Source: Podarcis pityusensis (taxonomy: Eukaryota). From it: a stretch of DNA of 64,000 bases. Numbering within the stretch: the stretch's first letter is position 1; each line of letters begins with the position of its first letter. The translations under genes and the position numbers were made by a program. Positions 1-64,000 of the stretch are shown here, in pieces. A model generated the notes under the pieces. It did not search any database, was not told the origin of the DNA, and was given only the letters and a program-made list of their open reading frames with translations. The DNA lies in the NCBI GenBank assembly GCA_964106645.2, contig OZ067048.1; one strand, given 5' to 3'.

Positions 1-1073
1 TTGTGCACTTTTGGAAGGATTTGAGAATAGGGGAGGGAATGAAGAGAGGTGGGAACATTGGTAGGAGAATTCTGGGTAGGCATGTTCTGTCTTAAGAGGT
101 ATAGTGCACATACCCTCATGGTATATTCCAACCCTCTCACTGTATGTTGTGCGAGTGCCAAACTGAGGACCAAGATTTCTATGACTTCCCCCTAATCTGT
201 GGCATTTTAGCCACAAAACATCTGTTTTGCAGGACCTTAGATCCACTGTTATTTCACTGTAAATGTAAACTGCCTGCTGTCCTTGTGTTAGGCTCTTGTA
301 CAGTGATGTACAACATGGTTATGCACCCTGTTTCACCTTTAATTGTTGAATCCTAACTGATTAATGATCAGAGCTGTGTTCAAGTGTAAAAAAATTGTGA
401 TTGGTGAAAATAAACACCTAATTTGAAGGCCAGTTACACATGCAGTTGTACTCGAGGCTACGTTGAACGATGTATGCCACAAATAGCAATCACAGATCAT
501 GTAAGTCATCTTATGACTATAATCACTGCGCAGTGATCATGAATGTAGCCATTCGTTTTAAGTGCCAAACTATGTGTTACATAGGATGTCCAACATTTGT
601 GGCACAGAGGAAGATTGGGATGCTCAACTATTTCTTCCTCCCTGCATTTCCCCCAGTCTAGGATTGTGGGCCTCCTGGTGGTGGTTAGCGTGCATTTGTG
701 TGTAGAAAACGAATACCTGTATTCCCCACTCTCTCTCAAACTGACAGTATCTTTCACAAAGAACTAGTGCTTTAATCAGAAACAATTGAAGGAAGGGAGC
801 GTTCAGCTCCCCTGTGCCACTGTTATGACCAAATGCTGGCTCTCTCCAGGGATGCATGAAAATAAAAACAAAACTTCAGAAAAGCCATTCATGTGTAGTT
901 TTTAGCCCTCTCAAATGTGTGTCTCTCCACTTCCTTATTCATGACAAACACTTTGAGTTCAAGCTTTGTTTTACTTAAATGGCTGTGTTTTATTTCAAAT
1001 ATTTATTCACGGTGTTTGTTACGTGACCTCAGCATTCCAGCCAATAAAATGGTTGTTGCTTTTTCCCATTAAG

Positions 1074-1124
1074 GCAAAGGAGCAGTCTTCCAGTGCAAAA
1101 TCTGAGAAACAGAAAAAGAGTTAA
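1074..1124 (+). CDS. CAST: Probable last coding exon of calpastatin (AKEQSSSAKSEKQKKS*); exon runs 1074-1134
   Basis: Pyrimidine tract plus AG at 1072-1073, open frame to TAA 1122-1124, strong donor CAG|GTAAGA at 1135. K/S/E-rich composition typical of calpastatin. Tail-to-tail position next to ERAP1 matches vertebrate synteny. Reading frame is assumed (phase 0). Confidence 0.65.
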   Translation, partial: AKEQSSSAKSEKQKKS

Positions 1125-2278
1125 ATGTTACCAGGTAAGAACTGTTAGACTTAATCATGCAAATTTGTGTGCATCCTTTATGCATGAAGAATGAATTGAT
1201 TTTTCTGAAAATACGTGTTTCCACTCCCTTCCATTGTGCACCCAGCAGAGATTTGTGCATTTTGGTTCCTCCACCTTTGGGTTCTCCCCCAGACCCACTG
1301 GCAACACTGCCCTGTAAGAGGGTTAGAAGTTGTTTCAGGTTACAGTTGCCTGTTTAGCTCTAAGGTATCCCATCCCTTATTCCTGGAGTCAGTATAGGCC
1401 GAGATAGCTTGTTTGTGAGGCTTCACATCTACCAGACTCTTAATGCGTGGACTGACCCACAGTATTTATATACTGCATGTGCAGAGCTGTTTTCTACATA
1501 GAATATTCTAAGTGCAGTTCAACCAAGAAACCGACTGACTATTGGTTGGTTGCACTTTAGATTAGTAAAAGCTCTGAGTATGCTTGTGTTTCACACTGCA
1601 CCTGGCATGCTAAATTGTCCTTCAAACAGTATATTCAAAATTACTTTTGCATTTAGCAAAATGTGAGAAACATGCATCTTTAATGTGAAATATGCATTAT
1701 ATATGGGTAAAGCATCTTTGTAAAGTACCTTTAAAATGCTGGAATGGCTCCAGAAAAAGGACACCGGCATTTATTATTGAAATACTTTTTGAAAATTAAA
1801 TGCATGAGATTTCACATACTGTTAAGTAGCAGGAATTCTATCAATTGGTATTAATTTTCCCAAGAGCTCTGAAAATTAAAATACCTGCTCTAAAAAACAA
1901 GGGTCTAAAAATGTAAGTTTTCTTGCATTTCACGGTCATGTCAAGAGAGTTGAATCTGGATCAAAGTTGGCTTTGGATCCTGCACATCCCTCTCTTTTCC
2001 CTTTACTGCTGCAGAGGCTTTCATGGCAGCTTTGAGGGGCTTTGAGACCTCTCTCAGAGAACATCCTATGGGTCCTTGGAAGATCCTTCACCTATTTCAT
2101 GCTTGTATACAGAATTGCTGCTGTATGCTTCAGTTGCAGCCTCTAGTGCCTCTCCTTTTTTGAGAGAGAGAGAAGTTTCTTGCTTTGGCAGCACCTGTTT
2201 TCCGCTTGAGGCAAGCAACCACCATCAGAGTGAGCAAATTCCATTGAATAGGGCAGGCAAGGGGAGCTGATACTTGTA

Positions 2279-2626
2279 CAGTGGTACCTCGCAAGACGAA
2301 TGCCTCGCAAGACAAAAAACTCGCTAGACGAAAGGGTTTTTTGAGCTGCTTCGCAAGACGATTTTCCCTATGGGCTTGCTTCGCAAGACGGAAACGTCTT
2401 GCAAGTTTGTTTCCTTTTTCTTAACACCGTTAATACAGTTGTGACTTGACTTCGAGGAGCAACTCATAGAACGCGGTGTGGTAGCCTTTTTTGAGGTTTT
2501 TAAAGACTTTGGTGATTTTTGAAGCTTTTCCAAAACTTTCCCGACACCATGCTTCGCAAGACGAAAAAAATCGCAAGACGACAAAACTCGCGGAACGAAT
2601 TAATTTCGTCTTGCGAGGCACCACTG
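2279..2626. mobile_element. Tc1/mariner-pogo-type MITE
   Basis: TIRs CAGTGGTACCTCGCAAGACGAA / TTCGTCTTGCGAGGCACCACTG, TA target duplication (2277-78, 2627-28), internal GCAAGACG repeats. Confidence 0.9.
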
Positions 2627-2951
2627 TACAGCCTCACAAACACCATCACACAGGGCTCATCCAAACTTCCTTTTGCAATGTGCTTTCCAGGCATGAGTCT
2701 GCACTTTCTAAGTCTGTGCCTGAGCAGGGTTTTGGGTTTTTTGTCCTACTGCTTTCCCAGGAAAATCTGCTGATTACCACTGAATCAGAACAAATGGCAA
2801 GGAAGTCTGCATGAGCCCACATATAGACCATGCTGGTGGTTTCAACTTGCATATTTATTTTTTGTTGGGAACCTGCTGAATTCTCTTTTATGAGATAACG
2901 TTTCCTCCCCTTACTGGCTAAATAATGTGCTCTCTTTTCCTCTCTGTCTAG

Positions 2952-4260
2952 GCTTTTCAGCGCTAATGCAAAAAAGTCTTCATTTTGCTGGTGGATAGCT
3001 GCACTTGAACAAAAAAAAGAAAAGAAGAAGCTATTTTGCAGAAGCAAGATAGTCTCCCGGGTGGTTTTTGTATCATGGTATTTGGATATAATGGCATGGG
3101 AGGCATGAATCTTACTATTTTCAAGGATGACCTTTTTCCATTTATTTTACTGTCTCTTATTTTGTAATTTTCTTCAGTTATGAGAGGGAACGGACGCTTT
3201 ATATTTGTAAGAAAAGTATTTCTACGGATTTAATAGCAATGCAAAAAGAAAAAAAAGTCTGCAAATTTTGCACATAATCTACACATAGTGCCTGCAAATC
3301 TCAGCAGAGTTCAGAAAAGCTGTGGTTTGGTTTTTGGTTTTTTAGTATAATGAATGCTCTAAATATTCTGGAATATAATGCGTTTTGGCTATCATCTGCC
3401 TGCGGGTATTCCTTTTGAAGAATAGTTAGTGAGAAGTGAGTAATCAGTTGCTAAGATTTAAACGTGGGAGAAGAGTAGAAGCGATTGTTTCTCAGTCCTT
3501 GGCTTCTAATAACATAGTATTCAATATGAACAGTGCCGCTAGTATTTTCATTTGAAACCTTGAGTTCTGATTGTGACCGCCTGTCAGTGGCTTGCAGAAA
3601 GGGCGTAATATTGCATCTGAATTGCTATTGCATAGGGGTACTCCAGAAAGGATGCACATAGGACTCCAATATGTTCCTATAAGTTACACTGGTATAGCTC
3701 CCCCCACCCCACCCCCAGAATCCAGATTACACAGTTTGTTTCTGATGTATAAATTCACATCACAGCTGAATACAGAGGTGCTTTGTGAACTAATTTGGAT
3801 GCAATGCTTGCTCAACTTCCATGTTTTATTCCCCACCCCCCTTTTTGGTATTCCTTGCAGTGAGAAAAGCTATGGCTCCAACAGCAGGTTCTGATATGCT
3901 TTGCATTATGAGTAGCAATTTTTTTATTGACTTTTGGAGTAAGGTGCTACTCCTGGTTTGGTCAAGTCTGCTTCCAGGTAGTTAGTTCTCTAGACTACCA
4001 TGGGTCAAATATATAAGCCGCAGCCTGCGAGGAATATCAACTGTGCAAGCCCCTTTGAACTGCATGGGAGTTACACAGGAGCGTGGCCACTTTCTGCCAT
4101 CGCTCTTACTTACTTCAAAAGGAGCAAGCGCAGGAGATGTTCCTCTGGGGACATCAGAATTTTGACTGTCCTTGACAATCTAATGTTAATACCGGACTGT
4201 TTTTGAAAGTCTGTATTAAGATTGCCTGTCACACTAATAAAGTTTTAGAATGTAAATTGT
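2952..4260 (+). other. CAST: Probable non-coding terminal exon (3' UTR) of CAST
   Basis: Strong acceptor tctcttttcctctctgtctAG at 2950-2951, AU-rich repeat-free sequence, AATAAA 4236-4241 followed by a GU-rich downstream element. Opening segment (tcttca..gctggtggat..gaacaaaa) resembles my recollection of the mammalian CAST 3' UTR. Confidence 0.6.
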
Positions 4261-4270
4261 GTTTGTGAAC
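4236..4270 (+). terminator. Polyadenylation signal AATAAA with downstream GT-rich element
   Basis: AATAAA 4236-4241 then tgtgtttgtg about 20 nt downstream. Confidence 0.6.
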
Positions 4271-5153
4271 TGTGTCCTTAATACATGGTTATTATTGCCA
4301 TTATTAGACAAGAACACTGGCTGTGTCTAGAAGAAGGTACCTTTTACAGGTTTCAACCAAACCGAAATACCTCCTCTATCCCAATGCACACTTATTTTAC
4401 TGGATCTTGTAGTTTACGGCTGCGTCTGGAAGAATGGCTTCTCATTAAGGGGGCAAGCCTTAGGCTTGCATGCTCCCACTCCCACCCACTGTCTCCTCTG
4501 GGGGCAGTCATCAGATCGGAAGTACTTGTTTCAGTTAAATACTGTGCAGTATTATCTGAGACTGTGGTCTGAAACGGACAGCTGCATAAACTGCAGTTAA
4601 GAGTTAACCATACCTTATCTGAGTTCAGAAATAATGCAAAAGTGGACCTATGGAATCAAAAGGTCCTGATCCTCTGTAGGCGAAGTAATGGATGTTACTT
4701 GCTACTGTATAGTTGGCAACATTCCAGCTATGGAAAAGTCAGATTTTCTACATCCCAACACACAGATATCTCTCCTTCCTCCATCCACGCAAGCAAGAGG
4801 CATAATCAGTTCTAGGACATGTTTCAGTCACACACAAGCATTTGAGAAGAGAATGGCCTAGGAGGAGTCCCAGACTCTAGTTAGAGAGGCATAAAGACCT
4901 GGTCTAAGAGAGGTCCAATTTTCACCACTCCTGTTGTAAATACATAACTTGACATTCATGCAAGGCCTTAATGCTATTTCCTCCACTTTGGAAGTATATT
5001 TCATATTTTCCAACCTCTGTCATTAGAATAAGCTCAAATATATGTACTAATCAGCATTCCAGTTTTTAGAATTTTATAAAAACTTACGTTTACGAAAGTA
5101 GCATTTTTCATATCTTTTCAAGAACTTACCATTCTTCATTCTGAAATCGTGCT

Positions 5154-5315
5154 TCATGCAGAGTTCCACATTCCGCTATTGGTGTGTAACCATTCCTTGA
5201 TTTTTTCAAGGTTCTTATCCATCCACTGAATATTTTCTTCAATGGTTTCTACTGCTTGGTAGACAGCACGGAGCTCTGAAACTTTTTTGCCTTGGGAGTT
5301 GAAGAAACTTTTTAC
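5154..5315 (-). CDS. ERAP1: ERAP1 exon 19, last coding (VKSFFNS...[13 protein letters not shown]...NSA*)
   Basis: Acceptor CAG at 5318-5316, stop TGA ending 5154. Confidence 0.94.
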   Translation of the reverse strand, partial: VKSFFNSQGKKVSELRAVYQAVETIEENIQWMDKNLEKIKEWLHTNSGMWNSA

Positions 5316-8300
5316 CTGTTGAGTAAAAATAAATAAATACCACAATAAATTTTTGTACTATTCCCATTATCTTTAATGGGATTTGAAAAAAGAAAAAACG
5401 TTGTAGGAGACTGCATCCTAATCTTCCTGTACCAATGCCACTAACTGTACAGCCTGGATTTAGTCATAAGAGATTCTCAGTCATGGAGGCATAAAGAAAA
5501 GAAACGTGCCTGTCGTTCAAATTGTTCATGAATTACAAGTGTTTTCAAAGGCCTTTTGCTTCAGATTTACAAAGAGATAATATAAATGGAAGCAGAACAG
5601 CATATGAGCAGTTAAGTATCATAAATGTCTCATGCATTTATATGTTGGGTTCCAAGAACCTATAATAATACAACTTGTCAGTTTGCCATGGATGTCCATT
5701 TTGCTTTAAACAACAACTGCTGCTGCTGCACATTGCCTTGAGATGCATGTGTGAAAAGCAATTAATTTTAAAAAAATGAAATCATGGAGTCTCACGGACA
5801 TATAATGCAGGTTGTGAGATATGCTTACTTCTTCAAGTTGTTCCTTTGTGGAATATTTATTTGTCAATCCAGTAACCAGGTGTGCAACGGTATTCGAACC
5901 AAGTTCAAACCTATGCAAACAGAAGAAGTGCATGAAGTAAATATTTTTATATTAGAAAGAAAATAAACAGGAGTACAAGGAGTGATAATATTTAAAACTT
6001 ACTTTTTTACAAATGTCTGCCAATTCTGCTTTAGAAACTTCCAGGCTAACTGATAACCCTCAGGGTTCCTTCCAACGGAGAGAACAATATACGGAAGATC
6101 CTGCATTTTTATTAAGTCATCCTGTAAACCTTGCTCCATTAACCTAAACAAAGAAAAGAAACCTCAGTGTGAGGAAATAATATTATTACCTTAATAGGAA
6201 CAGGAAAACTCGAGTACGAATAAATGGTACACAGTGTAATGGCTATTTGATTTCATACCCTTAGCTTTCGCTGCAGAGAGATTATTCTTCATTTCCCCCA
6301 AGCATCCTCTCATATAGTCAGCATGGAAAGAAGAAAAGGTGCTGAAAGGGGGTACTGTGCCACACACAGGAATAATAATAATAAATTCTGTATGTCGCTC
6401 ATCTGACTGGGTTGCCTCGGCCACTCTGGGGGGCTTCCAACAAATTACAAAACCACAATAAAACATCAAACATAAAAAACCTCCAGATGCAGGGCTGCCT
6501 TCAGATGTTTATTTCCTTGACATCTGACAAGGCAGGCACGATTACTGAGAAGGCTCTCTGCCTGGTTCCCTGTAACCTCACTTCTCGCAATGAGGGAACC
6601 ACCAGAAGGCCTTCGAAGCTAGATTTCGGGCTGAAAGATGGGGGTATACTGGGCTGAGGCTGTTTCTTCCCTAGTTACAAAATGTGGAAGAGCCTATGGG
6701 CCATAGAGAAGTTTGATTGAAAAGCTGAAATGGGGAAAATCTATATCAAAGGGGAAAATTAACTATTCAGATTAATCTCTTCTGTGCTGTGGGGAAGGGT
6801 TCTTTCTCTTTGAAATCTTTGGCAAAGACGAGCAGTGGGAGACAGAACGCTCAGAACACACCCAGACCTAAAAGAATGAAAAAGCTGGCCTGCAGCTGAA
6901 GATCAGACACCACTTGTTCACCTTTGTCTCCTGCACCTCACCTAAAAATCTGATCTGCCCTGCCTTACCCCGTTACAGCTTCTAATTCCATAGGAACAGT
7001 CACAATGTGAAACAGCATTTATAGCCAGTGCACATGAACAAAATGTGCAACTGGTGTGTGCACTGACCTTTTAACTGTGAGACACTTCGTTCCAATCCAA
7101 TGTTACAATGTTGTTGCTTTTTGTTGCACTGCAATGGTTAAGAGATGATGAAAATACAGGTGGCTGTGGCCTTGCATTTACAACATCTCTCTTTTAATTT
7201 AAAGCCGTTCATGTTTTCAGAGAATACAGTCATACCTCATGTTGCATCCGCTTCAGGTTACGTCTCTTCAAGTTGCGTCCCGCAGCAACCTGGAAGTACC
7301 AGAATGGTTACTTCCGGGTTTCGCCACTCGCACAGGCACAGAAGCGCTAAATTGTGCTGTGTGCAGACGCGGCACTTCTGGAAGCGAACACTTTGATGTG
7401 CCTCCGGGAAAGATTATGTCCGCAACTCGAGGTTCCACTGTACTCACCATTCAAGCTTCTCCTTATTTGGGCTTAGGCTGAGAACAGATTCAATTATCCT
7501 TTTCTCAGTATTAAATTTGGGCAGCTTGTGTTTGCTGAAAAGGAAGTCCCAGCCTTCGTCCGTCTGTGCTCCAACAGCATATACCGCAAACTTGATGTCA
7601 TTGGGCAAACTGCAACAAATGGAGGCTTCAGGTTAGTTCTGACATGCATCTCTTGGTGTTGGTTTCTTATGTGGAATGGACTCTCTCAGGAGGTTGTGGA
7701 CTCTCCTTCAATGGAGGCTTTTAAGCAGAGGTTGGAGGACCATCTCTTTTGGATGCTTTAGCTGAGATTCCTGCATTGCAGGGGGTTGGACTAGATGCCC
7801 CTGTGACGTTAACATATGAGAGTGCTGGAGGTGAAATAGTTAAACAGGTTAACCAATCAGAACCCAGGGGGGTGGAGTCAGAGGGACTATAAAACCAGCT
7901 CTGGGAGGGGCAAAGGGGGAGTTCGTTGGGAGTTGGGTGGTTGGTTGGAGTGGGAGTGAATTGGGATAGAGTCTGTGGGTAGGTTGAGTTAGTGTAGCGA
8001 AATAAGCTGAGTCAGGAACAGTTAGGACCTGGGAAGACAAGTAAATATCTGAGAGGTGGTTTAGTGAGTGAGAGCAAGTAGCGGAAGATATAGGTCTGGC
8101 TAGGCACCCCATGATTGTAATTGACTGAGATCGTTTATGAAACCACATGCTTGTTAAACTGCAATAAATAAACAGAAGTTTATGTTCCAATTTAACCCTG
8201 ACTGGACTCAGTATTTTACCAGGTAGGGCCTGGGTGGTGGCAGCGAGAAATAAAGTGGTGGCACAGGGATCAATAGACGGTGAAACATCCGGGAACCCTG

Positions 8301-9004
8301 TGTGATTGCCACAGACCCTTGCAATCCCTTCCAACTCTGCGATTCTATTATTCCATGTCTGGATTCAATTGCAAATTACTACTCAAGTCAGACTGCCTCA
8401 TCTCAAGAATCATTGAAAAGGCAAATTCACAGGTAATAGCAAATTTCCTCTATCCAGTGATTTCATGCTCTCCCACCCAGCTGGACTGAGCAGCCACAAC
8501 ACAGCAACTTCCCTGGTTTTAGTTACAGGTAGGTAGCTGTGTTGGTATGCTGTAGTCAAAATAAAATTTAAAAAATTACTGGAAGGATTTTTTTTTATTT
8601 CCCTGGTTTTGTATGCTAAATTGGGGTGGCGTTACAGCATTTAAGTTGCCACGATGCATGTTTTTGCCCTGTGAAGCCTGAAGATGCTATGCTGCTTACA
8701 AAAGAGAAACACGTACTGGAAATTTCCATCGGAGTCCTTCCACTTTGTATAGAACTCTTTTGCTTTGTCCACACACGGTTGGTACTTTCGTACGCAGGCA
8801 AACGCCAGAAGACTGCTCCGAAGTAGTCGCTCAGACACTGTCCCAGCATCGTCCCAAGACTGTTTGTCAATCATGTTTTTCATTAGATTGACTATGTATC
8901 CCTAGAGTGATTTCACAAACATACAAAAAAACATACACGTGAAATCAATTTTTTAACCAAATCTGTTAAAAACTGTATATATAAGCAGAATGGGAAAGGC
9001 AATT

Positions 9005-9036
<32 letters not shown>

Positions 9037-10257
9037 TACTTCCATGGCTGAAGGAAACAGTTGTTTAATAACCAAACTGAAACACAATGGAACAATAAAT
9101 GATTTAAGTATGTATCATAATTAACCACCTGAAATTCTGATTATAAAACACATGCACACAGGAGCTAATGGTTTCAAGGCAGCTTCATATCCATGTTCCA
9201 GAAAAACAACAACCTACATAAATGGGAACCCTGCTCCCTTGCATCATGATGAACTTTTTCTTTAAAAAAAGAAGCATGCATCATATTAAAATAAAATCAT
9301 AACATATTAACCTTATCTAATTTCCAATTGCTTTAAACAGGTAGTGTTTGCTGTTTCTTTAAATACTAACAGTTATTGTTTGGCTTCTTTCCATTAATGA
9401 CATGCTGATCGTACACTCTATATTGTGATGGATGCTGCCCCTACTGACTCTCGCATCCCGTGAGAAAGCAGCTTCCTTTCATTCTACAGTACAACACATA
9501 TACATTCATAAAATTATTGCCAATAACCTCAGTATGTGAGCTGACAGCCTGCAAGTATTGATGGCTATTTTTCAGTCTTCCTCTTCTTACCTTTAATTGA
9601 TTATCTATGTCTTTCATGTCCCTCTTCTCCGTAAGTTTGTACAAAGGTATCAGCTCATCCAATCCTTCAAGCACGGGAGTAATTTCAGTTTCATGTTGTA
9701 GGTATATTGTTAAATCAAGAGCTTTAGTAATCGACAGCTTTTCGGCACTGTGGGAAACAAAGTGTCAGTAATAACACATTAAAATATTTGTTAAAGGGGC
9801 TGAACCATTCAGTGTATAGAGTTTTTTCATATTAGCAACACTAATCTTAGTGTTTTCCTTTTTAACAGCTAATGTTATGAATGAAACCTTCCTGAATTTT
9901 TGCACCCCGCAATGGCAAATTGTGCAAAAGCAAAACATGGTTTGGAGTGTTGAACTTCTGCAGCTGTCCGCATGTTGTGTTATATACACTGAGTTCAGGA
10001 AAGTGTAGCAATATGATAATATATTAAAACTGCCAGCAGCTGATCCACTGTTGAGTGTATCATGAAGAGATTTCAGCAGCAACGTTGCTTATTATCTGTC
10101 TTGCCAGGCTTCTCTGTCTTGCATACTTCCTACTCTATCCTATACGTCCTAGATTTATTCGTGCTTTTTACCAGGTTTTGTGGTCTTCCTGAATTAACCC
10201 AGCTTTGCAATCCTGCCCACAGGTCATCAGAACAGTACTGATCTGCATGCATATGCG

Positions 10258-10292
<35 letters not shown>

Positions 10293-11233
10293 GAAGGCCA
10301 GCCCCCTTCTTAACCAACAATAGTTCCTGTCTCTGGCTATGTATTTTTTTAGTACATTTATACCCCACTATTCTTCCAACATGGAACTGAAGTTGGTATA
10401 CATGGGGCTCTCAAGACAGTCTCCCATCCAGACACTGACTAGACCCAGCCCTGCTTAGCAAAGCAAGTTGGCTGTATCAGATATCCTCAGCTCTGGGACC
10501 TCAACCAAGGGCTGCTGCCGGAATAGGGACCAAATTACTTTGCTAAATAGGCACCTTCCCTGCTGCCGTTCATTATCATGTGCTGTCTCAGAGATGTACA
10601 TCAGCTGTGTACATTAGCTGACACAACATATTCATTACAAGATGTATACACAACTTGTGCACATTGAACTTGTGTGCATTCAAGCTTTACGCACAAGGCA
10701 AAGAAATAGAAAGGGGGCAGAAGAGGGGTGGCGCTCCAGGGAAAATGACTTTGGAAATGCCACCTGCCATTGAACCCAATGCATTTTGACTACATACAAT
10801 TTTGGCTTTAGGAATGTAACCACCACAAAAGTTGTGAGCTTGCTGTATTTCTGCAATATACTCCCCCTCCCCAATGTGGATCAAGGGAAAGTATCAACAG
10901 ACACTTTGTTGCAGGTATTGTTTCTACTCGGAAGAAATATTTTCGTTATAAAGTAGGATGGGAGCATCCTATAAATCTCTTGTAACGGCTGTGCCAAATA
11001 TTATGAGGCCAATTTCTAGGGAAAAGGCCTGTGTCTAAGAAGGCTATAAACACGTATGTGCTCATTCTTTATGCTAGCAAAAAGTGTAGTGACGTCTGTA
11101 AAAGATTGGTTCAAGACGACATTGTGTCAATGGGCAAGAACTAGGAGAGCTATTATATTTTATTGGAACAGGAAGCAGTATTTAATTCTGAGATTATGAT
11201 GATGATGATGATAATAATAAAATTAAATTATTT

Positions 11234-11271
<38 letters not shown>

Positions 11272-12679
11272 CCCACCCATGTGGCTGGGCTTCCCCAGCC
11301 ACTCTGGGCAGCTTCCAAAAAAATATTAAAATACTGTAATACATCAAACATTAAAAGCTTCCCTAAACAGGGCTGCCTTCAGATGTCTTCTAAAAGTCTG
11401 GTAGTTGTTGTTCTCTTTGACATCTGGTGGGAGATCTCAAGCTCTTATCTTTTCTAACTCTCACTGTCTTAGTACTACCACAACTCTCCCATTATTCACG
11501 CAGGAATGGCCTAAGCAACATCACTGGGGAAGTTCTGGATTTCTAATTTTGCAAATGATACAGGAGTGTCTCTCTCATTTTATTATGTGATGAAGTAGTG
11601 TTATCTGTATTACTGTTGTATAGAACAAAAATGGCACGTTGCTTACCAAAGAGACATTTAGTGTGTACTATCATACTTTACCTCACCATCTGGAATACAC
11701 TATTGATGAGACTTGCTCTATCATTGCTGCTAATTGCTTTATGGTTTTCTTTCAAAAGACGAATTAGGGCATCCCATCCGTCATCTCCATAGTGCACAAT
11801 ATAATAACCATTCATTCCAACATTAAATTTTATCCACTCCACTTCTTCTGGGAGAATGATGTCATCTACAGACAAAATATATCACAACCTTGTATTTTTC
11901 TGTCCAGCAGTATTGACTCATTTCATTTACAGTTATCAGCCACAGATAAATAACTGATTAGCAATAGTTAAAATTGCTTAAAAACCTAGCCTTAATGTCT
12001 ACTACACAGCTGCTTTGTGGATAAAAACTTCTGTGTGTCTTACAGGGACTAAAGAAATGGATAGCTTGGAACATCTGTATCTCCTTAATTCTTATAATCT
12101 TCCATAATAAAATTATTTAAGCTTGAAAACATAATTGTGCTTCTTACCCATTTGAATTCAGTCAAACATACCTGTTTTAGTTGTCAGCAAAAACTTCTGA
12201 ACTTCAGCACATTTACTGGTAATATACGTTAATGGAACATGCCACAGATTCCTACAGTAAAATCGATGATGATTAGCTGATTGTTTCAACAGCCTGTATG
12301 AACACATATCTAAGCTGACCACTGACCTGCATGACTGGGAGGATGTAAAGAGGGGTTTCTTGTTGAGAGTTCTACGGCTGCAAGGTCTGTTTTCACACAC
12401 TTGAAAGCAAACTTGCATTTCCAGAGATGGTTAATGATTCCTGCCATATTAACTCTCTACTATGAGTACCTATCTTTAAGAAAATGCTTTCGTTTCCTTA
12501 AGGCTTTGCCATCAGTCACATGTGCTCTCAAAGAAATGTAACAAGTGAAATTCCCTACAGGACAAAATTAAACCAGTCTCCAGTTTAGAGATTGTAACTT
12601 TTTCTCACTTAGAAAGTCTAGCATGCCCTCAGCTGATTTATTTGTATGATGTAAAAGAATATTCAATATGATTTTTCAA

Positions 12680-12712
<33 letters not shown>

Positions 12713-15700
12713 TTATACCCTGCCCATCTGGCTGGGTTTCCCCAGCCACTCAAGGCGGTTTCCAACAAAAGATTTAAAAATACATTAAAATGTCAGACAT
12801 TAAAAACTTCCCTAAATACTAACTAGTTAAGAAATCACAGTGCAATCTGCATTATTTATTTATTTTTATAATTAAATGTTAGCCAGTGGTGGAGCTTCAC
12901 TTGCTCCTTTGCCATTACCCGGTTGGTGCAGAAGAACTAGAAGCCTTCACATAGTGCTCTTGGTCTACATGGACTTTCTTCCCTTCTAATGTCACAGTTA
13001 CCACTGGGAATCCTTTCTGCAGTGTCCAAGTGTCCATCATGGTCTTCACATCATGAAGCCAATTTTGGGTCCAGTGCTATAAATCAGGGACAAAAATATG
13101 AACTGAGATGCTAGGAGATGCTGCTCACTGGGCAGTAGCAGCAAAGAGATAAAAATTACAAATCTGTCTTATCTGTATGACTTTCCATAGTTAACAATAG
13201 TGTGGGATGACATTTTTGACGTATGGCAGAGAAACATTTAAGAATGAAAGTATATGGTTTCCTGTAACATTAAAATGGTGACAAAAACCAGTTCCATTTT
13301 TGCATCAATGCTAACCACACAAAGAATAAAGCTGGTTGGAGGTGGGATCTGATTTCCACTGAAGTACAGGTTTCGAACAATTCAGAAAGATTGCAAGGTT
13401 CAGCTATGATAAGAAACCATAGTTTCTGGTTACATCTATGAGTTGCAGAGATCCTTTCCCCTCTTTCACACGTGCAGGATCATGGAGAACTCTCACTTCC
13501 AGTTTTAAACTAAGCAGTTCTGCATGACGTCTGAAGCTGATGAACTGTGGTTTGTTTAAAGCAGTAGTGGCCAAACTTGGCCCTCCAGCTGTTTTTGGAC
13601 TACAGCTCCCATCATCCCTAGCTAACAGGAACAGTGGTCAGGGATGATGGGAACTGTAGTCCCAAAACAGCAGGAGAGCCAAGTTTGGCCACCACTGGTT
13701 TAAAGTATGGTTTTAGAACAACCTATCTCAAACCAGTGTTCAATCATGCCTTCTTCCTAACCATAGTTTAAATAAACTACAGCTCACTGTCTCTGGATTT
13801 AACTGAGAATTGCAGATTGCTTAAAATCAGCAGAAAGAGATTCCAATCTCTTCCTCAGGGGCATGAAAGGGAGCCAGAGGCTCATCATAACTTGTTCATG
13901 TAGAAGGAAACCATTAATGTAGAGCGTGAGGTGCTGATGCTTTCTCCTAAGTAACAAATTCCTTGGTCTCTGAATATCAGTTAAGTGTTATGCACCCTCA
14001 CTCGTGGAAAGGGTGGCTACTCCCTCTTTAGTAAGAAATTTATAAATTTCTAAACAGAAATACAGTACGCAATAAAACACAAACTCACGGAAGTTGAGAT
14101 TGTCTCCTGGCTTCTGCCACAAACCCCATCATTTTGTCCTCGACCTGCTGCTTCTGCAGGGCAACCCTAGCAACAAAACTCAGAAATTAGGTACCTAAGG
14201 CTTCAAAACACGTGCAACAATACCGCTCAAAGAGCAATTCTGGCTAGCAATGCTTTGATAATTATGACATTGCTCACTAAGTATGCTGGTAGAAAACGTG
14301 CAAGAAATACTTACACCTGACAAGCTGTTCCACAAATCTTTGTTTTCTGTGTTTTGATAGCTGAATTGTGACAGATATTTTGTAATTCCAGCTCTAAACA
14401 CTTCTGGGCTGATATAATGCAGTAGCATATTTAGAAGACAAGCACCCTGAAAAGAGGGGAGTGAAACGATAAATTCTACACTTGCTTTTTCAATGTCTGC
14501 TTATCTACATCTGGAGCAAAAAGATGTTCAGGTGCTCTGATTAGGACACTCCTAAGCCCTAATCTTTCATAAAGTTCTCATCTTTGGGTTCTGGCTTTTA
14601 CATTAGATTTTTGTCCATATAAATTAAAACAAATGCTACAGAACATATTCATTATGTGTTTGATGGTTGAGGGAAGGAGTGCATTTACACAGAATAAAAT
14701 AAATAGTGTAATGAACTGTGCATAAGGGCAAAAAGGTGGGTCGATATCCTCAAAATATTAGGACACATGGAGCCCCTGAGAGCTTATAAGAATCTCATCA
14801 GAACTAAGGAAAGAATACATAAATAAGAATTTTTTTTAAATTTTACCTTCTCATAGGAAACACTATCAAACATTTCTAGAATCTGAGATGGATCTTCAAC
14901 AGGGGTCGATATAGGATGTGAAGAATTTAAGGCGTCTACCTCCATAGCAGAGAAATAATTGTTTAAAAAATGATCTTCCTAATAAAAGAAAAACAAAGTA
15001 CTTGTTTAATAGGGTTTGAAGGTCACTTTTAAAAATTACTTATTGTCATTTTTCAGAGGTTTTACATAAAGTTAACAAAACCAAAGAACTACAATTATCA
15101 ACTCAGGAGATACCATCACCTTTGTAATAATAACAATTCACACATTATAATGGTAATCGTTTGTATAAATTTGGGGTAGAGGGAGAATGGGTATCATGAA
15201 AGACTTAGGAACTGGTCTTCTGTTTTCTGGTGAATTTGTAAAGGCAATTAAGTTCCACCACTCTCTATCAAGTGTCCTTGTGTTTTACTGTTCTTGCAAG
15301 TCTTAACTTGTGTGTTAGCTGTTTTAGTGTGTCATTTAAAAGTATAGCTGAAAAGCTATCAGTGTTTTTACTTAATTTCTATGACAAAAATATTTGTACT
15401 CTTTATTAATTAATTAGCAGATTGATATCCTGCCTTTCCATCATTTGGCAACTGCTTTTTGATTTTGAAACACAGCATGTACCTAAGCATGCAAGTTTGT
15501 AAATTAAAAGAAAAATAAATTTTGAACCCCCCCCCCTCAAATTACCTGACTGATTTTCAGAGGGGGTAAACTTGTTAGTCTGCTTCACAAAAAAGAAGGA
15601 GTTTTGTGGCACCTTAAAGATTAATACTTATTATACCATAGGCTTTTTTGTGCTAGAGTTCCCTTTATAACGGGGTCCTCAAACTTTTTAAACAAGGGGC

Positions 15701-18700
15701 CAGTTCACGGTCCCTCAGATACTGTTGGGGGGAGGGCTATAGTTTGAAAAAAATATGAATGAATTCCTATGCACACTGCACATATTTTATTTGTGGTGCA
15801 CAAAAAACAGGAAAAACTATACATTATTTAAAATGAAGAATGATTTTAATCAACATAAACTTATAAGTATTTCAATGGGAAGTATGGGCCTGCTTTTTGC
15901 CAGTATATGAGAACATCGCAGCTGCAGACAGCCAGCTTGTTGACATCACAAGATGCGGCTAGCTGTGGGAAAGAAGATTCCCGGAAGTTCACAGGCTTCT
16001 CAGAGCTCTGTGAAGAGTGTAATTTGAGACCTTCCGTTTGCGTATGTACAGGAAGTTTGTTGGACTTGCTGGATGAAGTTTGAAGTGGTCGGACATGATT
16101 TCTGTAGTGCTGTAATGTCAGAAATAAACATCATGTAAATAGATTTCTGACTACTCTTCTTTCCCTGCTAGGGAAGCAGGAGGAGGGGGTGTGCATTTAC
16201 CCACGCTGGGAAAATGTCGCCTATCAAAATCTCCCTGGTCTGTCCGGGAATTCAGCCAGAGGAGGTTACCGGTAAACGAGCTCCGAGAGCAGTGAGAGGG
16301 GCCAGCCTCTCCGGAGGGGGTTTGTAAACCAACACTTTTGGCTAATGAGATGGTCGTTAGATGGATATCTATATAAGGGAATGCGCAGCGCCGGATATCG
16401 CATCGACAGAGATGCAGAAAATTGAGTCTGCTCAGACGCAGAAAATGATCCAACCCACGGTGGGGGCTCTGAGGCAGTGAACCAACCCAGGCAAGGTAAG
16501 CCTTGCCAGCTCCTGGCCTAGAGCGAGTAAGGGAGCGCTGAACAGGGAGGAGGGCCGAGGAGACCCTCACACCCTTTCCCCCGCCTCCTCTGTGCTAGGG
16601 GTGGTGGTGGTGCTGCCGCCCTCCGAGGCCATAGACCCGTTAAGACAGTGGTGGATTCTGTAACTCCCGGGTTGGGCCGGGTTCAGGACCCTGGCAGCGA
16701 GATCTGGCCCGCAAACCATAGTTTGAGGACCCCTGCTTTATAAGTGCATGAAGTGTTATCCTAAATTGGCAGGAATATACACATACACGTGTAATATATA
16801 TATAGAGAGAGGAAAAATGTAAGCAGTGAAATCAGGGGGAAATGAAATGTGAAAAATATTGACAGTGACAATTATGTTAAAGTGGATGTAAAACCATTAC
16901 AGTGATGTATTTTTGTTAAACAATTATAGGCCGTTCACACATCAGCGTTGATGACAGCACACACATCCTGACATTGGCAAGCTAATTGTCACTTGTAGTG
17001 GGATAATTACATGTTATCTCAATTCTGGTGACTGAAGTGCTACCCTATTAAGAATGTTATTTCACCTGTCACCTGAAATAAGGTAGCAGCTTTTATCTCA
17101 AATTAGCTTGCCAATGCCAGGATGCTTAGTTGCTCAAGAGGGACGTGTCCTTTATCAGTCTCCCAGCCCTGAAACTCATGCTGCCCCCATGCCCCACCCC
17201 ATATACATGAATAGCAGTATATGACTTGTGGTCCAGGGTGTCTGGAGTTATGGACAAGAATCTTTTCAGGTGATTGTTGCTGGTTTGACTTATTTCCAAT
17301 AATAATAATAGTTCTATAATCTTCAGCGAGCAATCAACATTGATTTTAAGAAACATTTTAGTATTATAAAAACTGGAATGTTAATACTCACAACTTTCAG
17401 TTCTGGGTGGGTAACATTTACAGACAGAAATTCCATAAAATTTGCAAATCCTTCATTGAGCCAGAGATCATTCCACCATTCCATGGTGACTAGATTTCCA
17501 AACCACTGCAAGAGAAAACATCTGATAGCAGAGATTTTCAACTGTTTTAAATTAATCCTCTGGTGCCTTCATTACACTGAAGAATCCACTGACTAGCGCA
17601 GCTATCAAGTTCATGTAAAAAATTAGTGATAACTTACCTGGTGAGCAAGTTCATGGGCTATAACCAAGGTAATTCCAAGTCTACTTGACGCTGAGGATTT
17701 TTCAGGATCGTATAACAAAGCAGATTCCCTGTATGTAATCAATCCCCAATTTTCCATTGCACCAGACTGAAAATCGGGAATAGCTGCAAGGTCTGCAAAT
17801 ACATTTTGAAAAAGTTGTCCCTCATACCTACTCACTCCATTTATAAATTCACAAGTCAACTTTGAAAGTAAACATATACATAGGTAGGTTTCGTTTGCAT
17901 GTATGTGTAACTTAGATCAACATTTCTATCAAAAGTAAAGTAGCGAGTTTACCTTGCTTAGGCAGAGGATATGGAATGCTAAAATATCCCTCATAGAAGT
18001 CTAACAGTTTTACTGCTGCATCCAAGGCATAATCCAGTTGGTTGATCACATGTGGTACAGCATATACTGAAACCTAAAATCATCACCAACAACAAAACAC
18101 AAACATTGATGAATTCTGAACTCCAACTTAAGAAAATATAAAAGATAATTAATTTGTTAACACCTTAAAATGAGAGTAAAGTTGAAATGTATCCAACATT
18201 TGATTTAGCTTTTCCTACCTTCTGTGCATAGGTAAACTCCTGTAAAAACCAATGGCAGAGGATATGTTTCTTAGGAAGACATAGTCCTGATCCATTCACT
18301 TCCGGGGTGGCGCCACCGGCAATGGCGGACTCCCTCTGAATTGGAGGGACTAGCTCTGCATGAAACGGGTCTTTCCGCTGCGGCGTAGCGGGGACCCTTC
18401 TGGAAATCACAGGCAGATGAAGCCTGTGACCGTGGGACTCGACGGGCACCCTTAGCGCCCCCCCAACCCACAAAGGAACCCACAAACGGGCTCCGAAGTG
18501 AAGAGGGGGAAGTGGCGCAGTGCTGTGAGTCAATTGCTTTTTCTGCGGAGCGAAGCCGCATAGTCGTTGCCGGAGAGCGCTGCCTTTTTCCTGGGACAAT
18601 TTGGCATTTAAAACAACCAACCGTGAGTACTGGAACATTGAATATTTGGACTTCAAATAAGAACTGGCGAAATAAAAAGGAATCTGGACTTAAAAATTAA

Positions 18701-21700
18701 CCCTAATTTGGTACTGAAATGGGAAGGTTTAAACAGGAAGTCACCCTCCCGTTTCCTCGTAGTCAGAACAAAGCAAAGACAACGCAAATTAGAGCCTTAA
18801 AAATCACTTTTAAAGGATCAACTTTCATCATTTAAAATCGCTGAACCCCCCCTTCGGTAGCAGGGGAAGAAGGGGGACCTTTTCTGAGCTGCTTAAACCT
18901 GCAGAAGTGAATCTAAAGCAAAGTAATTTTCCACCGTCCTGACCCTGGAGCGGGGTGTCAGAATTGACGTTTGAAACTCATTGACCAGAAACAAATGTCT
19001 TTTGACAGATAGTTAAAAGAAGAGAAACATTGTGACTCCATTGTTTCCCTTCGTCTTTTAAAAGAACAAATATGGACAAAATATCTTAAAAAAGAAACTT
19101 TGTTGCTATTGTTTTCAAGAAAAAGAACAACCAGAAGTTTTTCCCCCTAGTGGGGAACTGTGAAATTGTAACTAATTCCTGGGAACTTGCAGCTGTCACT
19201 GATTACAACTGTGGGAAAGGATTTGTGACCTTGTAGGACAATGTCTTCAGAAGCACTGTTGGGTGCTTTCTGTAAAATAAATGCCCTATTGGATCAGTTA
19301 AGTCAGAAGACGGATTTCATGACTAATGCGGCCAGAACCTTTGAACAGGTAGTGGGAAACTATATGGAGCCCACCCAGGAATCAAAACAGGAGCGTGCCA
19401 TGACAGAACAACTGAAAGAAGAGGACCTTGCTGAATCTTGGGCGCCAGAGACGGAGGGAGTTGCGGCCCAGCAGGAATATAAACTCTTGGATTTGATAAA
19501 TGAACTTGGAAAAAATCAGACTTGGAAAGATAAAATCTGGTTTGGTTTGGAAATGGGGGGTTGGATAGACCCCCCTTTACAGGGAGATTTGGACTTTTCA
19601 AGTCTGGAAAGGGGCCGCCAGATGTTTGGAGCTGTGGGGGCTCTCAACTTTGAAGGGAATCTGGAGCATGCTTGTAAATACTACATCGAGCTATGGAAAA
19701 GGGATCGTCTTGCTGAAAAGGGTCAAAAACACTACCAAGCCGGAGTTCCCACGAATAAAAGGGAAATATAAAGAAGATGTACGAAAGGGACATGGAAGAG
19801 ACTTGAGGGCCTCGGATATAAGATTGCCAGGTTAATGTGCTAGATTAATAGGATAAAAAGGACTGACAAAACCCGGGACCAGGAGGAAGGGACATTGGAT
19901 GAAGACTGGATTGCTTTTTTCTTTTCTTTTTATCATTAGGACTGTTTTATAAAATTGATGAATGTTAGGAAAATGTTGAAATGAAACTATTTGGCTCTTA
20001 TAAAAATGTCTAAAGAACTAGGTAAGAATGTTATGGTTTAGGAGAAGTTGGTAAAAATTAAGATTTAAGTTTTAAACTTTAAGGTTTTGTATAAGATAAG
20101 ATGAAAATAGATCAAGGTAATGTGATGACAGAATACTATGAATTATGGAAAGGATTTGCTGTGATTATTATAAAACAGGATACAGGAAAAGGGAGGAGGA
20201 GGAGGTCAAGGAAAGAAGGTATTGAAAGTGGAGAATTGGAGAATGATGGTTTTATTTTTATTTTTATTTTTCTCTTTTCTTTTTCTTTTTCCTTTTCTGT
20301 CTTGTTTTTTCCTTTGTGTAATTCTTTAAAAAAAACAACTCTTTTTTCAATAAATATCATTTTTTTTTAAAAAGAGTCCTGATCCATTCAAATTAAAGGA
20401 CTCCGAAGGTGGATCTTAATTTAGCAAAAAATACACTAACAATGGCAGTGAAAGTATCTATATCTTATATAACCTTTTTAACCTTGTCAAACCCTGGAAT
20501 CAAGAAAATTTTATTTTGTGGAGGTTGCTTGTGGAGATTCTGACTAAGGATCAGGCAGAACTTTCTGACGGTAAGAGCTGTTCAACAGTGGAATGGTCTC
20601 CCTCGGGAGGTGATGCTCTCTCCTTCCTTAGAGGTTTTTAAGCATAGGTTGGGTGGCTATCAACTGCAGAAAGTTGAGCTAGATGACCCTCAGGCATGGC
20701 CGTGGCCAAGTGGGGGCAGGGGAGCAGTTGGCTCCCCTAGATCAAGTAAAACAATAGAAATACTGACAAATCATATTGGTTCTAACCTGCCCCCCAAGTC
20801 CTGCCCCCCTAACAAAGTCATGCCACTCCCTAACAAAATTCTTGTCTATGCCCATGCCCTCAGGGCACTTTCCAAATTAACAATTCCATGATTCTATAGG
20901 GAAGAGCTACTGTGGTGGGTAGAGAGTTGAATTTGGATAGGGACCAAGTTCAAATGTTTGCTTAGAAATGAAGTACACAGGATTACCCTGGGGCAGTGGC
21001 TGTATGTATCTCATACTAAGCTACCTCATGGTGTTTTAGCGCAGATAAACTGAAAGTCTAACTAGGAAAGATGAAGTGCCCTGTGACTGCCTTTATTATT
21101 ATTTTTTAATTTAAAGGCACATTATCTCATTATCCAGATGCTCAGTCTTTTTTGCAACTGCATGTACTCAAGCTTTTTAATTTTTATCCCAGCAGTTTAG
21201 AAAATTAAGCATTACTGGTACACATTTCTACCAACAAATGTAAACAGCTGTGCAATGGCTGCTATCCATATAACTGATGCTTAACAAATGGAGCACGACC
21301 ACTGCAAGTCTAAACTTTTGCTTCTTATAGCATTGTAATAGACGTTTTGAGAACTACTGAAAAAATATTTCAAATTCTATAGGGTTGGATCCAAAGTTAG
21401 TCACAACCAATTTAAGCACCATTGATTTCAATGGATCTACTCTAAGTATGACTAAGTCTAGCTCTAACCCATAATAATTTCTTTAAAACCTTTCCAGGCT
21501 CTAATTACTTTAAAAATTGAAACTGCTACAATTTTAAAATATCAATATGCAACACTTCAGTTGATAGGAAAAGTTTACCTTAATTCCACGGGAAGTCATC
21601 TTGGAAACGGATTTGAAATCTGAAACAATGAAGGCCACTAGGTAAGTGCTCATCTTTACACTGACATCAAAACGGTCTTCAATGAGCTGCCCTCCAATGT

Positions 21701-23192
21701 TTACGGATTCCACCTAAAAAATGTAAAAACTATTACATTTCAACTCTAGCTCTGAAGTACATTCATTACTTCTGGTCTTGCGCGCGCGCGCGCACACACA
21801 CACACACACACACTATATATATTATCTCCCTCATAGCTCTTTTAAATGCTTTCTCCATTTCACAGTTGCAAACCTACATCTAAGAAGAAGCTAGAAACAG
21901 ATCAGTTAAGAAGGGCAACCTAGCAGGAGAGAATTGCCCCCTATTTCTAGCCCTACTCAACAGATTTACACTTTTCCAGCACATGAATATATTCATTTTT
22001 AAATTCTGCTTTGCTTTCTTATGTGAGCACCAAAAGTGAACACAACAGGAGCATAAACTCCTACGAGATACGGTTTATAGTGTACAACGGTAATGTTTTC
22101 TACGTTACTTTGCTTTATCTTGCTCAACTAGGCAGATCAAAGAATACAAAGTATACACCTACAATGGGCATATTGGATAGTGCAAGATGTTTCGGTTCTC
22201 TTATGATCTTAATAGAAAATTTAGCTTTGAATGCAGGCTCATCAAAGCAAGGGAAAGCCATACGTGCAGCTGTTGCTTCAAACTGTGTTGCTGCAAGCAC
22301 CCTGGAATTAAGAAACAGAATACATGACATATATGCTTTGTTAGTAGTACAGTACATAGTAGTACAGTAAAAATATTCAAAGATGAACATTTCACCTAAT
22401 GAATAGAAATCAGCTTGCATTTCTTCATTGAAGAAAGAGATATTTAAAAAACTTTTAACAGTGTATTAAGATGCAGATTGCATTATGCTAATGAAATTTA
22501 CTTTGATATAAATATGCATATGACTGCAACCTAAAGGTGCTTCCAGACAGGTATTTAATGTGGGATTGGAGCTCCTCACATATGCAAGTTTTTTGCGTGT
22601 GTTTTGCAATTCTATATGACACGAACTTTATAAACACAGAAGCAATGAATCACAGGAAACAGGAAGGTCAAAAAGATACATACAAATCTAAATGAAAATA
22701 GTCTTACCTTACTTCTCCTTCTGGAGTTCTATATGAGCTTTTATAGAATCCATGAAAACTGTCCGAGAGATTAGCAGAATACTCAATGCTAATAATGTAC
22801 TTGTGCTCAATTTGCAGTGGTTCAGTAGCAACGAGTGCAATCTGTTCATATGGTGGGTATTCTAAAACAGTCACTTCTTTATCAGCATCAGGGGATCCTG
22901 TTGCTCCTTGGATGGTAGCTTTAGTGATCTGGAGATATTTGCTGTGCAGGATGACTGAGCTAGTTTGTTCAGTTACCATAATCTCTATTTTGGCCAGTCC
23001 AGTAAAAGTTAAAGTGGTGAGATTTGGATGAATAAGAAGATCATAATGAACTGGGACGACATGCTTGGGAAGCCTACTTTTATTCCAAGGAAACTGATTA
23101 CTTCCACCTCCAGTGCTTGAATCTGTTGTTTGGCTATTGAGATTACAGCTCAAAAATGGAACAAGACTTAAAATGACTAGCAATAGAAACAT
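5154..23192 (-). CDS. ERAP1: Endoplasmic reticulum aminopeptidase 1, complete CDS in 18 coding exons (933 aa)
   Basis: M1 aminopeptidase motifs FQSGAMEN and HELAH-x18-E (WLNEG), S1 Gln (ATQFE), exon-10 two-Cys loop. All introns GT-AG with compatible phases; exon lengths 485,139,135,121,155,114,132,132,78,158,80,184,157,185,162,141,82,162 sum to 2802. FQSGAMEN and [10 protein letters not shown] fit ERAP1 better than ERAP2. Confidence 0.95.
5829..5910 (-). CDS. ERAP1: ERAP1 exon 18 ([21 protein letters not shown]...LEE)
   Basis: 82 nt, AG / GTAAG boundaries. Confidence 0.94.
6003..6143 (-). CDS. ERAP1: ERAP1 exon 17 ([17 protein letters not shown]...[14 protein letters not shown])
   Basis: 141 nt, AG / GTAAG boundaries. 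Confidence 0.94.
6371..6660 (-). mobile_element. L2/CR1-group LINE 3' fragment with (ATT)n tail; further copies at about 11213-11435, 12681-12820, 25440-25590 and (opposite strand) 26015-26105
   Basis: Recurrent ccatctggctgggtttccccagccactctgggcggcttccaaca...cagggctgccttcagatgtc motif next to AAT microsatellites. Confidence 0.7.
7227..7440. mobile_element. Tc1/mariner-pogo-type MITE inserted at the ERAP1 exon 16 donor
   Basis: TA|CAGTCATACCTC ... GAGGTTCCACTG|TA; TA duplications 7225-26 and 7441-42. Confidence 0.8.
7448..7609 (-). CDS. ERAP1: ERAP1 exon 16 ([24 protein letters not shown]...NKEKLE)
   Basis: 162 nt, AG / GTGAGT boundaries; absent from the ORF track, translated by hand. Confidence 0.94.
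7802..8313 (+). mobile_element. Solo LTR (512 bp) nested in a CR1-type 3' tail
   Basis: TGTG...CACA termini, 5-bp TSD GCCCC/GACCC (1 mismatch), CCAAT 7853, GC box about 7867-7878, TATAAAA 7888, AATAAA 8163. Flanks rejoin into the CR1 tail ggactagatgaccctt..cccttccaactct. Confidence 0.8.
8717..8901 (-). CDS. ERAP1: ERAP1 exon 15 ([16 protein letters not shown]...[10 protein letters not shown]...GNF)
   Basis: 185 nt, conserved Cys pair, AG/GT boundaries. Confidence 0.95.
9005..9031. repeat. (CA)n microsatellite
   Basis: Direct observation. Confidence 0.95.
9591..9747 (-). CDS. ERAP1: ERAP1 exon 14 ([12 protein letters not shown]...[14 protein letters not shown]...QLK)
   Basis: 157 nt, AG/GT boundaries. 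Confidence 0.95.
10340..10470 (-). mobile_element. Degenerate SINE with 5S rRNA-derived head and LINE-like tail
   Basis: 10419-10459 gtctcccatccagacactgactagacccagccctgcttagc matches the reverse complement of 5S rRNA (gtctcccatccaagtactaaccaggcccgaccctgcttagc), the A/C-box region. Confidence 0.6.
11682..11865 (-). CDS. ERAP1: ERAP1 exon 13 ([17 protein letters not shown]...NDRASLI)
   Basis: 184 nt, AG/GT boundaries. Confidence 0.95.
12172..12251 (-). CDS. ERAP1: ERAP1 exon 12 ([13 protein letters not shown]...TKT)
   Basis: 80 nt, LWHVPLTY motif. Confidence 0.95.
12919..13076 (-). CDS. ERAP1: ERAP1 exon 11 (HWTQ...[16 protein letters not shown]...)
   Basis: 158 nt, WTLQKGFP motif. Confidence 0.93.
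13562..13697. mobile_element. Palindromic hAT MITE
   Basis: Near-perfect hairpin, 8-bp TSD GTTTAAAG on both sides. Confidence 0.92.
14089..14166 (-). CDS. ERAP1: ERAP1 exon 10 ([26 protein letters not shown]), two-Cys loop
   Basis: 78 nt phase-0 exon with AG / GTGAGT boundaries, two Cys as in the mammalian exon-10 loop. Confidence 0.88.
14315..14446 (-). CDS. ERAP1: ERAP1 exon 9 (GACLLNML...DLWNSLSG)
   Basis: 132 nt, AG/GT boundaries. Confidence 0.95.
14847..14978 (-). CDS. ERAP1: ERAP1 exon 8 (EDHFL...[10 protein letters not shown]...MFDSVSYEK)
   Basis: 132 nt, catalytic Tyr region, AG/GT boundaries. Confidence 0.95.
15671..16735. mobile_element. Non-autonomous hAT/Charlie element with OC1 (OposCharlie1)-like ends and unrelated internal sequence
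   Basis: TIRs (C)GGGGTCCTCAAACT / AGTTTGAGGACCCCTG, perfect 8-bp TSD CTTTATAA (15663-70, 16736-43). Left ~230 bp resembles my recollection of the OC1 terminus. Confidence 0.85.
17392..17505 (-). CDS. ERAP1: ERAP1 exon 7 ([21 protein letters not shown])
   Basis: 114 nt, third zinc ligand Glu. Confidence 0.97.
17638..17792 (-). CDS. ERAP1: ERAP1 exon 6 (GAMEN and HELAH motifs)
   Basis: 155 nt, [11 protein letters not shown]...AHELAHQ. Confidence 0.97.
17953..18073 (-). CDS. ERAP1: ERAP1 exon 5 (VSVYAVP...[11 protein letters not shown])
   Basis: AG/GT boundaries, 121 nt, PYPLPK motif. Confidence 0.95.
18299..20374 (+). mobile_element. ~2.1 kb non-autonomous L1-derived retroposon with a single ORF (copy A, ERAP1 intron 4)
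   Basis: 16-bp TSD AGTCCTGATCCATTCA (18283-98, 20375-90), GC-rich 5' end with ETS/YY1-like motifs, ORF 19241-19771 continuing after a frameshift to 19835, AATAAA 20349 plus T/A tail. Confidence 0.88.
19241..19835 (+). pseudogene. ORF of retroposon copy A (~197 aa when one frameshift near the A5 run at ~19725 is corrected)
   Basis: Homologous along its length to ORF 54898-55515; ends [16 protein letters not shown]. Confidence 0.75.
20695..20856. mobile_element. hAT-type MITE nested in a CR1 tail (about 20550-20900)
   Basis: CATGG..CCATG TIRs, 8-bp TSD CCCTCAGG; same family as 42027-42190. Confidence 0.85.
21579..21713 (-). CDS. ERAP1: ERAP1 exon 4 (VESVNIGG...[14 protein letters not shown]...GIK)
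   Basis: AG/GT boundaries, 135 nt, MSTYLVAF motif. Confidence 0.95.
21779..21822. repeat. Compound (GC)n(AC)n(TA)n alternating purine-pyrimidine tract
   Basis: Direct observation. Confidence 0.95.
22163..22301 (-). CDS. ERAP1: ERAP1 exon 3 ([22 protein letters not shown]...SNMPI)
   Basis: AG/GT boundaries, 139 nt, M1 motif. Confidence 0.95.
22708..23192 (-). CDS. ERAP1: ERAP1 exon 2 (first coding; exon starts 23271): signal peptide and N-terminal domain MFLLLVIL...YRTPEGEV
   Basis: Acceptor at 23273-23272, ATG 23192, [20 protein letters not shown], donor GTAAG at 22707. Confidence 0.93.
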
Positions 23193-24329
23193 TTTCAGCT
23201 TCTTCAAGGCAACTGTATAATCTGGAAGCAGCAATCTCAGTGTCAGGTTGTTATTGTATCCAGTGACAAATCTAATAAAGAAACATTATTAAATTAATAG
23301 AAAAACCTTTTAAAACCTCTTTGACTACCACCTATGGCTTTCCCTATCAATGCAATCTTTTGTGTCAGAAAAACATCAACAGTGCAGAATTCCATGCACT
23401 TTGGATTTATAAAGTGGAGACTGAAGGAGCACTTCCATTGCATCATACATGTCTTATTCAACTGCTCTGATCTGCAGAACTTGCCCTTCTACAAATGCCA
23501 TGATGATGTCTGTTCTGCAAGTGCAAGGAACTGAACTTCTAGTGTGGTGGCACCTATACTTTGATACTCCCTGCCTATTGATAGTAGAGGCAGGTGCCTT
23601 TGCTACATTATTTCAGATGTCTACGGAAAACTTTTCATTTTAGCAAGCCTACCCAGATATGTAACTAGCACTGTGTATACCCCATACTGTACATTTAAGA
23701 AACAATACTGTAATGGAAAGCACCACTGCACCCCAAATTCTAAGAACTGTAGTTTGCTAAACTGCTGGGAATTGCAGCTTTGAGGGGTAAACAACAATTC
23801 CCAAGATTCTTTGGGGGAAGACATGGGCTATGAATTTGCTTTCAAAGTTTGGTGTGTGCACAGCCTAAGTCATCTTATGTTCGTTAAAAAAAAGTTTTTA
23901 CAGATTTTCACATAGACCACACAGAGCATTGTGATAATCTGTAAAACTTTCAAAATAAATAAAATATGCACAGCAGGTAGGTGCACAAGTCTAAGGCTTG
24001 TTTCTGCAGCCCCATATGCCAAGCACTCAGTCCCAGGGATACACATGGAACCCCTTGGGGCAGGCTAGAAGCCAGTAGTTCTTGGTCTGTCCTCATTTTA
24101 CTGCCAACTAATTCCACCAAAGCGAGCTGGACTTTTAGCACGATGGGGGGTGGGGTGGAGGAGAAGCAACTTTTCCTCAGCTCCAGGTAGAGTTTTAATT
24201 TTCGGCCATTTTTGTCGTTGCGGCTGCCTACTTATTCCACAGCTCAAGCACCTGAGCTTCCCCGCACCACCCCCTCAAGATTCCTGGGAACTGTAGTTTC
24301 AAGGTGCTGGGAAAACATGGCTCCCTGCG

Positions 24330-25050
24330 AAGGGGTAAACTACAATTCCCATGATTCCGTTGGGGAGAAAACATGTGTTGCGGGCTGCGGGCGAATCCCT
24401 GGACTGACTATGACGGTGAAAGGTACAGGGGTGGGGTAGGGGCGACGCACGCGGCCAGGCCCCTCCGACACCTTGCCCCCAAACCCGGCCTGGGCCTCCT
24501 GCGCTGCGCCTCAAAAAAGGGGGCGAGGCGGCGGCCTGCTGAGGGTGAGCATGCGCAGTGGAGCGTTCTTGCGCCTACTGCGAAAAGAGGTGCGCGCCAA
24601 AGCTAGGCCCCTTCGGCGGAGAGGCCTCCGCCTCCCCTGCGCTCCCTTCCCTTATCCCGCGAGCGGTACCTACTCTCCCGGCTCCCGCAGCGCTGGCGCG
24701 GCTCCCGTACCTATTCGGAGGAAGGGAGCGTGAGGAGGCCTCCGGCGCCGCAGCCCCTGCCTCTTCTTCTCCCTCAGAGCCGGGGGAGTGAAAGCGAAAG
24801 CGAGTTTCTCCCCTCGCTACGCGTCTTGGTGTCGCGGGGACTTTAGTGGATCTCCGCCTCTGGCGCCCTTTTGCCCAGCGGCAGGAGCCTTTGCACCAGG
24901 GCGAGGAAGCGGCGTTTGCAAGCCCCGTTGTATACCGTTAATTTATATATACGACGTCGAGGAAGCAAATCTATTTTATAGGCGCCGAGTCACCTGCTTC
25001 TGAAGCATATGGTCCCAAAGTTACAACCTTGGCCGGCGGAAGATCAGCTT
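24330..25050 (-). promoter_or_regulatory. ERAP1: ERAP1 CpG-island promoter and non-coding exon 1 region
   Basis: High GC and CpG density. IRF element GAAAGCGAAAGC 24790-24801, NRF1-like GCATGCGC 24549-24556, TATAAAA on - strand 24980-24974, candidate - strand donors AG|GTACGG (exon end 24711) and AG|GTACCG (24670). Confidence 0.8.
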
Positions 25051-26072
25051 CCTGCTCGAGCAGGTTTTGAGTTTCGAAAAAAAAAGGGGAAATGTACCCA
25101 AGCAAAGCGCTTGTTGCTGTTTCTTTCTCTCCCCCCCCCCTTTTTTTTGCGTTCACAGCTGCAGCCTTAAGATAGTCCCTTATTTGTAGAGAGCCTATGA
25201 TTAGTTTTGTCGTGGTTCAGTGTTGGACGTACAGTATGTTCCTTAAGCAGTAAGCAGTTCCTTGAGCAGTTTGAAATGGTTCAAGTGTATTGCATGGTTT
25301 TATGATCAGGCTGTTTGCCCTGGGAGAAAAGTAAGCTATAAGCAGTGTTTTTAGGGAAAAAAGGGAAAGGTTTTGGTACTTACCATGAAGTTGTTACATA
25401 ATATAACAACCACAACAACAACTTATAACAACAACAACTACTACTACAACTTATTATTTATGCCCTGCCTAAATGGGTTGGTTTCCCCAGCCACCCTGGG
25501 CTGCTCCCAACAGAATATTAGAAACACAATAAAACATCAAACATTAATAACTTCCCCAAACAGGGCTGCCTTCAGATGTCTTCTAAAAGTAAGTGCCATA
25601 CTTTCTAACATTTGAAAAAACTGTGCCGGTACTTCGTACTCTTGAGTACCCCCATAAGAAAAAGCACTGGATATTATTCTGAATATCCAGCGGTGAATGG
25701 GATAGCTATATATGGCGACACTATTTTGTAGTTCTTGATCACATTTCTGTTTTCTTCCGCTCAAGACTGTACGTGGCTCTCCCCCTTCCTGTTTTATCCT
25801 GTCCTGCGACAGGCGATGCTGAGAAATAGCACGACTAGGATCAGGTTGCTTGGAGCTTCATGAGTAAGGATTTGAACCTGGATCTTTCCTGTCCTACTCT
25901 GACGCAAGCTAATACATCATACTGGCTCTCTAGCACCCATTATCTGGCACAATTAAAATGTTAGGGAGTCTGCAAATGGGCAAAAGGCTGCTATTTTCCT
26001 TCTTCAAACCAAGTTAATGCCGCCCAGAGTGGCTTGGGAAAACCAGTCGGATTGGTGGGGTATAAATAATGA

Positions 26073-26105
<33 letters not shown>

Positions 26106-27212
26106 TCCAACGTTTGAAGGGGGTGGGGTGAGTGCAGAGAGAGAAACAAAGTGCATTTGAACCTTCTCCGTCCCTCCTAGTGTTTTTCACTGGCACTGGG
26201 AGCTGAAATGGGGTGTATCTGTGGTACAGAGCCATAAACTCCTATGCTCCAGCTTCTTGCATGACTGCAAACTCTTTTCAGAAGCTGAGAAGTCAGCAAA
26301 GGCTGCTTCGAGACTGTTACTATTTTGTGGGTAGTATTTAAAGTGGATTTGACGTTCTTGCACAACAAATCTGCTCCCCCTCTCTCTCCAAAAGCAGATT
26401 TTTATTTTTTATTTTTGGTAAGAATGAATCTTCAAAAAGCAAACTTTGAGCAAACAAATTGGGATGAATGCTCAATGAATAGGACATTTAGAAGCAATAA
26501 CAGCCCTACCACTTGCTCTTGTGTGTTGAAATATCTGTCAGGATTCCACAAGATACCCAAACAAGAAATTTATTTATTTCTATATCACCCTTCATCCAAG
26601 AATCACAGGGCGCTTTACAACATAAAAAACACAAAAATACATAACATGGTAACAAACAAATACAGCCTTCCCGCCCTCGCCTCCACAGTTTAAAAGGTCC
26701 CAGATTGTTTAATTAGACAACGGCCAGGAAAAAAAGGGAATGTTTATGTAATGTACTATAATTCCTTTCTGAGATAGTAGTGAGGTGTACATTTGAATAG
26801 CCATGCAGATTAGTTTCTGTATTGTAGGATATTCACATAGTACCTTTCAGCTTGTTGCCACCAGAGGTGGCTCTTTTCCTATTCTTACGATGGAGCCATG
26901 AACTTAGTGAATTAGGAAGAAAATGTACAGTAGCGTGAAAGAAAAAAACAGCCAGCTATTCTTTCAGTTCCTGCCATTGTAACTGAAATAGCAGTCATAT
27001 ATTACAAGTTAAGGAAATAAATGCATGATTTCAAAAATTAAACATGCAGTATCAGTTGTCTAAGTTAATTATTAAATGGAAACATTCATTTAATAATTAT
27101 GTTCTTATTAAATTCATTTAATTCTTATGTTCACAGTTGTTTCCCTCGTTCCACGTATCTGTTCTTATCCTATAATACTAACACATCATAAGGTTTCCAG
27201 GCAAGGACAGTA

Positions 27213-27502
27213 CAGTGTTACCTTGGTTCTCAAACTTAATCCGTTCCGGAAGTCTGTTACTAAACCAAAACATTCCCAAACAAAGGCGCTCTTTCCCATA
27301 GAAAGTAATGCAAAACGGATTAATCCGTTCCAGGCTGTTCTCCCCACTGCCCCAATCAGTGCAATCTTTCAATCTCGATCTCTCATCAAAGCGGCTCAGC
27401 TGGCGCAACACTAAAAATGGAAGCTCACGACTCAGGACACATTCGACTTCTAAAAAAAATTTGAGAACCGAAACGCTCACTTCTGGAACCAAGGTACCAC
27501 TG
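27213..27502. mobile_element. Tc1/mariner-pogo-type MITE
   Basis: TA|CAGTGTTACCTTGGTTC ... GAACCAAGGTACCACTG|TA. Confidence 0.88.
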
Positions 27503-27744
27503 TATAATATTGGCACCAAATAAATGTTTGATAGCAGTGATGGTGATGAAGTAGGTACATGAATAATTTAAAACTGGTTTTAACTGAGCTGGAATACAGT
27601 ATCTGCGTAGTGCTAAATCAGAAACCAGAAAAGGGGGGTGGAAGAGTTCAAATATTTTAAATTTTACAGTTTTAATCTTAAGATCCAGTCTTATAATGAA
27701 TGTGCGCGGGGGGGGGGTTGGTTGGTCAGGACTGTGACTTAGAC

Positions 27745-27880
27745 CAGGCATTGGCAAACTTGGCCCTCCAGATGTTTTGGGACTGCAGCTCCTATCATCC
27801 CTAGCTAACAGAACCAGTGGTCAGGGATGGTGGGAATTGTAGTCTCAAAACATTTGGAGGGCCAAGTTTGCCTATGCCTG
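27745..27880. mobile_element. Palindromic hAT MITE (same family as 13562-13697)
   Basis: Hairpin, 8-bp TSD ACTTAGAC. Confidence 0.92.
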
Positions 27881-29162
27881 ACTTAGACACTAGCTGATGT
27901 GTCTGAAGTAGGCTGATACCAGATGGATGGATAGATTATGCTACAATGACCGCTCCCCGCATAAAACGGGGGGCGACCTTTGAGTGGACGCGCGCCTGGG
28001 GACTCCGCCTGTCCACGCAAAAATGCATGCTGCCCTGTATAGTATGGATGCTTTAGTTGAGATTCTTGTATTGCAGAGGGTTGGACTAGATGACCCTTGG
28101 AGTCCCTTCCACCTTTACTATTCTATTATTCTAGTGCTACTCCACCCTGCCAAGCAAATTATTGGTGCTTTTGCTGATAGTGGCAGGGGATATATTTGCT
28201 TGTAGCAGTAGTTACACAGCCTGCTGTTTCCAGAAGGGTCTCTAGATCAAGGCAAGATATGTCATTTGGTGTTTTCTTTGTTTTCAAGAGATGTCATTCT
28301 CCATCCATTTGTACAATGTGTATGCATCTCTGGGAGGCCAAGATCAGAGATTCTTATGAAGTCAAGGAATATTGTCTTCTCTGTATGGGTGTTTTTCATT
28401 TAAAATGTGTGCAATGAAGTACAGAGATTAAAGTACCTTTTCCAGAGAACTATTTCCTGAAGTGAGAAGGTCAGAACGTTCATGAATTTCAAAGGGGATC
28501 ACTCATGCACCATGGCTTCATTAAACATTATTATTCTGAAATAGCTTTATAGTGTGGGCCTGTCAATTACCTGACATTAATCTTTTCCAGGGAGGAAGGC
28601 AAAATATGTTCAGAGCTCTCAAGACCCTTCCATCTGGGAGCTGTCTGTCTGTCTGTCACCATTTGAAAGCAATTATGATTGTTCCAAAGGAATGAGTAGA
28701 ATCAAGAGTACCCTTTGGTTAAACCTTGCAGCCATTTGGACTTGATTACTGATTTAAATACTTTCACCTCTGGCTGTCTGCTTACAGGTTATTTGGAAGG
28801 ATCAAAAAAGGCTTCTGTGGCAGTAAGGCATTATTAAATTGTAAATCTAGTTAAAATGTTTTAACTTTATAGCATCAGTGTGATAGTAAGCATACTGCCC
28901 TGTGCCCATGGTCCTGTTGTAGTTTCTGGGATCTTCAGATAAAACCTTTATATGTAAGCACTTAAAAAAAAATACTCTAGAAGAATTGCTGCAATTGCTT
29001 GTAAATCAGATGCTATCTCGGAACCTAAATAAGTGGTCGTACCTGAAAGATAATCTCACACCTTGAGATTCACCTTGAGATTCACTCGATCACTGTGCTC
29101 TGCATGGTCAGGATATCCTTTCTGCACAGTGTAGAAACAAATTTCAATGGGAACAAATGTCA

Positions 29163-29900
29163 GGCTGTATCCAGTTCTGGGTGCCACAATTTAAGGATAC
29201 AGTGGTACCTCGGGTTACAGATGCTTCAGGTTACAGATGCTTCAGCTTACAGACTCCACTAACCCAGAACTAGTACCTCGGGTTAAGAACTTTGCTTCAG
29301 GATGAGAACAGAAATCGCGTGGCGGCGGCACGCAGGCGGCAGCAGGAGGCCCCATTAGCTAAAGTGGTACCTCAGGTTAAGAACAGTTTCAGGTTAAGAA
29401 AGAGCAGATCTCCAGAACAAATTAAGTTCTTAACCCGAGGTACCACTGTATTGATAAGCTGGAACTTTTGTAGCTTACGGCACCCAAGATGATCAAGGGT
29501 CTGAAAACCAAACTTTATGAGGAATGGTTAAGAGAGTTGGGTGTGTTTATCCTAGATAAGAGAAGACTGAGAGCACATATGGTAGCCATCTTCAAATGGA
29601 CTGTCACATGGAAGATGGAGCAAGCTTGTTTTCTCCTGCTCCAGAGGCTAGGACCTGAATCAATGGCTTCAAGCTACAAGAAAAGGGATTCTGATTAAAC
29701 ATCAGGAGGAACTTTCTGACAGTAGGAGCTGTTTGACAGTGGAACATTCTCCCTCAGGAGATTGTGGACTTTCCATCACTGGAGGTTTTTCAGCAGGGTT
29801 TGGATGGCCATCTGTCATGGATGGTTTAGTTGAGATTCCTGCATTGCAGTGGGTTGAATTAGATAACACTTGGGGTCCCTTCCAACTCTGATTCTATGAA
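29163..29900 (+). mobile_element. CR1 LINE 3' fragment interrupted by a mariner-type MITE (29200-29448)
   Basis: CR1 ORF2 end (MIKGL..YEEWLRELGVF.L.KRRLR) and tail cccttccaactct..ttctatg; MITE with CAGTGGTACCTCGGGTTA TIRs and TA TSD. Confidence 0.85.
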
Positions 29901-30188
29901 TTGGGCCTTTATTATTTATTAAATTTATATACCTCCCTTCCTCAAGAGACCACAAGGCAGGTGGCAACATAAAACACAAAATGCATAATAGTAAAAGGGA
30001 GGGGGACTACAATAACCCCCCCAATAGATTAACAGCTGAAGGCCTGGTTGGAAGAGGGATATTTTAACATGGCACCTAAAGATATAACGAAGGCGCCAGG
30101 CAAACCTCCCTGAGGAGAACATTCCACAAATGGGGAACGACCACAGAAAAGGCCCATTCTTGTGTTAGCACCCTCTGGACCTCTTTTG

Positions 30189-30811
30189 TTTTTTGTTTTT
30201 TTTAAATAATTTTTTATTATAGTTTTAAACAACAAAAAAAAGAAAAACAACACACACAAAAAACAATACAAGACTTAACAATATAAACACAAAACAATTA
30301 AAAACAAACTCTCTTTTCCATTTCCAATTTTAAGTTACTTATTTTCTGGACTTCCTCATACCTCCCTCTTTTGTATTCCAATCCACATTATTTGTCCAGC
30401 AGTTTCTTTTCCACTTTTTTAATCTCAATCTTTAATTTAATAAAATGTTATAATATATAACTTCAACTTTTTTTTTTTAAACCTAATCCTTTAATCTTAA
30501 TATCATATAACTTTAAAGTTTCCCCTTTTAAAATCAAATTTCCATTTCTTTAAACTTATTTAATCTTAATCTTTAATCTTAATCTATCCTTAACTTTAAC
30601 CTGTGCAGCTGGAAACCACTTGTTTTCAGTCCATCATCACTCTAACATTCCTTAATTTTGCAGTGTTTCTGAAGATAGTCTGTGAATTTCTTCCAGTCTT
30701 CCTCCATCGACTCTTCTCCCTGGTCTCGGATTCTGCCAGTCATTTCCGCCAATTCCATATAGTCCATAAATTTCATCTGCCATTCCTCCAGCGTGGGAAG
30801 TTCTTGTGTCT
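30189..30811 (-). mobile_element. 5'-truncated L1 (ORF2 C-terminus, 3' UTR and A-rich tail)
   Basis: 18-bp TSD CCCTCTGGACCTCTTTTG (30171-88, 30812-29). The - strand reads TQELPTLEEWQMKFMDYMELAEMTGRIRDQGEESMEEDWKKFTDYL, typical of non-mammalian L1 ORF2 ends. Confidence 0.85.
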
Positions 30812-31772
30812 CCCTCTGGACCTCTTTTGGAGGTGGGGGTTTTAGTATTATGGAATCTGCCCTGAGGAATTCCCTTCATTTGAATATGAGAGAGAGACAC
30901 TATCTCGCTTTTCTTTTCAGTTCCTGCTGAATACCTCCATCTTTCAACAAAGTTTAAGTTGAGATCTTCCCCAGTACAGTCTGCATCTGTATTGGAATTG
31001 TTTTTAAGATGTTTTTGTTGCTTTAACTCTTGTTGTTTGCCACCCTTTGGGAGGAAGTGCAGGATATAAATTTAATAAATAAACCCTTTCTAACTGAATG
31101 GCCAATGGTGGCAGCTCAGACAAGTTCTAGGAGAGAATGCTATAAATGCCTCCTCATCCACAACCTTGCCTGATAACCTTGAATGACTTGCTGTCTCTCA
31201 TCCTTCATTCCCTATCAGTGTAATTGAGATAACAGCCGGCTTATTCACAGAAAGTCATTCTGTATGCTTCTGAAGCACAATAAACTAAAGTAACAAAATC
31301 TTACCATCTTGAAATTAGATCTTGCATCCTTGAAGTACTTCTCACCAGTTAAGATCATTGTGTTAGTGGTGGTCATGGACAGTTTTGCCCTAGCCACAGC
31401 TTATTTATATTCTGAAATATGTCCAACTGAATTGTTTTCAAGGGCAGCTCTACAGACATTCTGGAAACTTTGTTTAGTATAAAATGTATACTTTGGACGC
31501 CTCAAATCGGAACTTCTCTGCGATATATCAGAAACATCACATGTTTAAATCCTCAATTTGCATTCTTAATAAAATTTGAAGCAAGTGTAAAATAAGCAGA
31601 TACATCATATTATTTCCATGCAAGGTTAATTTTTATATTCCATTTCCTTGCACATCTTTCCTGTGCCAGGGTGTTTACAATAAAGATGCAATAAATTTCA
31701 CAGCTGAAGTGAAGTTGTTTCTTCATTTTCATACCCACTTATTTGTATGTTGTTGTTGTTTAGTCGTTTAGT

Positions 31773-34471
31773 ATGTTGTTGTTGTTGATAAGCCTATCAA
31801 GCTTATCTTGCTGTCCATGCCCTAAAAAAAGAGTATAAAGACCTAATATGCCACCAAAAGAATGCCTATACCAGAAAATGTTGGTTAGAATTAATTAGTG
31901 CGGCAAAAGCAAAAGATCAGACACTATTCTACAAACTGGTAGCTTCTGGCACCCATAAAGCTATTTCTTAACCTCACAAATTCTTAACCTCACAAATTCC
32001 CCCTAGCCTTTGGGTCTCATTCTTCCAATCTCTGTACGAGGATGCTGAACCTCCACTACGGAATTATAATATAGAACAACTGGCTAAATGGCCTCCAGTT
32101 TCAATAACTGAAGTGAAATCATATATAAACCAACTGAAAACGGCCAAAGCCCCAGGCTCAGACAGCATTACACCAGAAATGATAAAAGCACAGGCGGATT
32201 GGTGGGCACCTTTCTTAGCCAACCTCTTCACTTACATAGATGACACTGGCCGCATCCCAAAGGAATGGGGAACAGCCATAATAGTCCCAATCTATAAAAA
32301 GGGCAACAGAGGGGACCCAGCGAATTGTAGGCCGATTAGCTTATTAAGTGTGATTAGTAAACTCTACTCAAAGCACCTCCTTAATAAGTTTACAGAATGG
32401 CTAGAGAATGAAGATATCCTGGCAATAGAACAAGCGGGCTTCAGACCTGGAAGGTCCACGATAGATCACTGTCTAACGTTACAACATCTCATTGACAAAT
32501 ACAAATCAGGAGGGCAGGCCTCACTATACGCTGCCTTCGTTGACCTAAAAGCAGCCTTTGATACAGTCTCCAGAACCAGACTCTGGGACAGACTACAGGG
32601 TACCAATATAGATAGAAGGCTCCTGCTCCTAATTTAGGCACTGCACGCAAACACGGCCCTTAGAGTCAGGTGTAGCCGCCTAGGACACCTAACGGACCCA
32701 ATAAAAACCTTCAAAGGAGTCAGGCAAGGGTGCCTATTGGCCCCTCTACTATTTAATTTCTATCTAAATAACTTAGTATCTGCACTCAATGACTCAGAAC
32801 TCCACCCGCCGAAGCTTGCAAATCGGCATATTTCGGACCTGCTATATGCCGATGATGCGGTAATTCTATCTAGAACCCCATTGGACTCAAAAGAGCACTA
32901 AGAAAGCTCGCAGCATACTGCGAATCTGAACGTCTCAAAATCAACTATCAAAAGACCAAGATACTCGCTTTTGGGGAAAAACCAAAGCTTAGAAGCTGGG
33001 AACTCCAAGGCCATAAATTAGAACAAGCCACAAACTACAAGTATCTAGGAATGGTGGTACAGGCCTCAGGAACCAACAAACTACACATAAACTCCATTGG
33101 GAGTTCAGCGGGGGGAAACGCAAATTGTATCCTTAAATTCTTCAGAGCACAAGGGGGCTTCTTTGTCCCCGCAGCTCTAAAATTATACAAGGCCAAAACT
33201 TTGGCACAACTCCTCTATGGTTCCTTTTTGGGCCCGCCTTCCTCTGCTTTCTCCCCACTTGAGAGAGTTCAATCCAGACTTCTTAGAGCTCTCCTCCAAG
33301 TCCCCATATGTGTCTCAAACGCATGGGTTAGATTAGAAACGGGGATGATGAGAGTGGAGGCTAGCATCTGTCTAACATCAATTTACAAATGGCTGACATT
33401 GAACCTGCTCCCCCGAGGAATAGCCCCATTGATCCTCTGTGACCAATTCCAGTCGGGCTGGCAGACTGCAGTCTTGAACACCCTCCGGAAATTGGGTTTT
33501 GCCCCTCAAGCCCTTCTAAGTCTGGGCTTGGACCAGGCAAAAGCTATGGTCAGGCAAAGAATATTAGACACCGAGAGACAGCAGGACTGTGCAAGGTGCC
33601 CCAACTATAGAATTGGAGAAATCGAGAGATATATAGCCGCACCGGCACCATATCTCTTCTTTCTCGTATCCAGGGATGCAAGAAGGGCCTTTACACTCAC
33701 CAGAAGCTGGGCTCTTCCCTCGCCGGTCCTCGATGGAGCCTTTAGAAGGGTCCCGTATGCTCAGAGACTTTGCACCTGTCCTTTGGGAGAGATAGGAAGC
33801 CCAGAACACTTGCACTTTAGATGTCCCTTTTATAAAGAGGCACGTAGTAAGATCATGGATCCCCTACTGGTAAGGCTCGGCGACCTCCTGCAAAAGCAAA
33901 AATTTGACCTTTTGCTATTGGGCAAAGATCAGAAGATGACCTGGATGGTCACCAGATTCTGTCTACAGATCTGTAGGCGCAGACCATCGGCCAACTCAAA
34001 ATAGTCGGGCATGAAAAGCCCCAAACACGGTTCCATGGGTGATTCTGAGTCAACTCCCTGGGACAGTTTATTGTTGTACATTGTTTCTAAATTTAGTGTT
34101 GTATATTGTTTTAATTGTCTGTTTTAACCATATTTGCACAGCAGTTTTTAACGTTGTGAGTGTCCTCTATTTAAGAGGCTTCTACTCTGCAGCCTCTTAT
34201 AGTTGTTTTATCTGCGAGTCTTTTAGTTCTTATGCTCTTGCAGCTGTTTTAACTGCGTGTCTTTGTTGGTTTTTAGCTCTTATCTGTTTTAATTATTAGT
34301 TTTTTATCCATTATCTGTGTTTAATTTTGTATTTTATTTGGATGTTTTATGCCTGTTTCCTTGTCCTCATTTGCCCTGACAATTATCGGTCAAAAATTCC
34401 TAACTGCTATTTTATCTATATGCCTTTTTAAATCCTGGTCTGTGACCGTAATAAAGTTCATTCATTCATTC
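31773..34471 (+). mobile_element. 5'-truncated RTE-X-like LINE (RT plus C-terminal zinc knuckle), inactivated
   Basis: RT motifs IVPIYKKG..RPISLL, QAGFR, FVDLKAAFD, GVRQG, YADD (~32845); stop at 32635-37 and frameshift ~32880; C-x-C..H..C knuckle in ORF 33051-34004; AATAAA plus (TTCA)n tail; TSD agtcgtttagt/agttgtttagt. Clade assignment is inferred. Confidence 0.85.
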
Positions 34472-34590
34472 AGTTGTTTAGTCGTGTCCGACTCTTCGTG
34501 ACCCCATGGACCAGAGCACGCCAGGCACTCGTGTCTTCCACTGCCTCACGCAGTTTGGTCAAACTCATGTTAGTAGCTTCGAGAACAGTA
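34472..34590 (-). mobile_element. Short BovB 3' end; its (TTG)n tail lies at 31748-31772 on the other side of the RTE-X insertion
   Basis: Near-identical to the 3' end of the BovB at 36956-37090. Confidence 0.8.
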
Positions 34591-36078
34591 GCACTCAAAT
34601 GCTTTACTAAAATACAGCAAGTCAGAGCATGTCCCCGAAGGCCTGTTGTCTTGGGAAAACAAAACAAAACAAAATTGTACTACTTATACTGGTAGAAGTG
34701 CTGCTGGGGGGGGGGGGATGCCCCTTTTAAGTTTGGTGACAGTAGTTTCAGAAAACAGTTTGTCAAAATGGTTTTTAGAAAACATTCTAAATGGATTGGG
34801 TGTGGCTTATTTTTTCAGAACTCTGGTACTGTGAGAATTCAAGAGAAGCTTTTGGGGGGGGGGAGCTGTTTCAGAATATTATAGGGCAACAGTCATTAAG
34901 GATCATAGAACTGTTGAAGGGACCCCAAGGGTCATCTATTCCAACCCCCTGCAGGAATCTGAAGCAACCATGGCACATGGCCTTCCAAACTCTGCTTATA
35001 AACCTCCAAGGAAGGGAGACCATTGACTGAAATCACCATGAGAATGAGAAATTGGTGGGGGCAGTAGGTTCTTTGGCTTATAGTCAGAAAATGGGTTAAA
35101 CAGACTGATTTTAAACTTGATAGTGCAGGAGAGTAAGTTTGAGGATGGGCCCATGTACGATCTGGAGTCAAAGGATAATAAATGTTGAACTAGTTAATGT
35201 GTGGTGTGACTTGGGAAAATTGAGTGGTGTGCATTTTCTTCTTCTCCCATACACTTTGCTAGGGTGATTTTGGGGGAAATATTTCCCCGTACCAAGGCTT
35301 TGGAGAAATGGCTTGTTGTGTTGGGTTAAGGGAAACATCTAACTGAACGAATTAAGCAACTTAAAGACTACATTTTGAACCTGGAAATAGCTTGGTTTAA
35401 GCAATTAATAATAGCATGGTGTAAGCCACCGAAAGGATACTTTGAATCTGGAAATGGTATGGTTCTGATCCAAAGACGTGTGTAGCAGCATGCTGGGTTT
35501 TGCAGACACGTGCAGCTGCCCAACAGATGGCCAGCATGGCCAGCTCTGACAATGCCACTTACTTGTCAGAAAGTGGAGCAAAGTACTGGGACCTGCATTT
35601 AATCCCCATCGCACTTTCAAACAGATGGTCGGCGCTGTCAAAGCTGACAGAATTGACGGCCCTTTAAGTCCCGCAAGTGCAATCCCTATCCAGCAGCTAT
35701 TTCTTTATTGATTGAACATTTATTAGTCAGCTTTGCATAGCAAAGGCAACTTTAAAAGTACAAACCAAATTTGACAAAGAGAAACCTTTAGAAAACAGAA
35801 TTTCAAAACATTATAAATGAAGACAAACAACAGCAAAATGTTAAGACCAGCAAAGCACAATAAGTTAACAAGGATCATGTGAATACTTGGGAGTGGGGTA
35901 TGTGGGTTTCTGATTTTCTAAGAACATTGAAGTTCCTGTGCTTATAGCCACTTTGTACATAATAGGGAAGTGACTGTAGTCTACAGTTTATCCCAAAGTA
36001 TCGTACTTAAGAAGTCCAACTGCTGCTGTAAGGAACACTTTGACCTGTTGTTATCAACTGGATGATCAACGAAGCTTA

Positions 36079-36430
36079 AAAAGGTAAAGGGACCCCTGAC
36101 CATTTGGTCCAGTCATGGCCGACTCTGGGGTTGCGGCGCTCATCTCGCTTTATTGGCCGAGGGAGCCGGTGTACAGCTTCCGGGTCATGTGGCCAGCATG
36201 ACAAAGCCGCTTCTGGCAAACCAGAGCAGCGCATGGAAACGCCGTTTACCTTCCCGTCGGAGCAGTACCTATTTATCTACTTGCACTTTGATGTGCTTTC
36301 AAACTGCTAGGTTGGCAGGAGCAGGGACCGAGCAACGGAAGCTCACCCTGTTGCGGGGATTCGAACCACTGACTTTCTGATTGGCAAGTCCTAGGCTCTG
36401 TGGTTTAACTCACAGCGCCACCCGCGTCCC
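36079..36430 (-). mobile_element. Sauria SINE (tRNA-derived), full length
   Basis: GGGACGCGGGTGGCGCTGTG head with B box GTTCGAATCC, (ACCTTT) tail, TSD GAAGCTTA; near-identical to 57144-57490 and 61980-62320. Confidence 0.92.
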
Positions 36431-36554
36431 TCCAAAGAAGCTTAGTATGTAGTTTAAAAGAGATGCAGGGAAATCATTGGTGGGTCTGTACTGAGATTTC
36501 CAAAACCTGAGGATGGGCAAGATAATATTTTTAGGCAAGATCATGTTGTTTGTC

Positions 36555-36845
36555 GTAGAATTGGAAGGGACCCCAAGAGTCATCTAGTCCAACCCAATGC
36601 AATGCAAGAATCTCAACTAAAACATCCATGACAGAACTCAAAAACTACCAAGGAAGGGGAGTCCATCACCTCCCATGTGAGACCATTCCTGATGAGCAGC
36701 TCTTACTGTCAGAAAGTTCTTCCTGGTGTTTCGTCGGAACCACCTTTCTTGTAACTTGAATCCATTGTTTCGGGACCTAGTGTCTGAAAACAAGCTTGCT
36801 CCATCTTCCATGTGATAGGTCTTTAGATATTTGAAGATGGTTAAG
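36555..36845 (-). mobile_element. CR1 3' fragment
   Basis: Reverse complement of the CR1 tail at 29550-29900 (NGFKLQERWFR..RKNFLTVRA). Confidence 0.8.
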
Positions 36846-36955
36846 TGCTTTAGGTCTGTATTGTTAGCATCATGCTTTCGAAGCCTATGTTGGTAAGAGC
36901 TGTTGGTTCCAATTACCTGCCTGTACACCAGAAATATGATGTAGATGGTAAATTT

Positions 36956-38285
36956 TGTTGTTGTTGTTTAGTCATTTAGTCGTGTCCGACTCTTTGTGAC
37001 CCCCATGGACCAGAGCACGCCAGGCACTTCTGTCTTCCACTGCCTCCCGCAATTTAGTCAAACTCATGCTGGTAGCTTCGAGAACACTATCCAACCATCT
37101 CATCCTCTGTCATCCCCTTCTCCTTGTGCCTTCCATCTTTCCCAACATCAGGGTCTTTTCCAGGGAGTCTTCTCTTCTCATGAGGTGGCCAAAGTATTGG
37201 AGTCTCAGCTTCACGATCTGTCCTTCCAGTGAGCACTCAGGGCTGATTTCCTTAAGAATGGATAGGTTTGATCTTCTTGCAGTCCATGGGACTCTCAAGA
37301 GTCTCCTCCAGCACCATAATTCAAAAACATCAATTCTTCAGCGATCAGCCTTCTTTATGGTCCAGCTCTCACTTCCATACATCACTACTGGGAAAACCAT
37401 AGCTTTTATTATATGGACCTTTGTTGGCAAGGTGATGTCTCTACTTTTTAAGATGCTGCCTAGGTTTGTCATTGCTTTTCTCCCAAGAAGCAGGCGTCTT
37501 TTAATTTTGTGGCTGCTGTCAGCATCTGCAGTGATCATGGAGCCCAAGAAAGTAAAATCTCTCACTGCCTCCATTTCTTTCCCTTCTATTTGCCAGGAGG
37601 TGATGGGACCAGTGGCCATGATCTTCGTTTTTTTGATGTTGAGCTTCAGACCATATTTTGCACTCTCCTCTTTCACCCTCAATAAAAGGTTCTTTAATTC
37701 CTCCTCACTTTCTGCCATCAAGGTTGTGTCATCTGCATATCTGAGGTTGTTGATATTTCTTCCGGCAATCTTAATTCTGGCTAGGGATTCATCCAGCCCA
37801 GCCTTTCGCATGATGAATTCTGCATATAAGTTAAATAAGCAGGGAGAAAATATACAGCCTTGTCGTACTCCTTTCCCAATTTTGAACCAATCAGTTGTTC
37901 CATATCCAGTTCTAACTGTAGCTTCTTGTCCCACATAGAGATTTCTCAGGAGACAGATGAGGTGATCAGGCACTTCCATTTCTTTAAGAACTTGCCATAG
38001 TTTGCTGTGGTCGACACAGTCAAAGGCTTTTGCATAGTCAATGAAGCAGAAGTAGATGTCTTTCTGGAACTCTCTGGCTTTCTCCATAATCCAGCGCATG
38101 TTTGCAATTTGGTCTCTGGTTCCTCTGCCTCTTCTAAATCCAGCTTGCACTTCTGGGAGTTCTCGGTCCACATACTGCTTGAGCCTTCCTTGTAGAATTT
38201 TAAGCATAACCTTGCTAGCGTGTGAAATGAGTGCAATTGTGCGGCAGTTGGAGCATTCTTTGGCAATGCCCTTCTTTGGGATTGG
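36956..38285 (-). mobile_element. BovB (RTE) LINE, 5'-truncated, with RT domain
   Basis: ORF 37338-38336: RTIALISHASKVMLKILQ, FIDYAKAFDCVDH, KGVRQGC, NLRYADDTTLMAESEEELK; premature TGA at 37338; (CAA)n tail; 12-bp TSD GATGGTAAATTT (36944-55, 38286-97). Confidence 0.95.
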
Positions 38286-38319
38286 GATGGTAAATTTAGC
38301 TATTTGCAAACAGACGCAC

Positions 38320-38535
38320 CAGACCATAAGACGCACCTAGTTTTTGGAGGAGGAAAACAAGAAAAAAAATATTCTGAATCCCAGAAGCCAGAACAGCAAG
38401 AGGGATCACTGCGCAGCGATCCCTTTTGCTGTTCTGGCTTCTGGGATAGCTGCGCAGCCTGCATTCGCTCCACACACATTTCCCCTTACTTTTTAGGAGG
38501 GAAAAAGTGAGTCTTATAGAGCAAAAAATACGGTA
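38320..38535. mobile_element. Partial Tc1/mariner-type MITE
   Basis: ataagacgcacc ... gtcttatagagcaaaaaatacgg|ta terminus. Confidence 0.6.
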
Positions 38536-39333
38536 TTTGCCAGGGCTTTTTATGCCACAGTATTAATATTGGAAGCCTCCTCTTGGTCTGCAGAGGGCAG
38601 TAGAGTGGGGGAGAAGAGGGTAAATTCTGAACATTGACTATTAGTCAGATATTTTACATTATTTTCAATGGCTGAGAAGAACTCATGAAAAACAGTAGCC
38701 TGGTCCACCTTTCATCAAACACCACCGGGTATATTTTCAATACAAATTTTGAGGATTAGCCATGATCTTCTTGCTCACTTTTGACTACAGTCGAATTTCA
38801 AGCTACAGTGTTGAATTCCATTTCAGTTTCATTCTCTCTTATTTTCCAGTGCTTCTATAACGCATGGTGGTTGTTTTCCTCCTTTGTGAAATGAACGCCA
38901 AAAAGAAGCACTCTTTATCATCTGAGGTACATTGTGCTCATTTGTCGACTGTCAAGAGTTGTCCCCATAAACTACATCCTGTTAATTTCTAAAAGCCACA
39001 GATCTTATGATCCAAATTCTCTGTTGAATGCAGCCATGTAGTGGTTGTCACTATGACCGTAATCTGTCATGACTATTTAGTTCTATACAGTTCAGAACAA
39101 CATTTTTCAAGGCTACCTGTCAGTTTCTGTAGGATTGTACTGGTGCTTGCAGCAGACATAATCTTTCCTACTCTTGTGTTTCCCTCTCCCTGACAAGGGC
39201 TGAGCGAGTTTCAGCAGCTTAGCTGCACTCCCTTGCCTAGGAGGGCCTTAGTGAATTCCACTTCCTGGTTGGCAGAGGCCAAATAAAGAACCAGGAGGAA
39301 GGCAGGAAATACCACCTAAATAATCTTGTAGAT

Positions 39334-39507
39334 CAGAGCTTTACAAACTGTGTCATGACACATTGTCATCTGCAGTGTGTAGGTGTGCCCGGGGCTGGGA
39401 AGGGGTTAATTTAAGCTGCGGTTTGTTAGTAAAACTGAATTACTGTGTCGTGAAATGATCCGTATCTAAAATGTGTGTTACCAGCAGGAAAAGTTTGAAA
39501 ACCTCTG
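39334..39507. mobile_element. hAT MITE
   Basis: CAGAG(C)TTT..AAAC / GTTT..AAACCTCTG TIRs, imperfect 8-bp TSD TTGTAGAT/CTGTAGAG. Confidence 0.7.
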
Positions 39508-40416
39508 CTGTAGAGACATTTCTTTTCTATTTAAAAATTACAAGAGTTTCCAATGATCTAGTGAAATTTATGTTGGAAGCAGAACTGTACGGATGCTATG
39601 GGCCTAACAATGAATCGTATGGGACATTATGAATGATTATTAGATGACAGTCAACATCATGTAAGTTTTTAATTATTTGCATGATTTTATTACTATGCAA
39701 ATAAAGAGCACTCCCAGACAGAAAGTGCTGGCACAACATAAAATATTTTTGTATGTATTGTGAGGCTCCACTCAAATTCCTCTCCTCTTTTCCTCTTTCA
39801 TTTGTTCATTTTTGAATGGTGCTAATTTCCTAATGTCTTGCGTATACTTTGCAACGAGGAAAAACATGATTGGTTAAATGTTCTGGAAACTGATGCATAT
39901 TTGGGATGGTTCTTTTTCTGATGCCAGACTTAAATGTTGTTTTTTTAAAGCATATTTTGTAAGCCACTTTGGGAATGGTTATAAAACAGAATATGATAAA
40001 TAATACCCACTCACACCATGTGGGGAGCCACTTACACAAAATTGCCACAAGATGCTCCGCTCATGTGGTTGAACTACAGTACAAGCTGCTGCCCTTGCAG
40101 CCTGCTGCATATATAAATTGGGCCACTAAATAGGTAACAGTTAAATTTCCATTAACCATATATTTACAAAAACTGCTTCCTGGTTTTGCTACCAGTTGGT
40201 AACGTTAGCATGCAGATTTGCAGCAAGTGACAATTTCTCTCTGCTTTATTCCACAATGTTTAGCCTTCATAAAATATTTGATGTTAAAATTTTATCTGTC
40301 CTGTCATCCTAAAATCCCTCATGGGTTTTAAATAATCCATTTTGTCACTGCTTAGTAGGGATACTGTTACAGTCAGTGTAACTAGAGGAAATATAATGTC
40401 AAGAAAGAGTGTGATT

Positions 40417-40997
40417 CATAGTGGTCAACTTACAGATTTGAAAATAAGGGACCAGCAGCCTTGAAAATAAGGGACCAGCAGCCAAAATAAGGGACCTGCA
40501 GGCTCACCTGTTCCAGGCACTCCAGTCTTCCTGTCCTCCTACAGTCTGGTCAAACTCATGCTGGTAGCTTCGAGAACACTGTCCAACCAACTTTGGAACC
40601 AGAGGTTCAACTGAATAGAATCTGAATCACATGCACCACAAGGCCTATGCAGCCTCAACTTAAGATGGCTCCCCGGCCTGGCTTTGCACTGCAAAGATTG
40701 CAGCAGCACGTGCAACAAAATGGCGTCCAGCATTCAAAAACCCCCTCAGCTTGCATTAACTAGCCACACACAAGGCATTCAAGCTCCACCCCGCAGTCGT
40801 TCTTAGACTTCTTATTGGGTGAGCAACACAGCCAAGAAACACAGTTGGAGCCTCCCTCCTCCCTGGCCGGCAGGGAGGGAGGGAGAGGAGCTGCTTTCTT
40901 TGAAATTTAAGGGACATCCATCAGTAAGGGACAGCAGCGGGACATGGCGCTGAAATAAGGGACTGTCCCTTCAAATAAGGGACACTTGACAGCTATG
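40417..40997. mobile_element. Non-autonomous hAT element with AAATAAGGGAC subterminal repeats and an internal BovB fragment
   Basis: CATAG..GTCAA / TTGAC..CTATG TIRs, perfect 8-bp TSD GTGTGATT; 40512-40590 matches the BovB 3' region. Confidence 0.85.
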
Positions 40998-42026
40998 GTG
41001 TGATTGTATGCACACTGGTGCACAGACATAAAGTAGTGCTTCCTGGGAGTTGTATATGGGATAAAGGGTTGCTGTACTCCTTAAATCATTTAAATCAGGA
41101 ACAATATTGTTGGGATGCACTGACAGGTGCTAACACCATTCCAGACATAGTGTACACCCTAACCTCACAACTGCACCAGTAATTGGTCCAGCCTGCACTG
41201 TGGGTTGCTATCTGGTCACATATTAGCATGAATTTCCTGTGAAATCAGTCTCCAGAATGGAGTTGGTTTACAGACTGAAATGTATAGATTATTTTGATAG
41301 GAATAATATTTCTCCTTCCTCCTCAATCTCCGATGTTGTGGCTTTTCGTCACATCTATTAACATCTCCGTGTTCTGTTCAAGCAGGGCAGAATTATCTAC
41401 ACACGTGATAGGGCAGCCCAGAGAAGAACAAAATCCTGTTTGCTCTAACATCCTGCAAGCATGGATGGGATGATGGTGTCTGGAACCGGCAGTTGCCTTT
41501 CCTGGATTGCTAAGTGCCAAACCAAGACCAAAGTATTTATGCAAAGTGCCACGAAAGCTCAAAATCCCCCAAATCAGTCCTGAAGCTATAAATGAAGAAG
41601 TAATCATCATTAGTTACTTCCAAATATTTAGCTACAGGTAAAACTTTTGTGACTTTCTTAAGGCTGATATCCAAAGTGCCATGCTTGCTGTTCTAACTTG
41701 CTCATGGCAGTAGCTCTCTTCAACTTCCTTTATCTATTAGAAGCCCTTCATAGCCTGTTCTAGTCAGGAGGGCACCAGAGGATCACCCTGTGAAGCACAA
41801 TACTGCTTCTGCCCCCAGGTATGTGTGACATGCTTCCTGTTTCTGCATGAAGGACTTTGGATCCCCGGCACAATATGCTATCTTCACCTGTTTGTAAAGC
41901 AAACAAGATCACTGTGAAACTAGTTATCTATTGTATTTGTGTTAGCTATCTTCTTGGTGAAATTGTTTGCCTTCCTTGCAATGTTTGTTCTTCTACTGTG
42001 CTAGTACTACAGATGCTTGTTTCACT

Positions 42027-42190
42027 CATGGGCATAGCCATGGGGTTGCAAAGGGAGCAACTGCCCCTCCTAAATGAAGTAAATAAATAAAAACGCTTAA
42101 CTAACTGACCAATTGCATTACAGATGACTTGGTTCTGTCTCCACAACATAAAGCCTGCCCACCCTAAAATAAATTCTAGCTACGCCCATG
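42027..42190. mobile_element. hAT-type MITE
   Basis: CATGGGCATAGC / GCTACGCCCATG TIRs, TSD GTTTCACT. Confidence 0.88.
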
Positions 42191-42710
42191 GTTTCACTGT
42201 GTATATTTTTTACCATTAATATGAGTTACACGTTATACCCTACATAAAAAGTTTCCATGTCTGTCGCTGGTGATCTTGGGGTACTGAAGAAATTTAGAGT
42301 TAAAAACTGGCAGCTGATAATACAAGGTTTGATACAACAGCACCGAACTAATTTGGTATCAATTAACCAGTTCTGGTGTGTATCATCTCATTCTTTTTTA
42401 AAAATTTATTTAGATTTTCAGGTTTACAATCCTAAACTAAGACAATTTCCATAAGTTCCCTTTGACTTCCCTCCTCCCCTTTTGTAGTTCCTCATGTTAA
42501 CTTTTTCTCTTGCCTCTTCTCTGTTAATCCAATTCTATTAAATCTTCAGTAAAACCATAATTTTAATTGTTTACAATGATTTTTTAAGCAGCCTCACATT
42601 ACTACACTGGACTGGCCATTTTCTTGCTCGTTTCTTGTGATCCAGTTAAACAGCTCTTATAAAAGAATGACCATTGATTCTCAGTTGATGGGACACAAAT
42701 GGGGAGAGTA

Positions 42711-42953
42711 CAACCATACCTTGGAAGTTGAATGGAATCTGTTCCGGAACTCCATTCAACTTCCAAAATTTTCGAAAACCAAATTGCGGCTTCTGATTGG
42801 CTGCAGGAAGCTCCTGCTGCCCATCATAAGTCCCATCAGACGTTGTGGGTTCCAAAAGAACATTTGCAAACTGGAACAATCACTTCTGGGTTTGCGGCGT
42901 TTGGGAGCTAAAACGTCTGAGTTCCAGGGCGTTCGGGATTCGAGGTACGACTG
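42711..42953. mobile_element. Tc1/mariner-pogo-type MITE
   Basis: TA|CAACCATACCTTG ... CGAGGTACGACTG|TA. Confidence 0.75.
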
Positions 42954-45009
42954 TACTGTTGTGTCCTGGTTGCAGGCTTCACATGGACATCTGGTTGGGC
43001 ATTGTGAGAACAGGATGCTGGACTAGATGGCCCTTTGGTCCAATTCAGCAGGGCTCTTCTTAAGGTTATGATTCATGAGTCATCATGATTCATGGATAAG
43101 TCTATCAATGGCTACTAGCCATTATGGCTGTGTATTATCCATGGGGGAGCCCACAGGAGGTCAAGGGTTCACTTACATTACAATAAAGTAGTACATTTAG
43201 TAGTAAGCACACTCACATCCTGAGGTTTAGAGTGATCTCTGAGATCGCTCTTATTGAGGATGGATGTCACGCCAGGACAGCACTTTTCTGGAAAAGAGCT
43301 TTCCTGGACGAGCAGACAGCTCATCTCCATGCTGCTTGTTCTGATGTAGTGATGCTGCTTCTGTAAATGTTACAAGATTTGGAAACCCTAGAAATACAAT
43401 GACAATATAAACAGAGGTGTTGTGGTCCTCGGGTGGTGAGTTTGGGGTGTTCCTGGACCTGCTCCTGCTTTTTGAGAGGTAGGTGGGGACAGTGGCCAAA
43501 AACAGAAACAAAAAGTGCTGACATGGTTCTCAAGAAATGGGTAGCAAAAATCGCTTTCTTGGGAAACAGAAACTTACTTGCTACAGGATTGATCAGTTGA
43601 AAGTAGAAAGGAAAAGTACAGTGTTTTCCTGTATTAGGTTGTTAGAGAAAGCAAAGAAGCAGAGCTGTTGCTCTTTCTTTAGCTATGGATATCTGCAACT
43701 ACTTCAAGAAGCAGAAGATAGCTAGAAGGCCTCAGATACATACCCGAGGACTGCCCATGGCACCAGAATTTTGGTTCACCTCAAGAGACCGGTGTGGGTA
43801 TCAGCCATAATGCAGTCTGGGACATATTCCCCTTTGCCTTCCTCCTCCCTGCTCTGGCCCTCTTGTCTCCATTGAATGCTACATGACATGAACGCAAGCA
43901 TCCTGGCTTTAACTGCAGCAGAACAGCAAGGCAAGACGGCATATTCAAACTTCAAAAAGGAGTCCCTGATACAGGCCTGTTGCTAAAGCGCACTGCCTGG
44001 CTAGAGGTTAATTTCTCCCCATTATGTATCATTCATAACAAGGCTAAGGGTAGATGAAGGGTTGTTTATCTAAAAATTGTTAAGTCAGCACAAGTCGTGC
44101 TGCACATCTTCCCTGGGGCAAGGAGAAGAGCCATAAAAATTTGGGGCCCTACCATTTTCTCAGGTAAGCAAGGAGACATTCTCACCTTTCATTTGGATGT
44201 CATTAAAACCACTCCCGCACACTCCCACAGGTAGACACGTCTGTGAGAGGTAAAAGCATATCCAGGAAATCTGTTTTTGAAATGTTAATTAGCCTTTTTG
44301 AGCTCCACCTGGTTCCTCTTTCTAGGTGCTCTCACAAAGGCAGCTTTCATTGGACTGAAGGCCCCAAAGTTCTGGAGGAGGTCCTGGTGCCTCAGGTTTG
44401 GAGCATATCCCAGATGGATGAACCTTGCAGGCATGAGGCATCCCACTCCTGCTTTTAATCAAGAGCTCCTCCACATCTTTTCATCCACCCGGCAGCCAGG
44501 CGTTTCCCAATCTGAGCCAAGAGAAGTATATCTTTACAACCCATTTCTGTCTCTGGGAATTTGTATGACACTTGGTTGTACTCCAAACCTTCCATTTTTC
44601 CTTTTTCTTGTATGGAATTCTTAAATTCTTTCACTTAGAGTTATGAATGTGTTAGGGCGATAATCAAATGCACCTGCTTAGGCTGTTGTACATAAATTAG
44701 TCCTCAACTGCACTGTGATTTATATGCTTTCATATCCTTTTTTACTTTACAATAAACGGAAGTTTCCTTTTGAAAATGTTGCCTGGCTCTTCATTCTTGG
44801 TTGCACACCACACTTAGGCACATTCAGAACAGTGCCTATTTGCCTTTCAGCAAAAAGGAAAAAGGGGGGAAAGTCACCCCAAAGAGGTGGGTGGAAAGGG
44901 ACTAGTTACAGGTAGGTAGCCGTGTTGGTCTGTTGTAGTCAAAACAAAACAAAAAAGAAAAAAGGAATTTTTTTATTTTGGAAAGGGACTGTTCAACTTG
45001 AACAGGAAA

Positions 45010-45790
45010 ACCTGGATATGGGGAACTACATAGAAAGCAGATTCTCCACCAGATATGTTAAAAGTGGGGCTGCTAACTGAATGCTGGACCCCTACAGAAA
45101 GGTATGCAGTCATGGATTTTGCCATGCATGGCTTCTCCCTGATTAACATACTTAGCTTTTTTAAAAAAAAACTTGTATGTCATTTTTGCATTTTATTTCC
45201 CTAACCAGTAGTACAAGGGGTACAGGGCACATGCATTACCAAATTTGTACCAAGTACAAAGACTACAATGAAACTGCAAGAGAGCACTCAAAATGGATGG
45301 TACAGTAGATCAGATGAAGATGCTTCTAACATCCTGTCATGAACAGGAAAAAGGTGCCAGTTGCACAGCAGCTTATTGAGTTTTCTGCAAAAGCTTTTGA
45401 GGAAAATAAACAGAAGCTGTACAATAGAATAACCATTGTGGGTCACATAACCTCGGTCTTCGTAATAAGACCAGTATATAAAGCAGCTGACATGATAGAC
45501 CTCTTACAGTTTTGTGTTGAGACAGAGTATGAATTGTTTGGTGTTTTTTTTTTTTAATGGGAACTGGGTCAGGCATCTGTAACAACACGGAATGCGTTAA
45601 TAAAGTTGTGTAGCCAAATTATGAGGGAGATCCTGTAGTCAAGGCTAACACATCTATGAGATTCTCAGTTTTAGCCAAGGAAACAGCATATATTTCTGGC
45701 ATAGGGCAACTGTCTCCAGGTGTAAGATTTGTGGGAAAATGTGATTGAAATGCATCTATACATGGGGCAATTTCTTGGGGGACTCTCTAC
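45010..45790 (+). pseudogene. Fossil hAT transposase (ZMYM1/THAP12-like, DUF4371-type), multiply frameshifted
   Basis: Colinear peptide blocks in different frames: LLTECWTP, KYKDYNETAREHS, VPVAQQL..EENKQKL, CGSHNLGLRNK, DLLQFCVE, TTRNALIKLCSQIMRE, FSVLAKETAYISGIGQLSPGVRFV (cf. FSxLADETxDISxxEQLSxxVRFV). Confidence 0.7.
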
Positions 45791-47289
45791 TGCAAACACA
45801 ACAATAATTTTCACCAATCCAAATTACCATGCTTGTGAAACGCTCAAAATGCAAGATGATATCCTAGGATCATAACAAATCAGGAACTGAGGTGCCACCT
45901 GCAAAATGCGCTTTGAGCCACCACACATCATGCACCCACACATCCAGGTGAGGGTCTTCTACAAGATGGCATTGGATCCCACCTGGCCCAGAGCCCCCTC
46001 CAAGTGCATGGCACGGTCAAGCGTACTAATGCTCACCAGCAGCAGCCCAAACATGTATGGGGTGGGGGGAATCAAGAACTGGGGGTCTCAATCACAGAAC
46101 ATGCTTTGGGCTACCACAGATCAGACACCTACACAACTGGGAGGGTGTCATCTGTGATACGGCATTTTAATCCATCAGACTCATGGGTCCATGACGCTGT
46201 AGTCAAGTGCATCTAGACACACCAACAATAGCCAAAATTGGGGCAGGGCAAAGAACTAGGGAAATGGGAACCCAAAATATAGGTCTTGGCCAAAAGATGG
46301 ATCCTATGACTCAACAGAAGAGGGCAGAGCTTGCATTTGATCTTAATTGGCAATGCCCATGACATTAACTTGGAGGTGGATTGGTCCAACATGCATAGTC
46401 AAATCTTAGCTAAGTATATGGCCAGCTGGTTTTCCATAGCCGTTTTTGTTTCTTTTAAAAGCTGCTTGGCCAACAAGCATCAGGTTACTATTTGGTGACA
46501 AACCACGAAACTACTGCACTACCGTAAGTCATTTCCCTTATGGGTCATCCTCACATTTATCTCCCTCCAAAATGACCAAGTTCCAGTTCGAAAATGATAC
46601 TGATATCACACCACCTTTACCACCTGTGGGAGGAAGATAATTTATCAGTTGATGTGGGAGAGAAGCATCGCCTGCCAAATTCCTACTTGCTACGCAGTTG
46701 TCACGCAGAGGAGCCCTGCCAGAATTTTTACCCAATAGGAACAGTATGCGCGGTAATTCTTACGCCCTGTTTGATTCAGTGAAACGTGGAAAGGTTAAAG
46801 ATGGGAGGGGGAAAGCCCTAGAAGCCGCAAATGGATACTCAAAATAATTTAACTCGCCCCCACCCCCGATCTCTTAAAACAGACATTACTTGCGCTCACA
46901 ACCAAGGGCTGGGAAAATGGTAGCTACTAGGATGTCTTTACTGCATGTTTATGGCTAGCAACCCGATCCTAAGCGTGTTTACTCAGAGCTCACGTCTACT
47001 TGGCTCAGTGGGATTTATGATTGGGTTTAGGATCGCAGCCGGATCCGATTCTAATCCGGTTGTGGGTGGGGTGTGCGTGCAAGTCAATGCTTGGCCATAT
47101 AGGAAACAACGATGGCGAATTATTCCAGATTAATACACACACACACACACACACACACACACCCCATAGCTGTCAACGTTTGCCTTTTTTTTAAAGGAAA
47201 TTCCCTTATTCCAAATAGGATTCCTCGCAAGAAAAGGGAAAAGTTGACAGCTATGACACACACGCAACTACAGGAACAGATACTGCAAG

Positions 47290-48350
47290 TGCTGCGAAAC
47301 GGAGCGTCGACCTCTCCTCCTGGATGTGGCGCCGATGGCCGCGGAGCAAGGCGCCTAGCCAGACAAGCTGCGAGCTTCCTCTCCCGCCGCCTGCTCTTGA
47401 GGCCGAGGCGGCAGGCGCTGCTCCGTCTGAAGCAGCCCAGCCCAGGCAGGGGGAGGGATTGCACAAGCCCCGGAGCAGAAAATAGTCGGCCGGGGTTGGT
47501 GCGAGAGGCGAAGCTAGCCGGGGACGCCGCCGTGCCGAGAAGAAGGGGAAGCGCAGCAGCGCCGGAGACCCTCTTCCCCCCCCCTTCTTTCTGTTTTTTT
47601 GGCCTTCGTCGTCATCCGGGCTGTTGTTTTCCCTGCTGTCGACCGATATTATTGCATGCATGCAGCGGATTTGAGCACCGGCCGCCGCAGCCGCCCGGGC
47701 AACATGCAGCTGTCTCCCTGCGGGGCGGAGGAAGCGGAGTGAGGAGGAGCCGCAGTGGCGGGTTTCTGCTTTCTTCTTCTTCATTTGCGTGTGTGTTTCT
47801 CCTCCTCCCGCCACCCCGCCTTGTTTGGGCTTTTTGCTCGCGGGAAAATGGAGCCTTTCCCCAGTAACGGTGAGTACGACAGCTCCTTCCTCCCTTCTGT
47901 CTCTCTGTCTGGCCTTTCGGCTCGCCAGCTGTAACCAGACTCCTCCTCGCCCCTCATGCTGTTGCTGCTGCTGGAGGAGAGCTCCGAGGGTGGCAGAAAG
48001 CACCCGGCCCCGAGGCGGCAACAAGAGAGAGGCCGTGCGCCCCGGCGGCTGTGCCGGGAAAGGGAGACTTGCTGCATCCGCGCAAGGCCGCGCGCAGCCT
48101 GAAGGTCAGGGGGTCGCCTCCCCAAAAGGAAAGCGCCGGGGTGAAGGAGCCATGCGCGCGCGCCCACCCTCCGCCTCGCCTCCACCCGCAACTTGAAGCT
48201 CTGAGCTAAGCGACCCCCGAGGCTCCTGGAAAGGAAAGTTTGGCGGGAGGAAGCCTCCTCGTGGCCTGAAGCGAGGCGCTTCTGAGGCGCACTAGCGCCT
48301 CTGTTTTGGAAAAGTAGGAGCGCCCAGCTAGGCGACCCTTCCAGGGAGGA
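47290..48350 (+). promoter_or_regulatory. LNPEP: LNPEP CpG-island promoter, 5' UTR and start of intron 1
   Basis: High GC and CpG density surrounding the first coding exon. Confidence 0.85.
47848..47869 (+). CDS. LNPEP: LNPEP exon 1 coding part (MEPFPSN)
   Basis: Kozak AAAATGG, donor G|GTGAGT at 47870, phase 1 fits exon 2. Confidence 0.9.
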
Positions 48351-50318
48351 AGAGCTTTCAGTGGGGCTGGAGTGGCCTGTCCGTGTGGACAAGAGCCCTT
48401 CTTTGGAAGGGTACCTGCGAACAGCCACAACCTTGGCCTTAGGGCAGCAGCCCCATCTTGAATGAGGCGAACGCTCCCCAACCTGTTGTAACTTGCTCTC
48501 TTGGTTTATTGACTTTTCCATTTCCAAAAGCTCCTTCGAACCATGCGCTGGTTTGCTCAAATGTCCCCGCTGTGTTGGTTTTGTTTTCAGCCCAAAGACT
48601 CAATGCTAGGATGGAAGATGGCGGCAAACTTTAGACATGCTGACTGTTGTTCAGTAGGCCGACAAACTTGACTTTAGTGGGGCTTGTTGTGGGGAGGGGA
48701 CACCTAGCGAACCACTTCAGTGTCTGGGACAAGAAGCATTGCCTTCTCTACCCATGAACTCTAAATAATTGACCATTATTTTTGTTTAATAAACTTGCAT
48801 ATCTCCTTTTTTAAAAGTCACTGCTATTTAGAGAAAATCCACAAACCACATCTCGCCTAAACAAAACGAGAACCAAGACTACTACTTGAGTTCTTAGTGC
48901 AAGGATTGTTAGCAGCTGGGGGGGGGGTGTTATAAAAAGTTAAAACCTTTGAAGCCATTCAGTGTAACTGCAAAATTAATTGTTTGTTTTACTCCCATAC
49001 TATTTACATGATGATTGCGGCAGTGAGTCTTGTGGCTCCCTTCAAGACTTAATAAACATGGTGTGAGGTTTCATAGACTAGTTTATTTCAGGAGATGAAT
49101 GAAGTGTTGCCCTGTGTTACATGTGTATATATATGCATATAGTTGAGGCGGGGGATTGTAAACTGAAGTCGGAAGATAATTGTGTTCTTACTTAGGAGGA
49201 CAACATTTCATGCACCTAATGAAGTGAAGTGTAGTCCATGAAATCTTATGGCATAAAACATTTGTTTGCCTGTAAGGTGTCATAAGATTCGCTCCTGTTT
49301 TTACCAACTGTGTTGTTTCTCACGTATAAGATTTCATTCCCTGCCAGAATTTAGCTGTAAAATGCAAGGGGTGCTCTCAAATCTCCAAACTACATGACAG
49401 TTTGGAGTGGCAAACATTATCTGGCACCATCAAATTGATGATGTCAGGGAAACTTGTTAGGCAGAATGCAAGAGTAACAGTTCACAGGTGTGAAAATGTC
49501 TTAAAGCCGTTTAAAATAGATAGAATGCTAAAATTATGGAAGAATCTCTGTAATCTTTTCCTACATTTTAAAAAAGCTTTATGAAGCAGTAGCACACACA
49601 TACAAAAAACAAAACAAAAACCAACAAAAAACCCAGAATCAATATTGGAACCTGGGAATTTCCCCCTATATAGAGGCCTTGTGTGTGGCTTTAGTCTGTA
49701 AAACTTTGTACTGCTTAAATTGAATTCATGCATGTTGCGCAAAATGCTCACAAGAGTTTATTACAAGAAATAAGAGATGCATGGGACAACATGTTACCTT
49801 CATAAAGGCATGATTCCAAATCCGGATTTGCCAGCATAACCAGAGGCAGATGTTGCAAATATGATGCCCTCTGGTTGGATTAAACTCCCATTAATCCTGA
49901 CCTTTGGCCATGCTGGCTGGGACTGATGGGAGTTGTAGTCCAACAACAGCTGGAGGGCACAGCTTACTTTCTCTGATCTAGGGACAGGAGCATTTGAAGT
50001 GTGGGAAGGACTAATGACCTTCCAGGTGTGGGAAGGACTAATGATCTTCCAGGTGTGGGAAGGACTAATGATACATCCCACCCACCAACCCCACCTCCCC
50101 TTAAGTGACTCCAAGGCTGTTTGTTTCTCACTAACTGGGCAAGGCTTTTGGTTTTAAAAACTTGCTGTGGCAGGAAGTGAGAGAGTGGAACTTGCTTAAA
50201 GGGGCTGGGGGCCATTTGCAGACGAGAGAGGTGGATGGATTAAAAGTAAACCCTTATCCCCACCTAACAAATGGTTTCCTGCCTTTGATTAGTGTTTTGA
50301 GAAAGTATAGTGAGTAAC

Positions 50319-50355
<37 letters not shown>

Positions 50356-51518
50356 TATTACATTTCTATAGGATCCTTCATCTAAGGATCACAGGGCAGT
50401 TTACAATATAAAAACAGATAGACAGATAGATAGACAGACAGATAGATAGATAGATAGATAGATAGAACAGACAGTACTCCTTTGCTTTGGTATAGTTCTT
50501 AGTTGCTTGTACATAAGAATGTTCCTCAAGCATTCGTCTCAGACATGTCAAGGTTTCATTTATGGAGCATGTTATTGCATTTTTAACCACTGGCACCTGC
50601 AGCAGGTCCTTTTCCTGAGACTGGAGATACTATAGTAAGACCATACAAATGTCCTCCAAAGTGTCCTAAAATCCTTTTCCTTAAATGATATAGATTAGGA
50701 AGAAATGGGCTACTGGGCCAATGCCACTTTGGTTCAATTCACATGGTCTCTTATCCTGGGATATTTTATCTTGCGTCTTATTAACCCCCTCCGTTGGATG
50801 GCTTCTTCTTCTTCTTCTTCTTCTTCTTCTTCTTCTTCTTCTTCTTCTTCTTCATTTTGTTGCATTTATATATAGCTTTTCTGACGAGGCACCCAAGGCA
50901 GTTTACAATTTTAAATGACTAAAACACAGGGTCCCAACTCCATGATTTTTTAAAATGATACAACATTTGTTTGGTAGAAGGAAGGAGCCGGGCTCTGATG
51001 TTGCCTGTGCCTTCCTGCTCCCTCATCTTTCTTCCTCCTAACAGTGCAGGTGGTGTCTTTCAGCCCTGTAGGCCTTGTGAATCATGATTGTGTTTTAAAG
51101 AATTCATATGTTATAGCAAGCGTCATTCAGGTAGCAGAGTATATTGGCATTTAAATTCTTTGCTTGCTTCTAAGCCACAGCACTTGAATAGGGAAAGGAG
51201 ACACATAATCTGCTCTGCCAAAGCTTACTCTTGTTCTGGCAGAACAGGAAATATAAGTATTTTTGTTTCAGAGGGTAATCACATATTATGTTTGGGTTTT
51301 TTTCTTACTCAGTTACATCTGTGTTGTATCCATTTCTGCTATTTCTCCCCGTTAAAAAAACACACCACATCTCAGTGCCCTTCCATCTGGGCTCTATTCA
51401 AACCTCTTCCATTGTTTAAAACCACCATGTTCCTTTCAGTGTCTTTTCATCTTTGCTTTACTCAAACTTCTCCCTTTTTTTTTTTAAACCACCACTTTCC
51501 CTATCTCAGTGGGGAAGT

Positions 51519-51562
<44 letters not shown>

Positions 51563-54500
51563 ACACCCCCACCCCCTTCTTATCCCCCACCAATGCCTTC
51601 CATTAACCTGCCCCCACAAGTCATTTACTGTACTACAGACATGAGTTTCCTCCTTTTTCTTCCTGCTTCTTCCTCCTTCCCCTGCCTATAGAATCATAGA
51701 AACAGACGGAAGACAAAGTAGTGTAAATGCAGTATAGACAGAAAAATCATTATCAGTGAGATGCAAATGTATTCTGGTCTCTAGTCAAGATTTATCTTCT
51801 TCTCAGTACTGCCTTGTTATGTTGACTGAATCTCAGGGGCCTGAGGAGAAACCTCTAGTTTCTGGCTGACTCATAAAACCATTTAAATACATGATTCCTT
51901 ATAACTTTTTTGTAAACGTGCATTGTGTTTGCTAGCACCCAATCAGTCACAGAAATGGATGAAATTATTTGTTAGTAAGCTATTACTTGACACCAGTAGT
52001 ATCACCATACGAAACTGAATTTGCCAGAGATAAAATTGAGAGAATGGAATGGCTAAAGTCGGTTAGCTTAAAACCATAAAGCAATATCCTTTGTATATTA
52101 CACCTGCAATGTAACCAAAAGATCCGAGAGATAATGGTTATGTATTGTGTTCTATAGGTGCTAAAAAGCGAGCAATTTCTGAGCTCTGGACTCAGCACTG
52201 TGCCTAAGATTTCAGATTAAAATCTCCACTCCTGACACTGAGGGTGTGGGAGGAGAAATTCCTGCCTGCTCGACTTCCAAGAAATCACAGCATCAGGCAA
52301 GCTGATAGGTTCTGCCTCTCAGCTGGCCTTACAGAAAGGCACCGTTTGGAGGGACCCTCATAAGAATATTAAGGGATCTTTGTAGTCTTAAAATGACTAG
52401 ACCATGTGAAAAATGAATGTAAGATTTTAGCTGCAATTCATTAATTTTCAGCTTTGTGTTCTTGTTATAAAAAAGTGTGCCTAGACATTCCATTGTTGCG
52501 CCCATAACCTAGGTTTAAGGTGCCATTTAGCTCCTAGCTTTCATTGCTCAGTTTCTAACACTGGTTATGTGGTTGTCGTATCAGATTTAGGGATGTGTTT
52601 ATACTTAGCCTTTCCCCCTTCCAGGCAAGCTGATTACGCTTTAATGAGTATATTGGAAGGATGTGATAAGAGCATGCAACTAAACTAATTTTAATTACTA
52701 ATTTTTTTAAAGATGCTTTGGAAGAAAGAATTAGAAATAAACTAGGATTGGTATAGGATTGAATGAGAATGAGCATAGCATTTTGGCCATTTTCCACTAC
52801 ATTAGTAGTTTTTATTTCTATTGACACTTTCTGATGGAATATTAAGGTCAGCCAGGTTAAGAATGCAGAAGGCCATAATCCAAATCTCATTTGTTAAGAC
52901 CCTTATCTGCTCTGCTGACATTCGTATGCTACTCTGTTTTGGCTTACCCGGCCGGATGTGTACTAGTATTAGCACCACACTATTGAAGAGAGGCTATAAT
53001 CATATGATAACTCTACGGTGGAATAAAATACCCCCCACAGATTCAAACAATTATTACATTACAGTCAAATACTGACAGAGAGATGGATTGCATACAGGAA
53101 AACAACAGGTAATTCTCCAAGGGTAAAGGGGACTCTAGTCTGCTGATTAAACCTTTTATAGAAACACATGAATAACAGGGTGAATTAATTTAAACAATTG
53201 ATTTAAGTTGCCAAGGGGGCGAAAGACCAATTTAAGTTTAATGTTGTAAATACACAGCTATATGATGGGAGTTGATCAGATGGGTCCCAACCATGGAAGT
53301 GGTAGTCTGCTGCATGTGTGTGTTGATTCTTTGGAAAGACCCATGTGATTGGCCCCCATCATGTTATTAAAAAATGGCTGCCAGACTGCTAGTGCAATCC
53401 TTAAAGGAACCACCAATGGAAGATATTGTGGAAAACAAGCAGTTTGTCCTTCAGCACCATTTTTGTGGGTGTGCCTCTTAAAAACTTTGTTTTGGGTTTC
53501 CTTTTTGACAAGCGTGCAGAAAAGTTGGAATGTGCAAGTTCCTTTTGGAGTCTTATGAAGTCCAGTTTATAAAGAGACCTGGATTCCAAATTGATTTCTA
53601 AGATTTCCTGAGTGCAGAGGAAAGATAAAGAGAGGGGGAGGATTTTTGACAAGTGCAGCCTTTGGAGAAGTTCTGATTGTACCCTCTGTGTCCCATTTGT
53701 TTCAATGAGATAGGGCTTTTGATTTTGCCTTCTTGCTAGGTTTTTAGGTTGAATTCCTAAGGATTGTGTTGCTCAACGTATCTCAACAATTTTGTTCTTT
53801 AGAATTTAGTCAAGTGTTTCTGAAATTCTTGCTGTTTACATTATATTTGGCTACTTATATTTGGGAATTGATAACCCATTTCTTCCCTCCATCACCAAGG
53901 AGGAACAAGTTCATTGAAATAATATGGCTTCTCCTGTCTTCCTTATATTCCTGTAATACCTCACAATTCCACCATTAACTATATGTTCATGGAGTTGTTT
54001 CCTAGCGAGAGCAATGAGCAGTGTAAATAATTTTAAGTGACCCTGAAAGGGATGGAAAGAGCTATGCTTTCATTTTAGAGGAAAAGAGTTGAGTAGGATT
54101 TGTAATCATTTGTTCCTTTCACTGGTTAAAATGTTGAAATAGTGAAAACTATTTTTAAAGCGCATTAGACTAAAGATGCGGAAAACATGGCCTATGCAGA
54201 TGTCAGCTGTGGGTAGTTCTCTAGGTAAACGAAAGTGGTACAACAATACAGGATGCAACTAACTTCTTTTTTTTAAAAAATAATATTTATTAGTAGTTTT
54301 CAGAATTATAAGAAGAAAAACATTTTAAAAAATTTAAAAAACAACACTATAATAGACAAAAAAAGAAAAAACACGAAAATCAATACAACAATACAACAAA
54401 AAGATAAAAAGAAAAAAGAAAACAACACAAATCCCAACTTACATATCTAAAACTTCCATTTGCTTGTTTCATTTACTTCCTCACACCTCCTTTTTTGTAT

Positions 54501-57500
54501 TCTAGTTTAATTAGTTATTTCAGCAAATTCTTTCCATCTTTCTCAATTTTTATTAAAAAATTCATCCTAGCCTAATTTAATCTAATAATTAACTCAACAA
54601 ATCCTTTCCATCTTTCCCCATATTCTATTGTTCACATTACCTTAATTAATTTAACCTTATCTTACCCTAAAACGCCTTAAAGCTTGAATCTTAGTTATCA
54701 AATATACATTACTCCTGATATCATTTCTGCTAAAGTCATATAGTTTCATTCCAACATTTTCCCTAATATTCATTAATTTTTAGCCAATTCCCCAATTAGA
54801 AAATTTTCTTTATAATTTTTCTTCCAATCTTCATCCAACGTCCCTTCTTCCTGGTCTTGGATCGTGTCAGTCCTTACTGTCCATTCCATCTAGTCCATCA
54901 ACCTGGAAGCCTTATGTCCGAGGCCCTTAAGTCTCTTCCATGTCCCTTCTGCAATTTTTCTTCTTCTTGTTTATACTTGCCCTTTTCCTTGTCTTTTCTT
55001 GGTCTCTTTCTTAGTTTCTTTCCTTTCTCATTGAGGGGTAGGCCTCTGGGGGCTTCCAAGCCGGAATTGTCTCCATCTCCCTTCATCAAACCCGCCCATT
55101 CCCCACAGTCCCACTCCCCACAATCCTCAATATAGTCAAAAAAGTATTTAAAAGCATATTCCAAGGTTTCTCCAACGTTGGGAACCTCCTCAACTCCAGA
55201 CTCCCCCTGGCCCACTCCAACTTCAATCTTCAATGACAGCAGCTCATACTCCTGTAGGGCCTCGGGACTCTCCATTTGTATTATTTGGGGTGCAACCGCA
55301 TCCTCCTCCATTATCTTCTGCACTTGCCCAGTCAGTACAGATTCATGAGTTGGTCCCTGGATAATTTCTATATCAATATTCCCTGTTTGCCCACAGTTAT
55401 TAACTGCAACAGTCAAATCCATTTTCTCATTCATCAAGTCCATCTTCTCATGCATCTGTTCCAGCAGGGCACTTGTCTTACATAAGGCAAGCACCCAGTC
55501 TTCTTTCCAACTCATCTTTAGTCAAGGTCAGAAAAGCCTGTTCCCACGGTCTTAATCTCACATCTGTTGAGCCCTCAAGTGTACTGCAGCAACAATTTGA
55601 CAAGCTCCCTCTAGAGGAGGCAACAGATATTTTTCAGATATTTTGTTTCTTTAGGATGCAAAAGGCAACATTGGAATCAGCTTGTTTCTCTTCTTTAGCT
55701 ATCTGTCAAAATATCCCATTCACAGTCAATGAACCTCTCCAACAATTTCTGTCTCTGACACCCCGTTCCCAGGTTAGAGACGGTGGAAACTTATCCTTCT
55801 TCACTCCCTCTCCTGCTAGGGTTGAACAAAGTTCCCCCCCTTTTCTCCTGCTTCCAAGGGGGTTTCAGTAATTCTAAATGAAGAAAATTTAGACTTTTTT
55901 GACAGCTTTCCAGGCTTTAGCTTACAAAGTTTTTGCTTTAGTCTATATACAAAAAGCGGAAGGCAGACTTCCTGTTTTGAACCTTCCCGCTTCGTTACCA
56001 AATTAAGAAATTTCTTGATCCAATTTTCCGTTTCTACTCACGGGTACTTATTTTAAATCCAATTGTCCACAGGAAAAAGTCAGCGCTCTCCGGCAATGGC
56101 TGTGCGGCTTCACTCCGTGAAAGTAGCAGTCAGTTTGCAGCACCGCGCTTCTCACCCCACTTCACTCCGGAGCCCCTAAATGGGATTCCCTGCGAGTAGG
56201 GGGGCACTCCTGGTGCCCTGCCGAACCCCACGTTCCCAGGCTTCCTCCGCCTGGGATTTCTAGCGGGTCCCCACCTTCGCCGTGGCGGGAAGATCCAGTT
56301 TCCACGGAGCCCGTTCCTCCGGACGGAGGAACTCCGCCATTCACCGATGGCGCTGACCTGGAAGTCGGGCCAGGATGCAACTAACTTCTTACATCTACTC
56401 TCAGTTTTCAGGAACCATGAAAATGTGGGTGAGTCAGTTGCAAGTAATTAAATATACAGCTTTAACCACACAGCTTACAGAGTAGCCGTGAACTTGTTAA
56501 CTTTAAATATGAAAGACGTGGTCTTTCAATTCACATATGACATGTGTAACTTTTACTTTATGGCACATCAGAGTTGGAGTTTTGATGTTGCAGACAGTCT
56601 CTATTGATCCCCCCCCTCCCAGTTCATGTTCATAAGTTAATATATGAAAAGTTTCTCTTAAACTGGTGCAAGGTAACCATCTGCCGGGTATTTCAGCAGA
56701 ACAAGTTGTTCAGCATACCTTTCTCTGCAAAGGACTTGAACCAAAATTGCCTGAAGGGTTTTGTTGCAAATCTTTATAAATAAGCCCAGGTGAGAAACTC
56801 TTAAAACAGATGTAAAGTTTCAGAAGCTGCTGTTACTGCAGAAATATGTGGGCATTTCACAGTTCTCCAGTTTTTATCATTTACAGAATCTTACAGCAAC
56901 AAAGGATCTAGAAAAACCTGATCAGATTCCCTGTTCGCATGCAACACAGGTCAATATTAACTAAAGTATAGGAATTTGGACACCAATTAATGTATAGCCC
57001 TTTTGCTTCAGCTAGATGCATGTTCTACCCCATTTCTCCCCTCCTTTAATGCACATAGATGAGAGATGGTATGGTGAGCATTTGCTACTCAGTGTCCTAC
57101 CGCTTTTAATATTGATTTAAATGCCTACTATCTTTTAAATGGAGGGACGCGGGTGGCGCTGTGGGTTAAACCACAGAGCCTAGGACTTGCCAATCAGAAG
57201 GTCGGCGGTTCAAATCTCCGCAACAGGGTGAGTTCCCGTTGCTGGGTCCCTGCTCCTGCCAACCTAGCAGTTCGGAAGCATGTCAAAGTGCAAGTAGATA
57301 AATAGGTATCGCTCCGGCGGGAAGGTAAACGGCGTTTCCGTGTGCTGCTCTGGTTCACCAGAAGTGGCTTGGTCATGCTGGCCACATGACCTGGAAGCTG
57401 TACGCCGGCTCCCTCAGCCAATAAAGCGAGATGTGCACCACAACCCCAGAGTCGGTCACGACTGGACCTAACGGTCAGGGGTCCCTTTACTGTCTTTTAA

Positions 57501-60500
57501 ATGGGTCTTAATATTCTACCAGTCATTGCCAATGGGTTGGGGGAAAGAAGTGCTATGAAAACATCTGTGATACAGCTACCATAATAGCAGCAATTGTACT
57601 GTGCCTTCACCAAACTAGTGTCCTCCATATGTTTTGGACTACAATTTAAATATTTTTTCTTGGTTTTACTGTTTTATCATTTGTACATCACTTTGAGGTT
57701 TGTTTTCTTTTGGTTTGTTTTACATTCAAGCGGTGTATAAATTTTTGTTAAATAAATAAAGCAATTCCGATCAGCTTCAGGCAGCTAGCTTGGGAAGTAC
57801 AATTTTCTGCAGCAAAACAATTTGCATAATAATGAAAATAGCGCTGGTTATACTTGGCAAGTTATTGGCATAATGTTGCTTGCTAATGCTTTCTTCCTTT
57901 TTTAATGATTTTGCTTTGAAGGGTAGGGTGGGGGAGAATTTTATTATTGGACTCAAATGGTCTTTATTGAAGCTTTGCTTTTAAAAAAAGTCAGGTGAGG
58001 TTTTATATGACATAGTTGTTATAAGGTTGTGTGCCGCCTCAATTGCCTTTGAGCATAGAAAGGCAAGAAAGATGAATAAATGTAAATGTGAACCATAGTT
58101 TGGGAAAGTCTTTAACCAAATGCATGATGATGATGATGATCTCAATGATTTAGTTGTGGTGCGTGTTTTGTTCTGGAAAAAGTCACAGATAGACGCCAGT
58201 GTTATGCTGACTTTGTCGGTCTGACTTGGTAAAAATCCTTATGCATGAACTAACGGAGGAACTTCAATCCTCCTTGGAGGTTTTCGATAAAAGATTGAGC
58301 AGGAATCTTGTCACAGATGCTCAGAGCACAGGCTATTCTGTATTGCATGATTTCCATTTCATAGCTTGCTCTGAACTGCTGCTTGTCCAGATTTAAAACA
58401 GTTAGTATTACATTAATACTCTTTGCAAAAGTCTAAATCTATTGCATTTTAATTAAGGCATTTCTAATACAGTGTTTGGTGGTGAAAGTGTAGCATAAAA
58501 CTGTTATATGTGGTACAGGTTTCATGTAAGAACACATTGTGGTGTTGGTAGTTTCATTCAGGTGCCCTTTGTGTAAGAGCCCCTTGCCAAGTAGATAGCC
58601 CCAATTTCCATACTGTCATGGCACATTGTTGGCTACAGCCTGCAAAGAAATGGACTCATCCACTTGTTAAGCAACTTTTGCTAATTAAATCTTCTGCATT
58701 GTTGTCCCTGCATGAACACATGTCCACTGTGTTCCTTCATGGGTACCATAATGAGAGACACAACCATCCACATACATGCAAACTATGCTTGAAAAGCCCC
58801 AAAGCCCCAACCACCCAACAATTCAAACAGCTGATAAGCTTCATTTGTGTTTCAGATCGAATTCCCTTACCTAGGAATATGATTGAAAACAGCATGTTTG
58901 AAGAAGAACCTGATGTGGTTGATCTGGCTAAAGAGCCTTGCTTGCATCCCTTGGAGCCTGACGAAGTGGAGTATGAGCCAAGGAGTTCTCGGCTCCTTGT
59001 CCGTGGTCTTGGAGATCACGAAATGGATGAGGATGAAGAGGACTATGAATCATCAGCCAAACTTCTGGGAATGTCTTTTATGAATAGAAGCACAGGCCTG
59101 CGTGGTAACACAGTGGGCTACAGGCAGAGTTCAGATGGATCATGTTCTGCACCATCTGTAAGGACCACAGTGATTTGTGCTGTTGTTCTTGTGATTGCTG
59201 TCTCCGTAATAATGGCAATCTACCTTCTTCCCAAATGTACCTTTACCAAAGAAGGCTGTCATAAGCAAAACCACACAATGGACGATATATATCCTTTGGC
59301 AACAAACGGAAAGCCCTTTCCATGGGCAAATTTCAGGCTACCAGGTGCTGTTGTGCCAGTACATTATGATATTGTCTTGCAGCCAAACTTAACCACTATG
59401 AAGTTTTGGGGTTCAGTCCAGATAACTGTGAAAGTCCTCCAGGTGACCTGGCATATCATTCTTCACAGCTCAAAACTTAATATTACCAAGGTAACTCTTT
59501 CTTCATCAGGCTCAAGCCAGCCAAAGCAAGCCGAGCTTCGGGAATATCCACTGAATGACCAGATTGCAATTTTTGCCCCCGAGGCTCTCCTTGTAGGACA
59601 ACAATATAACATCAACATGGAGTATTCCTCTAATTTATCAGAAAGTTACTCTGGCTTTTACCGAATCGCTTATAACAATGACAACAGAAATTCAACAAAA
59701 AGGTAAAATTGGGAAATAATGTATTTCTACCTTATTTGTAATACATTATGGGAGTTGAAGTACAGCAGTATCTGGAAGCTTACAGGATTCTCACTCATAA
59801 TTTAAGGAACCTGCCACCTCCTCCTTTAATTTTTTCAAGTGATCTACATGCAGTGTAGTGCCCAAGATGAAATTATAAACCTGGTTCAAATCTCTTTGTT
59901 GCCATAAACCTAGTAGATAGATTTGGGCAAGATACATTCAATTTTAGACCATGTGCAACATGGAGATGATAACATTGCTTTCCTTAACTGGATTGCTCTA
60001 AGAATTACTGAGAGTGTATGCAAAGTGTTTTGAATATTCAAGGCACTCCATAAAATGTTAAGTATGTGTTGAAAAGTTCAAGCATTCTGAACAAGGAAAA
60101 CTTATTTTGTAATCTTTTGATGTTGCAGTTGTTGACTGTGCCTTTGGGTCTGGGAATTAAACCTGCTAAAGTGTTCTTCAGGAGTGAAAAGGAAAGTGTT
60201 CATCCTCTCCACTAGTTTTTGTTCCTTTAGGTAGAATGCAGGCATATATATAGACTGTAAACTAAGTTTGGTTTTTGTTATCAAGCCTTGATCAAAACCA
60301 AATTCTAGAATTCAATCTAGAATTTTTGTTTCAAAGCCAGATCTTTGTGTAGCTTAATCCGTTAGGATACAGCAGATCTTTTGCAAGGTACATTAAGCTA
60401 GGGCTAGTATAAGGAACTTAAAAGGTACAGTGGTAGACAACTCCTTAGAGCTTGTTTACAGGTGGCCTGAGAAACTATTTTTAAGATTCATATGCAATTA

Positions 60501-60934
60501 TGAAGTAATAAATATAATAGATAATAGCAAATGGATTTTCTTTTGATTTTCATCAGGTGGCTTGCAGCAACCCAGTTTGAACCCTTGTCAGCAAGGTCAG
60601 CTTTTCCGTGCTTTGATGAACCAGCATTCAAAGCCACTTTCCAAGTCTCTGTCAAGAGAGATAATCAGCATTCTGCTTTGTCAAATATGCCAAAGGTAAA
60701 ATCCTGCCATATTCTTGTTCGTGGGAGATGGGTACCTATGCTGCTATGCTCCACTGGATATATAGCATGGGCACCTCTGGCTGAAGGTGGCCCTCAATGC
60801 CTCTCTTCCCACCCTTGGAATTATCCTGAGGTCATTCCCTACACTGACTCTGCTCCTTAAGCGCTTTAAACCTGGCTGGAATGTGACCTTGAACTGTGGT
60901 GATGCCTCTTACTCACCTGTATGGAGAGGGAGGG

Positions 60935-60980
<46 letters not shown>

Positions 60981-63418
60981 CCTCAGACTGTTGCATGGTT
61001 GTAATGTAGCCCTACTGTAGAAAGTTAAGAGTTGGAACCACTGTCCTGTCCATGTTTGTCTGTGGCTGACCTACCTGCAGCCCCAGAATGCTGTCTATCA
61101 GAGAATCTGTTTCACAAGCTGAAAAAGGCTTCAAGCCACTGGTATATAATATATGCATCAGAATACTAGTGGCTGCTAATCGCAAGCTGGAGAACACCTT
61201 TGTGTTTTCTGTGTGGTATTCCCATAAGCATCTCATTGCCCACTATGGAAACAGAATGCCCGACTAGATGGGACTTTGCTCTTACATTCTTAATAATGTG
61301 CTCATGGTTGTTGGCACAAAAAAGCTGTTTAGTTCATCACATGAAATGGCATTCTGTGCTTTGCCTTTGCTTTTATGATGCGGAAAAATGTGAATATGTT
61401 GGCATTGTGTGGCTATAGGGAACTTGGAAACAAAAGAGCCATACAAAAAGTCCTGTTTCCCACAAAGGCCAGCTGGATGCCTCTGAAGTCCACAAGCAGT
61501 TTATGAAGGCAATTGCCTTTTCCTGCTTGCTCCCAGAAACTGGTGTTGCATTTGGTAACTCCTTCACTTTCCATTGGAAGGTTAAATGCAGTAAGGTCTA
61601 TGATTTTCCAGCTGGGAAATGTGGTACTTGGTTCTCTGTGCTGTTATGGTAGCTGTGTATAGTTACTTGGCTGCTATTTATGGTGCTGGTTGGGGTGAAA
61701 TGGAAAAGCATGGCAGCACCATTTTGCCCATGTTCTTTAAGATCCAGGAGACCCAGAAGGTGAAGAACCTGTGGCAGCAAGATGATGTTGGACACCCAAT
61801 TCCTATCAGCCCCAGCCTGTCCAGCAACATCTGAAGAGCTATAGGTTCTCTACCCCTGCTTGAGACAAATGGAGTTGGGGAGGAAGCATCTATGAAATTG
61901 ATGGAACAGGGAACAGGACTCAGACATAGCAATCAACAAGTCAGTTAAATCTCATACAGGTGTTGGTGCTCTCTATATAAAAGGTAAAGGGACCCCCTGA
62001 CCGTTGGGTCCAGTTGTGGACGACTCTGGGGTTGCGGCGCTCATCTCACTTTATTGGCTGAGGGAGCTGGCGTACAGCTTCTGGGTCATGTGGGCAGCAT
62101 GACTAAGCTGCTTCTGGCAAACCAGAGCGCTCACGGAAACGCCGTTTACCTTCCCGTCAGAGCAGTACCTATTTATCTACTTGATGTGCTTTCGAACTGC
62201 TAGGGTGGCAGGAGGAGGGACCGAGCAACGAGAGCTCACCCCATCACAGGGATTCGAACTGCCAACCTTCTGATCGGCAAGCCCTAGGCTCTGTGGTTTA
62301 GACCACAGCACCACCCGCGTGGTGTTGGTGTTCTCTATATACCCTATACCAAAGCCATAAGTTTTTTGTCTTCTGGTTCTGGCCAGACATTTAAAAAATG
62401 TGGTTTGAGAAGCAATCCGCAGATAGGATATCTCTGCAGTGTGTCTTCTAGGGAGGCCCAACTGATGAGATATGAATCCGGGATTCATCATATTTGTTTT
62501 AGTCTGTTAGATATAATGTCTGTGTGTATCAATAAGTTAGCCTCATTCTATGTATGTGTGGTGATAGGACTGCTGCATCAAAATTATAGGGGCAAAAGTG
62601 GGAGTTGAGCGCGTATGAGTTTTCCCTAATCCTTTGCTTATCTTTTTATCTCTTTTGCAAGCTATTCATGGCCTGTTTGCCACTGCTTCTTTGTCCATTC
62701 TGTAGCTTCGGCACAGTTTTTCTTAAAAAATAAGAGCAGCTTGCTGAGGTCATACAAGGAGTGTAATGTCATGTCACCATGAAGCTATTCAGGTTTGACT
62801 TAAGGATATTATGAAACCACATCAGTCTGAGCTCAGGAAGCATTTCCTTCTGTTTGAATTGACTTTGTGGTGATATCACAGAGCTAAATTAATTGTGTGA
62901 CATCACTACAGAGCCAAAACTGAGAGAGTGTCCTAACTCTTCAGGTGAACATTTCTCCCCTGTTTCAACTACTTTTCATGGAACCGACAGAAAAAAGGGT
63001 GCCTTACCTGGGGGGGGGGGGTGAAGTTTTTCATAGAACATGTTGCCAACTATTTAGTTTCAGTCATCATAATACTAATTGCAAACCATTGGGCAGTGCA
63101 GGCCTAGGGAAATATCGATATGCAACACTTAACATTTTGCATATTAATTCCAGTTCTAGCCTGTATATATTTTGCATCACTCTATTTTTTTACTGTGTCA
63201 ACACAGGGTAGGCATCTTTGAGCTTTACTCTTGCCCCAGGGCCTCTAGGTTTCTATTAAATACTTATATTTTGTTTGTGTTTCCAGAAAGCAACCAAATC
63301 TCTGGCAGATGGATTGGTTCAAGATGAGTTCTATCCAAGTGTGAAAATGAGCACTTACCTAGTAGCGATCATCGTTGGAAACTTGGCAAATCGCACTAAG
63401 GAAACAAATGGGATTCAG
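47848..63418 (+). CDS. LNPEP: Leucyl-cystinyl aminopeptidase (IRAP), coding exons 1-4; the gene continues beyond the window
   Basis: Spliced N-terminus [35 protein letters not shown], two dileucine motifs, acidic cluster, TM helix, M1 domain start. Confidence 0.96.
49998..50071. repeat. 27-bp tandem repeat, about 2.7 copies (GGTGTGGGAAGGACTAATGAYCTTCCA)
   Basis: Direct observation. Confidence 0.9.
50318..50853. repeat. Microsatellite cluster: (TAT)n 50318-50356, (GATA/GACA)n 50415-50465, (CTT)n 50802-50853
   Basis: Direct observation. Confidence 0.9.
54269..56370 (-). mobile_element. ~2.1 kb non-autonomous L1-derived retroposon with a single ORF (copy B, LNPEP intron 1)
   Basis: 20-bp TSD CAGGATGCAACTAACTTCTT (54249-68, 56371-90), GC-rich 5' end homologous to copy A, intact ORF, AATAAA and A tail. 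Confidence 0.9.
54898..55515 (-). CDS. Intact 205-aa ORF of retroposon copy B (N-terminal coiled coil, acidic middle, basic C-terminus); function unknown
   Basis: ATG to TGA uninterrupted; homologous to the copy A ORF with only silent differences in the last 17 codons. Confidence 0.65.
   Translation of the reverse strand: MSWKEDWVLALCKTSALLEQMHEKMDLMNEKMDLTVAVNNCGQTGNIDIEIIQGPTHESVLTGQVQKIMEEDAVAPQIIQMESPEALQEYELLSLKIEVGVGQGESGVEEVPNVGETLEYAFKYFFDYIEDCGEWDCGEWAGLMKGDGDNSGLEAPRGLPLNEKGKKLRKRPRKDKEKGKYKQEEEKLQKGHGRDLRASDIRLPG
57144..57490 (+). mobile_element. Sauria SINE
   Basis: tRNA-like head, TSD-like TCTTTTAAATGG on both sides. Confidence 0.92.
58856..59702 (+). CDS. LNPEP: LNPEP exon 2 (cytosolic tail, TM helix, domain I start)
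   Basis: Acceptor tttcAG 58854-55, donor AG|GTAAAA, 847 nt. Confidence 0.96.
60557..60695 (+). CDS. LNPEP: LNPEP exon 3 ([22 protein letters not shown]...SNMPK)
   Basis: 139 nt, AG/GT boundaries. Confidence 0.96.
60935..60980. repeat. (GT)n(GA)n microsatellite
   Basis: Direct observation. Confidence 0.95.
61980..62320 (-). mobile_element. Sauria SINE
   Basis: Homologous to the other two copies; ~21-bp TSD GGTGTTGGTG(C/T)TCTCTATATA. Confidence 0.92.
63287..63418 (+). CDS. LNPEP: LNPEP exon 4 ([27 protein letters not shown])
   Basis: 132 nt, AG/GT boundaries. Confidence 0.95.
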
Positions 63419-64000
63419 GTATGTGTTCCTTTAGCTCTTGAGCGTAAGCTTTTTCGTTCTCAGAATTTTTCAGGAAGTGCCCTTTGTGTGAATTGAAGAA
63501 AGCTGTGTCCCCTCCCTTGTGCCAGCATACACTGTCTGAAGTAGGTTGTGGTTTTCTGGCCTAGACCCACCAGAACCAGCCAGCTCTGCTGCTGCTGCTT
63601 GCTTGTTTCAAATTACTGTGAAGGAATCTCAAAGTTCAGCTAAACCAAATAAGCCACATAGGTGTATATTTGTGAACTGCCGCAGGTGGGGCAGTGGTAT
63701 TACAAATAACCTTGCAGAAGGAAGGGTAGCTTCTTCCTTGGGTTGTTTTTCCTGGGTGTGGCCACAAACCCCGCTGCTGACCCAAATATGAAGTTTTGTG
63801 TGTCGGAGCCGTAAACTCATATTTAGCTCTGTAGAGTCTCAGTTGGTAGTAGCAGCCTATGGGGTATAGCATAGTTATGGAGCTGCACTCCTGACACCTG
63901 CTTCACTGCAGCGTATCTGGGAGGCAGGGAGGCAGCAAGGTCAGGGCTGCGCAGGTACCCTGGTCTCTACTTGGTCCACACATGCAGTGCAGGCCTCTCC

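Follow-up and report, generated by a model that had tools for sequence, protein, structure and literature searches.

The closest described systems are the mammalian HAL1 elements, which were derived from L1 by loss of ORF2, keep the L1 ends together with an ORF1-type gene, and have reached high copy numbers through mobilisation by L1 in trans. Selection has preserved the HAL1 ORF, an observation interpreted to mean that the ORF1 protein improves its own RNA as a template (PMC5753468; PMC2241872). Half-L1 elements thus pose the puzzle of why an element should keep its own protein while borrowing a reverse transcriptase, and how this protein favours its own RNA. Two copies (A and B) of a lizard element that is like HAL1 in origin, L1-derived ends, copy number and mode of mobilisation lie in the window, the whole 64,000-nt stretch of Podarcis pityusensis DNA analysed here. 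A literature search for a squamate half-L1 found no description of one. The elements and their parts are located as follows.

18299..20374, plus strand: copy A, full-length half-L1 element of 2076 nt, with AATAAA and a short A run
18283-18298 and 20375-20390: target-site duplication of copy A, 16 nt
18299..18629, plus strand: head of copy A, which aligns over 336 positions with the 5'UTR of a Podarcis L1 (78%)
19241..19771, plus strand: front piece of the copy A ORF, 176 aa, ended early by a frameshift
19626..19835, plus strand: frame of copy A that bears the tail, set apart from the front piece by an 11-nt gap
19785..19835, plus strand: tail of copy A, the 16 codons that correspond to those of copy B and a TAA stop, not in frame with the ORF that starts at the ATG
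19836..20374, plus strand: 3' module of copy A, an ORF2-end remnant and L1 3'UTR of the same origin as that of copy B
30195..30811, minus strand: 5'-truncated L1 3' end with a target-site duplication, which supplied the ORF2 C-terminus and 3'UTR for comparison within the window
54269..56370, minus strand: copy B, full-length half-L1 element of 2102 nt, with AATAAA and a short A tail
56371-56390 and 54249-54268: target-site duplication of copy B, 20 nt
54898..55515, minus strand: intact ORF of copy B, 205 aa, a pruned L1 ORF1 (coiled coil, RRM and CTD remnants, E-x-L-Q-K-G motif, tail)
54898..54948, minus strand: tail of copy B, the 16 codons and TGA stop that close the intact ORF
54269..54897, minus strand: 3' module of copy B, comprising a remnant of the L1 ORF2 end (~100 nt) and the L1 3'UTR, beginning at the stop codon

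Each element carries one ORF of ~200 aa, and of ORF2 only about 100 nt from its end are left, with neither endonuclease nor reverse transcriptase. Copy B is a young insertion, since its site is empty in a related species, where the joint runs from 54248 to 56371, skips 2122 and shows 20 shared bases. At a likeness of at least 80%, thousands of contigs (3514 and 3979) mapped to the elements, and the depth at 80% likeness was highest over 54823-54990, which comprises the tail and the ORF2-derived piece. The half-L1 family retroposes and does so at high copy number, as evidenced by the target-site duplications, AATAAA signals, A tails, the empty site and the thousands of mapped contigs. With one copy holding an intact ORF and its site empty in a related species, the lizard half-L1 has been recently active. 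The expression evidence consists of sequencing runs whose RNA label is presumed.

Copies A and B are 67-69% identical in their 5' and 3' parts, and the ORF bodies are too diverged for blastn alignment, with a protein identity between the two subfamilies of about 33-46%. This agrees with the initial annotation, which had described the protein upstream of the tail as highly diverged. Compared with L001, its closest intact relative, copy A has an 11-nt gap after 19690, which puts its tail out of frame; copy A is a dead copy, and its tail only a fossil. The copy A ORF was analysed as two separate pieces, with no consensus built and no frame repaired.

The ORF had been proposed to be the gene of a retroposon. 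The element does retropose, but its ORF is not an unrelated or orphan gene and was identified by hhalign and BLASTP as a pruned L1 ORF1. The hhalign comparison of the half-L1 family with 17 lacertid ORF1p sequences gave a probability of 97.8% and an E-value of 7e-13 over columns 4-204, and BLASTP matched ORF B to the N-terminus of an L1 ORF1p, in the coiled-coil region (E = 6e-13). Moreover, the alignment of P0006 with P0018 (E = 3e-4) runs through the start of the RRM, and the ORF1p profile matches mouse L1 ORF1p 2ldy. At the other end of the protein, the last 34 residues align at 44% identity with the end of ORF1 in L010, and the alignment extends into G-x-(D/E)-L-R (E = 0.002). The ends of the element are of the same descent: bases 1-330 of copy A align at 78% identity with the L1 5'UTR of L010, the 3' module aligns at about 70% with the 3' end of L1, and the DNA 3' of the stop matches the coding sequence of the ORF2 C-terminus. 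These alignments demonstrate, at the level of homology, an L1 origin of the element and an ORF1 origin of its ORF, and the element can be called HAL1-like because its 5'UTR and its 3' end are both those of an L1.

The N-terminal coiled coil of ORF1p is present in the half-L1 protein by homology, with a long predicted helix at residues 3-40. The RRM and CTD have no recognisable fold in Pfam, PDB or AlphaFold2, and only the remnants that flank them align. A Pfam search with both ORFs and all 12 family members returned no credible family, the family profile run against PDB sequences gave only weak coiled-coil-like noise, and a search of the ESM Atlas by features gave no usable match, with all structure matches at TM < 0.35. 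The AlphaFold2 model is poor (mean pLDDT 45, tail 63-67, RRM/CTD part disordered), and no structural role can therefore be read from it.

The tail continues the conserved ORF1p motif E-D-L-Q-K-G and stands at the place of the ORF1p C-terminal extension, with its first ~9 residues collinear with that extension in the closest L1. Against the 18 ORF1p extensions a tail HMM scored no better than shuffles for most sequences, and DNA and BLOSUM alignments of the tail to the L010 extension were not significant by themselves; significance was reached only by the longer alignment that takes in the motif preceding the tail. It was also considered whether the tail arose from ORF2 translated in a shifted frame, and this was rejected: ORF2 homology begins at about the last codon and the stop, and the identity upstream, about 33%, is that of random sequence.

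As the initial annotation had pointed out, the six differences between the tails of A and B (6 of 51 bases) are all silent and the stop is kept: TTG/TTA, GAT/GAC, AGA/AGG, TTG/CTT (two bases) and TAA/TGA. The two tails encode an identical 16 aa followed by a stop. A chance origin of this pattern is improbable, as about 24% of the sites in the tail codons are synonymous (S 11.5/48) and independent copies repeat it. The codon-level set comprised ten copies, namely A, B and eight more from Podarcis assemblies and public contigs (five are public contigs). Among six copies, 2, 0 and 9 variable tail sites fell at first, second and third codon positions (binomial p = 0.0014). Among all ten copies the counts were 5, 6 and 16 (p = 0.005), so that all 16 third positions vary. 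The 21 bases 3' of the stop gave 4, 2 and 4.

The tail is the best-conserved 16-residue window of the half-L1 family, with an identity of 0.75 against a median of 0.32, and 6 of the 9 invariant columns in the 12-protein alignment fall within it. Its motif, which ends at the stop codon, is [KR]-G-x-[GE]-[RS]-D-[LI]-R-A-S-D-[ILV]-[RI]-x-P-[GD]. Both the core R-D-L-R-A-S-D and the final P-G are kept in proteins only about 23% identical overall, and synonymous variants occur at almost every core codon. Omega of the ORF body was 0.23-0.51; in the most diverged pairs, pN was 0.05-0.30 in the tail vs. 0.40-0.61 in the body, and tail pS, broadly like that of the body in distant pairs, reached 0.93. 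These codon comparisons show purifying selection over the whole ORF, strongest on the tail. The window identity, the invariant columns and the low non-synonymous divergence thus bear out the proposal that the tail is under constraint at the amino-acid level and behaves as a short functional motif. However, this motif had been taken as 16 residues long. The core is kept, but missense changes were found as H/Q/T/L at position 3, as L/S/T/D at position 14 and as A to P in one copy. Since positions 3, 4, 12-14 and 16 accept such changes, the constrained unit is nearer 7-9 residues than 16.

RNA structure had been named beforehand as what might underlie the conservation instead. The consensus fold, computed for the tail with its flanks, is weak (-8.3 kcal/mol) and holds no compensatory pair. 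With third positions varying, the core persisting in diverged proteins and no RNA structure supported, the constraint acts on the peptide.

In lacertid L1 ORF1p, the window after E-D-L-Q-K is among the least conserved parts of the protein, with an identity of 0.105 vs. a median of 0.40. In addition, R-D-L-R-A-S-D was not found in the 18 ORF1p sequences or in any of the fetched L1 DNA. These alignments document a reversal of constraint, in which the tail is strongly kept in half-L1 and the equivalent stretch of ORF1p evolves freely.

We favour, with a probability of roughly 60%, the reading that the tail is a C-terminal short linear motif of an ORF2-less, HAL1-like lacertid element and is needed in cis for L1-dependent retroposition. 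The half-L1 protein retains the coiled coil, the beginning of the RRM, remnants of the CTD and E-D-L-Q-K-G, and stops about 30 residues before the ORF1p end, where the module of ORF2 end and 3'UTR starts. Descendants would be left only by source elements whose protein retains the tail, and the tail would therefore act as a peptide. Most likely, the tail would contact L1 ORF1p, ORF2p or a host factor as its partner while displayed on a coiled-coil oligomer. We infer that the tail binds such a partner and serves mobilisation. A docking prediction of residues 150-205 against the RRM-CTD of L1 ORF1p (P0018 160-335) gave a score of 0.00, which counts neither for nor against binding.

The alternative that survives best, itself unlikely and already raised in the initial annotation, places the action of the tail before release of the chain: the last ~16 residues, lying in the exit tunnel, would slow or arrest termination and hold the ribosome on its own RNA, favouring capture by L1. 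The most conserved block of the protein is its extreme C-terminus, ending in an invariant Pro, then Gly or Asp, and then the stop. A conserved block at the extreme C-terminus that ends before the stop is also the layout of known arrest peptides. Furthermore, the stop adjoins the L1 3' module, lying within about 25 nt of its ORF2-derived part in 10 of 10 copies, and a cis-acting protein whose RNA-binding fold is mostly lost needs another way to stay with its own RNA. However, neither the stop codon (TAA or TGA) nor the following base is conserved, stalling usually sets off mRNA decay, and the tail starts inside a motif inherited from ORF1p, a released and functional protein. A ribosome stalled on half-L1 RNA also produces no ORF2p, so the link to ORF2p capture is left without a mechanism. 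That the tail is a parasite-specific nascent-chain signal, which delays termination at the start of the 3' module as a substitute for the cis-preference of L1 in an RNA deprived of ORF2 and of most of the ORF1 RNA-binding fold, is less likely still; if true, it would be the first arrest-type peptide by which a retrotransposon hijacks the machinery of another element.

An improbable reading is that the -P-G end and the upstream core set the turnover or localisation of the protein and do not bind the L1 machinery. The Pro is invariant and the terminal Gly nearly so, and glycine-end degrons of cullin-2 adaptors resemble a P-G end. Nevertheless, one intact copy ends in P-D, the strongest constraint lies on R-D-L-R-A-S-D, six to twelve residues before the end, and it is hard to see a parasite keeping its own destruction signal.

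Constraint might instead lie on the nucleic acid itself, RNA or DNA: the 51 bases could, for instance, open a 3' module recognised by ORF2p, and the silent pattern would be incidental. This would fit the position of the tail beside the L1-derived 3' module and the depth peak that spans both the tail and the ORF2-derived piece. It is very unlikely in view of the codon-position counts, a pattern not shared by the bases after the stop, and of the weak consensus fold; in addition, the tail cannot be aligned to L1 ORF2 coding sequence upstream of the junction. The chance that no selection is involved, and that the tails are alike through recent shared ancestry or 3'-end gene conversion between subfamilies, is slighter again. 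Some pairs do have a lower synonymous divergence in the tail than in the body (pS of 0.17 vs. 0.59 for B and L001, on small numbers), but tail pS equals or tops body pS in most of the distant pairs, A and B share only 69% identity in the 3' module that adjoins the tail, and the core outlasts the divergence of the rest of the protein. Codon periodicity alone does not fix the strand, because wobble positions coincide between the sense frame and one of the antisense frames. That a short antisense ORF is the constrained product is nevertheless barely credible: in most copies the antisense frame across from the tail encodes a conserved S-E-A-L-K-S-L, as expected from third positions common to both frames, yet every antisense frame of every copy has 2-14 stops over the ORF span, that frame has a stop at the tail edge in 3 of 9 copies, and the sense frame, which is homologous to ORF1p, stays open over ~600 nt in 9 of 10 copies.

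Like 2A and arrest peptides, the tail is a short conserved peptide that ends in P-G at the point of chain release, and 2A-like peptides occur in some non-LTR retrotransposons. A 2A-like peptide was nonetheless rejected: all ten copies read D-[ILV]-[RI]-x-P-[GD] plus stop, vs. the consensus D-[VI]-E-x-N-P-G-P, and thus lack both the Glu that would follow D-[ILV] and the Asn that would precede P-G, with a stop in place of the Pro required by 2A. Alu-type SINEs and SVA likewise use L1 ORF2p in trans and have L1-type target-site duplications and A tails, but they encode no protein, whereas the lizard half-L1 keeps an ORF under purifying selection. The half-L1 protein is collinear with L1 ORF1p from the coiled coil to E-D-L-Q-K-G. 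It differs from ORF1p in that about 150 RRM and CTD residues are either absent or degenerate, in that it ends ~30 residues earlier, and in that R-D-L-R-A-S-D replaces the terminal motifs …D-I-A-N-L-S-F-G-L… and …L-G-A-V-G-G…. The squamate host shows that HAL1-like parasites are not confined to mammals. In contrast to mammalian HAL1, which has a complete ORF1, the lizard ORF1 is cut to ~200 aa, with the RRM core and most of the CTD lost, and its strongest constraint falls on a C-terminal peptide that L1 ORF1p does not conserve. With a protein reduced to a coiled coil, a few remnants and a tail of 16 residues under the strongest selection, the half-L1 puzzle is narrowed to a short peptide.

Copies A and B, two half-L1 (HAL1-like, ORF2-less L1 derivative) elements in the window, are complete retroposed units, each with an ORF-derived C-terminal tail of 16 codons plus stop.

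18299-20374 (+): copy A element, 2076 nt, with AATAAA and a short A run at its 3' end
18283-18298 and 20375-20390: target-site duplication of copy A, 16 nt
19785-19835 (+): tail of copy A
56370-54269 (-): copy B element, 2102 nt, with AATAAA and a short A run at its 3' end
56390-56371 and 54268-54249: target-site duplication of copy B, 20 nt
54898-55515 (-): ORF of copy B, intact, 205 aa, closed by the tail
54948-54898 (-): tail of copy B

Re-reading of both 51-base stretches confirmed the initial annotation that the six differences between the two tails are all silent (TTG/TTA, GAT/GAC, AGA/AGG, TTG/CTT with two bases, and TAA/TGA), and an identical 16-residue peptide and stop are translated from both. 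The strong divergence claimed for the upstream protein was also borne out, as the two ORF bodies could not be aligned by blastn; outside the ORF, the 5' parts are 67% and the 3' parts 69% identical (blastn). In copy A, the ATG-started ORF ends at 19771 and the tail sits in a different frame (19626-19835), because an 11-nt gap after 19690, relative to the closest intact relative (L001, 87% identical), shifts the frame. Therefore, copy A is a dead copy in which the tail is kept as a fossil; it was handled throughout as two separate ORF pieces, with no consensus built and no frame repaired.

In a related species, a contig (run X8) carries the empty site, with 54248 joined straight to 56371 and 20 bases common at the joint, which indicates that the copy B insertion is young and lineage-specific. 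The public data mapped on copy B are contigs, not reads, which means that copy number cannot be taken from depth and that rare variants go missing; 3514 and 3979 contigs in two species mapped on copy B at ≥80% likeness, indicating that the half-L1 family is highly repeated. In addition, contigs of two runs, both with a guessed RNA label, tile 54982-56366 with 2-4% differences; given that label, this suggests but does not prove that B-like copies are transcribed.

Several other features surround the elements. Near copies A and B lie two long ORFs on opposite strands, 22704-23234 (-) and 58618-59706 (+), with a V-V-P-V-H-Y-D … P-N-L-T-T stretch that looks like the start of an M1-family aminopeptidase; they probably represent first exons from a pair of host paralogues. 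A short interspersed repeat of a type common in squamate genomes (20536-20661, 29687-29812, 36637-36739, and 7671-7735; copies 77-82% identical) has one copy approximately 160 nt downstream of copy A. Reverse-transcriptase-like ORFs of 174, 317, and 332 aa at 32113-34004 (+) and 37338-38336 (-) belong to other LINE families, unrelated to this L1 lineage. The stretch 47100-48560 is rich in G+C, has long ORFs that overlap one another on both strands, and contains a CA/TG microsatellite near 47136; it resembles a promoter region or CpG island.

A word search with the copy B ORF recovered three annotated Podarcis lilfordi proteins and one public-contig protein; four further lineages, more distant and 182-215 aa long, came from a profile search against 1.8 billion representatives. 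Every family member recovered ends in the same C-terminal motif, with variants including KGTERDLRASDVIDPG. In a 12-protein alignment, the last 16 columns form the best-conserved window (mean pairwise identity 0.75 vs. a median of 0.32) and hold six of the nine invariant columns. DNA was fetched for additional members for codon-level comparison, which covered ten copies only, five of them from public contigs. Constraint centres on R-D-L-R-A-S-D and the final P-G. The initial proposal of a 16-residue functional motif is supported for these residues; missense changes are tolerated at positions 3, 4, 12-14, and 16. At 54906-54911, five contigs of other copies in the source species end in …R-S-P-G-stop, and contigs of a run guessed to be RNA carry a more diverged …A-S-S-A-I-R-S-P-G, indicating that missense variants at outer positions circulate in the family. 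In one P. lilfordi copy (L003:3601-3640), a 9-nt tandem duplication, GGACAATAA, directly follows the stop, within an ORF2-derived remnant.

The tail peptide is under selection. Synonymous variants were seen in the DNA of nearly all core codons (GAC/GAT, TTG/TTA, AGG/AGA, GCC/GCG, TCG/TCA, and GAT/GAC). Among the six closest copies, variable sites numbered 2 at first, 0 at second, and 9 at third codon positions (p = 0.0014); among all ten, the counts were 5, 6, and 16 (p = 0.005), vs. 4, 2, and 4 in the 21 bases 3' of the stop. Nei-Gojobori analysis gave an omega of 0.23-0.51 for the ORF body and, in the most diverged pairs, a pN of 0.40-0.61 for the body vs. 0.05-0.30 for the tail, with pS of 0.49-0.85 and 0.25-0.93, respectively. 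These values indicated purifying selection over the whole ORF, strongest on the tail; together, codon-position bias, silent variants, and low tail pN bear out the coding constraint first proposed. Conservation did not follow an RNA structure, since the consensus fold of the tail and flanks was weak (-8.3 kcal/mol) and contained no compensatory pair. One antisense frame also looks conserved because its wobble positions coincide with those of the sense frame; an antisense ORF was rejected, as every antisense frame across the ORF span contains 2-14 stops in each copy.

Searches of Pfam, PDB sequences, and the ESM Atlas returned no match for the ORF or family, and the AlphaFold2 model (mean pLDDT 45) shows a long helix at the N-terminus, residues 3-40, with hardly any other structure. 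The profile search also matched P0009 of Podarcis raffonei (BLASTP against the copy B ORF: E 6e-13, 33% identity, 128 residues), the aligned part being the N-terminal coiled-coil region of an L1 ORF1p as far as N-L-R-I-R, where the RRM starts. Moreover, 17 lacertid ORF1p sequences were aligned as a reference set, whose profile matches mouse L1 ORF1p (2ldy); profile-profile comparison with the family gave a probability of 97.8% (E 7e-13) over near full length, with the following order.

Coiled coil: collinear
First part of the RRM (D-F-W … A-F-R-L-G-R): collinear, also pairwise (E 3e-4)
RRM core and first part of the CTD: missing
CTD remnants (Y-G-x-L-x-x-L-L-R-x-N … E-x-P-x-x-L): collinear
E-D-L-Q-K-G motif: collinear, conserved

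Furthermore, the element resembles L1 at both ends: the first 330 nt match the 5'UTR of a Podarcis L1 at 78%, and the 3' module matches an L1 3' end. The DNA directly 3' of the stop is a remnant of the final ~100 nt of ORF2. This makes the element a half-L1 whose ORF1 has been pruned; it retroposes in L1 fashion without its own enzyme, and its protein keeps the ORF1p oligomerisation region without the RNA-binding fold. The window also contains, at 30195-30811 (-), a 5'-truncated L1 3' end (last 55 ORF2 codons and 3'UTR; 16-nt target-site duplication AAAGAGGTCCAGAGGG) of the same lineage as the half-L1 3' modules. Three Podarcis muralis gene models with TRIM39-like and vomeronasal type-2 receptor-like annotations also match ORF1p, over the entire C-terminal half in P0016 and P0017 and in a non-C-terminal part in P0036; the models reflect either chimeric annotation or exonisation of L1 pieces.

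The tail opens with the K-G of E-D-L-Q-K-G. In the closest L1 (L010), the ORF1 end after D-L-Q reads K-K-V-T-G-E-L-R-A…, and the C-terminal 34 residues of the family protein P0001 align with it (44% identity, E 0.002) into G-R-D-L-R, which makes roughly nine residues at the start of the tail collinear with the C-terminal extension of ORF1p. The remaining S-D-I-R-L-P-G resembles ORF1p …T-D-I-A-N-L-S-F-G-L… by eye, and showed no significant similarity to ORF1p in an HMM-against-shuffle test or direct alignments. None of 18 ORF1p sequences contains R-D-L-R-A-S-D, and the rest of the fetched DNA lacks it as well. A frameshifted ORF2 reading was rejected, as ORF2 homology begins only at the last codon and stop. 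The most interesting result is the reversal of constraint: in ORF1p, conservation over the 16 columns that follow E-D-L-Q-K is among the lowest (identity 0.105 vs. a median of 0.40), and the equivalent position in the half-L1 protein is the most conserved (0.75). The half-L1 has fixed one version of a freely evolving extension and kept it under strong selection, with the protein ending just beyond.

The tail may act as a C-terminal short linear motif that would be required in cis for mobilisation, most likely through contact with a partner protein, which could be L1 ORF1p, ORF2p, or a host factor. A nascent-peptide role, as first proposed, would suit a conserved block at the extreme C-terminus and a stop fixed beside the L1 module, but it provides no route to ORF2p and is improbable. 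A 2A-like peptide was dismissed because the tail fails the 2A consensus.

The literature search found no paper describing a lizard half-L1 family, for which a Repbase or Dfam entry is possible. HAL1, an L1 derivative encoding ORF1p only, arose several times in mammals (PMC5753468), and its ORF1 product is thought to improve its own RNA as a template (PMC2241872). The element works like a HAL1-type half-L1 and largely qualifies as one. In contrast to HAL1, its host is a squamate, its ORF1 is shortened to ~200 aa, with neither RRM nor CTD recognisable, and its strongest constraint falls on the C-terminal peptide.

Follow-up and report, generated by a model that had tools for sequence, protein, structure and literature searches.

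A putative HAL1-like family of L1 derivatives in lacertid lizards with a shortened ORF1-type protein

The 64-kb stretch of DNA analyzed here (the window) contains two retroposed elements, copy A and copy B, which very probably represent two subfamilies of a non-autonomous, HAL1-like derivative of lacertid L1, presumably mobilized in trans. We call these elements half-L1s. Between their L1-like ends lies an ORF for a protein of about 200 amino acids which, by profile alignment, is a collinear, shrunken derivative of the lacertid L1 ORF1 protein (ORF1p). A first-pass annotation of this DNA had already drawn the comparison with HAL1, and it holds: these elements have L1 5′ and 3′ ends, an ORF1-type protein, and no ORF2.

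Structure and L1 ends of copies A and B

Both copies had been described as ~2.1-kb retroposed elements flanked by perfect target-site duplications (TSDs) of 16 and 20 nt, and we confirmed this in the sequence; each copy also carries an AATAAA signal and a short A tail of 5 to 8 nt (Table 1). In copy B, the first two A residues of the perfect TSD pair are ambiguous with the A tail. The common ETS/YY1-like 5′ start reported for the two copies is present (CTTCCGG...GCGCCA.CGG..AATGGCGGA), and genuine L1 opens in the same way. Copy B has 5 extra nucleotides (GCCCG) ahead of the canonical ACTTCC start, and the beginning of its 5′UTR contains an ETS-like CTTCC motif and a YY1-like ATGGCGG motif.

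The annotation had assigned one end-to-end ORF to each copy, which is true of copy B, where the ORF is intact, and not of copy A. Compared with L002, which is an intact A-type copy, copy A has an 11-nt deletion just after 19690. As a result, frame 1 runs only to 19771 (176 aa), and the next frame (19626-19835) encodes the conserved C-terminal tail of the protein. As the annotation had also claimed, neither a reverse transcriptase nor an endonuclease was detected in copies A and B by ORF and domain scans, nor was any other long ORF. The two copies are 67% identical in the 5′UTR (about 0.85 to 0.94 kb; blastn E 1e-51), 69% identical over the first 150 nt 3′ of the stop codon, and 55% identical in the ORF.

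Table 1. Parts of half-L1 copies A and B and the L1 fragment in the window (positions are those of the window)
Feature	Position	Strand	Length	Remark
Copy A 5′ target-site duplication	18283..18298	+	16 nt	
Copy A, full-length A-type half-L1	18299..20374	+	2076 nt	
Copy A 5′UTR	18299..19240	+	942 nt	68% identical to L1 5′UTR in L008
Copy A ORF1-derived ORF	19241..19835	+		Broken by the deletion
Copy A remnant of L1 ORF2 3′ end	19833..19990	+		Untranslated
Copy A 3′ target-site duplication	20375..20390	+	16 nt	
Genuine L1, 5′-truncated 3′ end	30189..30811	-		Last ORF2 codons and 3′UTR; homologous to copy B
Copy B 3′ target-site duplication	54249..54268	-	20 nt	
Copy B, full-length B-type half-L1	54269..56370	-	2102 nt	
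Copy B L1-type 3′UTR	54269..54730	-		AATAAA at 54286-54291; 8-nt A tail
Copy B remnant of L1 ORF2	54731..54900	-	Last ~55 codons	Untranslated; begins at ORF stop codon
Copy B intact ORF	54898..55515	-	205 aa	Pruned ORF1p; pI 4.75
Copy B 5′UTR	55516..56370	-	855 nt	69% to true L1 5′UTR, L008 7055-7751
Copy B 5′ target-site duplication	56371..56390	-	20 nt	

Positions 1-683 of copies A and B are 68 to 69% identical (E 1e-84 to 1e-91) to the 5′UTR of the L1 in L008, a true Podarcis L1 with a 370-aa ORF1, an endonuclease-bearing ORF2, and the same first nucleotides as the two half-L1s. From its stop codon onward, copy B aligns to the end of ORF2 and the 3′UTR of L1 (the window L1, L005, and L008). 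The nearest L1 in the window, a fragment flanked by TSDs of 18 nt (30171-30188 and 30812-30829), resembles the 3′ end of copy B at 63% only (copy B positions 1470-2048, 595 nt, E 4e-41). A purine-rich block within the ORF2 remnant of copy B is conserved between the half-L1 family and L1s; RNAalifold found no conserved RNA structure in the ORF2-end remnant (−0.7 kcal/mol, zero covariation). Upstream of the stop codon we detected no ORF2 homology: a local alignment of copy B positions 1100-1475 to the DNA for the ORF2 C terminus reached a z of only 0.9, which argues that the tail of the ORF is not derived from ORF2. Judged by these alignments and by the protein comparison below, the 5′ end, the ORF, and the 3′ end of the half-L1 all descend from L1.

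Family members and insertion marks

Our sample of copies consists of two in the window and three in P. lilfordi loci; within the window, we found no half-L1 copies beyond A and B. Four copies are full length (A, B, and, from Podarcis lilfordi, L002 at 2.09 kb and L003 at 2.16 kb), spanning 2.08 to 2.16 kb and each flanked by its own TSD, and a fifth (L001, also from P. lilfordi) is 5′ truncated and likewise has a TSD. Both A-type and B-type elements occur in the genome of the window and in P. lilfordi, and P0006 and P0007 are more distant members of the family. Across copies, the TSDs are 14 to 20 nt long and the target sites read TT|AAAAG, TT|AAAT, and CC|AAAAG. These additional TSD-flanked copies corroborate the proposal that A and B belong to a multicopy family with subfamilies, L1 ends, and L1-type insertion marks.

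Elements that encode one ORF kept by purifying selection and that carry a poly(A) signal and TSDs could also have originated as processed retrocopies from a family of host genes, such as a domesticated ORF1 gene like L1TD1, since retrogenes show the same features and gene callers annotate the copies as hypothetical proteins. However, the very start, 0.7 kb of the 5′UTR, and the 3′ 0.6 kb are all L1, and the elements inserted several times independently: their TSDs differ, one insertion is 5′ truncated, and two lie within 64 kb; no intron-bearing parent was seen. With L1 ends on both sides of several independent insertions, we rejected a host retrogene as highly improbable.

A protein pruned from ORF1p

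We aligned a profile of eight family members with 16 lacertid L1 ORF1 proteins using hhalign (98.6%, E 1.1e-15, 216 columns); P0010 and P0014-P0029 are examples of lacertid ORF1p. The alignment spans almost the whole family profile and places amino acids 4-195 of the copy B protein on amino acids 59-326 of ORF1p. Family amino acids 1-100 alone match ORF1p at 97.3% (E 1.7e-11), in-frame tblastn and blastp matches to the C-terminal domain (CTD) of ORF1p back the homology, and the lacertid ORF1p profile in turn matches the solved L1 ORF1p 2ldy. In a tree, the half-L1 proteins form one bipartition against all ORF1p sequences (100/99), and the half-L1 ORF places next to lacertid ORF1p. An orphan protein is ruled out by the near-full-length profile alignment, and the earlier suggestion of a possible new class of element with a protein of unclear origin gives way to collinearity with lacertid ORF1p. 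General searches contributed little: a PDB profile search with the half-L1 family gave 0 matches, the ESM Atlas yielded no usable match, and a Pfam scan of the A and B ORFs gave zero matches, a blank that is uninformative because a genuine 370-aa lizard ORF1p (P0010) also lacks a Transposase_22 match.

The half-L1 protein starts at an internal methionine of ORF1p, located where the coiled coil begins, and the N-terminal 55 amino acids are missing. Of the coiled coil, the initial part (four to five heptads) is retained, and the first ~40 residues, which show the heptad pattern, are the best-conserved match to ORF1p; the pattern falls at amino acids ~11-39, and the AlphaFold2 (AF2) monomer model of the copy B ORF (pLDDT 41) predicts an N-terminal helix alone, at 3-42. 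A proline present throughout the family (in an E-P-T-Q-E motif) falls inside a helix that is continuous in ORF1p and shortens the coil. A homotrimer prediction with three copies of B amino acids 1-100 scored 0.15, where the mark for a call is 0.32. The C-terminal portion of the protein aligns to the CTD, with most of the residues that are invariant in ORF1p changed. The protein is acidic, with a pI of 4.7 to 6.0, versus 8.4 for true ORF1p.

The first-pass annotation had found no recognizable ORF1 RRM. No member has a complete RRM (β1-α1-β2-β3-α2-β4), as the region corresponding to ORF1p 216-254 (β3-α2-β4) is gone in all of them; an AF2 control on true ORF1p places these elements at 221-256. 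However, remnants are visible in the A-type, which keeps a 33-aa piece of β1-α1-β2. The B-type lacks this piece as well and has lost nearly the entire RRM, leaving copy B with a short coiled coil, a degenerate CTD, and the conserved C-terminal tail.

Compared with canonical L1 ORF1p, the protein combines shared features (a methionine at the coil start, N-terminal heptads, the CTD motifs E-F-P and K-G-K-K, and an ...E-D/K-L-Q-K-G motif) with differences in length (about 200 versus 340 to 370 amino acids), a proline in the coil, and a new conserved C-terminal tail.

Selection, mobilization, and possible roles

In four within-type pairs, whose members had been picked as intact ORFs by gene callers, pN/pS was 0.29 to 0.45 (binomial P of 6e-8 to 6e-4) by an NG86-type estimate that ignores CpG and transition bias. 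Low values hold in the coil and middle regions alike, and most of the changes in the C-terminal tail are synonymous. Four lineages with only ~30% amino acid identity agree in start and frame and in having their stop after a conserved tail of 14 to 17 amino acids. By these substitution patterns, the ORF is shown to be under purifying selection. The annotation had named a case that would have spoken against a family, namely, one-off internal deletions with dN/dS near 1; what we found instead were the same junctions at the ends of ORF1 and ORF2 recurring across copies, subfamilies, and species, together with a pN/pS of 0.3 to 0.45, and we rejected this explanation.

A relic without function could look similar if the ORF were open merely because the copies are young or were chosen as open, with no role in propagation. 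The RRM is gutted and most invariant residues of the CTD are lost, AF2 finds little fold, copy A is already frameshifted, and the ORF is more diverged between subfamilies (52 to 57% identical) than the UTRs (66 to 72%), all of which would fit such a reading. We nevertheless regard it as improbable, given the pN/pS values across coil and middle, the constancy of start, frame, stop, and tail at such low identity, and the depletion of upstream ATGs in the 5′UTR (4 in copy B, versus ~16 expected). An A also occupies position −3 of the ORF start.

The structure of the copies suggests how such an element may have arisen and spread. A deletion in its ancestor, reaching from close to the ORF1 end into ORF2 and sparing only the last ~55 codons of the latter, would have left the L1 5′UTR and the internal promoter in it, a reduced ORF1, and, at the 3′ end, ~0.6 kb of L1 sequence. 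Because such a loss would include the endonuclease and the reverse transcriptase, the half-L1 would have to borrow its copying enzyme from complete L1s. Transcription would proceed from the L1-type promoter, and translation by scanning would yield the acidic ~200-aa protein with its first four to five coil heptads and its CTD remnant. The RNA would then be copied into new sites through target-primed reverse transcription (TPRT) by ORF2p supplied in trans from complete L1s. We infer this trans mobilization by L1 ORF2p from the TSDs, A tails, 5′ truncation, and TT|AAAA-like target sites.

Because the protein is selected yet acidic and RRM-less, its most likely role is a cis-acting one based on protein-protein contacts, in building or routing the RNP of the element, rather than RNA chaperoning. 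The annotation had raised, as a hypothesis, a mimic of ORF1p or a modulator of L1 RNPs. The contacts might instead be aimed at the partner L1, although we consider this rather unlikely. The ORF1 remnant would then be a selected adaptor or decoy that joins the ORF1p trimers or assemblies of co-resident L1s via its coil start and C-terminal tail and steals RNP components, diverting ORF2p and the RNP machinery, or acts as a dominant negative that damps L1. The heptads and good conservation of the first ~40 residues are in keeping with such a target, and an acidic protein without an RNA-binding domain is unlikely to act directly on RNA; however, the conserved proline shortens the coil, which is just 25 to 40% identical to the coils of the ORF1p sequences sampled. 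If true, the parasite of a parasite would be wielding its protein as a weapon, something not suggested by mammalian HAL1, whose ORF1p is complete.

The closest known counterparts are the HAL1s of mammals. These are non-autonomous L1 derivatives with L1 ends, an ORF1-type protein, and no ORF2, which form multicopy lineages of their own, are presumed to be mobilized by ORF2p, and are reported to have several independent origins (Smit 1999; Bao and Jurka 2010; both as summarized in PMC5753468). The lizard half-L1 likewise has L1 ends, encodes an ORF1-type protein alone, and forms a multicopy lineage. Unlike mammalian HAL1, which encodes a complete ORF1p, its ORF1 lacks the N-terminal 55 amino acids and β3-α2-β4 of the RRM, and its product is acidic rather than basic. 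Since the lizard element is closest to lacertid L1 in both its ORF1 protein and its 5′UTR, it is, on sequence grounds, of independent origin and derived from lacertid L1. Half-L1s in the literature that we searched come from mammals only and have a complete ORF1p, in contrast to the lizard family, which is pared to a ~200-aa acidic, RRM-less protein. That search, confined to papers rather than the repeat libraries Repbase and Dfam, returned no description of HAL1-like elements in squamates.

Two other products of L1 invite comparison. In human cells, the truncated ORF1 proteins made from defective L1 loci exert a trans effect on L1 via the coiled coil (Sokolowski et al. 2017, PMC5605252). Like the lizard protein, they are N-terminal or coiled-coil fragments without full RNA-binding domains; unlike it, they are accidental, unselected products of dead L1s, whereas the lizard protein is the selected product of a propagating element. 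SpIREs are spliced or internally deleted L1 copies: L1 RNAs that lack part of their interior are retrotransposed through TPRT, and the resulting insertions are single dead ends (PMC5860796). Both they and the lizard half-L1 have an internal deletion, but the lizard one founded a lineage with subfamilies; its founding deletion could plausibly have arisen in a SpIRE-like event.

Purifying selection still acts on the pruned protein in several deeply diverged subfamilies, and the protein would therefore show which parts of ORF1p a non-autonomous L1 parasite needs, namely, the coil start, the CTD remnant, and the new conserved tail. The family thereby offers a natural system for asking what roles ORF1p has beyond RNA binding and how cis-preference is bypassed. 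Gene callers list half-L1 ORFs as hypothetical proteins; in lacertid gene annotations, these ORFs should be masked as repeats.

The half-L1 copies and their lacertid relatives

Copies A and B are two retroposed elements. Their flanking duplications, reported in the first-pass annotation as 16 and 20 bp long, are perfect on direct reading, and at both 3' ends AATAAA is followed by T-rich sequence and a brief A tail. A search of the 64-kb window limited mutual matches to these two copies, which are 67% identical in the 5' UTR, 55% in the open reading frame (ORF), 69% in the first 150 nt 3' of the stop and 57% in the remaining 3' UTR. The ORF of B is intact (205 amino acids); that of A is interrupted by the loss of 11 nt just after 19690, relative to an intact A-type copy, so its conserved C terminus lies in a second frame. 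The end-to-end ORF alignment claimed earlier holds only if the frame is switched in A. Copy B also has five extra nucleotides, GCCCG, between the target-site duplication and the canonical ACTTCC start, at which other full-length copies begin; these may have been added without a template at the 5' junction or reflect an upstream start.

Features of the window and its half-L1 copies
Feature	Position	Strand	Details
Copy A	18299-20374	+	perfect 16-nt duplication, 18283-18298 / 20375-20390
Copy B	54269-56370	-	perfect 20-nt duplication, 56371-56390 / 54249-54268
Extra GCCCG in copy B	56366-56370	-	
5'-truncated L1 3' end	30189-30811	-	623 nt; perfect 18-nt duplications, 30171-30188 / 30812-30829
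Purine-rich block (alignment A8)	54731-54900; 19833-19990; 30600-30780	-; +; -	
Other retroelement debris	37338-38336; 32113-32637; 51088-51606	-; +; +	two RVT_1 fragments and a weak CCHC zinc-knuckle ORF
Peptidase_M1 N-terminal domain ORF	22704-23234	-	E = 1e-20
Peptidase_M1 N-terminal domain ORF	58618-59706	+	E = 3e-22
Long ORFs	33051-34004; 37066-37938		no match in Pfam

The two copies belong to a family and are not isolated accidents. When 5.8 billion proteins were searched by word index, only four relatives emerged, three of them Podarcis lilfordi "hypothetical proteins." A full profile search with HMMER, covering 1.8 billion representatives, yielded six proteins, namely, P0002 (already known), the new members P0005 to P0007, P0009 (a partial P. 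lilfordi model), and P0008 (a model containing L1 ORF1), so that family members occur in lacertid-type data only. Three copies come from P. lilfordi loci: L002 is A-type and full-length (~2.09 kb, 86% identity with A), L003 is B-type and full-length (2.16 kb, 5' UTR 91% identical to B), and L001 is B-type and truncated at its 5' end. Each has its own duplication of 14 to 15 nt. Their target sites (TT/AAAAG, TT/AAAT, and CC/AAAAG) are of the kind favoured by the L1 endonuclease, and all full-length copies share the start (A)CTTCCGG.

Derivation of the three modules from L1

Searching with an L1 ORF1 fragment that adjoins family-like sequence in Podarcis raffonei led to P0010, a 370-aa ORF1p from P. 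lilfordi locus L008. This locus holds a real L1, in which ORF1 is followed by an ORF2 with an Exo_endo_phos domain. The 5' UTRs of A and B are 68 to 69% identical to its first 0.7 kb, and it begins as the half-L1 copies do (CTTCCGGG...GGCGCCATCGG.AATGGCGGA). The ETS-like and YY1-like motifs, already likened to L1 promoters in the first-pass annotation, are therefore L1's own promoter-proximal sequence.

At the other end, the last ORF2 codons and 3' UTR of the truncated L1 in the window align with B 1470-2048 (63% over 595 nt, E = 4e-41). This homology starts exactly at the stop codon of B, upstream of which no ORF2 similarity was found (z = 0.9). The truncated L1 shares 89% identity with the end of ORF2 in the L008 element, compared with only 63% for copy B, which places it in the same broad L1 group without demonstrating that it is the partner lineage. 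A purine-rich block of ~60 nt (GACTG.CA...GACCAGG.AGAAG.G....TGGA.GAAGA.TGGAAG) is ~80% identical between genuine L1 ORF2 ends and all half-L1 subfamilies; it is coding in L1 ORF2 and untranslated, with stops, in the half-L1s. RNAalifold found no conserved RNA structure in this block.

The ORF proposed for comparison with L1 ORF1p proved homologous to it. In profile-profile searches, the family matched a single L1 ORF1 over aa 1-100 (97.3% probability) and 16 lacertid ORF1 proteins over 216 columns (98.6%, E = 1.1e-15), the latter placing B aa 4-195 on ORF1p aa 59-326. In-frame pairwise searches concur, and the lacertid profile matches a solved L1 ORF1p (2ldy). Since the family starts at what is an internal Met of ORF1p, the N-terminal ~55 residues are gone; direct reading places an in-frame stop 9 nt 5' of the B start codon.

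An AlphaFold2 (AF2) control on a true ORF1p with a 16-sequence alignment predicted a helix with confidence at 58-165, together with an RRM comprising b1 168-174, a1 182-194, b2 205-211, b3 221-227, a2 230-242, and b4 253-256. Residues 216-254 (b3-a2-b4) are absent from all family members, and a degenerate b1-a1-b2 segment is present in A-type and gone in B-type proteins. The CTD aligns (D-Y-G..A-D-L-L-K-R...L-E-F-P-R versus N-Y-G-D-L-V-A-L-L-R...W-E-F-P-Q), with ORF1p-invariant residues mostly changed, and the Pro of E-P-T-Q-E, present in all members, sits within the ORF1p helix. For B, AF2 predicted only a helix at 3-42 (overall pLDDT, 41). The family proteins are acidic (pI 4.7 to 6.0, versus 8.4 for ORF1p), and their C-terminal tail is conserved even at ~30% overall identity between members.

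Unrooted maximum-likelihood analysis of 8 family proteins together with 18 ORF1 proteins separated the family from all of the ORF1 sequences by a branch supported at 100/99. The nearest ORF1 is that of P. raffonei adjoining family-like UTR sequence, and P0006 and P0007 have long branches. The common internal start, RRM deletion, ORF1-to-ORF2-end junction, and tail point to one founding deletion; the B-type would have lost its 33 aa secondarily.

Selection on the ORF and putative mode of propagation

Codon alignments of seven members, sampled via gene-caller open frames, gave pN/pS of 0.29 to 0.45 for four within-type pairs at dS 0.31 to 0.46 (one-sided binomial P = 6e-8 to 6e-4), by a count method that ignores CpG and transition bias. 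Constraint is present in the coiled-coil and middle parts, and the 17 tail codons show mainly synonymous changes (six synonymous to one nonsynonymous between L002 and L004). These substitution patterns show the signature of selection on the half-L1 ORF. The 5' UTRs contain three to six ATGs versus ~16 expected, and an A stands at -3 of the start codon, two features consistent with translation by scanning. Compared across subfamilies, the ORF is more diverged than the UTRs, a pattern known for L1 ORF1 coiled coils.

Judged by sequence comparison, all three modules come from L1, no enzyme gene is carried, and the insertion marks are of the target-primed reverse transcription type. The L1 internal promoter would drive transcription, the pruned ORF1p would be translated, and ORF2p from complete L1s would reverse-transcribe at A-rich nicks. 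An RNA-chaperone role seems unlikely because the protein is acidic and lacks an RRM. Coiled-coil-bearing fragments of human ORF1p act in trans on L1 (PMC5605252). A protein-protein role is accordingly a reasonable hypothesis; the lizard protein might, for example, join L1 assemblies or divert them.

HAL1 is a non-autonomous L1 derivative that codes for ORF1p only and has several origins in mammals (PMC5753468). The initial HAL1-like reading agrees with the architecture of the lizard family, in which L1-derived modules encode an ORF1-type protein only; the family differs from mammalian HAL1 in its independent lizard origin and reduced ORF1. Full-text literature searches yielded nothing relevant on HAL1 or half-L1s in lizards, and it is quite possible that Repbase or Dfam already lists the family as an unnamed repeat model.

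Neighbouring and related sequences

In two Podarcis muralis "TRIM39-like" gene models from outside the window, P0012 and P0013 (454 and 422 aa), the RING, B-box, and coiled-coil start of a TRIM protein continue in frame into an intact L1 ORF1p. The ORF1p part begins midway along the coiled coil, takes in the RRM and CTD up to the C terminus, and is 76% identical to P0010 aa 170-370. These models represent either a TRIM-ORF1p fusion, with TRIMCyp-like logic and a possible role in restricting L1, or a misannotation caused by an L1 inside a TRIM gene. The spliced P. raffonei model XP_053229072.1 (LOC128406054, 340 aa; L005 8001-9693, CM049768.1) is a chimera of an L1 ORF1 N terminus and an L1 ORF2 fragment within a nest of retroelement insertions and is most likely an annotation artefact.

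The two Peptidase_M1 ORFs in the window lie in opposite orientation and probably represent exons from two paralogues resembling aminopeptidase N. Copy A lies ~2.3 kb from the first and copy B ~2.2 kb from the second.
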